A stretch of DNA of 64,000 nucleotides from Styela clava (lineage: Eukaryota), in assembly GCF_964204865.1 (NCBI RefSeq), contig NC_135262.1, positions 6,324,001 through 6,388,000 of the forward strand, written 5' to 3'. Each line of letters starts with the position of its first letter. Position 1 is the stretch's first letter. The notes under the pieces are model-generated. The model made no database searches, was not told the DNA's origin, and saw nothing but the letters and a program-made list of their open reading frames with translations. Of this stretch, positions 1 to 64,000 are shown piece by piece. The position numbers were made by a program, and so were the translations under genes.

Positions 1-62
1 GCTCCCGCCAAAAGTGTCCGCGTTCGCGATCGTACCGGTACTGTGACAAGTTACCCGTAGGC

Positions 63-1390
63 CAGGGGTTCTCAAACTTTTGGTGTTGCGGAGCCCTTGA
101 AAAGGTTGACTATTATTCACGGAGCCCCAAAATAAATGTTAAAATTGTAACTTTCAGATTAATATTCCTGAGCAAGTTAAAAGTACTTTACCCAATTTAA
201 ATGCTGAACCTTTTTTAATAGGGTTGATGCAAGTCATAAATAAAACTAAATTTTGAGCATAAATTATATATATATACTAAAGCTGTAAATTTGACACTTG
301 ACAAACATACTAATAAATTAGGGGTCGATCGGCATATACATGCATTGTTACACAATGACGACGTTAATTGCTTTTTTGTTCTCGTGGGGAATTATCAGTT
401 GAATGTGAAAAATATGTTACCATATTATAGTCATCGACGATGAAATGCTAAAAATAATAATTAATAAAGAGGTAAATCCGCAACTCACATTTCTTGATTG
501 AAAAGCGGCATTCCAAAATATTAAAACTAAAACTTAAAATGGAAGATCACACGTTTGGTTTCAGCAGACTCGCCTCAGATTGAAAACGCTTTTATAGACA
601 TTGTAAATCACAAAATTTGGTGTTATGTTAGGTCTTCATCGTAGTAGTAACTGCGAAATCGAAACACAGTCAATTGTGCGCGCGATGTACCTTTTTTTCC
701 CATTTTGAAACTACCGACGGAGCCGCACGTAATCAATTGTGCGCGCAATCCGCGATGTACCCTTTTTCATTCTGAAACTACCAACGGAGCCGAATGCAAT
801 AAAATAAATTTCAATTGCTCGTATTTTGCCCAGACATTGCGATTTTTTAAACGGCGATATCTTGCTCAAAATTAATCTTAAGTGCGAAAGAACGAATCAA
901 GTTTGACAAATTCCAAGATCGCAAAAATACGACTCCAATTTATTTATAGTTGGCAGTTTATCACGTATTTTATGTTATTTTAAAATAGTATGCTTTCATT
1001 TTAGTAATCCTAATAGTAATCTCGAATCAAACGTGAGTAACGATTGAATATATGGACATGGATTGAATATTTTACGCAACAGAAATCTCGTTATCCGTTT
1101 TTTTAATCGCAAAGAATGTTGCGCGGAAATTTCCGATTCCAATTTTGAACCACCTCCCTCTTAAGAATCCTTGCTGCGCTCCTGCTTATAAATAATGTCA
1201 TTTTTTAATTACGCCTCTTTGCCATATTTCGAGGCTATACTGTTGTCATATATTATCAAAGCTGTTATTGCTTCATTGAACAGTTACGAAATTAGTCAGT
1301 ATTTTAAAAAGTAATCGAATAGCTCGCGGAGCCCCTGGGTTTCTCTCGCGGAGCCCTGGGGCTCCGTACGGAGCACTTTGAGAACCTATG
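63..1390. mobile_element. Non-autonomous hAT (Charlie-like) DNA transposon, about 1.3 kb
   Basis: Termini CAGGGGTTCTCAAAC and TTTGAGAACCTATG; perfect 8-bp TSD CCGTAGGC at 55-62 and 1391-1398; repeated subterminal CGGAGCCC motifs at both ends; no transposase ORF. Confidence 0.9.
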
Positions 1391-4300
1391 CCGTAGGCTA
1401 CTCCTTCATTTTGGCCTCCATGATCATATATTTGAGTATTGCTCTCTTGTTTTTGTGTTTCGGACTTGAAAATGGTATATGATACAATTACCACAAGATA
1501 GAAATCACAATAATAAACTGTTGAGTACACCCGCATAATAATAGCATGGCCCCATCAATATTCTAATACTTTTTTTATGTTGCCATATCAATCCAATGCC
1601 AATTCGTATTTTTAGCATGATATTTTTCATATAGCCAAATAAATTTTTCAGCTTTGTTATAAAAAAGAAACATGTTTGAATACTAACCCCGAATATGAAT
1701 AAATTTACTGGTAGAGACTCTTGGGCGCCACCACATTTTGCTTAATTTCTTTAAATGTGTCGTTACGAAAGGCGAACTGCGTAGAATTTTGATCCAATTT
1801 CCCTGTCAGTCAAGTAGTGAGTCGGTAAGCTTTTATCATTTTAAAATTTGAGATATATTATATATATCATGTACATACAAACATATTGTTCCAGATAAAT
1901 TTCGACGTCATTTGTTTTGTTTTTAGTATATCAAAAGAAACTATCCATGTCTGATTTTCGAATATTAATTGAATTCTGTTATATTTTATTTAAATGTTAT
2001 TTTGTTTAACACAAAAAATAAATTGATCTTGAACATTAATAAGTATTATTAAAAGAAATGATGGTTTCATGGTTTATTTAACACTTCGATATCTTTACAC
2101 GCATATCCTTGAAATGTCATTTCTGTTTAATACTGCGGCACTGTTAGGTTTAAATAAATACAAGTATCACAAAAAGCTACGATTAGCGTTTCAGGAAGAT
2201 TTGTCTGATTTATGCAGATACTACACAAAACACTACAAAAGATATTTGGTTTCTATATGGTCTCTAATTTTTTAAATGCTTAACTAAAGAAAGCTATATT
2301 GAAGACGTTCTCTTCCGGTATCTTGAGATTCTGATTTTGGTATTCGTGTGTGAACTCCGTGACATTATTGTCTCTCTAATAATTTTAGTCATAAAATTAT
2401 AGGGATTGTATTCTCAATCATTTGTGACTGGAATGATCGAGAAGTTGGAGAGTATACCTTAGGTAGCTTAGTATGCTCCTGAGCTTTTCATTTTAGAAAA
2501 GGGCTGTTTCCAAATTCAGGGGGTGATAGATAGTTAGTTTTCAGCCATAAAATTATTTGTAACTTACCAAAATGTATTATGTATTTGACTGACCATCTGC
2601 GTCACATCTTAAATTAAATGGGAGGGGTGTTCACCTCTTATAGGGTGGTGTAGGAAAATCAGGAAACCTCTTCAGTGGTTAATCGACTTCCGCTAGTATG
2701 CGCTAGACAGCAGTTCAATTCCGGCTTTTGTGCATTTAAAAACACATACACATACACAAGACATACAACTATGTCAAGCAGTTGTTAACTATACTCAGAC
2801 AAGACCGTGTATCTGCTGATATACTATACACACAAAACCCATCAATAATAAAAGATCTAATTATGTTGCCAACTCTGTTATATATTACTTCTCTTTGTAT
2901 AAAACGGTGAGTGGCTCACAACCTTTTTTCCTAATTGCTATTTTGAACCGCTTCGTTTCTCTCTCAAATTTCCATATTTTGTTGTGTTTTGTTTCCATTT
3001 GTTGTTAAATTTAATTTTTAGTGGCTCATTGGGTAGTGATATGCGCAAATCGAACTAGCTTTTGTGAAGGTTAAATCGAAAATACCGTGTCCATAAATAT
3101 GCATTACAATATTACTAATTAGCCCCCCCCCCCACCCCAATAAAAAAAATTTAAAAAAAAAAGTGAAAATAAAATTATTCCTCGCGAAGGAATTTCTCGG
3201 AAATACCAAAATATTGACTTCCTGTTTTCAATACCTTGAATGTAGTTCAAATTGCTCGACGTCATCCAAGTTGTATTTTATTTTCGCTTGGTCTTTTTGT
3301 AATTCAATTTTTGACTGTAACACCGATATGAATATGTACAATTGGTCCTTTTGAAATCGACGAGTCAATTGTCTAAGACTCAGTATAAGACCTATACAGT
3401 ATATAGGTCGGTCAGACAGGCAAATTTTGAAACTTTGTCGCCGTTTGTGCTTTTTCTTTCAAGTTATGCACAATAATTGAACGATTGTATAATCCATGAA
3501 TGAATGAATTCCCCATGAAAATCGAAACTTGGAAAACATGGCTGATTGATATCTTCTGAGCGTAGTGCCCCCCCAAAAAAACTTCAGAAATATAAATTTC
3601 GCATTATTTTGGTAGAAAGAATAGAAAGATCTTTCATCGAAAGCCTCCGCCACGAATTCAAAAATGTGAGATTGGACTAAAAAATAACACCCCGACCGCG
3701 TTTTAAACAAGAAGAATTAGAAATTTTCAAGTTAGGGTTATGGTTCATGTTAGGAATGATGTGAAAATTTTCAGTGCAATCTTTATTTCTTACTCTAACC
3801 CTGACTCTAGCTGGATAATTACTATTTTTGAGCGGTGGCAGAGGTGTTTTATGGCGAGGGCTTTCTACAAAAGATCCGAAAAATCTTATATATACGTTAT
3901 TTTCTCGAAATGGGGTCTCAATCCAGTTCAAAATGTTTTAAAAAGAAGATGTTATTTTCACAACGACTTCCTAATAGCAATGACAATTTACTGTTCATGA
4001 AGATAAGCGCATATCAAAACTAAAGGCATTGTTAAATTATTCATGTACGGTCTTATTTGCGATATTGTTCGCCTCTTAAAAATAATAATTCATTATTTCG
4101 AGAATGTAATAAATATTTTGGGCTGAAGAGCAGTTTCATCAGTTTATGTAATTAGGGATATAGATATGTTTGATCTTTTGAATGAGGTATTATTATAATA
4201 TATATCTGCAGATAAAAGGTAAGTTAAACAAAAAATAAACAACTGCTGTCTACCTCACGGGTTCTCAAACTTTTGGTGTTATGAAGACCGTTACGAGGTT

Positions 4301-5942
4301 GACTAATATTTATGGTGCCTGACAATAAATTTATAAAAATAAAAACGAAAAACACGTAGTTACTTACCGATTGAAGTTACTGAGTAAATTGAAAATTACT
4401 TTCAATGACTCGGATAAATAAATATACCAATTACCTACTTAGAACGTCATTGTCAAATGTACGCTGCGAGAGGGTTAACATCTTGAGCAATTGTAGGGGC
4501 ATTCGAATGAATATATATAAATAATTGGGTGAGTAAAAGCTTTTAGATGATGATTTGTACTGATATTCATATATCCACAAACACGGTATAGAAATCCGGC
4601 TTCCATTCATATTTTATGTAGATGATAAGCCTCGGTTACACGAAAGTTGGACAGCGGTTTACAGCGGTGCGTATAGTTTCCAATTATAACCACGAACTAT
4701 CAATGACATATCATTCAGAGTATTTGTTACACAATAATGGAAAAAGTAATTTAAAAATTCTCTGCCAGATTATTCAAAATATGATGATGTCAGAGTATGT
4801 CATATTTGCCCTTTCATCCCGGATGTAGTAGTATGGTATCTTCAGTGGGTTTCAATAATGAAATCTCTTCGGTAAAAACTTTTATTTTCAATCCAGGCTT
4901 CTACATTATTTTTTATATCCAATCCGGGCCAGCCCTAAACCCATTTTCTTCAATACAATCTATAGTGCTATTCAGTATTTTCATCAGTTCGTACTTATTT
5001 TAAATATAAAAATAAATATTTCACGAATAATATATATAAATAATTTAGCGCACAATTTTTGTGTCAAGATGAGGATCAATTGGGTTTCCGCAAACTTGTG
5101 TACGCGTGTAAGTCGAGTCAACAGTAATTAGTGGTGTGTAGCAAGCGTACATGCACGAACACGTCAGATTTTGAAAAGTTTTTATGAGGGCTTGGTACTA
5201 TGGCGAATCAAAACATCTCGTCCGTTACCAGTCCATGCTGGTTATGGGGAATAATAAGCTAGTTATCAGTTTCAGATACATGGAATTGATGGTAGAAGAA
5301 GCCGAAACCGACCATTGGTTTCATGAACCAGCACCATACGAAGACGAGAGGTCCAGCAAACCTTCCAGACATAAATATCTCCCATGGAATTTAAACCTAC
5401 GAACCCACTCACTCAGGGTGATCATAGGTGCGATGGCAAGCTTGTTCCCAGTGCTCAGCACGATGGGCCAACATTTGAACGTGTATTAACACCACAAGGC
5501 TAACAGAAATACAGAATTCATTAGAGTGAATTGATGCGGGATGACAATCTACAGAGGTTTGTTTTTGTCTGATTACATTGAAACAAAGCAATATGGCTGA
5601 TGTAAAATCAAAGTCAATTCATTCCGATTTGAATCCGCGTTTTGATGAAAAACCCTCAATAAATACAATTCATAAAACACTGATGATAGCGATGTACTTT
5701 AATTATGAACTAATTTTTCTTTTCCCGTTTTTATTACGTCAATTTCATCAATCTATTTTAGCTTAGTTATTGTAAACCCAAATAGTGTTTTTTACCGGAT
5801 ATTTGAACTGAACGTAGTCACGTTTAAAACAGTATTTTTAGACTTCCAGACTCATTTCTAAACTGGCGCTTTAAACTTTGTTTTGCGAAATTGGTATAGT
5901 GATTGTCAGCTATACTTTTTATGTATTTATCCGACTGATTCC

Positions 5943-6460
5943 GCAATTGTTCCTTGTTGACAAAGTCGTATTTTCATGTTGGAAATACCCAATCAATTGA
6001 ATGTGGTATATTACAATTTCCATTAATGCTATCGTGAATTGGCAATGATGTCGACATTAATGATATCGTTGACGTTGTTGTCACAGTGCCGTTGAAATTT
6101 AGAATTTTAAACTTACCTTATGATTGGTAAAATTGGTGTAGATTTTTTCGTACAAAAGTTTTGGCCAAGTGGAGCAGTTCCTTGTCAACAAAGTCGTTTT
6201 TTTATGCTGGAAATACCCAATCAAATGAAATATAATACAATTCCTTATTAATTCTATCTAGAATTGACTGTAGGCAGACTTGGCAATGATATCGACGTTT
6301 TTAATATTGTTGACGTAAGCAAGATTACGCACAGGCGGAATCAAAACGTATGAATTATTCGAACCTTATCTGTCACAGAGCCGGCGATATTTAGAATTCC
6401 AGCATTGCATTACGATAGTTGGATATTTTCGTGCACAAACGTTTTTAACAAGTGGGGCAG
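5943..6460. repeat. Diverged two-copy tandem duplication (units about 230-290 bp)
   Basis: GTTCCTTGT..ACAAAGTCGT..GGAAATACCCAATCAA recurs at about 5949 and 6177, and TTGGCAATGAT, TGTCACAG and CAAGTGG.GCAGTT follow in the same order in both copies. Confidence 0.75.
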
Positions 6461-8133
6461 TTTTATTAGTTTCAGATTTTATATAAATGCTTGTCTAAAT
6501 AGGTAGAAGTGTGTTAGATAAGGTAGTCTATGCCGGACAGAGAACATAACAGTCTACTGTAAAAAGATAGCTCTCGGCATATTCATAGCTCTTTCCGATA
6601 GTTTTTGTATCCGTCTACATTTGCAGCTTATGCACCAACCATGTCGCCAATAAGGCAGACTCATGCAACGTTTTAATTGCATCGAACAGTTTGAAATAAT
6701 GGAAAATCAGCTATGCAGGTCCCCGACCGCAGGTGACTTTTCCGCTTTTATTTTCGACTTTATTTTGTGTTTAGTCGATTTTTTTAAACCTCGTCCCGGT
6801 AAAGGTTCTTTGTATGCGCAGTTATGTTCAACTATCGTATGCCCTTTTACATGTAATACTAAGCTTGCTTTCTAAGGCATGTTTTATTAAAGTCAATATT
6901 GTAATGATTGTTATTTAAGCGTAAGAGAGAAAAATAGATAACGATAAACTAGCATCACTATGTGATACTCGGGTAATGTTGAGTTTCCGCTTACCGCGAT
7001 GATTACTCGTATTGCATTCCTCATTCAAAAATCCAGCCCATTTGACCTACAGGTACGAAAAGATTCTTTGCAACTGGAAAGGTGACAGCTATTCAAATAG
7101 ATGAGCTAATATTTAGCTGACTATGAGTTTCAAAAGCAAAAGGACCCAGAATTCAGGAGAACAAAGCCAATACACGCATTTTTATTTTTATCGAACTAAA
7201 TCTTTATGAAAAACTATTTTTATATTATTGTCGTTGTTTTTTGAACTAACTTGACTCGTTCCATCTCAAATTACACCGGATATACATGAAATTGAAATGA
7301 GAAACGAAACATGAGATTTATCGATTTATAAGTATTTTAATTGTCGTACTAGTAGCGTGCTGTCGTTCACAGACATGCACTAGTGTTGTGCTGAGAGGTG
7401 GTACCCTGATGGTGATTTATCTTTCTTGTGGTTTCATAGTTATAATTGTAATTACTCATTTACATACTTTGTTGACTATACTGTATCTATATTGTGTTGT
7501 ATATTGTTTGTGATCTTTCTAAATGATATCATCGCGCAGCAGTAGCATATTATACAATGGTTGAGCGTCGAAGTACTGATAGGCCTTGAATTGAAAGTTG
7601 TGATACCTCTGTGATACAAAATGAGCAAGAGTTTTTACGTGTGAAATTAGTTTAATTGTGAAAAATTGTACAAGCATTCTCGCTTAACAACATTGAATAT
7701 CATTTAAGAGAATAATCTCAAAAGTATTGTGCTCAGATAGATCCTAAAAGCTTCTAATTGTAAAAGTATTAAAATGAATAATCGTTTTGTGAAAGATGTT
7801 TACCACTGTAAATTAAAAGATATAATATCTTTATAATATATTGCAGACTGAATTAAGAGCTGATACACTTAGACGACGCCCTCTGGCATATTACTGTTGC
7901 CAGCACTTGCCTACCGGCCGCTCTACAACTCGCCATTGTATTATGCGTGCAAATTGTAATTGACACGGCATTGCTCAGCTTTATCATTTTAAAGGAAGTT
8001 GGTTGGTGAATACTTATTTATAAACGTTTATTTTATATAGTTATATTTCTCTAAATTTTCATAAATTTAGATAATACCATATAGTTATAATTGTTCGCTC
8101 ATAAACTATTAGTGACGCTAGAAATATTTATGA

Positions 8134-11100
8134 ATGGATGCCAATTCAACTACTAGCCCACAATATGCGACTTCAGTGACACAACAATTCAGCAATTCCA
8201 GTTCAACCAACTCACATGACTTAGGTGCAAATGTTGGGAAAATTATATTCTTGGCGATTGTCGCAATATTTGGAACGTTGGGAAATATTTTAGTCATCGT
8301 TACCATACGGAAGGTAAGTTAATATTATTAGAAGTTATTGAATGAATAAGTTTGTTAATAGAAGCTTGCCGCGTATTTTAGTAAATGACTTTCTGAATCC
8401 ATTCTATGCACTGGGAAGGTTGCCATTCAATTTTGAATACACTAGTGTTTAGCGCGTTATACAAAGATATGTCGGGTATCTCTGGTTAACGCTCTTGATT
8501 CTAGTCCCCATACAAAGCGCACTATATCACCATAATTTGGAAGCTAAATTAGTTAAACGACAGTTGAAGTTAAAAAAATAGGGCATGGTTACAATATACA
8601 CCCAACTCCATAAATATATAAAGATTGATTTCGTTGTGGGTATAATCAGCGATGGCCAAATCCGAATATTTCACTATTCCGAATATATTATATAAAAGTA
8701 TTTTCGAATATGAAACATCGAAAATTTCTTAAATTGGGGCAAGTTCTTGTGGAAAATTTCATAAATTACTAATTTTCATGTTGATCTCATCTAAAACGAC
8801 ATAAACATAAATGTCATTGTTTTCTCTGGGTTCTTTGTTGGCAGTTGGGATATCGCATGTATTGATCTGTTTGTCTGGCAGCTCAACATCCCTCATTTAA
8901 AAAAAATGAATTTTCTAAATTATTCCCATATTCAAAGATTTACTATATATCGATATAATGAATTTTAAATAAATTCGAATTTTCGATTCGTTTCGGACAT
9001 CCCTGGGTTTAGTATTACACCGCCTATCATTGTCTCGCCACAAAATGCAAATTGATAGTGATTACCTATTTTTTTCGGCACAGTTTGTGTTTTTAAGTGT
9101 GTAAATTCGTGCAGTATGTTGCCACAAATAGGAATATAACGAGTCAAAAGTAAATTCTGGCACAAAAAAAATAATATTTGCCTAAATTCAGAACTATTAA
9201 TTTGGAATTGCATGGTTTATTGATAATAGAGATTAAAGTACGCAGAAAAGTAGCTCGTATCTCACCGTCGCCTTATTATCGCGGTACAATCGTGTTTGTT
9301 TAATAGATTAAGAAACCTGATTCATCGCGTTTCCCAATTTTTCATACTTCGTAACATTTGAGAATTTATTAAATGAGTAAAAACAGCTCGCAGTTAAACC
9401 ACCTTGACCTGGCTATTTTTTATTAATAGTATTGGTATAAATTACTGCAAAATAAATAATTAAATAATCATATGACTTTTTATCTTCAGGAAAAGAAACT
9501 TCGAATTCCAGGCAACTACTTCATAATTAATTTGACTGTATCGGACATCATTATAACTGCATTTAGCATTCCTGCAATTATATATAATTTAAGCAGGTGA
9601 ATCAAGTTTACAAAAGTTTGATGATTGAAGTAAATCAATAATCGTTTACTATTAAACTCAATCTTCTTGGGTGATTGATATGTGACTGATTCTTGGACAA
9701 AAACCATTGCGTAGAATGACGTGTACAAACTGGCCAAATTGTGATAGCCTGAATTAAAATTTGGAAATGCGGAAGCGTCAGTATTAGCGATGCAAAATAC
9801 ATGCTATTACTCATAATAAAGTACGAGCCTTGATGAAACTTACCTAACATCCAATAATTCGAAAGTGTTTACAGTACTGGCATATAAAATTGAATTGAAT
9901 TTGTTTAATTTTATAGTGAATTGGCCGGTGATTATATTGATTATGTTGAAAGTTCTGCGTTTTGTCAATCTTCGGCGTATGTGAAGATCATCGCCCTTCA
10001 CGTATCATGGTAAGTTGGCATCAAAATCAAGGTTTTGATCGGTGAAGTTTGTCCCAAATTATAAAATTCGACTTATTTTATTACGAAAACGGCAGTATTT
10101 CACTACAACACAAGGTTACCAACTAGTTACTGTAACCTTTTTATAATGCCAAAATTGACGAAATCGAGTAACAAAAACTGTGAAAATATTTTTAACAACG
10201 TGACCAGTCGACAGGGACGAGTCTAGGGGAGGGCCATAGGAGCAGCCCCCGATCAGCGCGTTGTATGGGAAAGCAGATAAATAGTTTGATTTTATAGATA
10301 CATGCGAGTTTGTTGATTAGTTTAATGATTTAATTAATAATACAAACATTTCGCTTCTACTTGACCGTTAATTCATTTTCGTGTACAACAACATACGTTG
10401 TTTTATCCCTCGAATTATTTTTAAAGTCTGATATAAGGAGCATCAGTATTAGAAACTAGCCCTGGGCATCAGAAAAGATTGGTACCCCCTGCCAGTCGGT
10501 TACGTAGTTCAGTTTCTGAACGATACAAGTTCGAATTTTTCAAATAAATCACCATCTAAATAGTGTTACCTATCAATCTGAATACCGCACATCAGTCCAC
10601 ACAAATAAACTTGACAATACTTTGCTTTTGAAAATGAAACCAGTGCGAATTATACTAAACAGTTTTACCCGAATTAATGTAAAACTTTGTGACTCAGGTA
10701 CAGTCTAGCATTCATCGCGTTGAATCGTTATTACACTGTGTGTCGCATGGACGAATATGCAAATCATTTTAAAAAGAAACGAGTCCTTATCACGATAATA
10801 CTAATTTGGTTATGGATTGTTCTCATCAATATTCCTATTATGGTCGGATGGGCTGTGCCAAACAACAAAGAGCTAAAGGAAAATTCCACAGAAGGTAAGG
10901 TATTTTGACTCGAACGTTTGATTAATAGTGGCAAAAGTTTGCCGGTTACTTGGCCACATGCAATATAGCAGAAAAAAAGATTATTATAAGTTCGAGGTTA
11001 ATTGACTGTCTCGATTAGTTGTAAACACACCTTCCTGACAGAACAGGGGTTCCCAAACTGGGTACATTCATCCCCAGTGGTATATTAGATTGAGTATAAG

Positions 11101-14100
11101 AATTATTCTTTTCATAACTTCTGATATGCCTTAAAATATTGTATCACATGATGTTAATAATTTAAAGAACTTTGTATAGTAAATCTTTGAAAATCCATAT
11201 TTTCACCTCAGTAAATATTTTAAATTCCACTACAGTAATTACCGAGTCCACATTCGCGTTCACAGAACTTATTTTGTTCAATCATAGCACGCGGGACAAT
11301 TTTGGGGGCACAAGCGATTTATAAATTATCCAAAGGGTAACTATCAACATTGAGTTTGGGAAACCTTGTGATAGACAAACCATTGTTCAAACAATGCAAG
11401 AAAAAATACAAACAAATTGATACTCTAATCGTATTTATTTCTATATACCATTAGTGCACCTTGCCTGAGAGTATATTTTGTTAAAGAGTGCACCTTTGTT
11501 TAATAATTTTGAACAACTACGTCGGCGTGAAAAGAACCCCTTTCGGTTTTTTAAATAACTGCAGCAAACATGAAATATAAATTAAATATTTTTAATTTAA
11601 ATAAAAAGTAATTTCTGAATAAGCATTTACCATAAAAACTCCATTTTTCGGGTACAGTCTGACACTCAAGAGAGTCGTGTTTATTTTCTTTTTGAACAAA
11701 TTGAAATTCTATTATTTTAGGTTATTATTTTTCATATCCGAGAAGTGGTCCACCGGTAGTATATGATCAGTCAACACACGATTGTATGGTAGGCGTAAAG
11801 AACCATGGCGGATATACTTATGCAAACGGATTTTTTGTGATGTGTATTCCATTGCTTGCTATTGTTTTCTGTTACGCACTGGTTTATATGGAAATTGTTC
11901 AAAGTCGAAGGAGGTTTGTATTATATATATAAATTGAGATTGTGTCTAAGTTTGTACAATTTTGACGTAAAATTTTTTTTATACTATTTGCGATATTACA
12001 ATTTCTCAGCTTTGATTTATAATTTTGTATAAAAGCAAAAAAGCTTTGCTGGCTTTCGTCTAAAAGATAGTTGAATGAGTGTTTTTGAAATTTGCTATTA
12101 GTATAATTCAAAACTTATATCTGAGATGAGTGTCTTTGAAATTTGCTATTAGTATAATTCAAAACTTAAATCACTTTTGTTCATGCCAATGAGCCCTAAA
12201 TATAGTAATGTTGTTTTTAACGTGGCGACTATTAAGTTGCTAGTGTAAAAACTGCAGTCTGATGATTAATGCACTCGAGCAGCGTTTCTTTAACTTTTTC
12301 TTTGCACCTACGCTTTTTATCTCGCCTCGCGGCACGCCAAGGAATTAGAAGGTAAAATTGATGGATGGTTTCCAAAATGGTAAAATTAAAATTAAATCGA
12401 CGGTTAGCGATATTGAACAGTCAACGAAAATCCAATGCTTTCTAGACTGACACGAGGACTGTCTGCCTGTTTGGATGGCAAAGCCTCTCCGTCTGTTTGT
12501 CGCCAGTTGGTTGACAAATTTACGACTCAGAGTCGCCGAAGTACAACCGAGATCGCCATAGCGACCAATTTAGTCGCAATTTTGATCCCTGTTCTGCGAA
12601 ACGCTTCGGAGCATCCGCGGAACAGCAGTTTGAGAAACACTGCACTATAGACTAGAGATAAAAGGCACAACTGCAGTTTTATGACTCAGTTTCTGATACC
12701 CTCCCCGCATATCTTCACTCTGTAAATGTCTTCATTTAGTTTGTACATGTTTTCATATTTAGAATGAAAGGCGCCTTGGATGCTAAACAGCTCAAAAAAC
12801 GATACAAGAAAGAAAGGAAAATATCACTCATGCTGGCAATTGTAGTGATTGTGTTCATATTATGTTGGGCTCCAGCTATCATATATGATTATACTTCGAC
12901 CATTGACGAATGGAAGTCAGGTAACCCGTCAGGTTTATTACGAAAAATTTAAATATAAATCAATCAATTTCTGCAATAAATTCAGCTTTCAGTCTAGTGA
13001 ATGGCGCCGAATCATCTACGACCAATCCCACGCGGGAATAATAAAACAATGTGGTCACTGGTCACCAGAGCAGAAATTTCGTTTTTATAGTTTTCGGGTC
13101 ACAATTCAACACAACGCTGGCTTTTACATTGCTGGAATTTTTTGGTGCTTCTTAATAATTTTAAACATGATAAAAATGTTCAAGATATTTAAAAGTCGTT
13201 CATCAAAAATCATTATTTGTGCGTGGCTTTTTTGATTATATCTCTCTCCTTATATACCCTTGAGTCCCAGATCATAACATTTTACGCTGTGAAAGCTGTG
13301 CGTCGAGTGCAACGGTCATATCGATTTGAACACTGAAATATAGCTTAGTATTAACAAAAATCATAAATAAATTTCGAGACTTGTTCGATATATTTTATAT
13401 GTTTTCATAATTTCATTTACTTCTTATCAATACACAAAAATTTCGTGCAATGATTGTCACGACAACAGTCATTTTCAAATATTCAAGTCATAAAAAAAAA
13501 CTATTCGTTTACAACATCCGCCAATACGTTTTACAAATTAAATTGTGAACCCTAGTTGTGGCATAGTGATATATAGCTCAATGTCTAATAATGTCACAGA
13601 ATCGAATGTGTCCTTTGATTAATTAATATCGATCATTTTTCTTCCGAATTATGGAAGTTTGTCTTTTTATTTTGCCATCAAATAGTATTTGTAAGGTCAT
13701 CGAATCCTCGTATTTTCAAAATAGCTTTTCTATATAACTTAACAATGATGTCGAAATCCCTCAAATATCGCCATTGCACCGTGTGTTTTTTTGCAGTGGA
13801 GAATTAATCTGTACACTGTTTCCAATATGCGTGCATAATAAATATTTAATAAATAGGTTCCAATTTTATAACTATATTTAAAATCAGGGTTTTATGAGTT
13901 TCGCGTGCCTTTCTTGTATCTCCGTCCATGATTAGCAAAAATGAATGAGTGAATAAAAAAATTTGTTAATTTCAAATAAATTTGGATTTACAAAACAGCA
14001 AATGCGGTACTATTATACCGATAGCTTACTGATTTATCTCATGTGATCTTGCACATCAAGTTTTTCCTTGCTATCGTCTTGAGTTGAACAAGTGTAGAAA

Positions 14101-16417
14101 ATCCATGTCCACATAAGTAAGTGGAGACGAATGGATAATGATTTTAAATGCAGTGGCCTTATGCTCACAAGTATTGTTTTTGTGCGATATACTCATGGAT
14201 ATGATATCAAAACTGAATTTCGTTTTGTACTTCATTATAAAATACAGCAAAAAGTGCAGATGTAATAAAAAAAAACATTATTTGATACTGAAGGCCTAAA
14301 TTGGGATAAGTCTTTGTCGTATTTTCGCTGTTCAGCCATTTTGCTGCTAATGAATGTAAAACTTTGAAGTATTGGTGTAGTCCGACGACATCGTTGAGAT
14401 GCGGCCACGGAACCATGGCACGGTGCGAATTTTTAATTTTGAAGACGTAATCACACAGGAATCAAAGTGAAAAACGAATTCTATAGAGCACACAGAATTT
14501 TTTTGACATAAGTAAAAGTAATAACCTTCCAGCGTCAATAACAATTATAAACCACTAAAAGTTTCGAAGCATTTGATCCCTTATTTAACAGAAAAGCAAT
14601 TTTTTTCACAACAAGACGAAAATGCAAATGACAACGTTAGCCTATAACGCAAGAACTTAAGGCTCGTGCGGCCCCCCTGATATTCCCTCGCGGACCCCTG
14701 TTTGAGAACCACTGCTATAGTATGATGGTAATTAAGATCTCATAACAATTCGAATATTCAAATTATTTGGGGGATTGGCTAATAATTATTATCACACGAA
14801 ACGTCAATCAACATTATCATCGTTATCAACAATATCGATATATATTAGACAAAGCAAAATCAAACTAAACTTTGATCTGAGATATTGCAAAACATTAATA
14901 TGGATTCACTCATCTAATCTATTTTTAATGTATTCTATTTCAAAAATGGGCGATCCGGTTTTGGAATAAACAATCAATTGACATACGTGTCAATTTGTGG
15001 TGGGGAATGCTGCGTGGAAGTTTTTCATTGTTAGTCTCGCGATCTTGGTTCGTGCCCAGATGTTCATTGCTGTTAACTGGATTGTGAACTGGTCGACTTG
15101 GCTACTAAAAGCTGACACTAAGAAATGTCATTGCCAAATAGTAGACTTGTAGTTTAACTTATAAACTTCGTTTTATATTTTTATTTGTTAGGTGAATCGT
15201 CTGTACGATTGGTGGTAAATTGGATAGCCTTATGTAACAGCGCAATGAATCCTGCCCTGTATGCTTTATTGAGCAAAGCTTTTCGCCAGGGATATTTGAA
15301 AGTGTTATTCAGAATCCTACGGACCATATTATGTAGAGGTTGCGTATGTAGGAAATTGTTGAACAACAAACTTCATAATTACAGGTAAAAATAATAATTT
15401 GTGCAATATTTTTAAATAGTGAACAGAAATTTTGCGTGTGTGACGTCATAATTTAATTTAGGTGACCCGTGACATTCTCCCAGAACTTTGTACTTTTTGA
15501 ATCTTAATACTCTTTATACGGTACATGCCCGCCGTTTGGAATATACTGTTTGAAGGGTCTTTATGAATATACCTTTCATTTAATACAAGTTCATGCATCT
15601 GAAACGAATAACTGGTTAACTCCATATTGGACTGGAAGTGGTAACCGGTCGAGAGGCCGCGTTTCGTCATATGATTGCGCCGTCATATCAGCTATCATTT
15701 ATCCCGAGTTAAATATGAACTTCATATCCTACTTTGCAAATTTTAATATGATGTGTTATTCATTTCAGTCTCAGTTCCAGTAGGACATTTCCAACGAAAA
15801 GCAGTCGCGAAATCATAGGTAAAGACAGATTAAGGCTGCGAAGTTTGGCGACATCAAATTTTATTTTAAGTGGACGAGCTTCTATCGGCAGTGAATTGCC
15901 AGTTTCTACACTTGGCTTACCAGAAACAAAGCTTCAAACAAGGAGAAGGCAGAATCAAAAAGGGAAGAGATGGAAGCGAATTTCACGGGCCGTTAGCGCC
16001 GAAATATTGCCACCGCAAGGAGTTGTAGAATCAAGAGTCAGCGTTATGCTCACTCCTCCATCAATAGATGAAACTGTTAAAGGAAGCGCTCAGAGTTCAG
16101 TCGTTGCGCAAACTTCTAAAGATGATACTCCCAAATGCGATTCTAGTGCGAATGAAAATTCTAAAAACAATATGTCGCTTTTACAAAGTATATCTATAAA
16201 CGTTTCTGTTGATAACGGCTTGAACGGAGATGAAAAACCGGTTTCGCCGACGAAAAAGAAATTTGTTCCACTGTTAGAGCAATTAGAAAAAGATAGTGAT
16301 ATGTTTACGGAACAGGGTATTTACATCGGAGAAACCAGCCCAAAACGTAAATTTCCGTCGGTTTCAAAAGAAAATTCACAGATTAAACAAAACAAAGGAT
16401 CTATGGATAAATCTTAG
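8134..16417 (+). CDS. Rhodopsin-family GPCR, NRY-type (melatonin receptor/moody/Tre1-like), long C-terminal tail; 8 coding exons
   Basis: Exons 8134-8313, 9490-9596, 9917-10009, 10698-10894, 11721-11913, 12763-12920, 15192-15384, 15769-16417 join in phase at GT-AG sites. Motifs: TM1 GTLGNILV, TM2 NLTVSD, FCQ, TM3 IALNRY, TM5 IVFCY, TM6 FILCWAP, TM7 NSAMNPALY, helix 8 FRQGY. Confidence 0.9.
8647..9005. mobile_element. hAT-type MITE in GPCR intron 1
   Basis: TIRs CAGCGATGGCCAAA and TTCGGACATCCCTG; TSD-like GGTATAAT/GGTTTAGT; internal CGAAT repeats. Confidence 0.7.
10212..10491. mobile_element. hAT-type MITE in GPCR intron 3
   Basis: CAGGG...CCCTG termini; 8-bp TSD CCAGTCGA/CCAGTCGG. Confidence 0.75.
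11044..11368. mobile_element. hAT (Charlie-like) MITE in GPCR intron 4
   Basis: CAGGGGTTCCCAAACT and AGTTTGGGAAACCTTG termini; TSD TGACAGAA/TGATAGAC. Confidence 0.8.
12280..12642. mobile_element. hAT (Charlie-like) MITE in GPCR intron 5
   Basis: CAGCGTTTCTT and AGTTTGAGAAACACTG termini; TSD CACTCGAG/CACTATAG. This element accounts for ORF 12435-12650. Confidence 0.75.
14373..14520. repeat. Interspersed repeat with a second copy at about 29355-29480
   Basis: CACGGAACC.TGGCA.GGTG..AATTTTTAATTTTGA.GACGT.ATCACACA...AAGTGAAAAACGAAT is shared by both loci. Confidence 0.7.
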
Positions 16418-17329
16418 GAAAATATAAAAAACCACATACACAGAATATGATAGAAAGCAACACTTTCAACTCGTCAGTTTGTTTGTTTTCTTTCATTCTG
16501 ATGCTTTTCGCCAAAACGTGACATGTTTCCTAAACCCCGGGTCATGGGTCATTCAAGACTAGTCAATAACTGAGCACAGTTTCATTGGCCATTAGTTGAT
16601 GTCGAGTCCGAAACATTCTGTCTAAACTAGACGACTTGAGTCACTGTAGGTCTTTGATAAACGGTGACTCGCGGCAATGCCTCGAGCTCTATAAGATAGT
16701 ATACCGTCAGAAATTAAATTAAAGTATTATTACATCGAAACACAGGTAGAGTACTCTTAATATTTTCAAACAATCGCACTGGCTTTGTTTGCATCATTAC
16801 GATGCACAGCTGCAACTATTATTGATTATGCACATATGATTTTATCGGATGAGGTGATTTTCGTCGTATCGAATTAACATTAGTTATGTGCTCCTGTTTT
16901 TTTTTTAAATCTATTTTTATTCGTTTACTTGTTCACAAATACTAATTCGTTTATTTTATCTATATTGCATTTTTCTTTGGATGTATTAAAAAGTGTTGAA
17001 TTTTTATAACTGGATTTATTTATTGATTCGCTGATTCGGGTAAAAAATCTGTCTATGTATCTATTACCAAAACTATTGGTGTTTATATACAACTAACTAG
17101 ATTACACGCACAAATGAATATAATTTCATATATTTAAAATCCCAAACGTCATCATTAATCAGAAAGACAGCAGTCCTTTTGTAAACAACCACCTTCGGTT
17201 GAAGAGAATATTTCACAAACAATACCAGCAGAATAAATTAATTAGATTAAAAACAATCCTGATCTGGTGGACGCGGTTTTATCGTGTGTGAATGTCCGGA
17301 GTAGTGGTCTATAAAAGATCTCCACTCCC

Positions 17330-19937
17330 TCAATTTGTACAAATTATATAAGACTGATCATACAAGACTAGATGTTGAATTCTTCCGATTCTTGGATCAA
17401 CATCGATATCCCAGTATCCACAGGCCATTAGCCTTGTCAAAGATATTTCATTTCTCGTAATTAATTCAGGATAACACGCGTTTTTTTTATATAAATATAT
17501 TTGAAATCACACAGAAAAACTCAAATTCTGCAAAACCACAGAGTCAGTTATAAAATATTCGCCATTGTAAGGCTCATTTTTGATTTCGCACAATTCCTCT
17601 TCGAATTTATTAAGGAAAATTCTATACAATGGCAACAATTCCCGCAGACCTTCAAGTTGTTCTCGGATATCTGTAAGTTCTTCCTCAAGTTGAAGTTAGT
17701 TGTTGGATTTCTTAGAACGACAACAATTCGGGGTGAAGAACTTTTTAATTTTATGGAACACATTCTTCTTTTGAATGACAAATTAATTTTCAGAGAGTCT
17801 TTTTAACAAAACAATGTTCTCCATATTAATAACATAAAGTTCATTCTTTTTATAAAATCATTACTTTTCATTATGTAATATATACAAAACACCGTAATGA
17901 AACGCTACGTCAGAAACACAAATTTGAGACTAAAAAAAATACAACAACTAATTAATATGTAACTTACATTTTCAGTTTTTATTTCCATTTTGATAAAAAG
18001 TTTCCTTCGCTCCAATCGACTCATCTTACAAACAATATCATATATTTCATCTGTGGTATTTTTCATCTGAAAAGATGCAAACACAATAAGAGGTGGACAG
18101 GATGCATTTTTTGCGAGATCTATCCATACAGGTAAGATTCGGATTTGTATTGAAATTAAAAAGGAAGCATTTTTACAAAAATTGCGATTTTGCGATAAAG
18201 AATTTTGTATCATTCGCTTTGAAGACTGAAAAATAAAAATGATCAATCCGATCAAGTGATTGAACTAACATGTATATGATCTCACATACAATTTCAAGCT
18301 TTCAATATAATACATCTTTGTACAAAGTATTATTGTACAACTTACCCAATTCAAACAGTTTTCGGATTTTGAACACCAGACATTTTGCTGCAATTTTTGC
18401 GATAATTCAAATTCATAGTTTATTTTTGCACCCGTATTTATTGCTTCAAGTTTCGTTGCTAGAAACAAAGAGAAAGAAAAAGGTCATTAACTTTCGAACC
18501 AAGGGCAAAATGCATTCGGTTTATACCCAAGCCCGTCGAGCCAGTGAACAAATCGAAAACTATATATTCAATGTATATGTACAATGAAATGCGTTATAAG
18601 CTAACTCCATTACCTTTCAAAGTGTCAGTGGATTCTGACAATTTTGAGAAAACTTCCCTATGATCGTAATCCACCGATATTCCGCCAATAACGGAAAAAA
18701 CCTCCCCCGAACGTGTAATAAACGCCGGCACTGGGGTTAACAAGATGTCCTTCCCATTAATGTGGAATATCTGAAACAAAGTTGGTTAATACATAATATG
18801 TTAGACGACGAAGCAAAAAACAGAATAGTAAATGATATTGAATAAAAAAAAAATACCGAATCGTCTTCAAATGGGTCTTTCAACTCGAAAGTTAAGTTGT
18901 CAAAAATAGAAAAAATTGGTTCGGGCAATGTCACCGAAGACAATGAGATTTCCACAGCTGTAGCACGAATTTGATTTGAATCTTCGTCATTGCCATCTGT
19001 CGTATTTTCTACATCAGTGTAAGTCTTTAACAAAAAATATCACTTCAAATATATCATAAAATTCAAATATTTTTTCGCCGTACATATATCTACGTTGCAC
19101 AAGCATAAAAAATAATTATTTACAAATATATATACCTTGTCAGATCTAATTCCTGAAGAATAAGAAGAGTTGAATTTTTCTTGTGCTTTTCTCTTGCATT
19201 TTTCCGTATCCAAGTGAATTTCCGAATATCGACATCCAGTGTTCGTTTCTTTTTCAGGTATTTGACAAGGTATTTATCTTTGTGAATATCGCTAATGATT
19301 TCGTCAGATGAAACTTTCTCTACCTCACATTTGTTTACTAAAGAGACCACACGGTCACGAACTTCAATATTTACAACTGTGCTTTCTAGTCGAGTTGTTT
19401 CTGTCCTCTCTGCTGGCGGGCCATGAAGATTTTTAAATTCTACCTGTAGAAAAAATCAAATGGCTTTCAGTAAAAATTTTTCAAGTATTGCTTAACAAGT
19501 AAGAGAAAGCTACTTCAAATAAGTAATATATATACTACTATAAATCTATGAATAGCAAGTCACATGTGTATTCAAATTATTCGGGTGTTAACCATTCCTG
19601 TGAAAATTTGGTTTCGGAACAGAATTTGAACAGCATAAAGTTGATTTTAACATACCTCTGTTGAAAACTGTTGTTGTAGTTGGTTTTTTTGGAGGCAGTC
19701 AACCCTCGTTGATATAGCTGATTTTTCTTTGCTATTGGATGCTCCTTTTGACTCCGGAGCATTGAAGCGATCTATGAGGGATCGGACTGTCCAGATCGAA
19801 TTATCTCTAGGACAAAAATCCATCTTTATTCTTTTCCTGGGAGGGGTCAACAATGGAATCATACGAGAACCATTGGACGATGGATAAGGCGACGTTTTTA
19901 CAGTGACAAAATTGTCACACGAGGATCTGTTGCTCAT
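17330..19937 (-). pseudogene. Uncharacterised multi-exon gene, probably disrupted (no recognisable family)
   Basis: Open exons with GT-AG borders: 19937-19656, 19443-19136, about 19024-18857, 18770-18614, 18458-18346, 18225-17968, and a last exon from about 17770. There is a phase mismatch at intron 2, and the last-exon frame carries stops at 17696-17698 and 17507-17509. Confidence 0.55.
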
Positions 19938-21236
19938 CGTTCAGGTGGGGTTCTGGTGAAATAGTAGACTAATCTTGAGTACTAGCACAAATAATAGCTG
20001 CAAACAAAATAATCTTTTAATCTTCTGCAAATGTTGGCACTTGGCATCAACAAAGTTTATACTTTCAGCCCAGATCTAGAAGCCTACAGTTTTAACTATT
20101 TGGTTGAGGTAAATACCAGCAGTCCTTGCATCTTTTGGATTGGATCTTTCAAAGAAAGTTAGGATTGAGAAATGAAGAAGCATCTCTTAGCAACAGCCGT
20201 TGTCAAGAATCTTTGTGAATCTGTTTCGTCACAATGTCGATGTCGTCATGTATTGCATGATGACATATTTGCAGTATCCGGAAAAACAATTAACTAGATT
20301 TCGGTCCTATCATTAAGCACAAAGTAGCCATGTAAAACCATTTGCTGAAGTGTTGTTGTGAGTGGACACAAACGACTAAATGTATCATGCAGTTAGATCC
20401 AATCCACCGGGTTTGGGCACGCATCGATCCAAGTGGTATAAGATGACGGAATGACGTCGTATTCTCATGAATTAACATACAAATTCAAAATTTTAAGAAA
20501 AAAGTTTGGATTTCATAAAAATTAAATAGCAAAACTTTCTTCGACAACAACCAGCAAACTAATGACAACGACATAGCATTCAAAAGGCCACTATACTACA
20601 AGATAATTGCTAAAGAGTAGTTGGTTTTACCGGATTTTATAAAGAGGTCTCTATTCAAATTTTACATCATTACAAATTGTGACGAAACAAACTCACAAAA
20701 GTGCTTGACAACTACGGTTGCTACGATAATTCTGCAGTTTTCAAACAATTTCCAAAATTGTTTTTAATCTTCAGAAAGTCTTTTTAACAAAACAATGTTC
20801 TCCATATTAATAACATAAAATTCATTCTTCTTATAAAATCATTACTTTTCATTGTGTAATATATACAAAACACCGTAATGAAACGCTACGTCAGAAACAC
20901 AAATTTGCTGTTTTGACAATTTCAAACGTAATATTAGTAAGTAATCCAAAGATAACGTTTTTCATATTTATCTCGGGCGAAAGAAAAGCCGATATTCATA
21001 TGCCGGGCTTCATTATCTCGTCCGGATGTTGAGTTGGGTAGGTATATATATATATATATAGTTATGAGATTAGCTGACCTGTGCTCCCAATATACAAAAA
21101 CTAAATCCCACTGCTCCTCAGAGTCAGGAGTCAAGATCATCTCACTATTAGTTAAACCCGAATATCGTCAATATCATACCCGAACTAGATCGCGTGTTTT
21201 ATAACAATTTTGTATGATTTTTCTTCTACTTTCTAG

Positions 21237-22222
21237 CTGCAACTATTTCGCTTGAGTTCCCGGATAAACTCTCAACGTCGTGAAAATATTCATCTAAATC
21301 AAAGAATGGTTCGTTTGTTCCAATCGAGCAAGACGAGAAAATAAAAATAGCTCTCGGAGTGCTTACTATAACCGGTATGTTTTTATATGTCATTCCCACT
21401 ATGAACATAGGTACAATGTATTTTGAAATTTAAAGCATTTTATGAACCTGTATAACACACAGTATATAATAAACTTGATTGAATCATGAATATATATATA
21501 TATCAGAAGCATCGTTCCAGCATAGTGTTTATTCGCGATATATATCGGTGTGGCCTGAATAAAGCAATGTCCGATCAAGTGAAGTTCATTTACATCTATA
21601 TGCCTCAGATACAGGGTTACTTTTGTGTAGCTTTGGTATCAATACTGCATTCGTCAATGCCAAAAGTCTCAATGAAATATGCTTCAGTAAATTTGGTAGC
21701 CTACATGGCAGTGTGGCATATAGTTTTTAAATTAAATTTCTCCGTGATCACGGAGAATTATTATAGATTAATCAGATCACAACGTAAAAATGTCTCTGCT
21801 AATATAATTTCTCACTTTTTTTGTTTCTCGAATTACATTGGTGTCAGATGGTGTTGGAGTAGATTAGACTCCATAATTAACCATCAGTGTTCCTTCCAAT
21901 TTATACGATATTTACACTTATTATCAATTCAGGTACAGCAAAGCACGACGGAGGTACATATTGTTGTCTCGACACAGTAGGCGACGATCTCCAACATAGT
22001 CCATCTGGCTCACCTCACAGCACACCACATTGCTTCTCGCTTAAAATCAAATCACAGTCGTTCACAAAACCCGCATCTCCCTCTAGTGGCGGCGGTAGTG
22101 GTGGAGCATCAGCGGCAGTTATCATTATCATTATTGTAATCCTGGTCTTGGTTGTAGGTGTCTGGTATTTCCGACGTAAAAGAAGAAATTATGGATTGCT
22201 AAGTGACGAGGTTGTAGCTTAA
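21237..22222 (+). pseudogene. Ig-domain single-pass membrane protein, 5'-truncated, with in-frame TGA
   Basis: Exon 21237-21374 (ATISLEFPDKLSTS*KY...GVLTIT) splices in phase 1 to exon 21933-22222 (GTAKHDGGTYCC matches Ig DxGxYxC; TM AAVIIIIIVILVLVVGVWYF; RRKRR; NYGLL). TGA at 21281-21283; no signal-peptide exon found. Confidence 0.65.
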
Positions 22223-22596
22223 TGGCAGTTTAGCATTCTTCTTTAGATTTTTAACAAAATGTTTTTTTGACGAACAGTTTATATACATACACACGAATAA
22301 TCTAAGTTTTCGCTTTCTAGTGAATATGTTTAGATATATCTAGCCATAAACTACGTTGATCATATAATTATGTCTGGCCTTAGCAGGATAAATGTTTTAA
22401 GTCGTTTGAGATTTCTCAATTCTACGGTAGGTACACCATCTGTGCTAATCATTTTCGTGCTGTGTTTTTAAATATTTGTATAAATCATTTCCTTTTTTGG
22501 TATTTTTTTTATACGGTTATGTACAATCGAGCATTTTAACATAGCCTAACACGTGTGGCAAGATAGCTCATTGGAATCACTGTTAAGGGGCTAAAT

Positions 22597-22882
22597 CAGA
22601 CACAGGCAAACTACGGCCCGCGAGCCAAATCCGGCCCATTAGGCAATATAACCTGGTCCGCCTGATACTTCCACAACCAAATTAAAACGTAAAAAGGTAG
22701 CGTAATTTAAACGCGTAAAGGTAAATTAAAGCGTAAAAAATAGCTCAAGAAATTTGTTGAGGTTGCGATTAAATTTAGTTTTGGCACGAGGCTTATTGTT
22801 GTCGTAACACTGTAAATATTGTTCATAAAATGTAACTTTTACGTCACACGTGGCCCCTGGTCCAAAAACTTTGCCACCCCTG
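22597..22882. mobile_element. hAT MITE of a family with copies at 24752-25058 and about 50703-51017
   Basis: Termini CAGACACAGGCAAACTACGGCCCG and TTTGCCACCCCTG; TSD GGCTAAAT/GTCTAAAT. Confidence 0.8.
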
Positions 22883-23839
22883 GTCTAAATTCACCGAGTT
22901 TATCGCATTATTGTCTGCGTATAACAATTTTCAGAGTTATGACGTCTTGATAGTCTGACACATTTCCGAGTTTCATAGTGTCACAGTTCGACAGTGGTAA
23001 TAGTTCCGATCAGTGTTTTCAAGTCTATAGTTCCACGTTTCTTGATTGGTGTAGATCGGAATTAGTGCTGTAGTGAAGAACCGCCTTTAGATCGTGACGA
23101 CCATTTGCAAATCAATCGACCTGTAAAATAAGATTTTAGAAATGACAAGTGTCTTAATTTTGTTTTATGCAAAAAGTTTTGAGTTTGCAAAAATATTTTT
23201 TACAAATACCAAAACAAGCCATGCTTCGTGTTGCAAACTAGAAAAACGAGGTTGATGTTTTAATATTTTACCTGCTTCAAGTTATTGCTAAATGATATTT
23301 TGTAGATTTGATGTCCACAACGCTTCCGTCGTTCCTGTTAAAATAAAGAAAAATTCAGTTTCAACAAAGCTTTATGTTACGAACTAGACAAACAAGAATG
23401 TTTTTACTCTACACTCTTATTCATCCAGTTCAAGTTGCAAAACACAGGTTGTACATCAATTTTAGAATGGGAATAAGTTAATAATATACAACAAAATATA
23501 ATTATATACCAGAGAGTCAAGTGACAAGTGTCCAATATTCTTTCCTCGAGTACGTGATAATATTTTTGATAAATACCATTAACAGATTTGTGTAGCAAAC
23601 AAGACTAAACAAGAATGATTGAGCTTTATACCTGCCATGGTCTTTGCCTAATGATAATTTGTAGATCTGATGTCAACCCCAGTTTCACGAAGCTTCTGGC
23701 TTTCCTCTAAAGTCGAATAAGAAAAAAATTCAGTTTCAACAAACTACCTTTGACGAATGCTCACAGCTACTAAAGTGCTCTAATCCAGTGTGTGCAAATT
23801 ACGGCCCGCGGCCGGATCCGGCCATCCGGAGTGTTTCAT

Positions 23840-24460
23840 ATGTGTTAAACGCAGCCCCTGCAAGAATAAATGGTTTGACGCAGCCAGCAAAAGAGTAAAA
23901 ATGGTTAGACCTAGCACCTGCAAAAATTGTTAGATGCAGCCTCTCCAAAAAAGTGGTTAGATCTAGTCTGCAAAAAAATAGTAAAATTGATTAAACTCAG
24001 CCTGTAAAAAATTGTAAAAGCTGTTAGTCCCACTCCCAGCCTGCAAATCTTGGTAAAAACGGTTAGACAGAGCCTGCAAAAAATGGGAAAAACGGTTGAA
24101 CAGAGCCTGCAAAAAATGGTAAAAATGGTTAGATGCCTGCCTGCAAAAAATGGTGAAAACGGTTAGATGCCTGCCTGCAAAAAATGGTAAAAACGGTTAG
24201 ATGCCTGCCTGCGAAAAATGGTAAAAACGGTTAGATGCCCGCCTGCAAAAAAATGGTGAAAACGGTTGACCCAGCCTGCAAAAAAAATAGTAAAATGTTT
24301 AGATCCAGCCTGCAAAAAAATGATTAGATGCAGCCAGCAAAAAATGGTTAGATGTAGCAAGCAAAGAAAATAGATACAGCCAGCAAAAATGGTTAAATGC
24401 AGCCAGCAAAAAATGGTTAAATGCAATCAGCGAAAATGGTTAAATGCAGCCTGCAAACAA
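23840..24460. repeat. Minisatellite array (units about 25-35 bp, GCCTGCAAAAAATGGTAAAAACGGTTAGATGCCT-like) following a hAT-type terminus at about 23787
   Basis: Roughly 20 visibly degenerate tandem units; CAGTGTGTGCAAATTACGGCCCGCG lies just upstream. Confidence 0.9.
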
Positions 24461-24624
24461 TGTTAAAAAGCGCCGACGTCAAGACAAAAAGAACATAGAT
24501 AGGCAGTAAATTCCAGGCACAAACTTATATCTGCTCTCCAAAGTAAAAACTCAAGGCAATCAAACTACTGCTGTATAAAATAATGTACCCTCTCTAGCAA
24601 GGCTCGATGAACAAGGTCAAATAT

Positions 24625-24736
24625 GGGTGCTCCCGAAGTATTCGTACCAAGATGGTGCACAACCTGAACATAGTACGTGTACCAGGTTAGGGTTCAGGTT
24701 GTGCATCATCTTGGTAACAATACTTCCGGAGCGCCG
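24625..24736. mobile_element. Palindromic MITE with 6-bp TSD
   Basis: Near-complete foldback GGTGCTCCCGAAGTA...CCAAGATGGTGCACAACCTGAAC / GTTCAGGTTGTGCATCATCTTGG...TACTTCCGGAGCGCCG; TSD AAATAT on both sides. Confidence 0.85.
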
Positions 24737-24751
24737 AAATATGATCTACAG

Positions 24752-25058
24752 CAGACATGGGGAAAGCACGGCCCGTGGGCCAAATCAGGCGCGTTGGGTA
24801 CCTCAATCTGGACCGCCTGATGCTGCCACAATCAAACCGAAATCGAATTTAGAAGCTTTAGCTGAAATGAACGCAAGGAATTTGTTAATATTGCGATAAC
24901 ATTTATTTTGGGCACGGGGCTTATTGTTTTCCACCTTTGCTTTGTAACACTGTTGATATTGTTCATAAAATGTATTTTTTTAAGTCACACTTTTATGGCC
25001 CGTCAATCTAGGTAGGCAAAATTTTTTAACCCCGGTTCAAAAACCTTGCTACCCTCTA
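24752..25058. mobile_element. hAT MITE (same family as 22597-22882)
   Basis: Shared internal sequence with 22597-22882; TSD ATCTACAG/ATCTATAG. Confidence 0.8.
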
Positions 25059-25269
25059 ATCTATAGTGACTCATTCCCTTTTGTTAAATGAGTGTTTTTG
25101 AAATTTTTGTCTGGAGGAATAGTCTGGATGAGAGTTCCCAACCTTCTGTGGCCGAATGCTTTTAGCACTTATGGCCCGTCTGTTGCAGTGGTATTTATAG
25201 TGTTATTTTCATTAGCAGAATTAAAAATAAAGCCAGCTTCACGCCTAGCATTGTGCCCCCTCCCCTCAT

Positions 25270-27085
25270 TAAATGCTCGAATGAATGATTATTTTTTAGC
25301 GTAATTAGATATTTATTGTTGTTTTTCCCCTTAGTCGGTTGATGTTGTGGCCGGTCTTTTTGAATAATCAAATATTATGAAATTTTCTTTAACCTGTACA
25401 TGGCAATAGAATGATAATTTATAATTTGAATGCAATGCATTTGTAAAAAAAAAAAAATTCTCCCATGTTGGTACATTTCCCTAGTCGATTTCTGCTACTA
25501 CCGTAGTATGAGTATATGTTGAGGGTTAGGTCATAATTTTATTACGATTTACCTTATTTTAGTTTTGTTACGAGTTCGGGGGCTATCTGTGTTACCTTCT
25601 GTCCATAGGTTTCAGTCTCTCTACATAACTTGATGTATAAAGAAGGCGAACAAAATAGTTACCTCCATATTGGTACACACGCTTTTGGAGCGCCGTATTA
25701 TTTAAAACAATATCTGAATTAGCAGCAATAATTAGTCTAAAACGACAAATTGTTTCAATAAATACCCTTTCCAAGTCGATAACGTATTTGAGATGTCCTG
25801 GTAAAATGATGCGGCAGATGAATTACAAATCAGTTTTCAGCTTGCCATACGAACAGTGGATCTTTCTCGTCTCCTGTGAAACATTTAAGAGTTTACTTAT
25901 TGAACACGTTTAGTGGACATAACGATCGTTTCAAAATTTTGTTGTTATCGTTATTTGTCTCCATCATTTTTAGAAAATCGTTTTTCTCTTCGAATCCTGG
26001 ACCAATTGCTTTGAAATTTCCAGTGGTTAAAGATAAAATTGTTCCCCAGAAGGCTATTACTTTTTTTTCGCTATGACGTCATCAAAATTATTGCCATTGG
26101 GTGGCGCTACGTGTCCATATATTTGAGCATAGCTTTCTTGTTACTGTTATAATTAATGAGTTTATTTGGCCCTGAGATGTAAAAAACATGGGAACACTAA
26201 GAATAATATTGCGAAATTATAAGTTCTGTTGGCCTAGAATAAAAAAAAAATGATAACACTGCATATGACATCCGGAAATTTAAATTTGCTTTTCAGGGTC
26301 AAAATATAATCTGACAACATCTGTGCCCTGCCTAGCAAGACTAGAAAACGCACGAACAAGGCAGGTTATGAACTTTAGCGACTCAATAGTTGGATATTTT
26401 TAAAATCCTCGTTCCGAGAAATAGCCTAGAAGCACCAAATTAAAAATATTGTTCTCACGTTTTAGTAACTTTATCGTCTTGAATGAACGATTATTTGACG
26501 CAGGTGAAATTATTTATTGTTGTATCTCATCTCATTTGGTTGATGTCTGTGGCCGGTCTTCTTAAAAACACTCGAATATTATGAAATTTTCTTGAACCTG
26601 TAAATGTCAATAGAATGATAATTTTATTCTTGGTATTTGAATGCAATGCTTCAATAAAAAAATATTCTACTCCGATGTTGGTGCAATTTTCTAATCGATT
26701 TCTTCTACTCCTGTAGTATGTGTACCAGGTTAGGGTCAGGTTATAATTTTATTCCAATTTTCTTTTCAATTACAATTTCAGTTATTTACGAGTTCGGGGA
26801 CTGTCTGTGTTAGGCAGGTGCCCATAGGTTCTCTTTAAACAACTTGATGTTGAGTAGGCGAACAAAATTAGTTACCTCCATGTTGATACACATATATACT
26901 TCTGGCGCGCGAATTTTTTCCCAAACAATATCAGCATGAGCAGAAGTCGATGACGTATTTGAAATCTTCGGAACATCCAGTCAGTCAGTCCATGATGACG
27001 TAAACATGCGCGGCAGGAATTGCAAATCAATTTTCAAAATCGCCATATCAAACTGTGATTTTTTTCGTGTTCTGTAAATCATTTA
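25270..27085. repeat. Old direct duplication of about 600 bp (25270-25890 vs 26470-27085)
   Basis: Collinear shared blocks, e.g. GGTTGATGT..GTGGCCGGTCTT, AATATTATGAAATTTTCTT.AACCTGTA, and the same embedded MITE in both copies. Confidence 0.8.
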
Positions 27086-28535
27086 ACAAGTTTGTTACTA
27101 CTGAGTTATCAATCATTTATTATTCATTTACTTTGCTCGCGGCGCCAAAGATGCCATTAAATTTTTGGTACTTCTGAAGTATGTGAAGCAAGATGGCGGC
27201 ACCGGAACGTAGCATGTAATCCAGGTTAGGGTATAGTGATTAGTTACCACTACACATAGATTGTTTGTAGATTGGTCTGGTTTATGTATTATAACCCCAG
27301 CATTGACTGACAATAGTTTTGTCTTGCGTTCGTTAACTCGAACTGTCTATCTGTCGATAGCCTTCGGCTGTAGTAAGGAGACGTTTGAAAACACCTTATG
27401 AGTTTATTGCAATTCCGACAATATATACAGAAATACAATGTACACACAATTTGATCAAATCTAGTCTGATTAACACAAAACACATTGCTGAATATATAGC
27501 TTTCTACCAAGCAATTAAAATAGAATAAAGAAACAGATTTTTACATTAACGATTAAAGAATCACGCGTCATTCCGGTTTCTGGTTAGCTTTCGGTTCACT
27601 ATAATCAAACATTATTAAAAGTGTTTTCTTGAAGTTCATTACTAGCAATTAATTTGTTATTGCCAAGTCACCGTGTTCCTGGTCACGTACTTACTCCAAT
27701 TATGAGATGTAAAAAGTTGTTCTCAAGTGGATAATTTGGTTTTAACAAGATATTTCGAATTTACGTTATTAGAATATTACTGGAAATAAATTTTATTTTT
27801 ACATGGGATGGCACCGAAAGGCTATTAAATCTTGAAATTGGATTTTGAGAAATTGATAATTGCTATAACGGGAATAATTAATTTTCGTTTTCATGAGTTT
27901 CTCACGAATTGGGCCAATTTGGTGTAGTTTTGTAGTTACATAACAACTAATTGGCTACAAGGGTTCGCCTATTATTTTGTTCCAATTTCCTTAAAAAACG
28001 CGCACGCTTAAAACTCAACTCTGGAAGGCTCTTATGTACTTGATTTTATTACTCTGAAGACTATTCTTCTTGCATAACTTTAGGTCATATTCAATACTGA
28101 CCTATCACAGCCCTGTAAACAAAACAAAAACGTAGCATCTTGACATCTTGATGACACGCGAACGGCAAGTATACTAACACGACTCAGGTCGAGGCAGCGT
28201 TGATTATCGAGTTGATTACTATCCCGCGTTTTGTAAAATTTCGGTTCCACCAATCAACGCCCAATTCTGCTTTTTCTGATGACTTTTACCCCGTGCGTTT
28301 TTTTAGAATATTAGGCTTAACCAATTAACGATCGTTCCTACTTTGTCTGGTGACTATTACCACGCCCTTTTTCTAGAATATTCAGTTTACCAATCAAGCC
28401 TCGTTCCCACTTATTTTGATGACTTTTACTCCGCGTTACAATCCGCGCATTTACGAGAACAGCGGTTATCAAACGACGGGCGTGAAGCTAATTAAAAATA
28501 AAAAAAAGGTTGGATTTGATCTTTTCTTTTCATTT

Positions 28536-28744
28536 CGGTGCTCCGGAGGTGTGTGTACCAATATGAGCTAATTTTATTCGCCTACCTTACATAAAGTTGT
28601 GTAAAGGGACAGAAACCTATGAGCAAGAGTATATTCACTTGGCTAACACAGACAGTCCCCGAACTTAAATAGAGCTAAAGTGAGGGGAATCAGAACAAAA
28701 TTATTGCCTAATCCTAACCTGGTACACATACTGCGGTAATACCC
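28536..28744. mobile_element. Longer member of the 6-bp-TSD MITE family
   Basis: CGGTGCTCC start and CCTAACCTGGTACACATACT end; flanks TCATTT/ACATTT. Confidence 0.65.
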
Positions 28745-31269
28745 ACATTTCTTTAATTTGGATATTTACGTTCCACCCACGTATTCTAACGTGTTTGTTG
28801 AATAAAACATAGCCTACTTTCGTTTAACTATATATCTGTTATTTGTAGCTTTTTGTTAATTGGTTATTTCTGAGGTTGAGCGCGAGACTTGACAAATTCC
28901 TGAAAAGGGCGCGGCCAAAAAAGTTTGAGGACCACCGTTCTAGAATATTCGGCCTTACCAATCAACGTTCAGTCCTACCAATCAACGTAAAATTTGTGAG
29001 AGCAAGAGTGACAAATCCGTGTTTGAGAATGGGCAAAAATTAACGTCTCCAAAATTACGATCCGGAATGAAATCCTTAGAAATAGATCGTGAGCAAAAAT
29101 TCGCTTCCCGCCACAATAGTGGTTGCCACATTACTCAATGACGTCATGTTCCCGTAGCGAATGAAACAAACTATGAGGATAACTATGTGTGCGAGGGAAT
29201 TGCTGCACTCCTCGCCGCCGTAGGATGTTTCACGTAACTGCAATGCCCGTATGTTAGGACGTGACCTAAGATATCAATTACTCTGAAAATACAATGCTCA
29301 AATACACGGAGTAGTATCAATTTTTTTGCAATACTGGTACATTATCTACCAGATCACCAAGATGTGATCACGGAACCGTGGCATGGTGGGCAATTTTTAA
29401 TTTTGATGACGTCATCACACAAGACTTCGAAGTGAAAAACGAATCCCATAAAGCCCAAAATATTTTTTTTGAAATAAATAAATAAATGTTATAGCGATCA
29501 ATAGGTCCTCTTGGTGTCCAATAAAATTTTCTGGCTTTCCAGTCAGCTAGAGTAAACTGCTAAGCATAACCGTTTCACCCTTGGCCCAGGAAAAATTCTT
29601 TCGAATGATTTGGGCTAGAAAGTAATCAATAAGAAGCAATATACTCCTTGTAATACAAAACTTTTCGAGTGCTTCATGTACTTCGTGGTATACTGAGCAT
29701 TTATCAAAATACAGCACAACAGATAAACAGAACTCTAGGCACAAACTATGGTATATATATTGTGTATCACCGAAACAAAATTTCTGGCAGGTTTTCAAAA
29801 AGTATATTGCAATATGAGAAACAAAAAATTAAGACGACAAATTTAAATTTATTTATTTGCAATTTTGCAAATTATCAAGTTTTGAAGAAGCAATAATGAT
29901 GAATATCCTGTTGAAGGCTGGCTACATCTTAAACTCATTTAGCCGAGCTTTTCAAAGATTATGTTCCTAAATGCATTTTGTTCGACAAACAGAAAAAAGA
30001 ATTCAAATTATCAAAAACATAATGAAGCAAATTCAAAGTAAAGGATCTATCTTTTTTCATTTGGATAATTTTATTTTATAAACAAACAAATAAGCTTCAT
30101 TTTTCATAGAAATTCATAGAAGACATAGTTATTATTAAAGCAAGCAGCAAATGAAAGAAAATTATTGTGTATTCCAACCATTATTTCATTGCCAAATGGG
30201 ACCAGAAACCTGATTTGAAATACTTCGATCCATTATTGAAATATCGTAGCTTCTTGATTCATATACAGCGCATGGTAGCTTGCATTTAAGTCATTCAGGC
30301 CTCTAGTTTGTCGCCGTCGAAGGCTAACAGCTTTAGTCTGATCAAATGGGGAAATCGAAGTTACTGCAAAGCATATGATTTGAATCGAAGTTACTGCAAA
30401 GTATATGATTTCCCGAAATCATTGGAACCTAAAAAGAGGAAAACCTTCTCTTTATATATTAAGCAAACGATCGTACGTCCTTTGAAGCCGCGACTTATTC
30501 GCATGCAAAATCGATCTGCTTTGTCGACTTTCTTCCAAGTGACAGCAGTGAAACGCTGGCGATAATTTAACACTCGTCAGTGAATGTGCTGCGCACGTGA
30601 CCAAATTGGTGTTTACAAATCACTAAAAACACGAGCAACCGTACAGTGTGATATGACAGGCGAGGTAGGAGAGGGACAGCGACGGATTTGATAGACCGTT
30701 TGACCGAATAGGATATAAACAAACTATTACAGAAAAGCTTCAAAGTTTTAGGCAGATTTAGCGATTACTATGAATGGTGGTTAATATTATAAATCAGATG
30801 TTCGGCGATCGCTGTATTCATTGCTTAGTAGATTCTTCGTTTCTCGGTTAAGCTTCAAACATTTCGATTACTAGACATTAAAACGCAACATAAATCTCGA
30901 AAGGTCAAAGTATAATCGCATCGTTAGCACAAAGAAAGTAACAATTTTCTTCGAGAAAGCAATCGATACGGTTGGATGTTATGTAATAAAACTACCCTTT
31001 GCCGATAGAATTGGGCATGATATCATATGTCTTTTCCTACTCTACTAAAATTATATTTTTTTTTCGTAAAAATGGCCTTTATTACAGCTATGTATGCCCC
31101 CTGGGCTACAATTACCAATTCGGAATAGTTTGTTTCAACGTACAGTATGTATATGAGGCGATAAAATTTGAATGTAGTATTTAATAATGCAAAAAAATAG
31201 CAAAATTAAAGTAAATTTTGCTTTGTACTCTTGTTGAATATATATCTTCTAGGTTTTTTTGTGGTCAAA

Positions 31270-32094
31270 ATGATTCTAATCTTAGTTTTTACTACGATAT
31301 GCGTGGGGATTGCCCTGCTTTACGCCATTTACCCACCATTTCGATATGAAGCTCGAATGACAACTTTTTATGTATATCTACTCTGCACCAGCATCGTCGG
31401 GCTTCCCGTGTTCATTTACAATGGTAGATGTACCAAGAATTTGAAGTTGATTTCCAGAATGATGGTCCCGATTCGCAAAGCTTTGGGTTTGACCAGTGAG
31501 CTAAGAAAACTGGAAAACATGATTGAAGACGAACCGTGCATTATTGTAAGTAACCACCAAAGTTCTATCGATGTTTTGGGAATGGCTGAATTATATCCAC
31601 CGGATTCGTCGTTTATGGGGAAACATACATTGTTATACGCAGGGCCTATTGGGCTAGCCCTTTGGTTATGCGGGGGAGTATTTGTAAAAAGATCTAACCA
31701 CAAATCTTCTCAAGACGTCGTAGAACATGTGGCTAACGAAGTATTGCGACGAAAACTTAAACTATGGATATTTCCTGAGGGTACACGATCTCACAAAAAA
31801 GGAATGTTACCATTCAAAAAAGGTGCATTTAATATAGCAGTCAGTGCTCAAATTCCGATTGTGCCAGTCGTCTTCAAATCATATGAGGATTTTTACAACA
31901 AGAAGGAACGCAAGTTCATTCTAGGAAAATATGTGGCTGAGGTTCTTCCGCATGTGAAAACTGAGGGGATGACCTTGGACGATGTCCCAGAACTTAGTGA
32001 TAAAATACGAGAACAAATGCTATCCGCTTTTTACCGTCTTTCTGATGGCGAAAAGAATAAAAACAACAATAATGCAAGTAAAATTATACAGTAA
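31270..32094 (+). CDS. 1-acyl-sn-glycerol-3-phosphate acyltransferase (AGPAT1/2-like, PlsC family), intronless CDS, 274 aa
   Basis: Motifs NHQSSID, GVFVKR, FPEGTRS, PFKKGAF, IVPV. The likely ATG is 31270, after acceptor TTCTAG at 31252; the ORF-track TTG start is intronic. Possible non-coding exon donor GAG|GTAGGA at 30664. Confidence 0.95.
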   Translation: MILILVFTTICVGIALLYAIYPPFRYEARMTTFYVYLLCTSIVGLPVFIYNGRCTKNLKLISRMMVPIRKALGLTSELRKLENMIEDEPCIIVSNHQSSIDVLGMAELYPPDSSFMGKHTLLYAGPIGLALWLCGGVFVKRSNHKSSQDVVEHVANEVLRRKLKLWIFPEGTRSHKKGMLPFKKGAFNIAVSAQIPIVPVVFKSYEDFYNKKERKFILGKYVAEVLPHVKTEGMTLDDVPELSDKIREQMLSAFYRLSDGEKNKNNNNASKIIQ

Positions 32095-33675
32095 TTTGAA
32101 CATTTTTGTTTGATCATAATATGCAAATAACCACACAAGCTTTTCTTTTACCTGCATAACATTATGTGATTTTGCTATTGCTTATGAATCATATAAAAAT
32201 TGGCTCAATTGTAACTGCTGCAGATTTGGCGCACAACCTGAACATAGTATGTGTACCAGGTTAGGGTTCAGGTTGTGCGCCATCTTGGTGCACATACTTT
32301 GGGATCGCCGATTCATGTATATATATTTTTTGGTCGGACCAGTCTGTTTCAAGAAGCATAGTTAGGCTGCTTTTTCTTTATTTATATAGAATTTATGTTT
32401 CTTCATTTAATGACATGTTTGGTTATTGTTCGAATTTTAATAATGACTAATTCTCATTTCACTGCACGACTGACTTCGTTATTAGTCTGATCGACGTGTG
32501 ACATCTGTTGAGTCGGAATTTCTCGTCACCCTGGACTAGAGCATAGTACTGGTAGCCCAGTTTGGAACGGCTTATTTTCGTTACGGTATTGCAGGGGCGA
32601 CGAAACCAGTGGGATTTGTTCGACAATGCAGGTTCCAGGTTGAAACACTTCCGTGTTCTGATTGTGGTATAATAATAAAAGATGAGCTGGTGGTAGCTAT
32701 ATTGAGCCCTGCCCAAAGAGTATTTTAATGGCATCAAACAGTTTATCCCGGTACATAATAAAACTGAGAACATACCTTAACTTTAAGGTTAAATGGAAAA
32801 ACATGACTACCCAATACCAACCATTCGTGCAGCAGATGTAGCAATATGTTTATAGGACTTCAAATTTATGAAAATTGATCACAAATCGATGAGCGTACCG
32901 TAGCGCCCGACAATTTAAGTTATTGTGTCAATATCGTGCTGCTCACAGCAGAAAGAAATGCGTGATTATTTAGTCAAGTTGGCATTGGTACAATTTTTTA
33001 TGTCATGTCATACTTTTCTTTTTGTTAACTGATAGGTTAGTTACGAGTAATAAATCCTTCAATACGTTTGGTAGCCGAATATTCAATTATTGATTGGTCT
33101 GGTACTGCTGTAATAGGTGCATTTCACAGAAATATATTCTCTGGCAAAATTGGCTCATCACGAGCGCTGTTTCTGCTGTGATCGCGGCAGTCATGTAGGA
33201 CTTTGCCCCCACTCGCTTTGCGATTTGCTTGATTGGTTATGATTGCGAAACTATATATTTGATTGAGGGTATCGACAGAGTTTCTCAATACATTTCGCGT
33301 TGTGGGATGATGCCCGTTCGTTTGCACGACCGATATTTAAGTTTGCTGGTATTATTTACTGAGTAAGTAACCCTGTAGTGAATCTTTTCCACGGTCGGTT
33401 GAATTCCTGGCGGATTCGTTACACTGTCCTGGCCAGTTCTTCAACAATCGCACTACTTTGCGTTGATAAAACTCGGTCGTGATAGCCCTAGTACTGAAAT
33501 AGTAGCTCAGTCTGTGTTGAGCATTAGCGCGTTTTACTTTCGCATCGCACGTATTCTGGCGTTTCCGTTGACAGGAAGCACCGGCTTTACTATATATCTA
33601 TCATTCGGTAGAAATTGACTAGCCTAGGCAGCAAGTTATACTGCAACTATAGGATCGATCAGCTGATGACTCAAA

Positions 33676-36600
33676 ATGGATATATTGCTGAAAACTATAA
33701 TTTTATCGTACCTGGGATGTGTGCTGAAATATTCATTTGCGGCAAACTTAGGTGAGTCTAAGCGCAATATTATAGCCATGTGTAAGCTTCTTTTTCTTAA
33801 GTATAATCGACCACGTTAGTCGCAATTCAATACGGCTTCAAGTTTACGCTGTTAATCGATTTGGCACTATTTAGTCACCGCCATTGACGAATTCTGTACA
33901 GCAATACTAAAACAGGTGACACTGACAATCCTCCTGTTGGGCAAAAAAGTAACTGTTTGGATTCAACAATTTTCAACGAAATACTTGTGATCATAAGGTA
34001 TATAATGAATACCTGTTGAATTATGGATTAGGCGTATGAGTCAGCGAGAAAATATTGCTATTTGCCTATTTCTCACTGGTTTCGTATATATCTCTAGATC
34101 CCATTGTGCAGACGCAATATGGAAAAGTTAAAGGAACGCTCAGAAATGCCATTGGATCCTCAAGGCCCGTTTATTCATATTTTGGAGTTCAATACGGCCG
34201 ATCGCCGGACTATGTTTTTAGGTTCCGGCCGGCCGAAGACCCGTGGACATGGGATGGCGTACGTGACGCTACGAATGAGAACAGACCCATGTGTGTTCAG
34301 GTACAAGTTACATCACAAATGCTCATAAATAACGGTAGCAGAATACATCAAATACTCTTGCTAAACATGTAAACTATGACATAATACACAAAAATATTGT
34401 TTGTTTTAATGGTTTGGGATTTCCCAGATCCATATGTCCTCAGTAATTAGTCAAAATTAAATGTTAATGAGTAGTAACTATGAATCATTGTTAAACTCTG
34501 CTTTATTCCCGTGTCATATATGACGCTTCATTTCAATGTTACCTTGAGTATAAATTTTATATTTGTTGTTTGAGTCTTTTCTAAGCAATGGTATACAATA
34601 TTATATTATATAGATTAATAATAACGAATATCACACCGTTTGTTAACAGGACAGAGTTCGTTTGAACGGCTTACGGAAAGACACGTACCTGAAGTACCTT
34701 TTGCCGGACAACCCGCTCATGAGCGAGAATTGTTTAGTATTGGATATCTTTACTCCACGATCACCCAACGACACAAAAAGAGATAATTTACTACCTGTAA
34801 GCTAATGTAGATATATTCCATTTACGTCGATATTCTTACACTTGAAATTCTATTGAATATTCTTAAATGCTTACTTACATCGATTTAATGCTAGACACTT
34901 TGTCACAGATAAGCCTACTCAATAGGATTATTATTCCAAGATTAAGAGCTTATATTCTAAATCAAAGGTTTCATTAACTACAGTTGAACGATAGCAGTTA
35001 GGCATTCGACAATAAATCATTATAAAATTCTTTCATAGATACTCAAGTCTATTTTTTCCTACGTGTAGGTTGTTTTATGGATTCATGGTGGGTCAATGGA
35101 CGCATTCTTTTCCACAACGAAGTTATGGGGCCTACCTGCGTTTGAAGATGTCGTCTTAGTTCAAATTCAATATCGATTAGGTGTTTTCGGATTTTTAACA
35201 ACGGAAGACAAGTGGGCGCCTCCTAACAATGCTTTTCATGATCATTTGAAAGCAATGAAATGGGTTCAGTAAGTATCATTTATCAGACGATTTGAAACAA
35301 AGAAAGTCATCAAATCCTCGGTATAGTCCGGTGTTATTGTTCATTAATTGTCTAGAATCGATGTCGTCTTGACTAAACGGATATTTACGTGAAAATTTGT
35401 CGAATGCTAATGTATATTTCATTCCCATTGGGGTATTCCAAAACAGTCATAAATCTAGTGGCATAACATAACCACAGTAGAAAAAACATATTACACTCTG
35501 TTCCTATTATAGGAAAAATATTGAGGCATTTGGTGGAAATCCAAATCTAGTCACGCTGATGGGCGAGTCAGCTGGAGCTGTTGCTGCAACAGCACATACT
35601 CTCATTCCGGAAAGCAAAGGATTGTTTCATCGTGTTTTCGCTACAAGTGGTGCTCCTAATTCCATGGTTTGGCCAAAAACATACGGAGATGCAATTGAGA
35701 GGTATTGCACTTTTTATAAAATTTAAATACTAACGGATTAAAAACCACCTCAAGTGTACGAATATGAGGTGTACGGCATGCATAATGGTGTTATTAAACG
35801 ATGCCTCAGGTATGTCGTGTACCACTTTCATTTTTTAAAACACCTGGCCCACTCTCATGAATTAGAAATGATATATATTCTGTGGGGCAAATAGTTAAAG
35901 TAGGTTGTCATGCCATGTTCGGGTTGAGTATAGGTATAAAAAAAAATCAGAAGATTAGAGTATTCATCTGAAGTCGGATCCATACAAAGACATTTTTGGA
36001 AACCTGTGATTTAATAATGGTCTAATAAGTTTCGGTTCAACAAACACATAAAAGAGAAAAAGCTTTTGAATAGATCGAGACCCGTGTAAATAATATACTA
36101 TCAATGATAAAATAAGCAGTTTTTATAAATCTAAAATCTGTATTTGAAATATCTTTCTTAATAAGTATAAACTACAATTTTCCACAACTATCAGCTGTAT
36201 AAATGTGTGGAGGGTGAAGTCGATGAATTGGAAGTGATATTATGAATTCAAGAATTAAATTCATAAATGTTATGTTGAAGAGAACCGCGTACTTCTCTAC
36301 TTATTATTAAAATCGCTTAGAACTTATCTCTATTATTAAAAAGTACTTTGAAATTTACCAATTACCAAAATGATCAGTTACCGATTAATATTAATTAATT
36401 GCACAAAGTAATTGAAACACATTTTATCTAGGATGGCAAAGAACGTGAGCTGCAAATTTGACGACAACGCGTACACCAGTACTTGCCTGAGAAACAAAAT
36501 CTCAACTTCCAGAATTATGAAGTTAGTCAAAGATATGGACATTGTAAGTAAAACGGTATCACAACGGTCTTGTCCCAATGATGGATTAGAATTGATGAAC

Positions 36601-39216
36601 ATTTCAAGCCGTATGCACAATGTTAAATGTGGAGCCTTAGCATTAAGCGATACTGAAGAGTAAAACGTTTCCGTTCAACTTACCCTAACGTGTAATGTTA
36701 ACAAGATGAATACTCCCGAAAGCATCGTTGATAAAATTAAAGTTCCATTAAAATGAAGTGAAATTATGGCTGATGTCTGCTAACATTTTTAAACCTAACC
36801 ATCATGGGATCTCCTTTAAATGGGATCCATATGTATTCACTCATTTCCTAGTTACGTATTTTTACTTTAATTTAACCGATAATTTGGTACGTTTTAACTT
36901 TATGAGCCTATGATAATGTTACTTCAATTTTTCGTAAAAAAAAGGTCTGCTTATCGCTTATAAATGATAGAAGATTTAGTTTTTCACCACTGGCTTCAAC
37001 TATTTCAGAATTTCAAGATGCTAGAAGACCGAGATTTATTTCCAGTTCCGATAAACGAAGCCATCGAAACAAAAACTTTTGTGTCCTCTGTACCAGTGAT
37101 GATGGGTGTTATGAATGGAGAGCAAAACTACTTATTATCTCGGCGCGTATTTTCTAATATTTATTTAAAGGGTGAGACCATCTATGCAATGTTTTATTCA
37201 AGCTATTTTGTTTTAAGCACAGTATACTATATAGTATGTGTGTCTCAACTATGGCTCATTTGTTCATGGCGATTAATACGTACGTTTTCATTGTCAAGTT
37301 CCTTTAATTTGATTTTGATCATAGATAATTTAGAATTGAAGATATAGAAATACGATATGAATGATTGTCCACAAACCCCTTTGTTGAATTCAGAAAATTC
37401 GTTAATTTTTAATATTTGCTGTAACACAGGATTCATTTATGAAATTTCAGGGCCTGATCTAACAAGATCTGAAGCCGAAAGTGCTCTTCGAAATTTATTC
37501 CACGATCGTTATCAGAGTGGAAATGTTGATGCCATTTTAAAGGCTGTTACACTGGAATATCTCGATCCAAAGAAAGTCGGGAACAAGGGAATGAAACTTT
37601 ATAAAGGAACTATGGAAGCAATAGCGGATTGTTGGTTCGTTTCGAAATCTGCAAGGTTCGCAGAAAAAGTAAAAGGTACATCTTTTATAAACTTGAGGTG
37701 TTATTAAATTCAAAAGTGCCTTGTGCGCCATATTTAATATAAAAAATGCAACAAATGGAAGTAAAAAATATATGCATTGCAGTGAAAAAAATAAGCAAAT
37801 TGGAGACAATTTACTTTAAATTGGCATAGTCGTCGCGAATGGCATCAAGAGAAGGCCTCTGCCGAACAATTCATGACCATGTAGGGCAGTGGTTCCCAAA
37901 CCGCGCCTCACGGGCCAAATACGGCCCGCGTAACACTCTAATATAACCCGTCGAACTCATGTAAAATAGTGTAACGTTCTGGATACCGCTAATCGTTACA
38001 TCGTTATCACAGTTCAAGCACGTGTATAATCGTAACAATTCAATTATACTGGCATCTTGAGTATACGTACCGGTATCCGCTTCCTTCCGAAGCACCCTTC
38101 TCTTGGCCTGCGAATATCCTTCCGGTAATTTTGGCATCCGTTCAATCAACTTTGGAAACCGCTTTAGGGGGACCGAAGGTTTACGCAGTCCTTGCTTGAA
38201 ACTTACTGTAATACCTTATTTCCTGTAAATTAAATAGATTTTTTGTTGAAATTACAAACAACAATATACAATCGTTATTAATTTCAGAGTCGGGTCAAAG
38301 GGCATACTTCTTCGAATTTACCTTAAAACCAGCAATGTACGACGCCAGACCCAAAGATTTCCCGCGGTTGTTTAAGTTTGACACAGCAGATCATGCTGAC
38401 GATTTCCCCTACATGTTCGGACTGCCTTTCGTACGAGAATTGGCAGGTGGAGATAATCCTGCATTGTATTTTTCTGATATTGATAAGGAGATAAGCAAGA
38501 AGTTTATGCATTTAATTGCTCACTTTGCAAAAACTGGGTAAGTAGTATTACAGTAGAATTGATAAGAATTTATCAAACTGTTACTAGATGATTTTACGAT
38601 AATGTATCTCAAATAAACGCATGCCGAATGTGGCAGTCCGGTTCTGGGTAGGATGAAGTTATCGACTCGACACAAGTTAGACTCCTCGAGTCACCATTTG
38701 TCTGACTCGAGTGATCTAAATGTAATGACTGTCATCAATTAGACTTACTTCAGTTATCGACTCGATCCGTGACTCGCGACTGGGGACGTTTACACAACAC
38801 TGTAGTGGCACTGTCAATGATTCCGAAAATTCAAGTTTTAATTAACGATGGGTGAAACGTTATGAATGCTCACGACGTGCAGATTGATTTATGACAAAAT
38901 GTCCGTCAAAATTTTTACACAGTCGCTAAAATGGAGGCACAAAACAAGCAGCCACTCAAGGGGTTCATTTTGTTCCATTTAGATATTTATTTTTATTTAT
39001 CCTATTCAATCATTTGACACCTTTATGTTTCAGTGCGTTTAAGTTAATTTTCAATTTTTGCTTTTTTAACCCAGATCTCCGCCGGAAGAACTTGGCTGGC
39101 CGCAGTACCCAAGATACGCAGTAATAAACAAGGGCATCACTATCTCCAAGGATAATTTTCAAAGTAACAGAATGTATTTCTGGAACGAAGTTATACCCAA
39201 ACTAGCTTTTCCTTGA
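33676..39216 (+). CDS. Secreted type-B carboxylesterase; 10 exons
   Basis: Exons 33676-33751, 34098-34300, 34650-34796, 35069-35268, 35513-35701, 36432-36543, 37009-37171, 37451-37675, 38288-38537, 39075-39216 join in phase. Signal peptide MDILLKTIILSYLGCVLKYSFA; SENCL, WIHGG, YRLGVFGFL, GESAG (Ser), GVMNGE (Glu), ADHADD (His). Confidence 0.93.
37888..38164. mobile_element. hAT (Charlie-like) MITE in carboxylesterase intron 8
   Basis: CAGTGGTTCCCAAAC and ACTTTGGAAACCGCT termini. This element accounts for ORF 37871-38149. Confidence 0.7.
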
Positions 39217-40221
39217 CGACCGTTGCTGGCCAGTGAAGCAATAAACGATATGATCTTGACTGGCACTGGTTTTGTTAATTACTTATAAGGGTAAACTTGA
39301 TGATCAGAGCGGAAGAGGTCGTTAGGCTCCCGTTAGCTTCTTCTAAGATCCAGCCTTCGTTATTTTGCGTTTCTGTTCTGAGTTTGGTTTGAGGACATAA
39401 TCGATTTTTGTGTCTAGTTTATTTTAATTCTATGCATTTGATGAATCTAATTTGTGAAATATTGAAAGGATCCGAATATGATTTTAGAAGTGTATATTAT
39501 TTTCTGGCTTTCCTGATCGAACTAAAATTTCCTTGTGATCGAATTTATTTTTTGTTTTAATTGTTGTAAACTTGGCGCATTTTGATAAACAGGAAAAAAC
39601 TATATGTGTGGTTAAATTAATTATACCAACTGCCGAATAAACCTACGATAATGAAAAGCCGTAAATATTATCGGTACCACTTAGGTTTGACTGAAAATGT
39701 TGTATAGTTATATTTAAATTGATCTAGTTTTAATTTCTGTATACCTTTGATTGCTTGGTATGAATGATGGTTAACAAAATAATTATAACTCACATCAAGC
39801 CTATGCAACACTACACTTTGACATCATATTATTGTTATTTTTCGTTCACTTCTGCTTGACTTATCAAGTACGTTTTAATTATCGCGAGTCACTTTTGCGC
39901 TAAAATATAAATCTTCCATTTTAAACGTTCCCCTAAAAATATGGTACCACGATTTTGAATTGTTTGCAGGGTTATCATTTTTTATCTATGTTGGATTATC
40001 AACAATTTTATGTTTGATTATAGCAACAAAGCAATGAAATGAACGATCTTTTTATCACAGACGAGTTTTTATGAGAATGGAAAAGGAGGCCTCGAGTTTG
40101 TCAAATTGCTGGACAACTCGAGTTTAGCATAATTATGGCTAAAAACTGTTTTGTGGAGATTTGTCTCGAAATCATATCTTTAGCTCCAGTTTAATAAAGT
40201 TCATAATAACACGGAAGATTG

Positions 40222-40540
40222 CTCGGCGCGACGGTGTGGCTTATCGTTAGGAATACGCTCGCCATCGCACCTCTGATTACTCTGCGTGGGTTCGCATCCC
40301 ATGCTGGGATAGTTATGTGCTAGAATATTGCTGGACTCCTCGCCGCCGTAGGGTGGTTCACGTAACCGCTGGTTGGCTACGGCTTCCTCCACATCAAGTC
40401 CATGCTTCCGAAAACAAACAACTAACTAATCCCATACCCGACATGGAATGGCGGGCGGACGAGAAGCCGTGGTTCGCCACATGGTTGAGCCGTCTTATCG
40501 GCCTTCCCCTCCTCGGAATAAATATGTAAATCCTATCCTA
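40222..40540 (+). mobile_element. tRNA-derived SINE, best-preserved copy
   Basis: Pol III A-box-like GTGGCTTATCGTTAG and B-box-like GGGTTCGCATCCC; ends AATAAATATGTAAATCCTATCCTA. Diverged copies at about 43400-43620 (-), 46275-46480 (+), 61340-61570 (-) and a fragment at about 29175-29250. Confidence 0.8.
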
Positions 40541-40578
40541 AAACAGACAGACTACCAAAAATAGTCATACGAGTTTTA

Positions 40579-41634
40579 TCACATTTTATTCTCAGATTTA
40601 AATTTCATACAAAGTACAACCCTTTTTAAGTTAGCTTCAATAACATGCACTGTTCTCATTTCGAAAACATCGCGACTTTTAACAAATTCAGTCCAGGCAA
40701 GGACACCCCCACCAACTCCGAAATAATGTGATTTTGAACCCATATAAATCACTCCATCTCTTTTCAGAAATTTTTCTAAAAACGAATGCAACTTGCTATA
40801 GTAAGCTGTATTATAAATCGTTTCAGATGACAAAATAACATCATACTTATTATTATTTGAACAGTCTATGAGATCGGACCAGTCACCAAACATAAAATTA
40901 ACCCTTTTTTTGCAAGATGATAAAAATTTGCAATCTTTCCATAAGTCACTTAACAATGAATCTGTTGCTTTAGAAAGAATCTCTTCATTCGCAGACTCTG
41001 AATCATCCGATTTGCAAGAATCTTTGGTTTGAAATCCTGTCTCCTGGCATGTTGAGATTCCATCCAAATTATGACCAATTTTAAAATTTAGTAATGATGT
41101 TGGACCTGTTGCATCTGTTATTACGTCTTTGTTAAAGTCTTGAAATGTTACAAAGCCGGCTTGTGCACTACATATAGCGTACGTTCCTAAAACTCCAACA
41201 CCACAGCCAAGATCCATAACCCTTTTCCCTTTAAAAATATTTTCCTCTGCATGACGAGATAGGTACTCCAAAACATCAAGAGTGCATTCCCAGACCTTGA
41301 AACCACCTTCATAAACATTAGGTATTAAATCCGATGGTGTAGTCCCAGTACGACCTTTTTCACTTTCATCTTGATCTGTCAAATCACATGGAGTCACAAT
41401 TTGAAGTGAAATTGCTTGCCCCACTTCTAATGTATCCACTTCATACAGATTTTCATCTGGTTTACTTAACCAGCATTTGGCAATGTCCGAAACCTCTAAA
41501 ACGTTGTTCGATTTTAACGGGAACTTCTTCGATGTGCAATCATTTGATATTATGGTTTTGTCTTTTTTAGCATCCAGAGGATCCTTTTGCTTTGTGTCAT
41601 TATCGCCGACATCAAAATTGAATTTAAAATCCAT
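40579..41634 (-). CDS. METTL18: Histidine protein methyltransferase 1 homolog (RPL3 His methyltransferase), intronless, 351 aa
   Basis: FKFNF N-terminus, SDLIPNVYEGGFKVWECT, SAM motif I VMDLGCGVG, FQDFN, YDVILSSETIY, KSHYFGVGGG. Confidence 0.93.
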   Translation of the reverse strand: MDFKFNFDVGDNDTKQKDPLDAKKDKTIISNDCTSKKFPLKSNNVLEVSDIAKCWLSKPDENLYEVDTLEVGQAISLQIVTPCDLTDQDESEKGRTGTTPSDLIPNVYEGGFKVWECTLDVLEYLSRHAEENIFKGKRVMDLGCGVGVLGTYAICSAQAGFVTFQDFNKDVITDATGPTSLLNFKIGHNLDGISTCQETGFQTKDSCKSDDSESANEEILSKATDSLLSDLWKDCKFLSSCKKRVNFMFGDWSDLIDCSNNNKYDVILSSETIYNTAYYSKLHSFLEKFLKRDGVIYMGSKSHYFGVGGGVLAWTEFVKSRDVFEMRTVHVIEANLKRVVLCMKFKSENKM

Positions 41635-42150
41635 TTGATTGATTCAGACTAGGTAATATATAGTTTTAGTAAACAACTGTTATAAGCAAAAAAGTTTCAA
41701 ACTTAAATTTAGAAGAACAGATAAGTATATAGTACCACATAGACATAGTACCAAGCAAAATGTACCAAGTTTTTTGGCTGCTCTCCAATTTTTAGAAATT
41801 ATCGAAGCTGTTATCTTTTCTTGTCAATTGTAACTAACTTTGCTTAACATGGGATTGATTGTGCAAAATGATATTGGCAAATACATATCTTAACTAGTGA
41901 ATAGATTCAAAATTATAACAGAATTGTAGTGACTGAAAATATCAATACAAACAAAAATTCTTGACGCATGATTACATACACATTCAACATCACCAGTAAA
42001 ATTTATAAGGTACGCCTGAAATATGCTCACCAGAATCTCGCACAACCTGGATCCTGAGTTCAGGTTGTGCGCCATCTTGGTGCGCATACTTCAGGAGGTC
42101 CAATTGTAACCTAAAGGCAATATGCAGAATCCAAGAGTAACTAACCAATA

Positions 42151-45100
42151 TCATAAAAATGTTTGATGTGATTTTCCTAAAGACGATAACATGATTTGAA
42201 AACGTTCATTAAGTGAAGAATGTTCTGTTATAAACTGTCCATCAGAAAGCATAAAGTATTGTAGAAATAAATTAACTCCTTGTTTGACAAGTTTATTCTT
42301 TGACGTTCTCAGCTTTTCAAAAATAGTTTTCAAATGATCCTCGCTCGAAGCTTTTTCCGCCACCAAACAAAGAAACAACCTAAGGAATCTGATCATAGGT
42401 TTGTCTATTTCTGTGAAATCTATCGCCTGAAAATTATTAAGAAATCAGGTTGCATATATACTCATATAGAACATTGAGAAATATATCTATAAGGTTAGTA
42501 TTAAAAAAAATGCAACTGTTATATGCATACAAGTGGGAAAATTCTCACATGGTGGTTCTGGTTAAAAATAAGAACATGAACCCCAAACTACAAAAGTAAA
42601 TCCCAGTTAGGGTGGAACACCTGTTTCAATAAGCCAATACAATAAGCAATATTGTATTATTCAAATTCGAAGACTCATTCGAAAACAAAATGTTATGAGA
42701 TGCTTATTCCCTTTGAGCAAGCCCCACTGAAAGAGATATGGTACTATTTTTGGAATCGGCAACCAAACCGTTCTGGTTGCCTACACAATTAATATTATTA
42801 CAACTTGTTATTATTATTATTATTACAACTGTGGGTGGAATTTTAAACCAAATGTGTGGTATTGCATAGAAACACAGTCAAGTCTAACACTTTAACCACC
42901 AGGCCTTTAAGGGGATCGAATGATAAGAAATAAGCTTTGTTTACGACGACCTCATGGAATATTCAAAGGTCTTTCTCTCAAAAACACAAGGTATCAAAAA
43001 CGATAATTTTGTACATACCTTCAAACAAGATAAACTTAGTGTTTCCATGATTATAAGTCGAGATAATAACTCAACGATGTTGTTCATCTGACTTTGTTTG
43101 AGAGAATCAATTGCCTTGAATTTATCCCAGAAAGTGCATTGTAAACTGATCCCAAATTGACTGAAAAAGTAAAGACTTTCATTTTTGTATTTTCAATTTA
43201 TACCACTGACCTCACGGAAAAAATAGATGGGGCGGAAGGGGAATAGAGCTCCCTTCACAATGCATCCATTATTAGAGAAATCAAAAAATGGTCTAATGGT
43301 CTAATGTGAATCACCAATGATACTCAGGTATGAAAACACAAATTCGCCAATATAAATCAACCATAGTGTCCAAACCACAGTAACACAGCTTCCCATTAAG
43401 TTACCAGTCCGTGTCAGGTATTAGAATATTTAATTTGTTTGACATGAGTGGTTTTGATGGTGGAGGAAGTCGTAACCAACCAGCAGTTATGATAGCTACT
43501 CTATAAAAATGAGGAGTGCAGCAATACTCGTGCACATAATTATTCCCACAGAATTTGAACCTGAGTAGGTTGAAAAGGGGTGCGACCATGAGCATGTTTC
43601 TAACCCATGCACATAAAACGCAGCGCTTTCTTGTTAAAATCATCTTCACATGCGGTTAATACCAACCTACCGATCATTTTGGCAAAATCTGTCAAGTAAA
43701 TGAAGATAATAAGGATTGAATAATTTTTCTTGTTGGCAGCAGTCGACGATTACATTTGGTATCTCTCTCAATTGTTTACCCTGAAAATGTAAGAAATAAA
43801 ATAGATCAAAAGTGGAAACAGACTCAATTTGGATTTTAACAGATACTGTACTACTTTCCGTATTATATTTTATATAATACACTGACTTGTTTAGTCTGCT
43901 ACTTTTAATAATGAAATTAAAACTACCAGAATAATCTGATAGAGTAGTATTTTGGGTGGAGGAATTCACAAATCTTGTCATAAAAAGCGTAGATTAATCA
44001 TTTTATTTATGAAAATTCATTCTGCCAATAACCCATAATCAAATTCCATTTACTCACCTTCAATCCACATTTCAAGACTTTTTCATAAGCATCGACAAAA
44101 TCATCTGCAGTCATAACGGCATAAAATATATTTCTACGAACGTCAGTATTCATTCTTTGTCTTTTTGCAGCATCGGCAATATTTTTAGATACAGAAAAAT
44201 CAATTTTTATTTCATTTTCATTTTGCTTGTTTCCTGTTTTATCCAACATTGGTCTACCAGCAAAGGAACTGCCTACAATCCACCATCTACCATTGGTTTC
44301 AGCATCTAGAAAATCCTGAAATAAGTATGATTATAAATTTATAAACTAGAAACAATAACAATGAAAAAAATTTAACAAATATATTTTTAGTTAACCACAA
44401 TTGTAAGCAATAAGTTTCAATTTTGAATTAGGTGAACAGTTAGCTTAATAGTACCTTCATTTATTTGCCGTGCTATGAGATAAAAATACAAGCAAAGAAA
44501 AATAGAGATTTTGGGCTGCTTGTAGCATATTTTGGTTAGGGATGCTCATCTATGGAAAATCTTTCCTTTTAAATTATATACTAAACAAGGTTTGATTGGG
44601 AAGGCCAGAATCATTGACTCAACTTGAGTGACCCTACTCATCTAAACAAAATGATGCAAACTCATACTCAACTAATCACCAATGAGACTTATTTCAGTAC
44701 TTGACTCGGCTCGGATGACCCATGGTTTGATTGAGGAGGCCTGAGTCATCACCTCAACTCAAGTGGTACTGACTCAAAAACGCATGCTCAACTAACCAGC
44801 AGTGATACTAAACACTAAACACTTTTCTGCATATTGATTCATCGGACCTCCAGAAGTATGCGCACCAAGATGGCGCACAACTGGTTAGGATTCAGGTTGC
44901 GCGACATCTTGGTGCGCATACTTCTGGAGCATCGATTCATCAGCATCAACATTAAATATTATCACTTCAAGCAATACATAAAATTAAAGATGTAACAAAT
45001 ATCATAAATTCATTTTCATAGATATATCCTATATATATGAAGTGTTGACTGTACCTGTAACTTAACTGGGGGTACAGTATCAGAACTGGAATCTCCAGTT

Positions 45101-47683
45101 GAATTTTTTGTCAGTGCAGCAAATTTTTTTCTCATCTTAGAAACTGCATCGGGGTCAAAACCTACAAGACAAACTTCGTTATTGCCTAACATTTACTCTA
45201 AACAAAGCACATAGACTTTAACACAAGCCACTACGTTTTTAAAGACTATAACTCAAGCAATGACACACAATGAATTGGGTAAGCTATGCTCATATTATTA
45301 TTAATCCCACAGATAAATATATATATGAATACTACCTTGTTGTGATCAAATATGAAAAGAGAACTGAATGGGATGGGAATTGAAAATACGGTTTTAGAGT
45401 GAACATGATAAATTTTCAACCATCAATGTTTCAATTTTAAGCATTGTTTCGAAACAAAATTAGTTGTCAAACCAATCACGCATCATAATTAATACTGCAT
45501 GGCATCTGCGCAGTCTTTCTATTGTTAAAAAAATAACCAAGTATTAATCTTCAATAAGCAACCTGTGACTTTTCTGATATTGTTGTTTTTGACAGCCATC
45601 AATATGTTCAACATAAAAGACATTCTTGAACCATCATCCATGGACACATTCAATTCTGTAAAAAAATAGTGCAATAATGTCCTAAACATAATATACTTGA
45701 CGAATGGAAATTTGTTTAAATTTGGATTAAAGATTATATCGTAAAAAAATTCTTTCACGCAATGTAGGTGCATAATAACTCAGCAGTATTATTAAGTGCA
45801 GCAATTTATAAACTAATCAAAGTGTACAAAATTTAGGACATGAGTTGCACATATTACTAGTTAATGATCCATTATTAAAAATTGGAAGACAAACTTGAAC
45901 AGCGATTGTATCCATTTGGGGTAGAAAAAAGCAAACTAGAAATGTTTTATAAAATATTGGTAACCATGGCTACAATACCTTCACATTTTGAGTTAATTGC
46001 CTTGATTATATCTTTCAACGATTCCGGGTCGTCTTTTCGGAGTTGAAATCCAACTTTGTTCAATATATCGAGTACAAGTTCCATGTCCTTTTCCGTAAAT
46101 GATGAAATTAATATTCGAAAGATGTCAAGAATAACCTTGCAGTCTATTCTTTTTAATTGATATAAACATCCCAAGACTTTGAGCAAATTATTTGCAGCTT
46201 TTCCATGGACATTATCTGAAACAATGTTCGATTAAAAAAGGCATAAAAAAGGCAACAAAATTACCTCCAGTCCCAATCGTGATAAGCATTAGGAACACAC
46301 TTGTCATCCCATCTCTTATTACCCTGCGTGGGTTCGCAGGTCCAAAACTTATGGGGCATAATTATGTACGATAAGATTATTGGATCCCTCGTCATCTCAG
46401 AACTTCACCTAACTACTGGTCTGCCACCATCAAGTCAGTGTATCTGAAACAAATACCTGTTTGTCCCACATACAATCCAGGTGTGTAGAATGTGAAAACA
46501 AAATAGAAACAATAAAAAAATCACCTTTTGCAAGTATGATCGAATTGAGCTTTGTAGATGTTGTTTCATAGAAATGCATTAGGGATTCAATTCCCACTCT
46601 TGTACTTATGATCGACACCAACATGGCAGTTTCATTGATTAAACTGTCAGGTACAGGATCGGCCGCACTAAATTGATCCATGACCACGTCAGTCAAAACT
46701 TTATACATAATGGCTCTACTTCCTTCTCTAAATAGCATTTCAATATCATTGCATATATTGCTCATGTTTGCATCACTGAGTCTATTAAATAAACCTTTAA
46801 CTTTTCTTTTTAGTTTTTGTATATTTTGTTCTTGTTCTTGAGAAAGTTTGACACGCATTGCAGGAGGAATGTACTTTCCTGTGTTGGTGGTTTCAGAATC
46901 TCCAGCAATCATATTAAAATCATCTTGTGAATTATCGTTATCAGATTCCTCTAAAGTTTCATCAAAATCCGCCTCTTCCGGCTGAGATTCATCATCTTTT
47001 TCCAATTTTTTTTCAGATTCTGCCTCCTCTAATCGAGAATTATCATCTTTTTCCAAGTCTGAATCTTCATTTTCCTGATCAGATAAATTCATTTCTTGTT
47101 CATTGTTATTGATTTCATCAGTAAAAAAGTCATCCTCTTCCTCTGCTATCATTTCATCTTCAGAATTTTCACCCCCATTGTCGAGAGCACCTAAGATATA
47201 GTCCAAACCAGCATCAGTGAAAGATTTCGGCAGCTTTTTTGTATTTTTTCGTTTATTTAGATACAATTTTTTCTCCAGAGAAGTAATTACTTTATCATCA
47301 GCAGCATTGTCCCTTGCAAGTGATTTTTTTTGTCGTGTTTTCTCAGTTTCAATTTTCCTTTTTTTCTTTTCAGGTTTGTTAGTTTCGTTTGATTTTACAG
47401 GTTTGTTAGTTTCGTTTGATTTTATTGTCGATTCAAGAGTCACTTTTTGATTATTTTGTTCAGTATTTGATTTATTTTTTGATAGAAATTGGAAATGTTT
47501 TAGTTTATTTTCCTTCTTGTGACGTTTTTTGTCTCTTCTTTTTTGTTTTCGTCCTACTTTAATTGGATCACGATTTACCAATCCAGTACTGGTATCATCA
47601 GATTCACCATATTTTCGAAAAACTTTTTCAATAGTTGAATTGAGTTTTATTGATCCATCTAACCTTTTTCTCTTCATAGACAT
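42151..47683 (-). CDS. NOM1: Nucleolar MIF4G domain-containing protein 1 (Sgd1 homolog); 8 exons
   Basis: Exons 47683-46525, 46215-45979, 45655-45563, 45161-45055, 44315-44058, 43780-43671, 43160-43019, 42426-42151. Motifs KYIPPAMR, VKGLFNRLS, GFQLRKDDP, GRWWIVGS, QRMNTDVRRNIF, EKLFNPYY. Confidence 0.95.
43400..43620 (-). mobile_element. SINE copy in NOM1 intron 6
   Basis: Reverse complement of the 40222 SINE body (GATGGTGGAGGAAG.CGTA.CCAACCAGC.GTTA; GCACATAATTAT). Confidence 0.75.
44843..44934. mobile_element. Palindromic MITE with 6-bp TSD in NOM1 intron 4
   Basis: CTCCAGAAGTATGCGCACCAAGATGGCGCACAACCTG and its inverted copy; perfect TSD ATTCAT. Further copies at about 32225-32310, 42008-42102, 57026-57257 and 60637-60748. 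Confidence 0.88.
46275..46480 (+). mobile_element. SINE copy in NOM1 intron 1
   Basis: TTAGGAA.AC.CT.G.CATC.CA.CTCT.ATTAC.CTGCGTGGGTTCGCA matches the 40222 SINE. Confidence 0.75.
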
Positions 47684-48611
47684 GCCTAATTTCTATCCTA
47701 TAATTAGAAATATAAACTGGAGTAATTAAACTTTATTTATTTTAAATGGTGCTTATTTAAACCTTTTGCTCTGAAAGGCCGTGTACAACTTGAAATCTTT
47801 TATATAGGCTAATCTATCGACATTAGACATTTCACATTGAACAGGATAATGGAGAGCATTGAGGGATAAAGGAAAACGACACAATCAATGGCTTCAAGAG
47901 GTGATAAATCACAGAAGCGCACCAAATACAATACAAATACAAGCAAATATACCTCATGAAATCTGAATTGGTAACCAATATAAATCTATAAAATACAGGA
48001 GATGAGGCCATTGGTTCAATGCTGATTAGGAATTCAAAATTCAAATGCATGGTTTAATACAATAATCTATGAAATCTTATATGCTGATTAATCAATGATG
48101 AATCATCAATAATGAAAAAAAAAGTTAGATAAAAGATATCGATAAATCTTATGACACAATTTTTAAAATTAATATTATATATCTGTCAAATAATAATATC
48201 TTTACAAATTATGAGCATCCAGGATGATCAAACTTCTGCTATTATAAAACTAAAGTAGTCGGTATAAAAATCAATAAGCGGGGAAAACACATAGCATAAA
48301 TATTAATAGACCAACTCTTAACATTATCAGCCATAAAGATGAGACAACAGTGGCCATATTCAATGTTTAGTAATGAAGAGACTAGAGATGGGTCACTCAA
48401 ACTCGACCCCGTTAGGGGGAAGGGGGCACAGAAAGAACTCATGGCGGTCAGGAGCAAAGGCCTCGACCAAGTACTAATCCTAATGATTACATTACTTTAA
48501 ATATGAATTGACTATGATTCATGCTATCTTAATTAACCATTTGCATAATATTTCAATTTTCCATCAAAATAATTCCTTGCATATTGCACAAATACAAAAT
48601 AACAATTAATT

Positions 48612-50438
48612 TCAGAGTTTTGATTTGCTACTGTTGAAAGCACCCACAACCGCACTCCATAATGATCCTGGATTGACAATATCAACCAATTTTTGAGTTG
48701 GATCAACAGCATACTGATCCATATCTGTGATGCCTTCTTCCGTCAATACTTCATCATCAATGAAGAAGTTACCGGTACATTTTGTGCAATCCCGCAACAA
48801 AATTGCATAACTTGCATCTCCCATGATGTCAGGCTTCCTAAAATTAAAGATATTATCAAGTTTCATATTTCAATTAAAACGGGTGCATATTATTATTTAA
48901 GCATATAGTCGAGATTTTTCGAAGATGAAGATTTCTAGGAGATTGAGGACAGATAAAATATTTGTTATGGTAACCTGCCTTTATGTTCATCAGTCCGGCT
49001 TCAGACATGCCTTCAAGTTTCCACAGATATGACCGTTAATAGTGACAGACTGACAGTCATGTTTTTTCCAGCCGGTAAAATTAAAAACGAGAATATTGGT
49101 CAGAGACCGAAGACTTATCGATCGAAAGTTAGGGGATCCCCCAAAACAGCGCTGTTACTCCATAGTGACACCTTGTGTCCCATCACTAATTAATTGATAA
49201 CTCGCTAATTATACGACCAAAATCAATAGGCTTCTGGTACGAGATATGATGAATGCACATGCGAAATCTGCAGCAGATCCAATCTCGCTTTCGTGAGATA
49301 TCGCGTGCATCTAACAGACAAACAGACAGACAAATACCTATCAACATACTTACCGATTAAAATCGATAAGTAATGATAGCCATGGCATACAAAACGACAA
49401 CAATAAACTGAATGCGCAATTTTACTGGGAAGGGAAGAAGTGAGAAACTGAAGCTACAGTAATTATCAAGCAGCGACACTTAGGGTTCTAATATCTAGGT
49501 AATCGAAATTGAACAGAAAATTAATTTTTTTCAGAACTGTTACTGTGGAGAGCAATTGCTCGCTAGAGATTATATTGCAGAGACATGCAACTCTACCAGA
49601 TGGCCAACCACAAGTTTTCCTGTCTCATGTGGACTATGTGGAAGAGCAGATTATAAAAAGTTAAATGTGATGAAAAACAGTTAAGGTCAAAAAAGATTGT
49701 TGATTATATAACTGAATAAAGCATTTCAAATTTCAAAATTTCAAAAATATTGCTGAGCAATTACCTAGACATTGCAGCTGCCATTTTATTTCCTCCTGTT
49801 ATCATTTCTACTGCAGCAGTTATGACAGTTGTTCTTGGCCAAAGTGAATTTACAGCTATTCCCTCTTCCGCAAATTCTTCTGCCATTCCAAGCGTACACA
49901 TTGACATTCCATATTTTGCTATGGAGTACGCACCATGACTCGCAAACCATTTCGGTGACATATTTAGCGGAGGACTCATATTTAAAATATGAGCATTCCT
50001 GCCTGCTTCTCTGGACTTCAGCAAATGAGGAATGCATAATTTTGAGCAAAGATAGGTTCCACGTGCATTTACTTGATTCATCAGATCATATGTCTTCATT
50101 GTAGTATTCTTGGTATCAGTGAGACTAATAGCACTAGCATTATTAATCAAAATATCAATTCCTCCAAAGGTTTCAACTGTTTTATCAATAGCAGCTTGGA
50201 CTTCTTCTTCTTTTCTAACATCTACGATACAAGCCAGCCCTTTTCCCCCAGCTTGTGTTATTTCTTCGACTGCTGTATGTACTGTGCCAGGTAATTTGGG
50301 ATGTGGGTCAGAAGTTTTTGCTGCAACAACTACGTTTGCCCCATCACGAGCCACTTTCAGTGCAACGGCTTTGCCGATACCTCGACTAGCTCCAGTGATA
50401 AAGACAGTATATCCTGCAAGTTTCCCACAATTCTGCAT
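48612..50438 (-). CDS. HSDL2: Hydroxysteroid dehydrogenase-like protein 2, SDR domain only, PTS1 -SKL; 2 coding exons, 299 aa
   Basis: Exons 50438-49765 and 48837-48612. Motifs TGASRGIG, AAKTSDPHPKLPGT, NNASAI, ILNMSPPL, catalytic YSIAK, CTGNFFIDDEVL; ends SKSKL*. Confidence 0.93.
49086..49374. mobile_element. Non-autonomous Helentron/HINE (DINE-1-like) element in HSDL2 intron
   Basis: Subterminal inverted motif ACTTATCGAT (about 49113) / ATCGATAAGT (about 49362), internal (CAGA)n tract, and terminal hairpin TACTTACCGAT-TAAA-ATCGATAAGTA. Confidence 0.6.
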
Positions 50439-51160
50439 TATCTTTATGTTCAGTTGGCCAAGCAAACTACAAATAGGAATTATAGGGATATCTATTTAAA
50501 AAGTCAGAAAATACAGAAATAGAAAATATATTACTTATCTACAGTAAAACAAAGTATAAATGCTTAACCAATTATTTATATATAGATATATATATTAATT
50601 TCAGTAGATTCAGAGATTTGTTTTGATCAATTATTTTATCGCCTGCTGGTTAAAGAGTCAAAATAAACCTATACTTTGTATTTGCAAATTCGGAATACTT
50701 TCCAGGGTGGGGTGGGCAAAGTATGGCCCCATGTCCAAAAATATTTTCTATCTAGAATGGCGGGCCATGTAAGTGTGACACAAAAGTTACATTTATTGAA
50801 CGATATTTACAACTGTACAATGTTACAAAAGCAAAAAACAATAAGCCAAAACTAAATTTATTCACAATTTTCAACAAATTCCTTGAGTTATTTTTTAGCT
50901 CGAACATCAAACTTTGGTTTTCAGGTTTTAGTTTGTGGCAGCATCAGGCGGGTCAGATCGTATTACCCAACTGAACGGATTTGGCGCGCAGGCCGTAGTT
51001 TGCTTTGCCCATGTCAGCTACTACGACTACGAGGTATGGCTAAAAAGAAACGGGACTGACGTCACAGATTGCGCAACACGATTAACTATCGAAATTCGAA
51101 ACGTCGACAAGTTATATCGTTTTGTTATACACCGGTTGTGTTTTATTTATCTTTGGTTAA

Positions 51161-51429
51161 CGAGTATGCCTGCAACTGCACGAAAGCTCTTCTTGTAATG
51201 GGAGATGGAAACGTGGCTGTTTTCATTTACAACTTCAATAGCGAGGATAAATATATTAAATTAAATGTGTTTGGTTAGAATACTGTGCAAGGGATAACAA
51301 AGTGACAGGAAAACGTGCTCATATACCGGTACCGAAAGGCATACCGGTACCGTACAGTATTCGGCACGCAAAGGATGTCTCAACTTATCATTTTCAAGAA
51401 GAGCCTTCGTGCAGTTGCAGGCATACCCG
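51161..51429. mobile_element. TTAA-flanked foldback MITE
   Basis: About 35-bp TIR CGAGTATGCCTGCAACTGCACGAAAGCTCTTCTTG / CAAGAAGAGCCTTCGTGCAGTTGCAGGCATACCCG, with TTAA on both sides. Confidence 0.75.
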
Positions 51430-51569
51430 TTAACCGCCATCGCATGGCGAGTTAGCCGTCAGCCCATCAAAGTCAACTCCCCCAACTTGTCTACGGTCTG
51501 ACGGTACGATAAATCACTACGGTAACAAAGGCAATTAATTTTTAATAGACAAGTGGGGTCTCATTTACT

Positions 51570-51730
51570 TTCTTACCTCATACCTGAATACCTTCTAGTG
51601 GGCGTGGCGTAACAAATAAGACATACCGTACCGGTATCCAAGACAAAAATCCCACGTGCCCAATGGCTGCTGGACTGAATCATTTATCCGTTTATATTTA
51701 ACGACCTGACAGCGCTAGCATAACGCTTGA
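51570..51730 (-). promoter_or_regulatory. Candidate promoter/5' non-coding exon upstream of HSDL2
   Basis: CpG-containing stretch with GGGCGTGG (GC box) and CACGTG (E box), next to minus-strand donor-like GAG|GTAAGA at about 51576. Confidence 0.35.
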
Positions 51731-52640
51731 GAGAGAAAAGGGTTAGTAAATGGATATTGGTTTTCACATTCTGCTCATTCGAAAATCTCGTAATTATCTA
51801 CATTGTAATTTTTTTTAAATGATAATAAAAGACATCCCCCAAAATAAGCCCTGGTGCTATTTTTTGAAAGAAAATTCATGTGTATCCATCTCCCAGATAT
51901 CTCTGCATTCTGTTTTGGTTAAGTCAGAAGACAGAAATATCAGCGTCAGTCGTTAAACGTTTAAATAGCATATCACAAACTTCAATACTGTTAAAATACG
52001 TCAGCCGAGTAATGATTTAAATAGCATTTCATCGTTCAACTTCATTACTGTTCAAAACAATCAGTCATAAAATGTTTTTAAGTAGCATTCCCTGTAACTT
52101 GCAGAAAATGCAAGGCAGATTCCCAGCATACCCTTCCAAATTGTCACGCTTGCTGCAGATTACCCACACCTGTTTTTCACTATATGCACATGCACAACTG
52201 CTCATGATGGAGTTCACATTATTTATCAATTCTGTTGTACAAATAAATTTGTTGGGAAGCCGGGGAAATAAGGCACTCACAATTTATTGCACAAACCTCA
52301 TTAAAATTAATTTCTACAGCACCAAATCACACAAATTCACAGTCGAGATATTTATATACAACATAAAGCAGGAAAAAAATGTTGGATTTGGCAATAATCC
52401 ATACAATCACTGAGTTGCATGTGTTGTAAATAATTAGTCAATGTTGATGGTAACCAGTGGCGCATCTGGGGTGTGGCAGCCATGGGCACCGTTTGAACAG
52501 GGCTGCATAAACGGCAAGAAGTTTTAATCGTAAAATATTTCAATAAAATTATTTAAATTGAAAATGACCCAAACTCCTATTTTTACTCAAATGATAAAGT
52601 ACCTAATGAATATCTCATTTCAATAACAGTCATTATAGAC

Positions 52641-54521
52641 TAGAGCTCGACCGATATCACTTTTTGGTACCGATACCGATAACGATATATCGGCCAACTA
52701 GTGACCGATAACCGATATCGACATACCGATATCTACAACCTGAACCCGCAGTAAATACTAGTAAGAAAAATTCAGTTTCAGTCAATCAAAAGTTTATCTT
52801 GAAAAATAAAGCAGTCCTACACAGTGCTTGCGTCATTGATAAAAGTTTCACAGCAAATAATAAGAACACACACAGAAGGCAATGTTTGAAAAAACCAAGC
52901 ACAAAAGAAAAAAGGCAGTCAGTAAAAAGGTTCTGGAAGTCCATTCTGATCCATACAGTAGTAGGTGGGAGTAGGCTTGCACGTAATTTACAGAATTACG
53001 TAATTATTTCGAGTTACAAATTACGTAAAGTCGTAATTATTGGTCGAGCGCTTTCGCGTTTGAAACGTACTCCTTCAAAGCAGTCAATTCCGTCGATTGT
53101 AAAAATGAAAGTTTAACAAGTAGAAGAAGTTACAGTTACGGTATTCGCTCCGTTTCTCTCTCTCTTGTTACGCAGGTGGGGGAAGGCATGACACGTTGCC
53201 ACCCCGGTTGAGCGTTTGGTTTCACGGTCAAAACGATATTATTATGAGCGTTATCACCGTAACGCAATTAACACCGACAGGCTTTTTTGTTTTCACGATT
53301 TGGTATCTTTTTTATTCGGCGCTGATAATGATAAATAAGAATGTGTGATAGTTGATTGTAATTCCGGAAGGCGTATTTTTCTTTCTCTCCGTGAAACAGA
53401 CATGAAACGAATTTACCGTCGCTATGGGCCCTCAAAAGGAGAGAAGGCTACTTTCTTTTCCCGACTCAATCACTTTTATTAATACAAATCACGGCGCATT
53501 AAAAAACAAAATAGAATTTATTAGCATTAATTTACAACGAGTTACGGGTAAGAATTTATCGCCGGCCAAATAATTAATATTTGATCCAAATTTATCGCAA
53601 ATAATGTTATAACATTTAGGCCGCGAAATAATTTGATATAAAATGAAGCTTGGTAATCGGAATATCGTCAATAATTCAGCATCAATAATTATTATAAAAT
53701 GCTAACTAGGCAGCAAAGTCGGATAATGTAAAAAACGTAGCAATAACAAGTCTTCGTCGCGAGGCAAGCACAGGTATAATCAAACGAGAGAATGCGCTTG
53801 TCGTTGATTAATAACTTAGAAACCCGAAATTTTTATTCAATACGAAAGTCGATTTTAAAAAAGCCAACTATCGTTTCATAAATATCCGTATACCAGTGTC
53901 GGTAATGATAAAATTGATCGCATAAAATTGGGACGGTTAATTTGCGAAGATGATAAAGGAAAATCACAGCCAACACAAAAGATAAAAATCAGAATAAATT
54001 TAATTTGAATCCACTCCTTGGTATTTGTCTTTAACATCTGTCGCCGGCGTGTAGTACTGTCGGTAATATGAAAACCAATTTCGATGTCCCGTTCGGAAAA
54101 GAAGTGGATTCAAATGGTTGTTATGATAGGTTTAAATGTGTGAAAAAATATCGCAATTACGGGGTCATTACGTAATTAATTTTGCCGTAATTACAGAATT
54201 GATTTTTGTCGATTACGTGCAAGCCTAGTTGGGACGCAAGAGATTCGAAAGCGAGGATTTTGCGCCGCACGAGGAGATAAAAGAGAGAGAGAAATAGAGA
54301 ACTCCGTTCACTGAAAGGCAAAATGAGAGAAGCGAAAAAAAGAAAACGCTTGGCCGCAGATATTTCCCGGGCAAAAATACTCATTTTTTAGAACGTGGAA
54401 AAGCGACGAACACTGATATATATCGGCCAGATATATCGGCCGGTTGGGCCGATATGATATATCGGCAAACACGCAATATCGGCCCGATATATCGGTTGGC
54501 CGATATATCGGTCGAGCTCTA
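52641..54521. mobile_element. Non-autonomous hAT (Ac-like) element carrying a nested insertion
   Basis: Perfect TIR TAGAGCTCGACCGATAT; perfect 8-bp TSD TTATAGAC; subterminal CCGATA repeats. Confidence 0.92.
52972..54227. mobile_element. Nested non-autonomous hAT element
   Basis: Perfect TIR TAGGCTTGCACGTAAT; TSD GGTGGGAG/GTTGGGAC; subterminal GTAATTAC repeats. Confidence 0.88.
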
Positions 54522-54911
54522 TTATAGACTGTCAACCAACTATCAAGAGGGGCACATTTTTAAACTTTGCCATGGGTGCCATTTTACATAGGTACACAAC
54601 CGAGTTTGACTGATTCTTTGTATTCACTGACAGGCTTTTTGTGGGCTAATATACCACCAAACGTGAAGATTCTTTTAACATAATCATAATGGAAAGTAAA
54701 CAACGGTATATTTTCTCATTTTCTGAATTACAGACTTCAGAACAATCACTTAGATAGCATACATTATCCAAGTCATGTCAATTTTGCTTATAGCCCTGCA
54801 AAATTTTATTTCCTGTATCAACTCATAAGAACAAAGACAAAGTGATTGGAATTTGACTATCACCAAATATATAGGGGCTAAGTGCAATTAGGCAAAAGAT
54901 TGTGAGATATT

Positions 54912-57900
54912 TTAGTCCCATTCATCCTCATAAAATTCCTCTTGCTCTTGTGCCTCTTCATTATCGTCTCTTTGAAGGTTTAAATTTCCGAGCATATCTC
55001 TCATGGCGACCATTAAAGCTTGGAATTGTTGATGCAATCCGGCTTGACCAGGCTGTAGCGCTGCTGCTCCTTCTTCCTCAGTCTCTTGTGATGGATCAAA
55101 TTGAGGCATGAGTGAGTGTAGAAACAATCCGAGTGAGTTTCCTGTTCTTCCACGACGAGCCCTGTAAAAGCAAACATAGAAGGGTTCAGGATAAAATTAT
55201 TCCAGTCAAAATGATGAATATTTAATTTTGATCAGTCACGTACACCACTCCGCAAAGATCAATCAATCAGTTTCAAAACCCCATGGCTCATTCAGTAATA
55301 AATTTGATATGGTTATAATTATTCAACATGAGATCAATTATGATTATTCAAAATGAGTACTATTGCATCATATTGTGCATATTGAATGCTAGAATGGTTT
55401 TAACCTGGCTAGCTCCAAAGATCACCTTTCTGTGATTAATAAGCATTTTTAACAACTTGCATCTTTCCCTATAAATAAAATCCTATCATATAATGACAGG
55501 TTAGATAACCTCGAGTTTAAACCCATGCACAGCACCTAACCCAGGGTGCAACAAATTGCACTTTCACTTCAATTACTGGACCCATTGCTTTAAAATTTTC
55601 AGTGGTTAGAAATTGTATTTGTCACTGAAAGGCCATTACTTTTATTTATTTAAAAAAAATTTGTCGGCTCTCCTGTCTTCATTTTTACTGGCATTGGTAA
55701 ATATTAACCTAAATATTTCATATTGTATTCTGGTTATCCAAAGGCCATTAATATCATAAATTGACTGCTACCTACCTTTCTGGTCTTTCATAAGATCTAA
55801 TTCCATCTGCTGGTGGCAATGGATCGTGACCAAAAACCTGTTCCAAACGAATCTCCTATAATAGAATATATATATTTTAGAAATTGATAGCCAATAAAAA
55901 ATACCATTAAGTTGTTTTGTTTGGTGGTCACACTCAGGTTCAATCATACCATTACCAGAATGTTCAACACAAATTGAGTATTTGGTTAACTTCAAAATTG
56001 GTTACATCGAAATCAAAATACTGTATACTAAATCTTCGATTTAGGATTAATTCAGCAGATTTTCATTTGAATACTTGTTAACAAATTTGACATATAATAG
56101 TAAAACCAAAAATATACCCACTATTTTAAGGTTTGATTACTATCAAAAATAGAAAATCAATCAGAATAATTTGATCCCAATTGCTCTGCATTTCTTAATT
56201 GAATTTCCCTAACTTCATAAAAATAATATGTGCAAATTGAACTGGTGAACATAACTTATTTTGAAAACATTATTTCAGAATGTATTCATACTCATACTCC
56301 TAAATTATTCAATTTTGGCCATCCCTGCTCAATATACTTAAGATTTTAGGGAACAATCAATTTCAATTGTACAACTCTAGTCGCTATTGTAAACTCCTCT
56401 CTTTACATTATGCATTTTTCACTATAAAGCCTTTCATACCCATAGCCGTAGACCATGCAAAAATACTATATTGAAGGTTTTGAAGCTTCAAATTTCCTGC
56501 ACAAACTTAGTAAAATAACAAATTACTCTGACGGAAGAATGTTATAAAACTATATTTGCATACCGGTGGTAAAAGATCAATTACTCCAGGTAATTCACAA
56601 ATCATTGCATATCGATAAATATTTCTTGGTGGTTTCTGATATCTTTTCCTCCTGTATATAAGAAAAAAAACTGAATTTAAAAAACAAGTAAGGCATATTG
56701 GCTTTCGTACTAAACTAGATTGATGACCCCATGTCCTAATAAATAACAAAATAATAAAGTGAAACCAATACCTTTGCCTCCATTTAGCAATTTCAGGATC
56801 TTTCGCATCAACTTTGTCAAGAACAATATTAACATTTTTTTCCAACCAGGAGAAAACTTCGGGTGATTTCCATAAAGAATGATTTCTTGCAACAAATAAA
56901 TTACAAAGCAATTTCAAGCCAGCTGGTGAACTGAAAAATGATATAGAAATTACAGTAATTAAAATTATTAATATGAATCTCACCAGGATTTAATTTAATA
57001 TACTCAGTTTACTGTATATTGGTTTCAGCGCTCCTGTAGTATGTGAACCAAGATGCCGGACACCGGAAAGTAGTACCAGGTCAGGGTTAGGCCATAAATT
57101 TATCGCAATTTTCTTTATTTTGGTTTTATCCAGAGTTCGGAGACTAGCCAAGTGACTCCCGTAGTATTTGTACCTGAAATTATGGCCTAACCATAACCTG
57201 GTACACATACTACGTTCCGGTGTCTGCCATCTTGGTTTACATTCTATGGGAGTACCGTATATTCACAGTCCTTAAAACAATGAATGAACTTTGCTTGGCT
57301 ACTTCAAAGGTGACGTGAACAAGAAATTTTAGTATCCGCTCAGACACTAGTTATTTGTCAGCTTATAATAGTGTTCCCAAAATTTAAAAGTAAAAAGAAT
57401 GTCCCTAAAGGAGTTCTAGCTCATGTGAAGTAATCGAAAATTTAAACTGAGAAATGCTATAATAGACAAGGCAAAAATTAGCTATCATATACCCCAAAAT
57501 AGTACACCATATATAACTGGTAGGGAGAAACAATATAGTTTCCTTCTTGCCAAAAATTTGTACCGTAACTTACGTCTGTTCAGCTTCCGTTGTAAAAAAG
57601 CTGTGATCTGATACTTTTTTATCTGGTTGTACTGAACATTTTTCCAAAAGTAACATCAGAACCTTAAAAGAATAATTGTTCTTTAACAGTGGTTGGCTTA
57701 TACCTTTTTACACTATTATCGCAACTATTGAACTCTTATATTATCAAACCTACTGTAAAAGATGTTAAGAAATATATAAAATAAAACTTACGGAGGGAAA
57801 CTTGATCAAAGCATCTTGTAGCTGTAAAGTAATAGAAATAAAATTTCCTTAAATTGTAATATTAATGCATATATCTCTGGTTCCTTAATGACAAATGAAA

Positions 57901-60900
57901 TGGAAAATATCTTTGAGTGATAAATAACCCAAGTCGATGGTTCTAAATTAAGCGTCATGATAAATTTCATGATGATTTAAATTTGAGGGATGATTTTTCA
58001 ACTTGAATTTTCTTCATAATAACTACTGCTTGGTTAAATGTTAGCAAGTCAAATTGGATTATGTTTCCAGCCAAAGACAATTTACAACAAAACATGAGGA
58101 AATAAAATTAAAAATACCTTATAATTGTAACAGACAGTGATAATATTTTGGATGATAACTTTTAAGAAATTATTCTCAAGAAAATGCCTTTGCGGAACAC
58201 AAAAACTTTCTTACCAAAGTGTCAGCCATATCAAAATTCTTGTTACCGGCTGAGGATAATTCGAAATTAGCCATTGCTACTGAGTATGCAAAGTTTGGCA
58301 ACTGTGACAAGTTTTTATGACCCTGGAAAGCAATGATACTGTATTTTAAAACCAATTTTCTGTGAATGATAAAAATAGAATAACTGAAACTAAGTTGAAT
58401 ATCATCGAAAAGAACAGAGCTTCAATTTATGACAGGCTGCAAAGTACTGAGTCAGATTGTTTTCACTGAGTAGTATTTTCAAACTCCTGAGAACAGGGCA
58501 GGTGCGTAGTCATGAATCTTTAAATAAGAGGTCTGAATTTTCAAATTGTCAAGTTAGACCGCAATAGTTAATGGGCCTTGCCAGAAATCTTGAATTTTCA
58601 ATAGTCTTGATTGAGAGTCTAAAATACATTTCAAGCTACAAAAATTGCTATGTATGACACACAATTATGTTTTTTTCTCTCTACATTTCAAAGGGGAACC
58701 TAGACTTTAAATAGACTGACCTTAACCCCCTGCCCTGGCAATGCCCCACTCAGAGGGGTGACTGAGTCTGAACCAAAGTCAAAGTTCAGAGAGAGAATTT
58801 CGGTCCCCTAATTGTGTTAAGAGAAGTCAAAGTTTTTAAACCAGTAAAGCTGTGAAGTTGGCTAAGCATTTTTAACAGACAAGAAACAAGGCTCACATGC
58901 AAGGTTTTTGTGGTTTAAATTTGATTTTATCAGAGTTGTGTCCATCGGCCTGACGTTAGAGTCAAAAATTTTATGTCAATCTGGAAAATGTCATCCAGTC
59001 AAGCGTAAATTTTTTCGGACTCACGAAGTTTAAAAATTACGACTCTGGCCCAAATCCATTGAAAACACGGTAACTCAAACCCCGATTAGAATAAAAATTG
59101 CTCTCTTTCTCAAACCAACTATGAACTGTGTTATTTTAGTAAGCATTGGCGTTAACAACTCATTCAATTTTCATGCAATCTATTAAATTCACCTCCCATT
59201 CCGAAAATAACTGAAGAAGAAAGTCGTATTCTCCCGCTTGTAAAGCAAAGAAATCGATGAATAATAAGACGCAAAGTGGATCTTCATCAGAATCTAAACT
59301 AAAATAGAAAATCAAGATCAAGATTATTCCAAATACATTCCCAAAAAATTTCGTTTTTAATAAAACTTACTTCAAAAGAATCTTTGATAATTCAAGTGCT
59401 GTGCGACCGCATCCTCGTTGAAATACGAAATGAAGATGACGATATAATGCAAGGAAAAGACATCTGAAAATATGTCATTAGATAATTTTCGACAGAAATT
59501 GTACAGTTAGGAAACAAAGCATGTTGAAAAAATGCTTTTATAGATATAAGAAGAAAATAAAGCTGAACACAAAAACATGTTTAAAATAAATACAATTTTT
59601 TCAAACTAAGTTGAAATTAATATTTTCATTAAATCGAGAAAATTAATCCAAAAAAAATGTATTTTACGTAAAATATTTTTCAATTTTGAAATGCATTTAC
59701 ATCAAAAATTGTAACGTATGACACCAGAAGTAACTGACAAATTTTTATATCATTCATATCATCACTGAAGATTGTATTTCTCAAAATATTGTGTCATTCA
59801 GCATTTAATGGAACGTTTTCAAATAAAATCTACCGGTAATTATTCCAGTAATTTTTGGTACCGGTATTTCGGTAGCTGACTGCAATTTGTTCAGAGATCA
59901 GATTACTTTACCACAGGATGCGTATTAGATACGACTTTTATTAGCAAATCATCTTAAAATAAATATACTGACCTGTTTTCCTGTCGTTTATACTGTAATC
60001 TGCATGTACCTGTAGCTAAGTTGAATTGAGAATGAAAATTCATTTCCAAAGCATAAAGAGCTCGTTCTAAAATAAAAAGATTGATTGAAATTATTCAACT
60101 TATTTTCAAGCTTTGGACTTGAAACTCATTTTTTCTGGAAGTTCAAACCTTATATCAAAACAAGCTGTAAGGAATTGGGTTTGGCAGAAAGTCAGATGTG
60201 TCTACTCTCCACAGCAGTCCACACAACTATTCCATATATATTAATTACCTATAAGTTCTCTTGCCATTTGTGTATCGTCACTCATCCTACAAACATCACT
60301 CAATCCAAGCAAAGAATCGACATGGTAGTTATTTAGTCTGAGAACTTCCTGATAAAAATAAATAATATTAATTCTAATGAAACTAACATTGAATTAAAAG
60401 GTAATGAATGTAAACACGAAACGAGTCATACATTTTCCTGCAAGGGTGATTATGAATATAGTATATTTCTCAGAATTATTGCAACTTGAATAAACAAGAG
60501 ATTAACGCTCAAAAAATATATTTATATACACCAAGGCTCAATGACAAACCCAACAGTACCGATCTATGGATAATTTGAAATATTTTTATTTGAAAATGTC
60601 TTTTTGAGCATTTAATATTTTATGTTAGACAAAAAACAGTACTCCTGAAGTATGCGCACCAAGATGTCACACAACCTGAACTATGACCTTATACACCACC
60701 TGAGTTCAGGTTGTGCGTCATCTTGGTGCGCATACTTCAGGAGGTCCCAAAAATCTAATTAACTTCTGACAGATTAAAATAGGGAATACTACTGTTTATC
60801 CCAATTATTCGGCAAAAGCAAATCTGATTTCTATGAATTTACAATAGTCTTGAAGAATTTCTCCTGTGAAACAGACCCATTTCAGAATATATTCGTTATT

Positions 60901-63900
60901 CCAATTTCGTAAAGGTTATTTCAGAATGTATTCTTATACTAGATTATTCGGTTTTGGCCCATCCCTGGCAGTGGTATGCTACATGTTGATCATGAAGTGT
61001 ATGTGTCGAAAGTATAATGCAATGCCAATAACATTTATAAAGATAGCAAATCTATAATGCGCTAAAAGTAATTGATTTCTTACATTTTTAACATTATTTT
61101 GTTTTTGAATACAAAAATTGTGTTACTTACCGCAATTTGATTGTGGTCAGATGAGTCGACTGCATCTAAAAATTCAAACTGCGCTTTTTGATATTCCTTG
61201 CTATGTTCGAACGTAAAATATTGATATCTGTAAATACAATAATTATATATAAGTAGACAATTCTCCACTTTCATAACATAATAACTTTGACAAAGGATAG
61301 GATTCACATAATTATTCCAATTGAAGAGAAAGCGAATTAGACGGCTTAATCATATTGCGAAGTACAGCGCCTCATCCGGATACCAGTCCATGTCGGACTT
61401 GATGGTGGAGAAAACTGTAACCGACCTTACGCGCCGAGAAGTGCAGCAATCCACTCGCACATAATTATCTCCTCGGCATGCATACCCGAGAAGAGTAATC
61501 ATCAGGAGTGCAGTGGTCAACGTATTCCTAACGCTTAGCATGATGCACCACACTGCCGAGACACATACGCGAGCCTTCATCAATAGACTGTTACTAAAAA
61601 CACTTAGTAGAATTAAATGCTTTAAGTTTCTGTGCTTCTTTTATCACTATTGAAAGTCTGGAATTCCCTGTTTAACAATAATCTTACTTCTGTGATTTTT
61701 CCAGGCAAGTCATACTCAATCCACATTTGGTTAATCTGGGCCAATTTGAAGTAGGTGAAGTCAGCCAAGTTCCTTTTAACGTCTTTACACGATTTCTTTG
61801 CCTGAAGTTAGCATCATCCAGTAGAGTCCGAGTACCAAATATTCTTTTGAGTTCGTTATCTGGATTAAGAAACCTGAAATCCAATTTATATCTTCGTCAA
61901 AAAAATGAAAGAAATAAAATATATACGTACCAATGAAAATGACTTTAAAAAAATATTAAAACCAAATTAGGTGAATGAAGGATATGACCAGGCTCTGGAG
62001 TTGGGTTGGGAGTTTTCTAGTGATTTGTGTTTAAAACTGAAACAAAATTTTTTTTGAAAGTAAGAAAAACAATTATTATTACCTGTGTTCAACAGTCAAT
62101 ACATATTTATATTTTTTCACTTGGACACTGTGGTTAGAAAAATCCCTATTTGGTTTGTTGTTTTCCATTTGAGCAATTTCATTGACAACTTTTTCAATGT
62201 CTTCTTCTTCGTCTTTTTTCTAAAAAATACAAAAAGTAATTTTAGCCAGATACTCGATTAATAATAGATTTCCAAGCAAGTGAGCTCTGGGAGTCTGGCA
62301 TGTTGTCAGTGAGTGGTACCGGTATTTTCTAACTCAACGAAGTCGGTAGCAACATTCCGAATTTCATGAAGTGGTGATAAAAGAAGTTAAAAATTCCTAC
62401 ACAACTCTACAAGTATTCTTAAAAGTCTATTGAAGAAGTCTTGCATAATGCTTATTGGGTGTTTATCATCAAAATTTGATTTTCTTGCACTTCGGTGCTT
62501 GAGTCAGAATTTTGTCTCGCCCGGAGTAAGATGCGATTGTTAATTCTCTCAAACTCCACGGCTCAGGCTGCCATAGTGGACATATGTCATAACAGCCTAT
62601 TTTTTTATCCTGCGAATCAGGTTACTTTGGGACTTATTCAAAAATTGTGAATACATAGCTAAAATCAATTGGACAGAACTGGTATCCCTCATGCAAAATT
62701 AACTTATTATGTAAATACGCATTTTTATGACATTCCCCTTAATTGAGAATAAAATTTGGGGTTTTAACGTCAAGGATTTTGACAGAACCTCAATATCTAG
62801 TTAGCTTAAAACCATACTGTAAATAAAAATTTGGTGCCACGGAACAATAATGGACATATAATTGAGAACCTTCAAGTCTGAATTAATATTTTGGTACCAC
62901 ATACATTCTTTTTTGCAACATTCTTTTTCTTCTTCTTTGTTTTCTTCCTAGCACCAGTTTGTATTGGAGTTGGTTTTTCTATATTCTCATTCACATTTTC
63001 ATCTTTGTCAATATTCGTTGATTCATCTGATTCTACATCTTCATTTTCATCGTTTAACTGTATTTATATTAATACTTTAGAAATCCATTGATATAAACAA
63101 TTTACTTTGAGTGTAACCCAGTGCTGGTAGGGTAGTTGTCTCTAAATCTAAGTCGAGAGTCAATTCAAGTCACAGGTTATCAAGTCGAGTCGATAACAGA
63201 GTTAAGTCTCACTGGCGGTTGCCGGTTAATCAAGGGTCACCTTCAGTCTATGAGAAAATGACTGGAATCAAAAAAATGACTGGAGCTGGTAAAAGCTCTA
63301 AATCAGTGGTCTGCAAACTTTATGTGCTTCTGGGCAAAATATGCACATTAATTAAACAGTAGCCACATCAAAATCAATTTTTATTTCTGTTTCTGTTTTT
63401 ATTTCAGTTCTCAGATCCTGAGGTGTCCCAACATTAGGTTCAATAAAACAAACACTCTATTCGTCTCTGAAATGAGGACATCTGGCATGATGGCAAATGT
63501 GCCGGCTTTAAATCAATCGCAACAGGTGTCGGCCGTCACATGACCAAAATTGCACTTTTTTGGTAAAAAGTTTCAAATGCCATGGTGAAATATTTTTCCC
63601 TTCAGTACAGCGGGTTAATTTTTATTAAAAAATCTAAAGGTGATGTTTTAAGATTGAAATTCCTTTTTAGTTTATTGTGCAGTTAATTTGTGGCGATGTG
63701 GAGGACCTTGCACTCACTGTTATATTTCATGACTTTCAATGCAGGGGCTATTCTTGGAATTGGAGAACTGTGCCGTACTTTAGTAGTAAAAATTCTAAAT
63801 ACCAAGTCAAATAGGTTTCTTCTTTCTTGAGATGGTTTTTCAGTTTGCTCAGAAGAATCTTCTTCTTCAGAACTTTCTACAGCGGCTAACGCTGCTAAAT

Positions 63901-63952
63901 TTTTCAACTCATCATCACGTCCATGAAGTTTCCTGAGAACTCTTGTCGACAT
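54912..63952 (-). CDS. TCF25: Ribosome quality control complex subunit TCF25 (Rqc1/NULP1); 16 exons
   Basis: Exons 63952-63803, 63057-62905, 62219-62083, 61873-61688, 61227-61131, 60348-60249, 60066-59973, 59463-59371, 59298-59193, 58322-58215, 57821-57792, 57662-57574, 56930-56772, 56651-56564, 55855-55776, 55161-54912 join in phase. Motifs [53 protein letters not shown]. Confidence 0.95.
61340..61570 (-). mobile_element. SINE copy in TCF25 intron 4
   Basis: Reverse complement of the SINE body (ACCAGTCCATGTCGG, GCAGCAATCCACTCGCACATAATTATC, CGTATTCCTAACG). Confidence 0.75.
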
Positions 63953-64000
63953 AATCCAGGCTTACACAAAATAATTTTACTATACCGTAGTCTAATTCTC

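What the first reader, a model, noticed from the sequence alone, without database searches (positions are those of the whole stretch)
40579..50438. Candidate trans-spliced eukaryotic operon HSDL2-NOM1-METTL18
Three unrelated housekeeping genes are co-oriented, with 928 bp (HSDL2 stop to NOM1 ATG) and 516 bp (NOM1 stop to METTL18 ATG) between them. On the minus strand, overlapping AATAAA hexamers at 47741-47732 are followed by AG acceptors at about 47718, 47698 and 47686, then the NOM1 ATG at 47683, leaving no room for a promoter. A variant hexamer ACTAAA (41670-41665) precedes TTACCTAG (41649), 14 nt before the METTL18 ATG. In Ciona operons the upstream poly(A) site abuts the downstream SL trans-splice acceptor with no intercistronic DNA, which is this layout. 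Promoter-like sequence appears only upstream of HSDL2.
Basis: partly seen in the sequence, partly recalled or inferred. Interest (0 to 1): 0.8.

Follow-up and report, generated by a model that had tools for sequence, protein, structure and literature searches.

The report
Probable sea-squirt three-gene operon
Three unrelated housekeeping genes in a sea-squirt genome sit head to tail in one block that looks transcribed throughout, so they probably form an operon of the kind already known from the sea squirt Ciona; the decisive leader-sequence evidence was not obtained.

Summary
The motifs themselves are chance-level (AATAAA occurs 1.5 times per kb per strand).

The genome is an ascidian's. About 20% of Ciona genes lie in such operons, so this is a known kind of thing.

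**New evidence for one transcription unit**
- RNA contigs from three studies show NOM1 spliced (8 exons).
- The NOM1-METTL18 spacer is covered at exon-like depth in 3 of 4 runs. One contig ends about 13 nt before the METTL18 acceptor AG.
- One contig runs unbroken from NOM1 exon 1 to 130 nt upstream of its ATG.
- CpG observed/expected defines one uninterrupted depleted domain, 40,501-50,900. It matches the three-gene block, both spacers included (0.50 and 0.43), and is flanked by CpG-normal DNA (1.0-1.4).

**Not shown**
- No spliced leader on NOM1 or METTL18, no poly(A) site, and HSDL2's 3' UTR was not examined.
- I could not find this species' SL RNA gene.

**Odds:** three-gene operon about 0.45; at least NOM1-METTL18 about 0.7.

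The scan has flagged two other operon candidates elsewhere in this genome. Ordinary if true.

The parts
40501..50900 (-). Single uninterrupted CpG-depleted domain that coincides with the three-gene block
   Evidence: Two-state HMM on 100-nt bins gives one depleted segment, 40501-50900, at all three transition settings. The loosest setting splits other regions into islands of 600-1000 nt.
50740..51750 (-). Candidate promoter region of the unit: CpG-normal, GC-richer island with TGACGTCA at 51064-51057
   Evidence: CpG o/e 1.03-1.3 and GC 0.38-0.42; motif read from the sequence. No TSS data.
48611..50438 (-). HSDL2-like short-chain dehydrogenase gene, 2 coding exons (50438-49765 and 48837-48611 including the stop)
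   Evidence: Translation; Pfam adh_short E 1e-34; best PDB match human HSDL2 3KVO, E 3.6e-88. The intron is inferred from GT..AG and the reading frame and was not checked with RNA.
47684..48610 (-). Spacer 1 (927 nt): proposed HSDL2 3' UTR, single copy, no credible ORF
   Evidence: CpG o/e 0.50 (11 observed, 21.9 expected); unique in the genome; only short random ORFs. The only AATAAA lies at its far end.
47797..47806 (-). TATA-like TATATAAAAG, 115 nt upstream of the NOM1 ATG (supports the rival own-promoter reading)
   Evidence: Read from the sequence. The X2 contig extends upstream of it to 47813.
47732..47741 (-). Two overlapping AATAAA hexamers
   Evidence: chance rate 1.5 per kb per strand.
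47686..47718 (-). Four AG dinucleotides proposed as trans-splice acceptors of NOM1
   Evidence: Positions confirmed. The X1 contig ends at 47693 and the X2 contig runs through them. No leader was seen.
42151..47683 (-). NOM1-like gene (MIF4G + MA3), 8 exons; introns 46216-46524, 45656-45978, 45159-45559, 44315-45053, 43780-44056, 43161-43670, 42426-43017
   Evidence: GT..AG joints appear in contigs of all four RNA runs (table 5); Pfam MIF4G and MA3 on single exons.
41635..42150 (-). Spacer 2 (516 nt), transcribed; most likely the NOM1 3' UTR
   Evidence: Contig depth in 41820-42019 is 12.9, 13 and 41.9 in X1, X2 and X7, against 8.8, 33 and 99 on NOM1 exons. X7 record 14 runs 158 nt past 41820, to about 41662. 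CpG o/e 0.43.
42041..42110 (.). Hairpin MITE inside the NOM1 3' UTR; a second copy lies at about 44845-44935 in NOM1 intron 4
   Evidence: It breaks the RNA contigs and draws hundreds of foreign contigs. One arm has 6,468 genome matches.
41649..41670 (-). ACTAAA (41670-41665) and the acceptor-like AG (41650-41649), 14 nt before the METTL18 ATG
   Evidence: The inferred end of the X7 contig, about 41662, falls between them.
40579..41634 (-). METTL18-like histidine methyltransferase gene, single coding exon, 351 aa
   Evidence: ORF; Pfam Methyltransf_16; PDB 4RFQ, E 8e-39.

Best explanation
The HSDL2-like, NOM1-like and METTL18-like genes are one polycistronic transcription unit of the Ciona type.

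Transcription would start in the CpG-normal island about 0.3-1.3 kb upstream of HSDL2 and run about 10 kb to just past METTL18. The long 'spacers' are the 3' UTRs of the upstream genes. Each downstream mRNA would be freed by addition of the spliced leader at an unpaired AG just before its ATG, next to the upstream gene's 3' end.

- Shown: co-orientation, gene identities, expression and splicing of NOM1, RNA over most of spacer 2 and over the last 130 nt of spacer 1, and a single CpG-depleted domain.
- Inferred: the single promoter, the poly(A) sites, and leader addition.

I put the full three-gene operon at 0.45. I put at least the NOM1-METTL18 pair at about 0.7.
For: **RNA contigs**
- Runs X1, X2, X3 and X7 come from three studies and are RNA: seven GT..AG NOM1 introns are removed in all four.
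- Intron bins have depth at or near zero in X1-X3.
- The first 330 nt of spacer 2 that were laid have exon-like depth in three runs.
- X7 contig 14 (406 nt) aligns to 41820-42055 and has 158 more letters past the low end. That puts its end near 41662, 13 nt from the AG at 41650/49 and 28 nt from the METTL18 ATG. It does not continue into METTL18.
- X2 contig 9 is continuous from 47354 to 47813. The run-over counts imply contigs crossing 47819 in X3 and X7.

**CpG o/e**
- Spacer 1 is 0.50 and spacer 2 is 0.43, like the gene bodies (0.61-0.73).
- Flanking DNA is 1.15 downstream of METTL18 and 1.0-1.43 from 300 nt upstream of HSDL2.
- The HMM gives one depleted segment, 40501-50900.
- In Ciona, gene bodies of broadly expressed genes are methylated, while promoters and intergenic DNA are unmethylated (PMC3827831).

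**Literature**
- Ciona has 1,310 candidate operons, 185 of them with three genes. They are defined as same-strand pairs less than 100 bp apart, usually directly abutted, and are rich in single-exon genes (PMC2760879; PMC1488885).
- METTL18 here is single-exon.
Against: - No spliced leader and no poly(A) tail was seen on any contig. Repeat-derived contigs swamped the loose-end table: 310 rows were hidden.
- Contigs cannot show RNA ends or strand.
- X1 has no RNA upstream of 47693.
- The depth arithmetic on X2 contig 9 suggests the part upstream of about 47700 is rare RNA.
- A TATA-like box sits 115 nt before the NOM1 ATG.
- CpG bins 47251-47750 are near normal (8 observed, 9.3 expected), so a small NOM1 promoter is not excluded.
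- CpG depletion is a proxy carried over from Ciona, not measured methylation. A 3' UTR of an independent gene would be depleted too.
- I could not find an SL RNA gene in this genome.
Confidence: 0.45

Rival explanations
1. Only NOM1 and METTL18 form a two-gene operon. NOM1 has its own promoter in the last 100-300 nt of spacer 1 (TATA-like box at 47806-47797) and a short outron. HSDL2 ends earlier and is a separate unit.
For: - TATATAAAAG lies 115 nt upstream of the ATG.
- CpG o/e is about 0.86 across 47251-47750.
- X1 shows no RNA upstream of 47693, and X2 contig 9 stops at about 47818 instead of running on.
- Pair 2 has the stronger RNA support.
Against: - X2 contig 9 starts upstream of the TATA-like box.
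- Contigs in X3 and X7 cross 47819.
- Spacer 1 as a whole is as CpG-poor as gene bodies. The likelihood ratio is about 70:1 for a depleted (0.6) over a normal (1.1) rate, computed from the counts.
- The HMM finds no CpG-normal island there, even at its loosest setting.
Confidence: 0.25
2. There is no operon. These are three tightly packed independent genes with long 3' UTRs, and each downstream promoter is embedded in or just after the upstream gene's UTR. Any RNA across the junctions is UTR, read-through or outron.
For: - The motifs are chance-level.
- No leader, poly(A) tail or bridging molecule was shown.
- Contig ends upstream of NOM1 differ in all four runs.
- 0.5-0.9 kb is enough room for a compact promoter.
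- CpG depletion of a UTR does not need an operon.
Against: - RNA reaches to about 13 nt from the METTL18 acceptor and 28 nt from its ATG, and stops there. That leaves no untranscribed DNA for a promoter.
- In Ciona, active promoters stay unmethylated even inside methylated genes (PMC3827831), yet neither spacer shows CpG recovery.
- Both downstream genes are housekeeping genes, expected to be active in the germ line.
Confidence: 0.25

Closest known systems
Ciona intestinalis SL-resolved operons (Satou et al. 2006, PMC1488885; Satou et al. 2008, PMC2760879)
   Same: - Ascidian host.
- Co-oriented, functionally unrelated housekeeping genes.
- The upstream 3' UTR appears to run up to the downstream acceptor, with a very short downstream 5' UTR (3-37 nt after an AG).
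- No AATAAA near the NOM1 3' end, as in 16 of 18 Ciona junctions.
- A single-exon member.
- Three-gene operons are common there (185).
   Different: - This is a different and much larger genome (377 Mb), with a spliced leader that is not the Ciona 16-mer.
- Direct abutment and leader addition are not shown here.
- The inferred end of the NOM1 contig is about 13 nt short of the AG.
- The HSDL2-NOM1 junction carries a canonical AATAAA, which most Ciona junctions lack.
- The single-exon gene is the last member here, whereas in Ciona single-exon genes are especially common as the first member.
Caenorhabditis elegans SL1-type operons (as discussed in PMC1488885)
   Same: No intercistronic DNA, and a canonical AAUAAA just upstream of the downstream acceptor. 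This is the layout proposed for HSDL2-NOM1.
   Different: A nematode system with separate SL1 and SL2 leaders, and there is no evidence here for the molecular steps.
Oikopleura dioica operons
   Same: A tunicate in which one leader serves both monocistronic genes and operons, and upstream cistrons lack AAUAAA (PMC1488885).
   Different: Oikopleura has short but real intercistronic spacers and a 40-nt leader (my own knowledge). Its genome is far more compact.

Membership tests
Ciona-type SL-resolved operon | Adjacent genes on the same strand | tested here: met
   All three ORF sets lie on the minus strand with no gene between them.
Ciona-type SL-resolved operon | Upstream mRNA 3' end less than 100 nt from the downstream mRNA 5' end (operational definition, PMC2760879) | tested here: inconclusive
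   NOM1-METTL18: the X7 contig runs to about 41662, 13 nt from the AG at 41650/49. This rests on the contig's length past the laid stretch, and contigs do not prove ends.
Ciona-type SL-resolved operon | Downstream mRNAs carry the spliced leader at an unpaired acceptor | tested here: inconclusive
   No leader letters appear in the rows shown. 310 loose-end rows were hidden behind repeat contigs, and short leader tips are probably lost when reads are assembled into contigs (my inference).
Ciona-type SL-resolved operon | RNA that bridges the cistron boundary (polycistronic precursor) | tested here: inconclusive
   X2 contig 9 bridges the proposed NOM1 acceptors, from 47354 to 47813, but was not followed into HSDL2. 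The METTL18 boundary lay outside the laid stretch.
Ciona-type SL-resolved operon | One promoter for the unit, none before the downstream genes | tested here: inconclusive
   Indirect support comes from one CpG-depleted domain, 40501-50900, with CpG-normal DNA only outside it. Resolution is about 300-500 nt, and a TATA-like box is present at 47806-47797.
Ciona-type SL-resolved operon | The organism performs SL trans-splicing (has SL RNA genes) | tested here: inconclusive
   - The Ciona leader has only 2 chance matches in the genome.
- No multi-copy AAG|GTA...AGCTTTGG gene was found.
- The claim therefore rests on general knowledge of tunicates and on unchecked earlier notes of an SL RNA array in this genome.

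The most novel reading that the evidence does not exclude
This is a genuine three-gene operon in an ascidian with a genome three times the size of Ciona's. Its cistron junctions are bridged by 0.5-0.9 kb 3' UTRs, one of which carries a transcribed MITE. Its extent can be read from the DNA alone as one CpG-depleted domain. That would make CpG-domain mapping a sequence-only predictor of operons in methylating trans-splicing animals, and would show that Ciona-style abutted operons are general to ascidians.
Probability: 0.4. Interest if true: 0.3.

Novelty: new member of a known kind. Interest (0 to 1): 0.2.

Why it matters
If confirmed, it is one more ascidian operon, in a species other than Ciona. 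That helps gene annotation, because operon genes are often mis-fused or given wrong ends. It also helps comparisons of operon content between ascidians. It does not change what is known about how operons work.

The one transferable point is methodological. The CpG-depleted domain matched the proposed transcription unit almost to its ends, so a whole-genome scan for multi-gene CpG-depleted domains could nominate operons without RNA data.

Tried and rejected
**Finding the species' spliced leader or SL RNA gene**
- The exact Ciona 16-mer gave 2 chance hits.
- The 18- and 19-mers with 2-3 mismatches gave no multi-copy AAG|GT gene.
- Searches for the leader's 3' half, its 5' half and the Ciona Sm motif showed no excess over control.

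**False leads from that search**
- A tandem tRNA array on contig 3 has ATTCTATTTGCATAAG (15/16 to the Ciona leader) before each tRNA, but no GT donor follows it.
- A dispersed repeat holds ATTCTATTGGAAAAAG.
- Other false leads were segmental duplicates, a 62-nt minisatellite, a 3-copy tandem on contig 5, and a dispersed TE family that also occurs in the HSDL2 intron.

**Reading trans-splice sites from contig ends**
- Three of four ends fall at an AG (47693, 47660, 47813). Their offsets are mutually inconsistent with one leader, and 47660 lies inside the coding sequence. I rejected these ends as technical.

- Rfam found nothing in the block except sub-threshold miRNA-like hits on the MITE hairpin.
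- The Ciona operon paper that I text-searched names none of these genes.

- Spliced gene models were searched exon by exon only.
- Read laying allowed one call of 6,000 letters. Both junctions together need about 6,100, so I chose 41820-47819. That left the METTL18 acceptor and most of spacer 1 unseen.
Full report
**What is there**

The window is AT-rich (35% GC) and lies at G000:C17:6,324,001-6,388,000 of a 377-Mb assembly. Earlier notes of this scan call the genome a sea squirt's.

Three genes lie on the minus strand.
- An HSDL2-like short-chain dehydrogenase: ATG 50438, two coding exons, stop 48613-48611. Pfam adh_short has E 1e-34, and the best solved relative is human HSDL2, 3KVO, E 3.6e-88.
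- A MIF4G + MA3 protein: ATG 47683, stop 42153-42151. It has no solved relative at E 0.01 or better. That excludes CWC22 and eIF4G-type proteins and leaves NOM1/Sgd1 by elimination.
- An intronless 351-aa METTL18-like methyltransferase, 41634-40579. It matches 4RFQ at E 8e-39.

The spacers are 927 and 516 nt.

A fourth co-oriented housekeeping gene, TCF25, ends at about 54,915, 4.5 kb upstream of HSDL2. The nearest recognisable genes below METTL18 are on the plus strand.

Spliced models were searched exon by exon. The joined step was left out.

None is informative.
- AATAAA occurs 1.5 times per kb per strand and ACTAAA 0.5 per kb.
- Thirteen AGs lie in the 150 nt before the NOM1 ATG.

**RNA evidence**

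One search for sequencing runs returned nine probable RNA runs from three studies, kept as assembled contigs, and no raw-read runs. The two junctions are about 6,100 nt apart, so I laid 41820-47819.

The runs are RNA. Seven GT..AG introns of NOM1 are removed in all four runs, which gives an 8-exon gene (table 5). Intron bins have depth at or near zero in X1-X3 (table 2).

*NOM1-METTL18.*
- The spacer bin 41820-42019 has depth 12.9, 13, 0 and 41.9 in X1, X2, X3 and X7. NOM1 exons have 8.8, 33, 13 and 99.
- X7 contig 14 (406 nt) aligns to 41820-42055 at its positions 159-394. It therefore carries 158 more letters beyond the low end.
- If those letters are collinear with the genome, the contig ends near 41662. 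That is between ACTAAA (41670-41665) and the AG at 41650/49, and 28 nt before the METTL18 ATG.
- The contig does not run into METTL18, so this RNA is more likely the NOM1 3' UTR than a METTL18 5' UTR.
- A high-copy MITE at about 42,041-42,110 breaks the contigs between the NOM1 stop and this piece.

*HSDL2-NOM1.*
- X2 contig 9 runs unbroken from 47354 through the ATG, all four proposed acceptors and the AATAAA to 47813, plus 5 unmatched letters.
- Its mean depth (24.7, against 33-39 on neighbouring exon contigs) fits an exon part at full depth and an upstream part at depth of only a few.
- X1's contig ends at 47693, with nothing upstream.
- The counts of contigs running over the stretch ends imply contigs crossing 47819 in X3 and X7.

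*What could not be seen.*
- No leader letters and no poly(A) tails appeared in the rows shown. Repeat contigs filled the loose-end table, and 310 rows were hidden.
- Contig ends upstream of NOM1 differ between runs (47693, 47813, 47641, 47660) and cannot be read as splice sites.
- Short leader tips are probably also removed when reads are assembled into contigs; this is my inference.

**CpG evidence (new, from the sequence alone)**

In Ciona, gene bodies of broadly expressed genes are almost fully methylated. Promoters and intergenic DNA are unmethylated, even when a promoter sits inside a methylated gene (PMC3827831). Methylated CpGs decay over evolutionary time, so CpG observed/expected marks DNA that has long been methylated.

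| Region | CpG o/e | Observed / expected |
|---|---|---|
| Downstream of METTL18, 36,001-40,578 | 1.15 | 172 / 149.7 |
| METTL18 coding sequence | 0.73 | 23 / 31.5 |
| Spacer 2 | 0.43 | 6 / 14.0 |
| NOM1 gene | 0.61 | 93 / 153.1 |
| Spacer 1 | 0.50 | 11 / 21.9 |
| HSDL2 gene | 0.66 | 44 / 67.0 |
| 300-1,200 nt upstream of HSDL2 | 1.03-1.30 | 46 / 37.5 |
| 2,000-4,476 nt upstream of HSDL2 | 1.43 | 121 / 84.9 |
| TCF25 (part in window) | 0.64 | 160 / 251.8 |

- Positions 1-40 kb of the window average about 1.1.
- A two-state HMM gives a single depleted segment, 40,501-50,900, at all three transition settings. The loosest setting splits other regions into islands of 600-1,000 nt.
- The domain therefore starts about 460 nt upstream of the HSDL2 ATG, ends within 80 nt of the METTL18 stop, and has no CpG-normal island at either spacer.
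- Limits: this is a proxy carried over from Ciona. Resolution is a few hundred nt. Bins 47,251-47,750 are near normal (8 observed, 9.3 expected). The 3' UTR of an independent gene would also be depleted.

**Spliced leader**

The Ciona leader ATTCTATTTGAATAAG (PMC1488885) has only two chance matches here. Searches with mismatches, with half-leaders and with the Ciona Sm motif AGCTTTGG (PMC7986045) found no multi-copy AAG|GT gene.

The pattern search itself does see high-copy DNA: it returned 6,468 matches for the MITE arm. So this species' leader differs from Ciona's by at least 3 of 19 positions, or its genes are absent from the assembly.

Earlier notes of this scan report an SL RNA array in this genome. 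I could not reproduce that and do not rely on it.

**Reading**

Ciona has 1,310 candidate operons covering about 20% of its genes. There, operons are defined as same-strand pairs less than 100 bp apart, and 185 of them have three genes. They are usually directly abutted, mostly lack AATAAA at the junction, and are rich in single-exon genes.

The present block fits that pattern, and nothing seen contradicts it. The defining events remain unseen. My odds:

| Reading | Probability |
|---|---|
| Three-gene operon | 0.45 |
| NOM1-METTL18 operon only | 0.25 |
| Three independent, tightly packed genes | 0.25 |
| Other | 0.05 |

The scan has two other operon candidates in this genome on other DNA (s1-812138 and s1-819884); no follow-up report is listed for either.

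**Verdict**

It is a known kind of thing, so low interest.

Noticed in passing
window 42041-42110 and 44845-44935: These are two copies of a roughly 90-nt hairpin MITE, one in the NOM1 3' UTR and one in NOM1 intron 4. One arm (31 nt, up to 2 mismatches) has 6,468 matches in the genome. RNA contigs carrying it reach summed depths of 7,000-30,000, so the family is massively present in transcripts. It gives a sub-threshold mir-559-like Rfam hit.
   Followed up: partly
G000:C3:24,847,000-24,923,000 (L013 = 24,899,000-24,908,999): This is a tandem array of tRNA genes: 29 tRNA hits in the 10 kb I fetched. In that 10 kb, ten of the 82-nt tRNA genes are preceded, about 40 nt upstream, by ATTCTATTTGCATAAG, and the motif recurs about 70 times across roughly 75 kb. 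It matches the Ciona spliced leader at 15 of 16 positions and contains the octamer ATTTGCAT. It can pair with AAAATAGAAT 6 nt downstream. No GT donor follows, so it is probably an upstream promoter element and not an SL RNA gene. The resemblance is still odd.
   Followed up: partly
window 54915-63961, minus strand: A TCF25 gene is co-oriented with the block (Pfam Tcf25 on 56507-56983; C-terminal exon ending ...EDEWD at about 54915). It has its own CpG-depleted domain. A 4.5-kb CpG-rich stretch (o/e up to 1.95 at 53.2-54.4 kb) separates it from HSDL2.
   Followed up: partly
window about 49440-49500 (HSDL2 intron): This is a copy of a dispersed repeat family (core TAGRTRTTAGAACCTTGGGTGTCG, at least 66 genome matches). 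Young TE insertions probably explain why this intron has CpG o/e 0.87 inside an otherwise depleted domain.
   Followed up: no
window 23401-25500: This is a third CpG-depleted segment in an otherwise CpG-normal 40 kb, possibly another methylated housekeeping gene. It was not examined.
   Followed up: no
window 50439-50480: HSDL2 itself has an acceptor-like TTTGTAG 30 nt before its ATG, at the end of a 300-nt CpG-poor stretch. The first gene of the block may therefore also be trans-spliced, or may have a 5' UTR intron.
   Followed up: no
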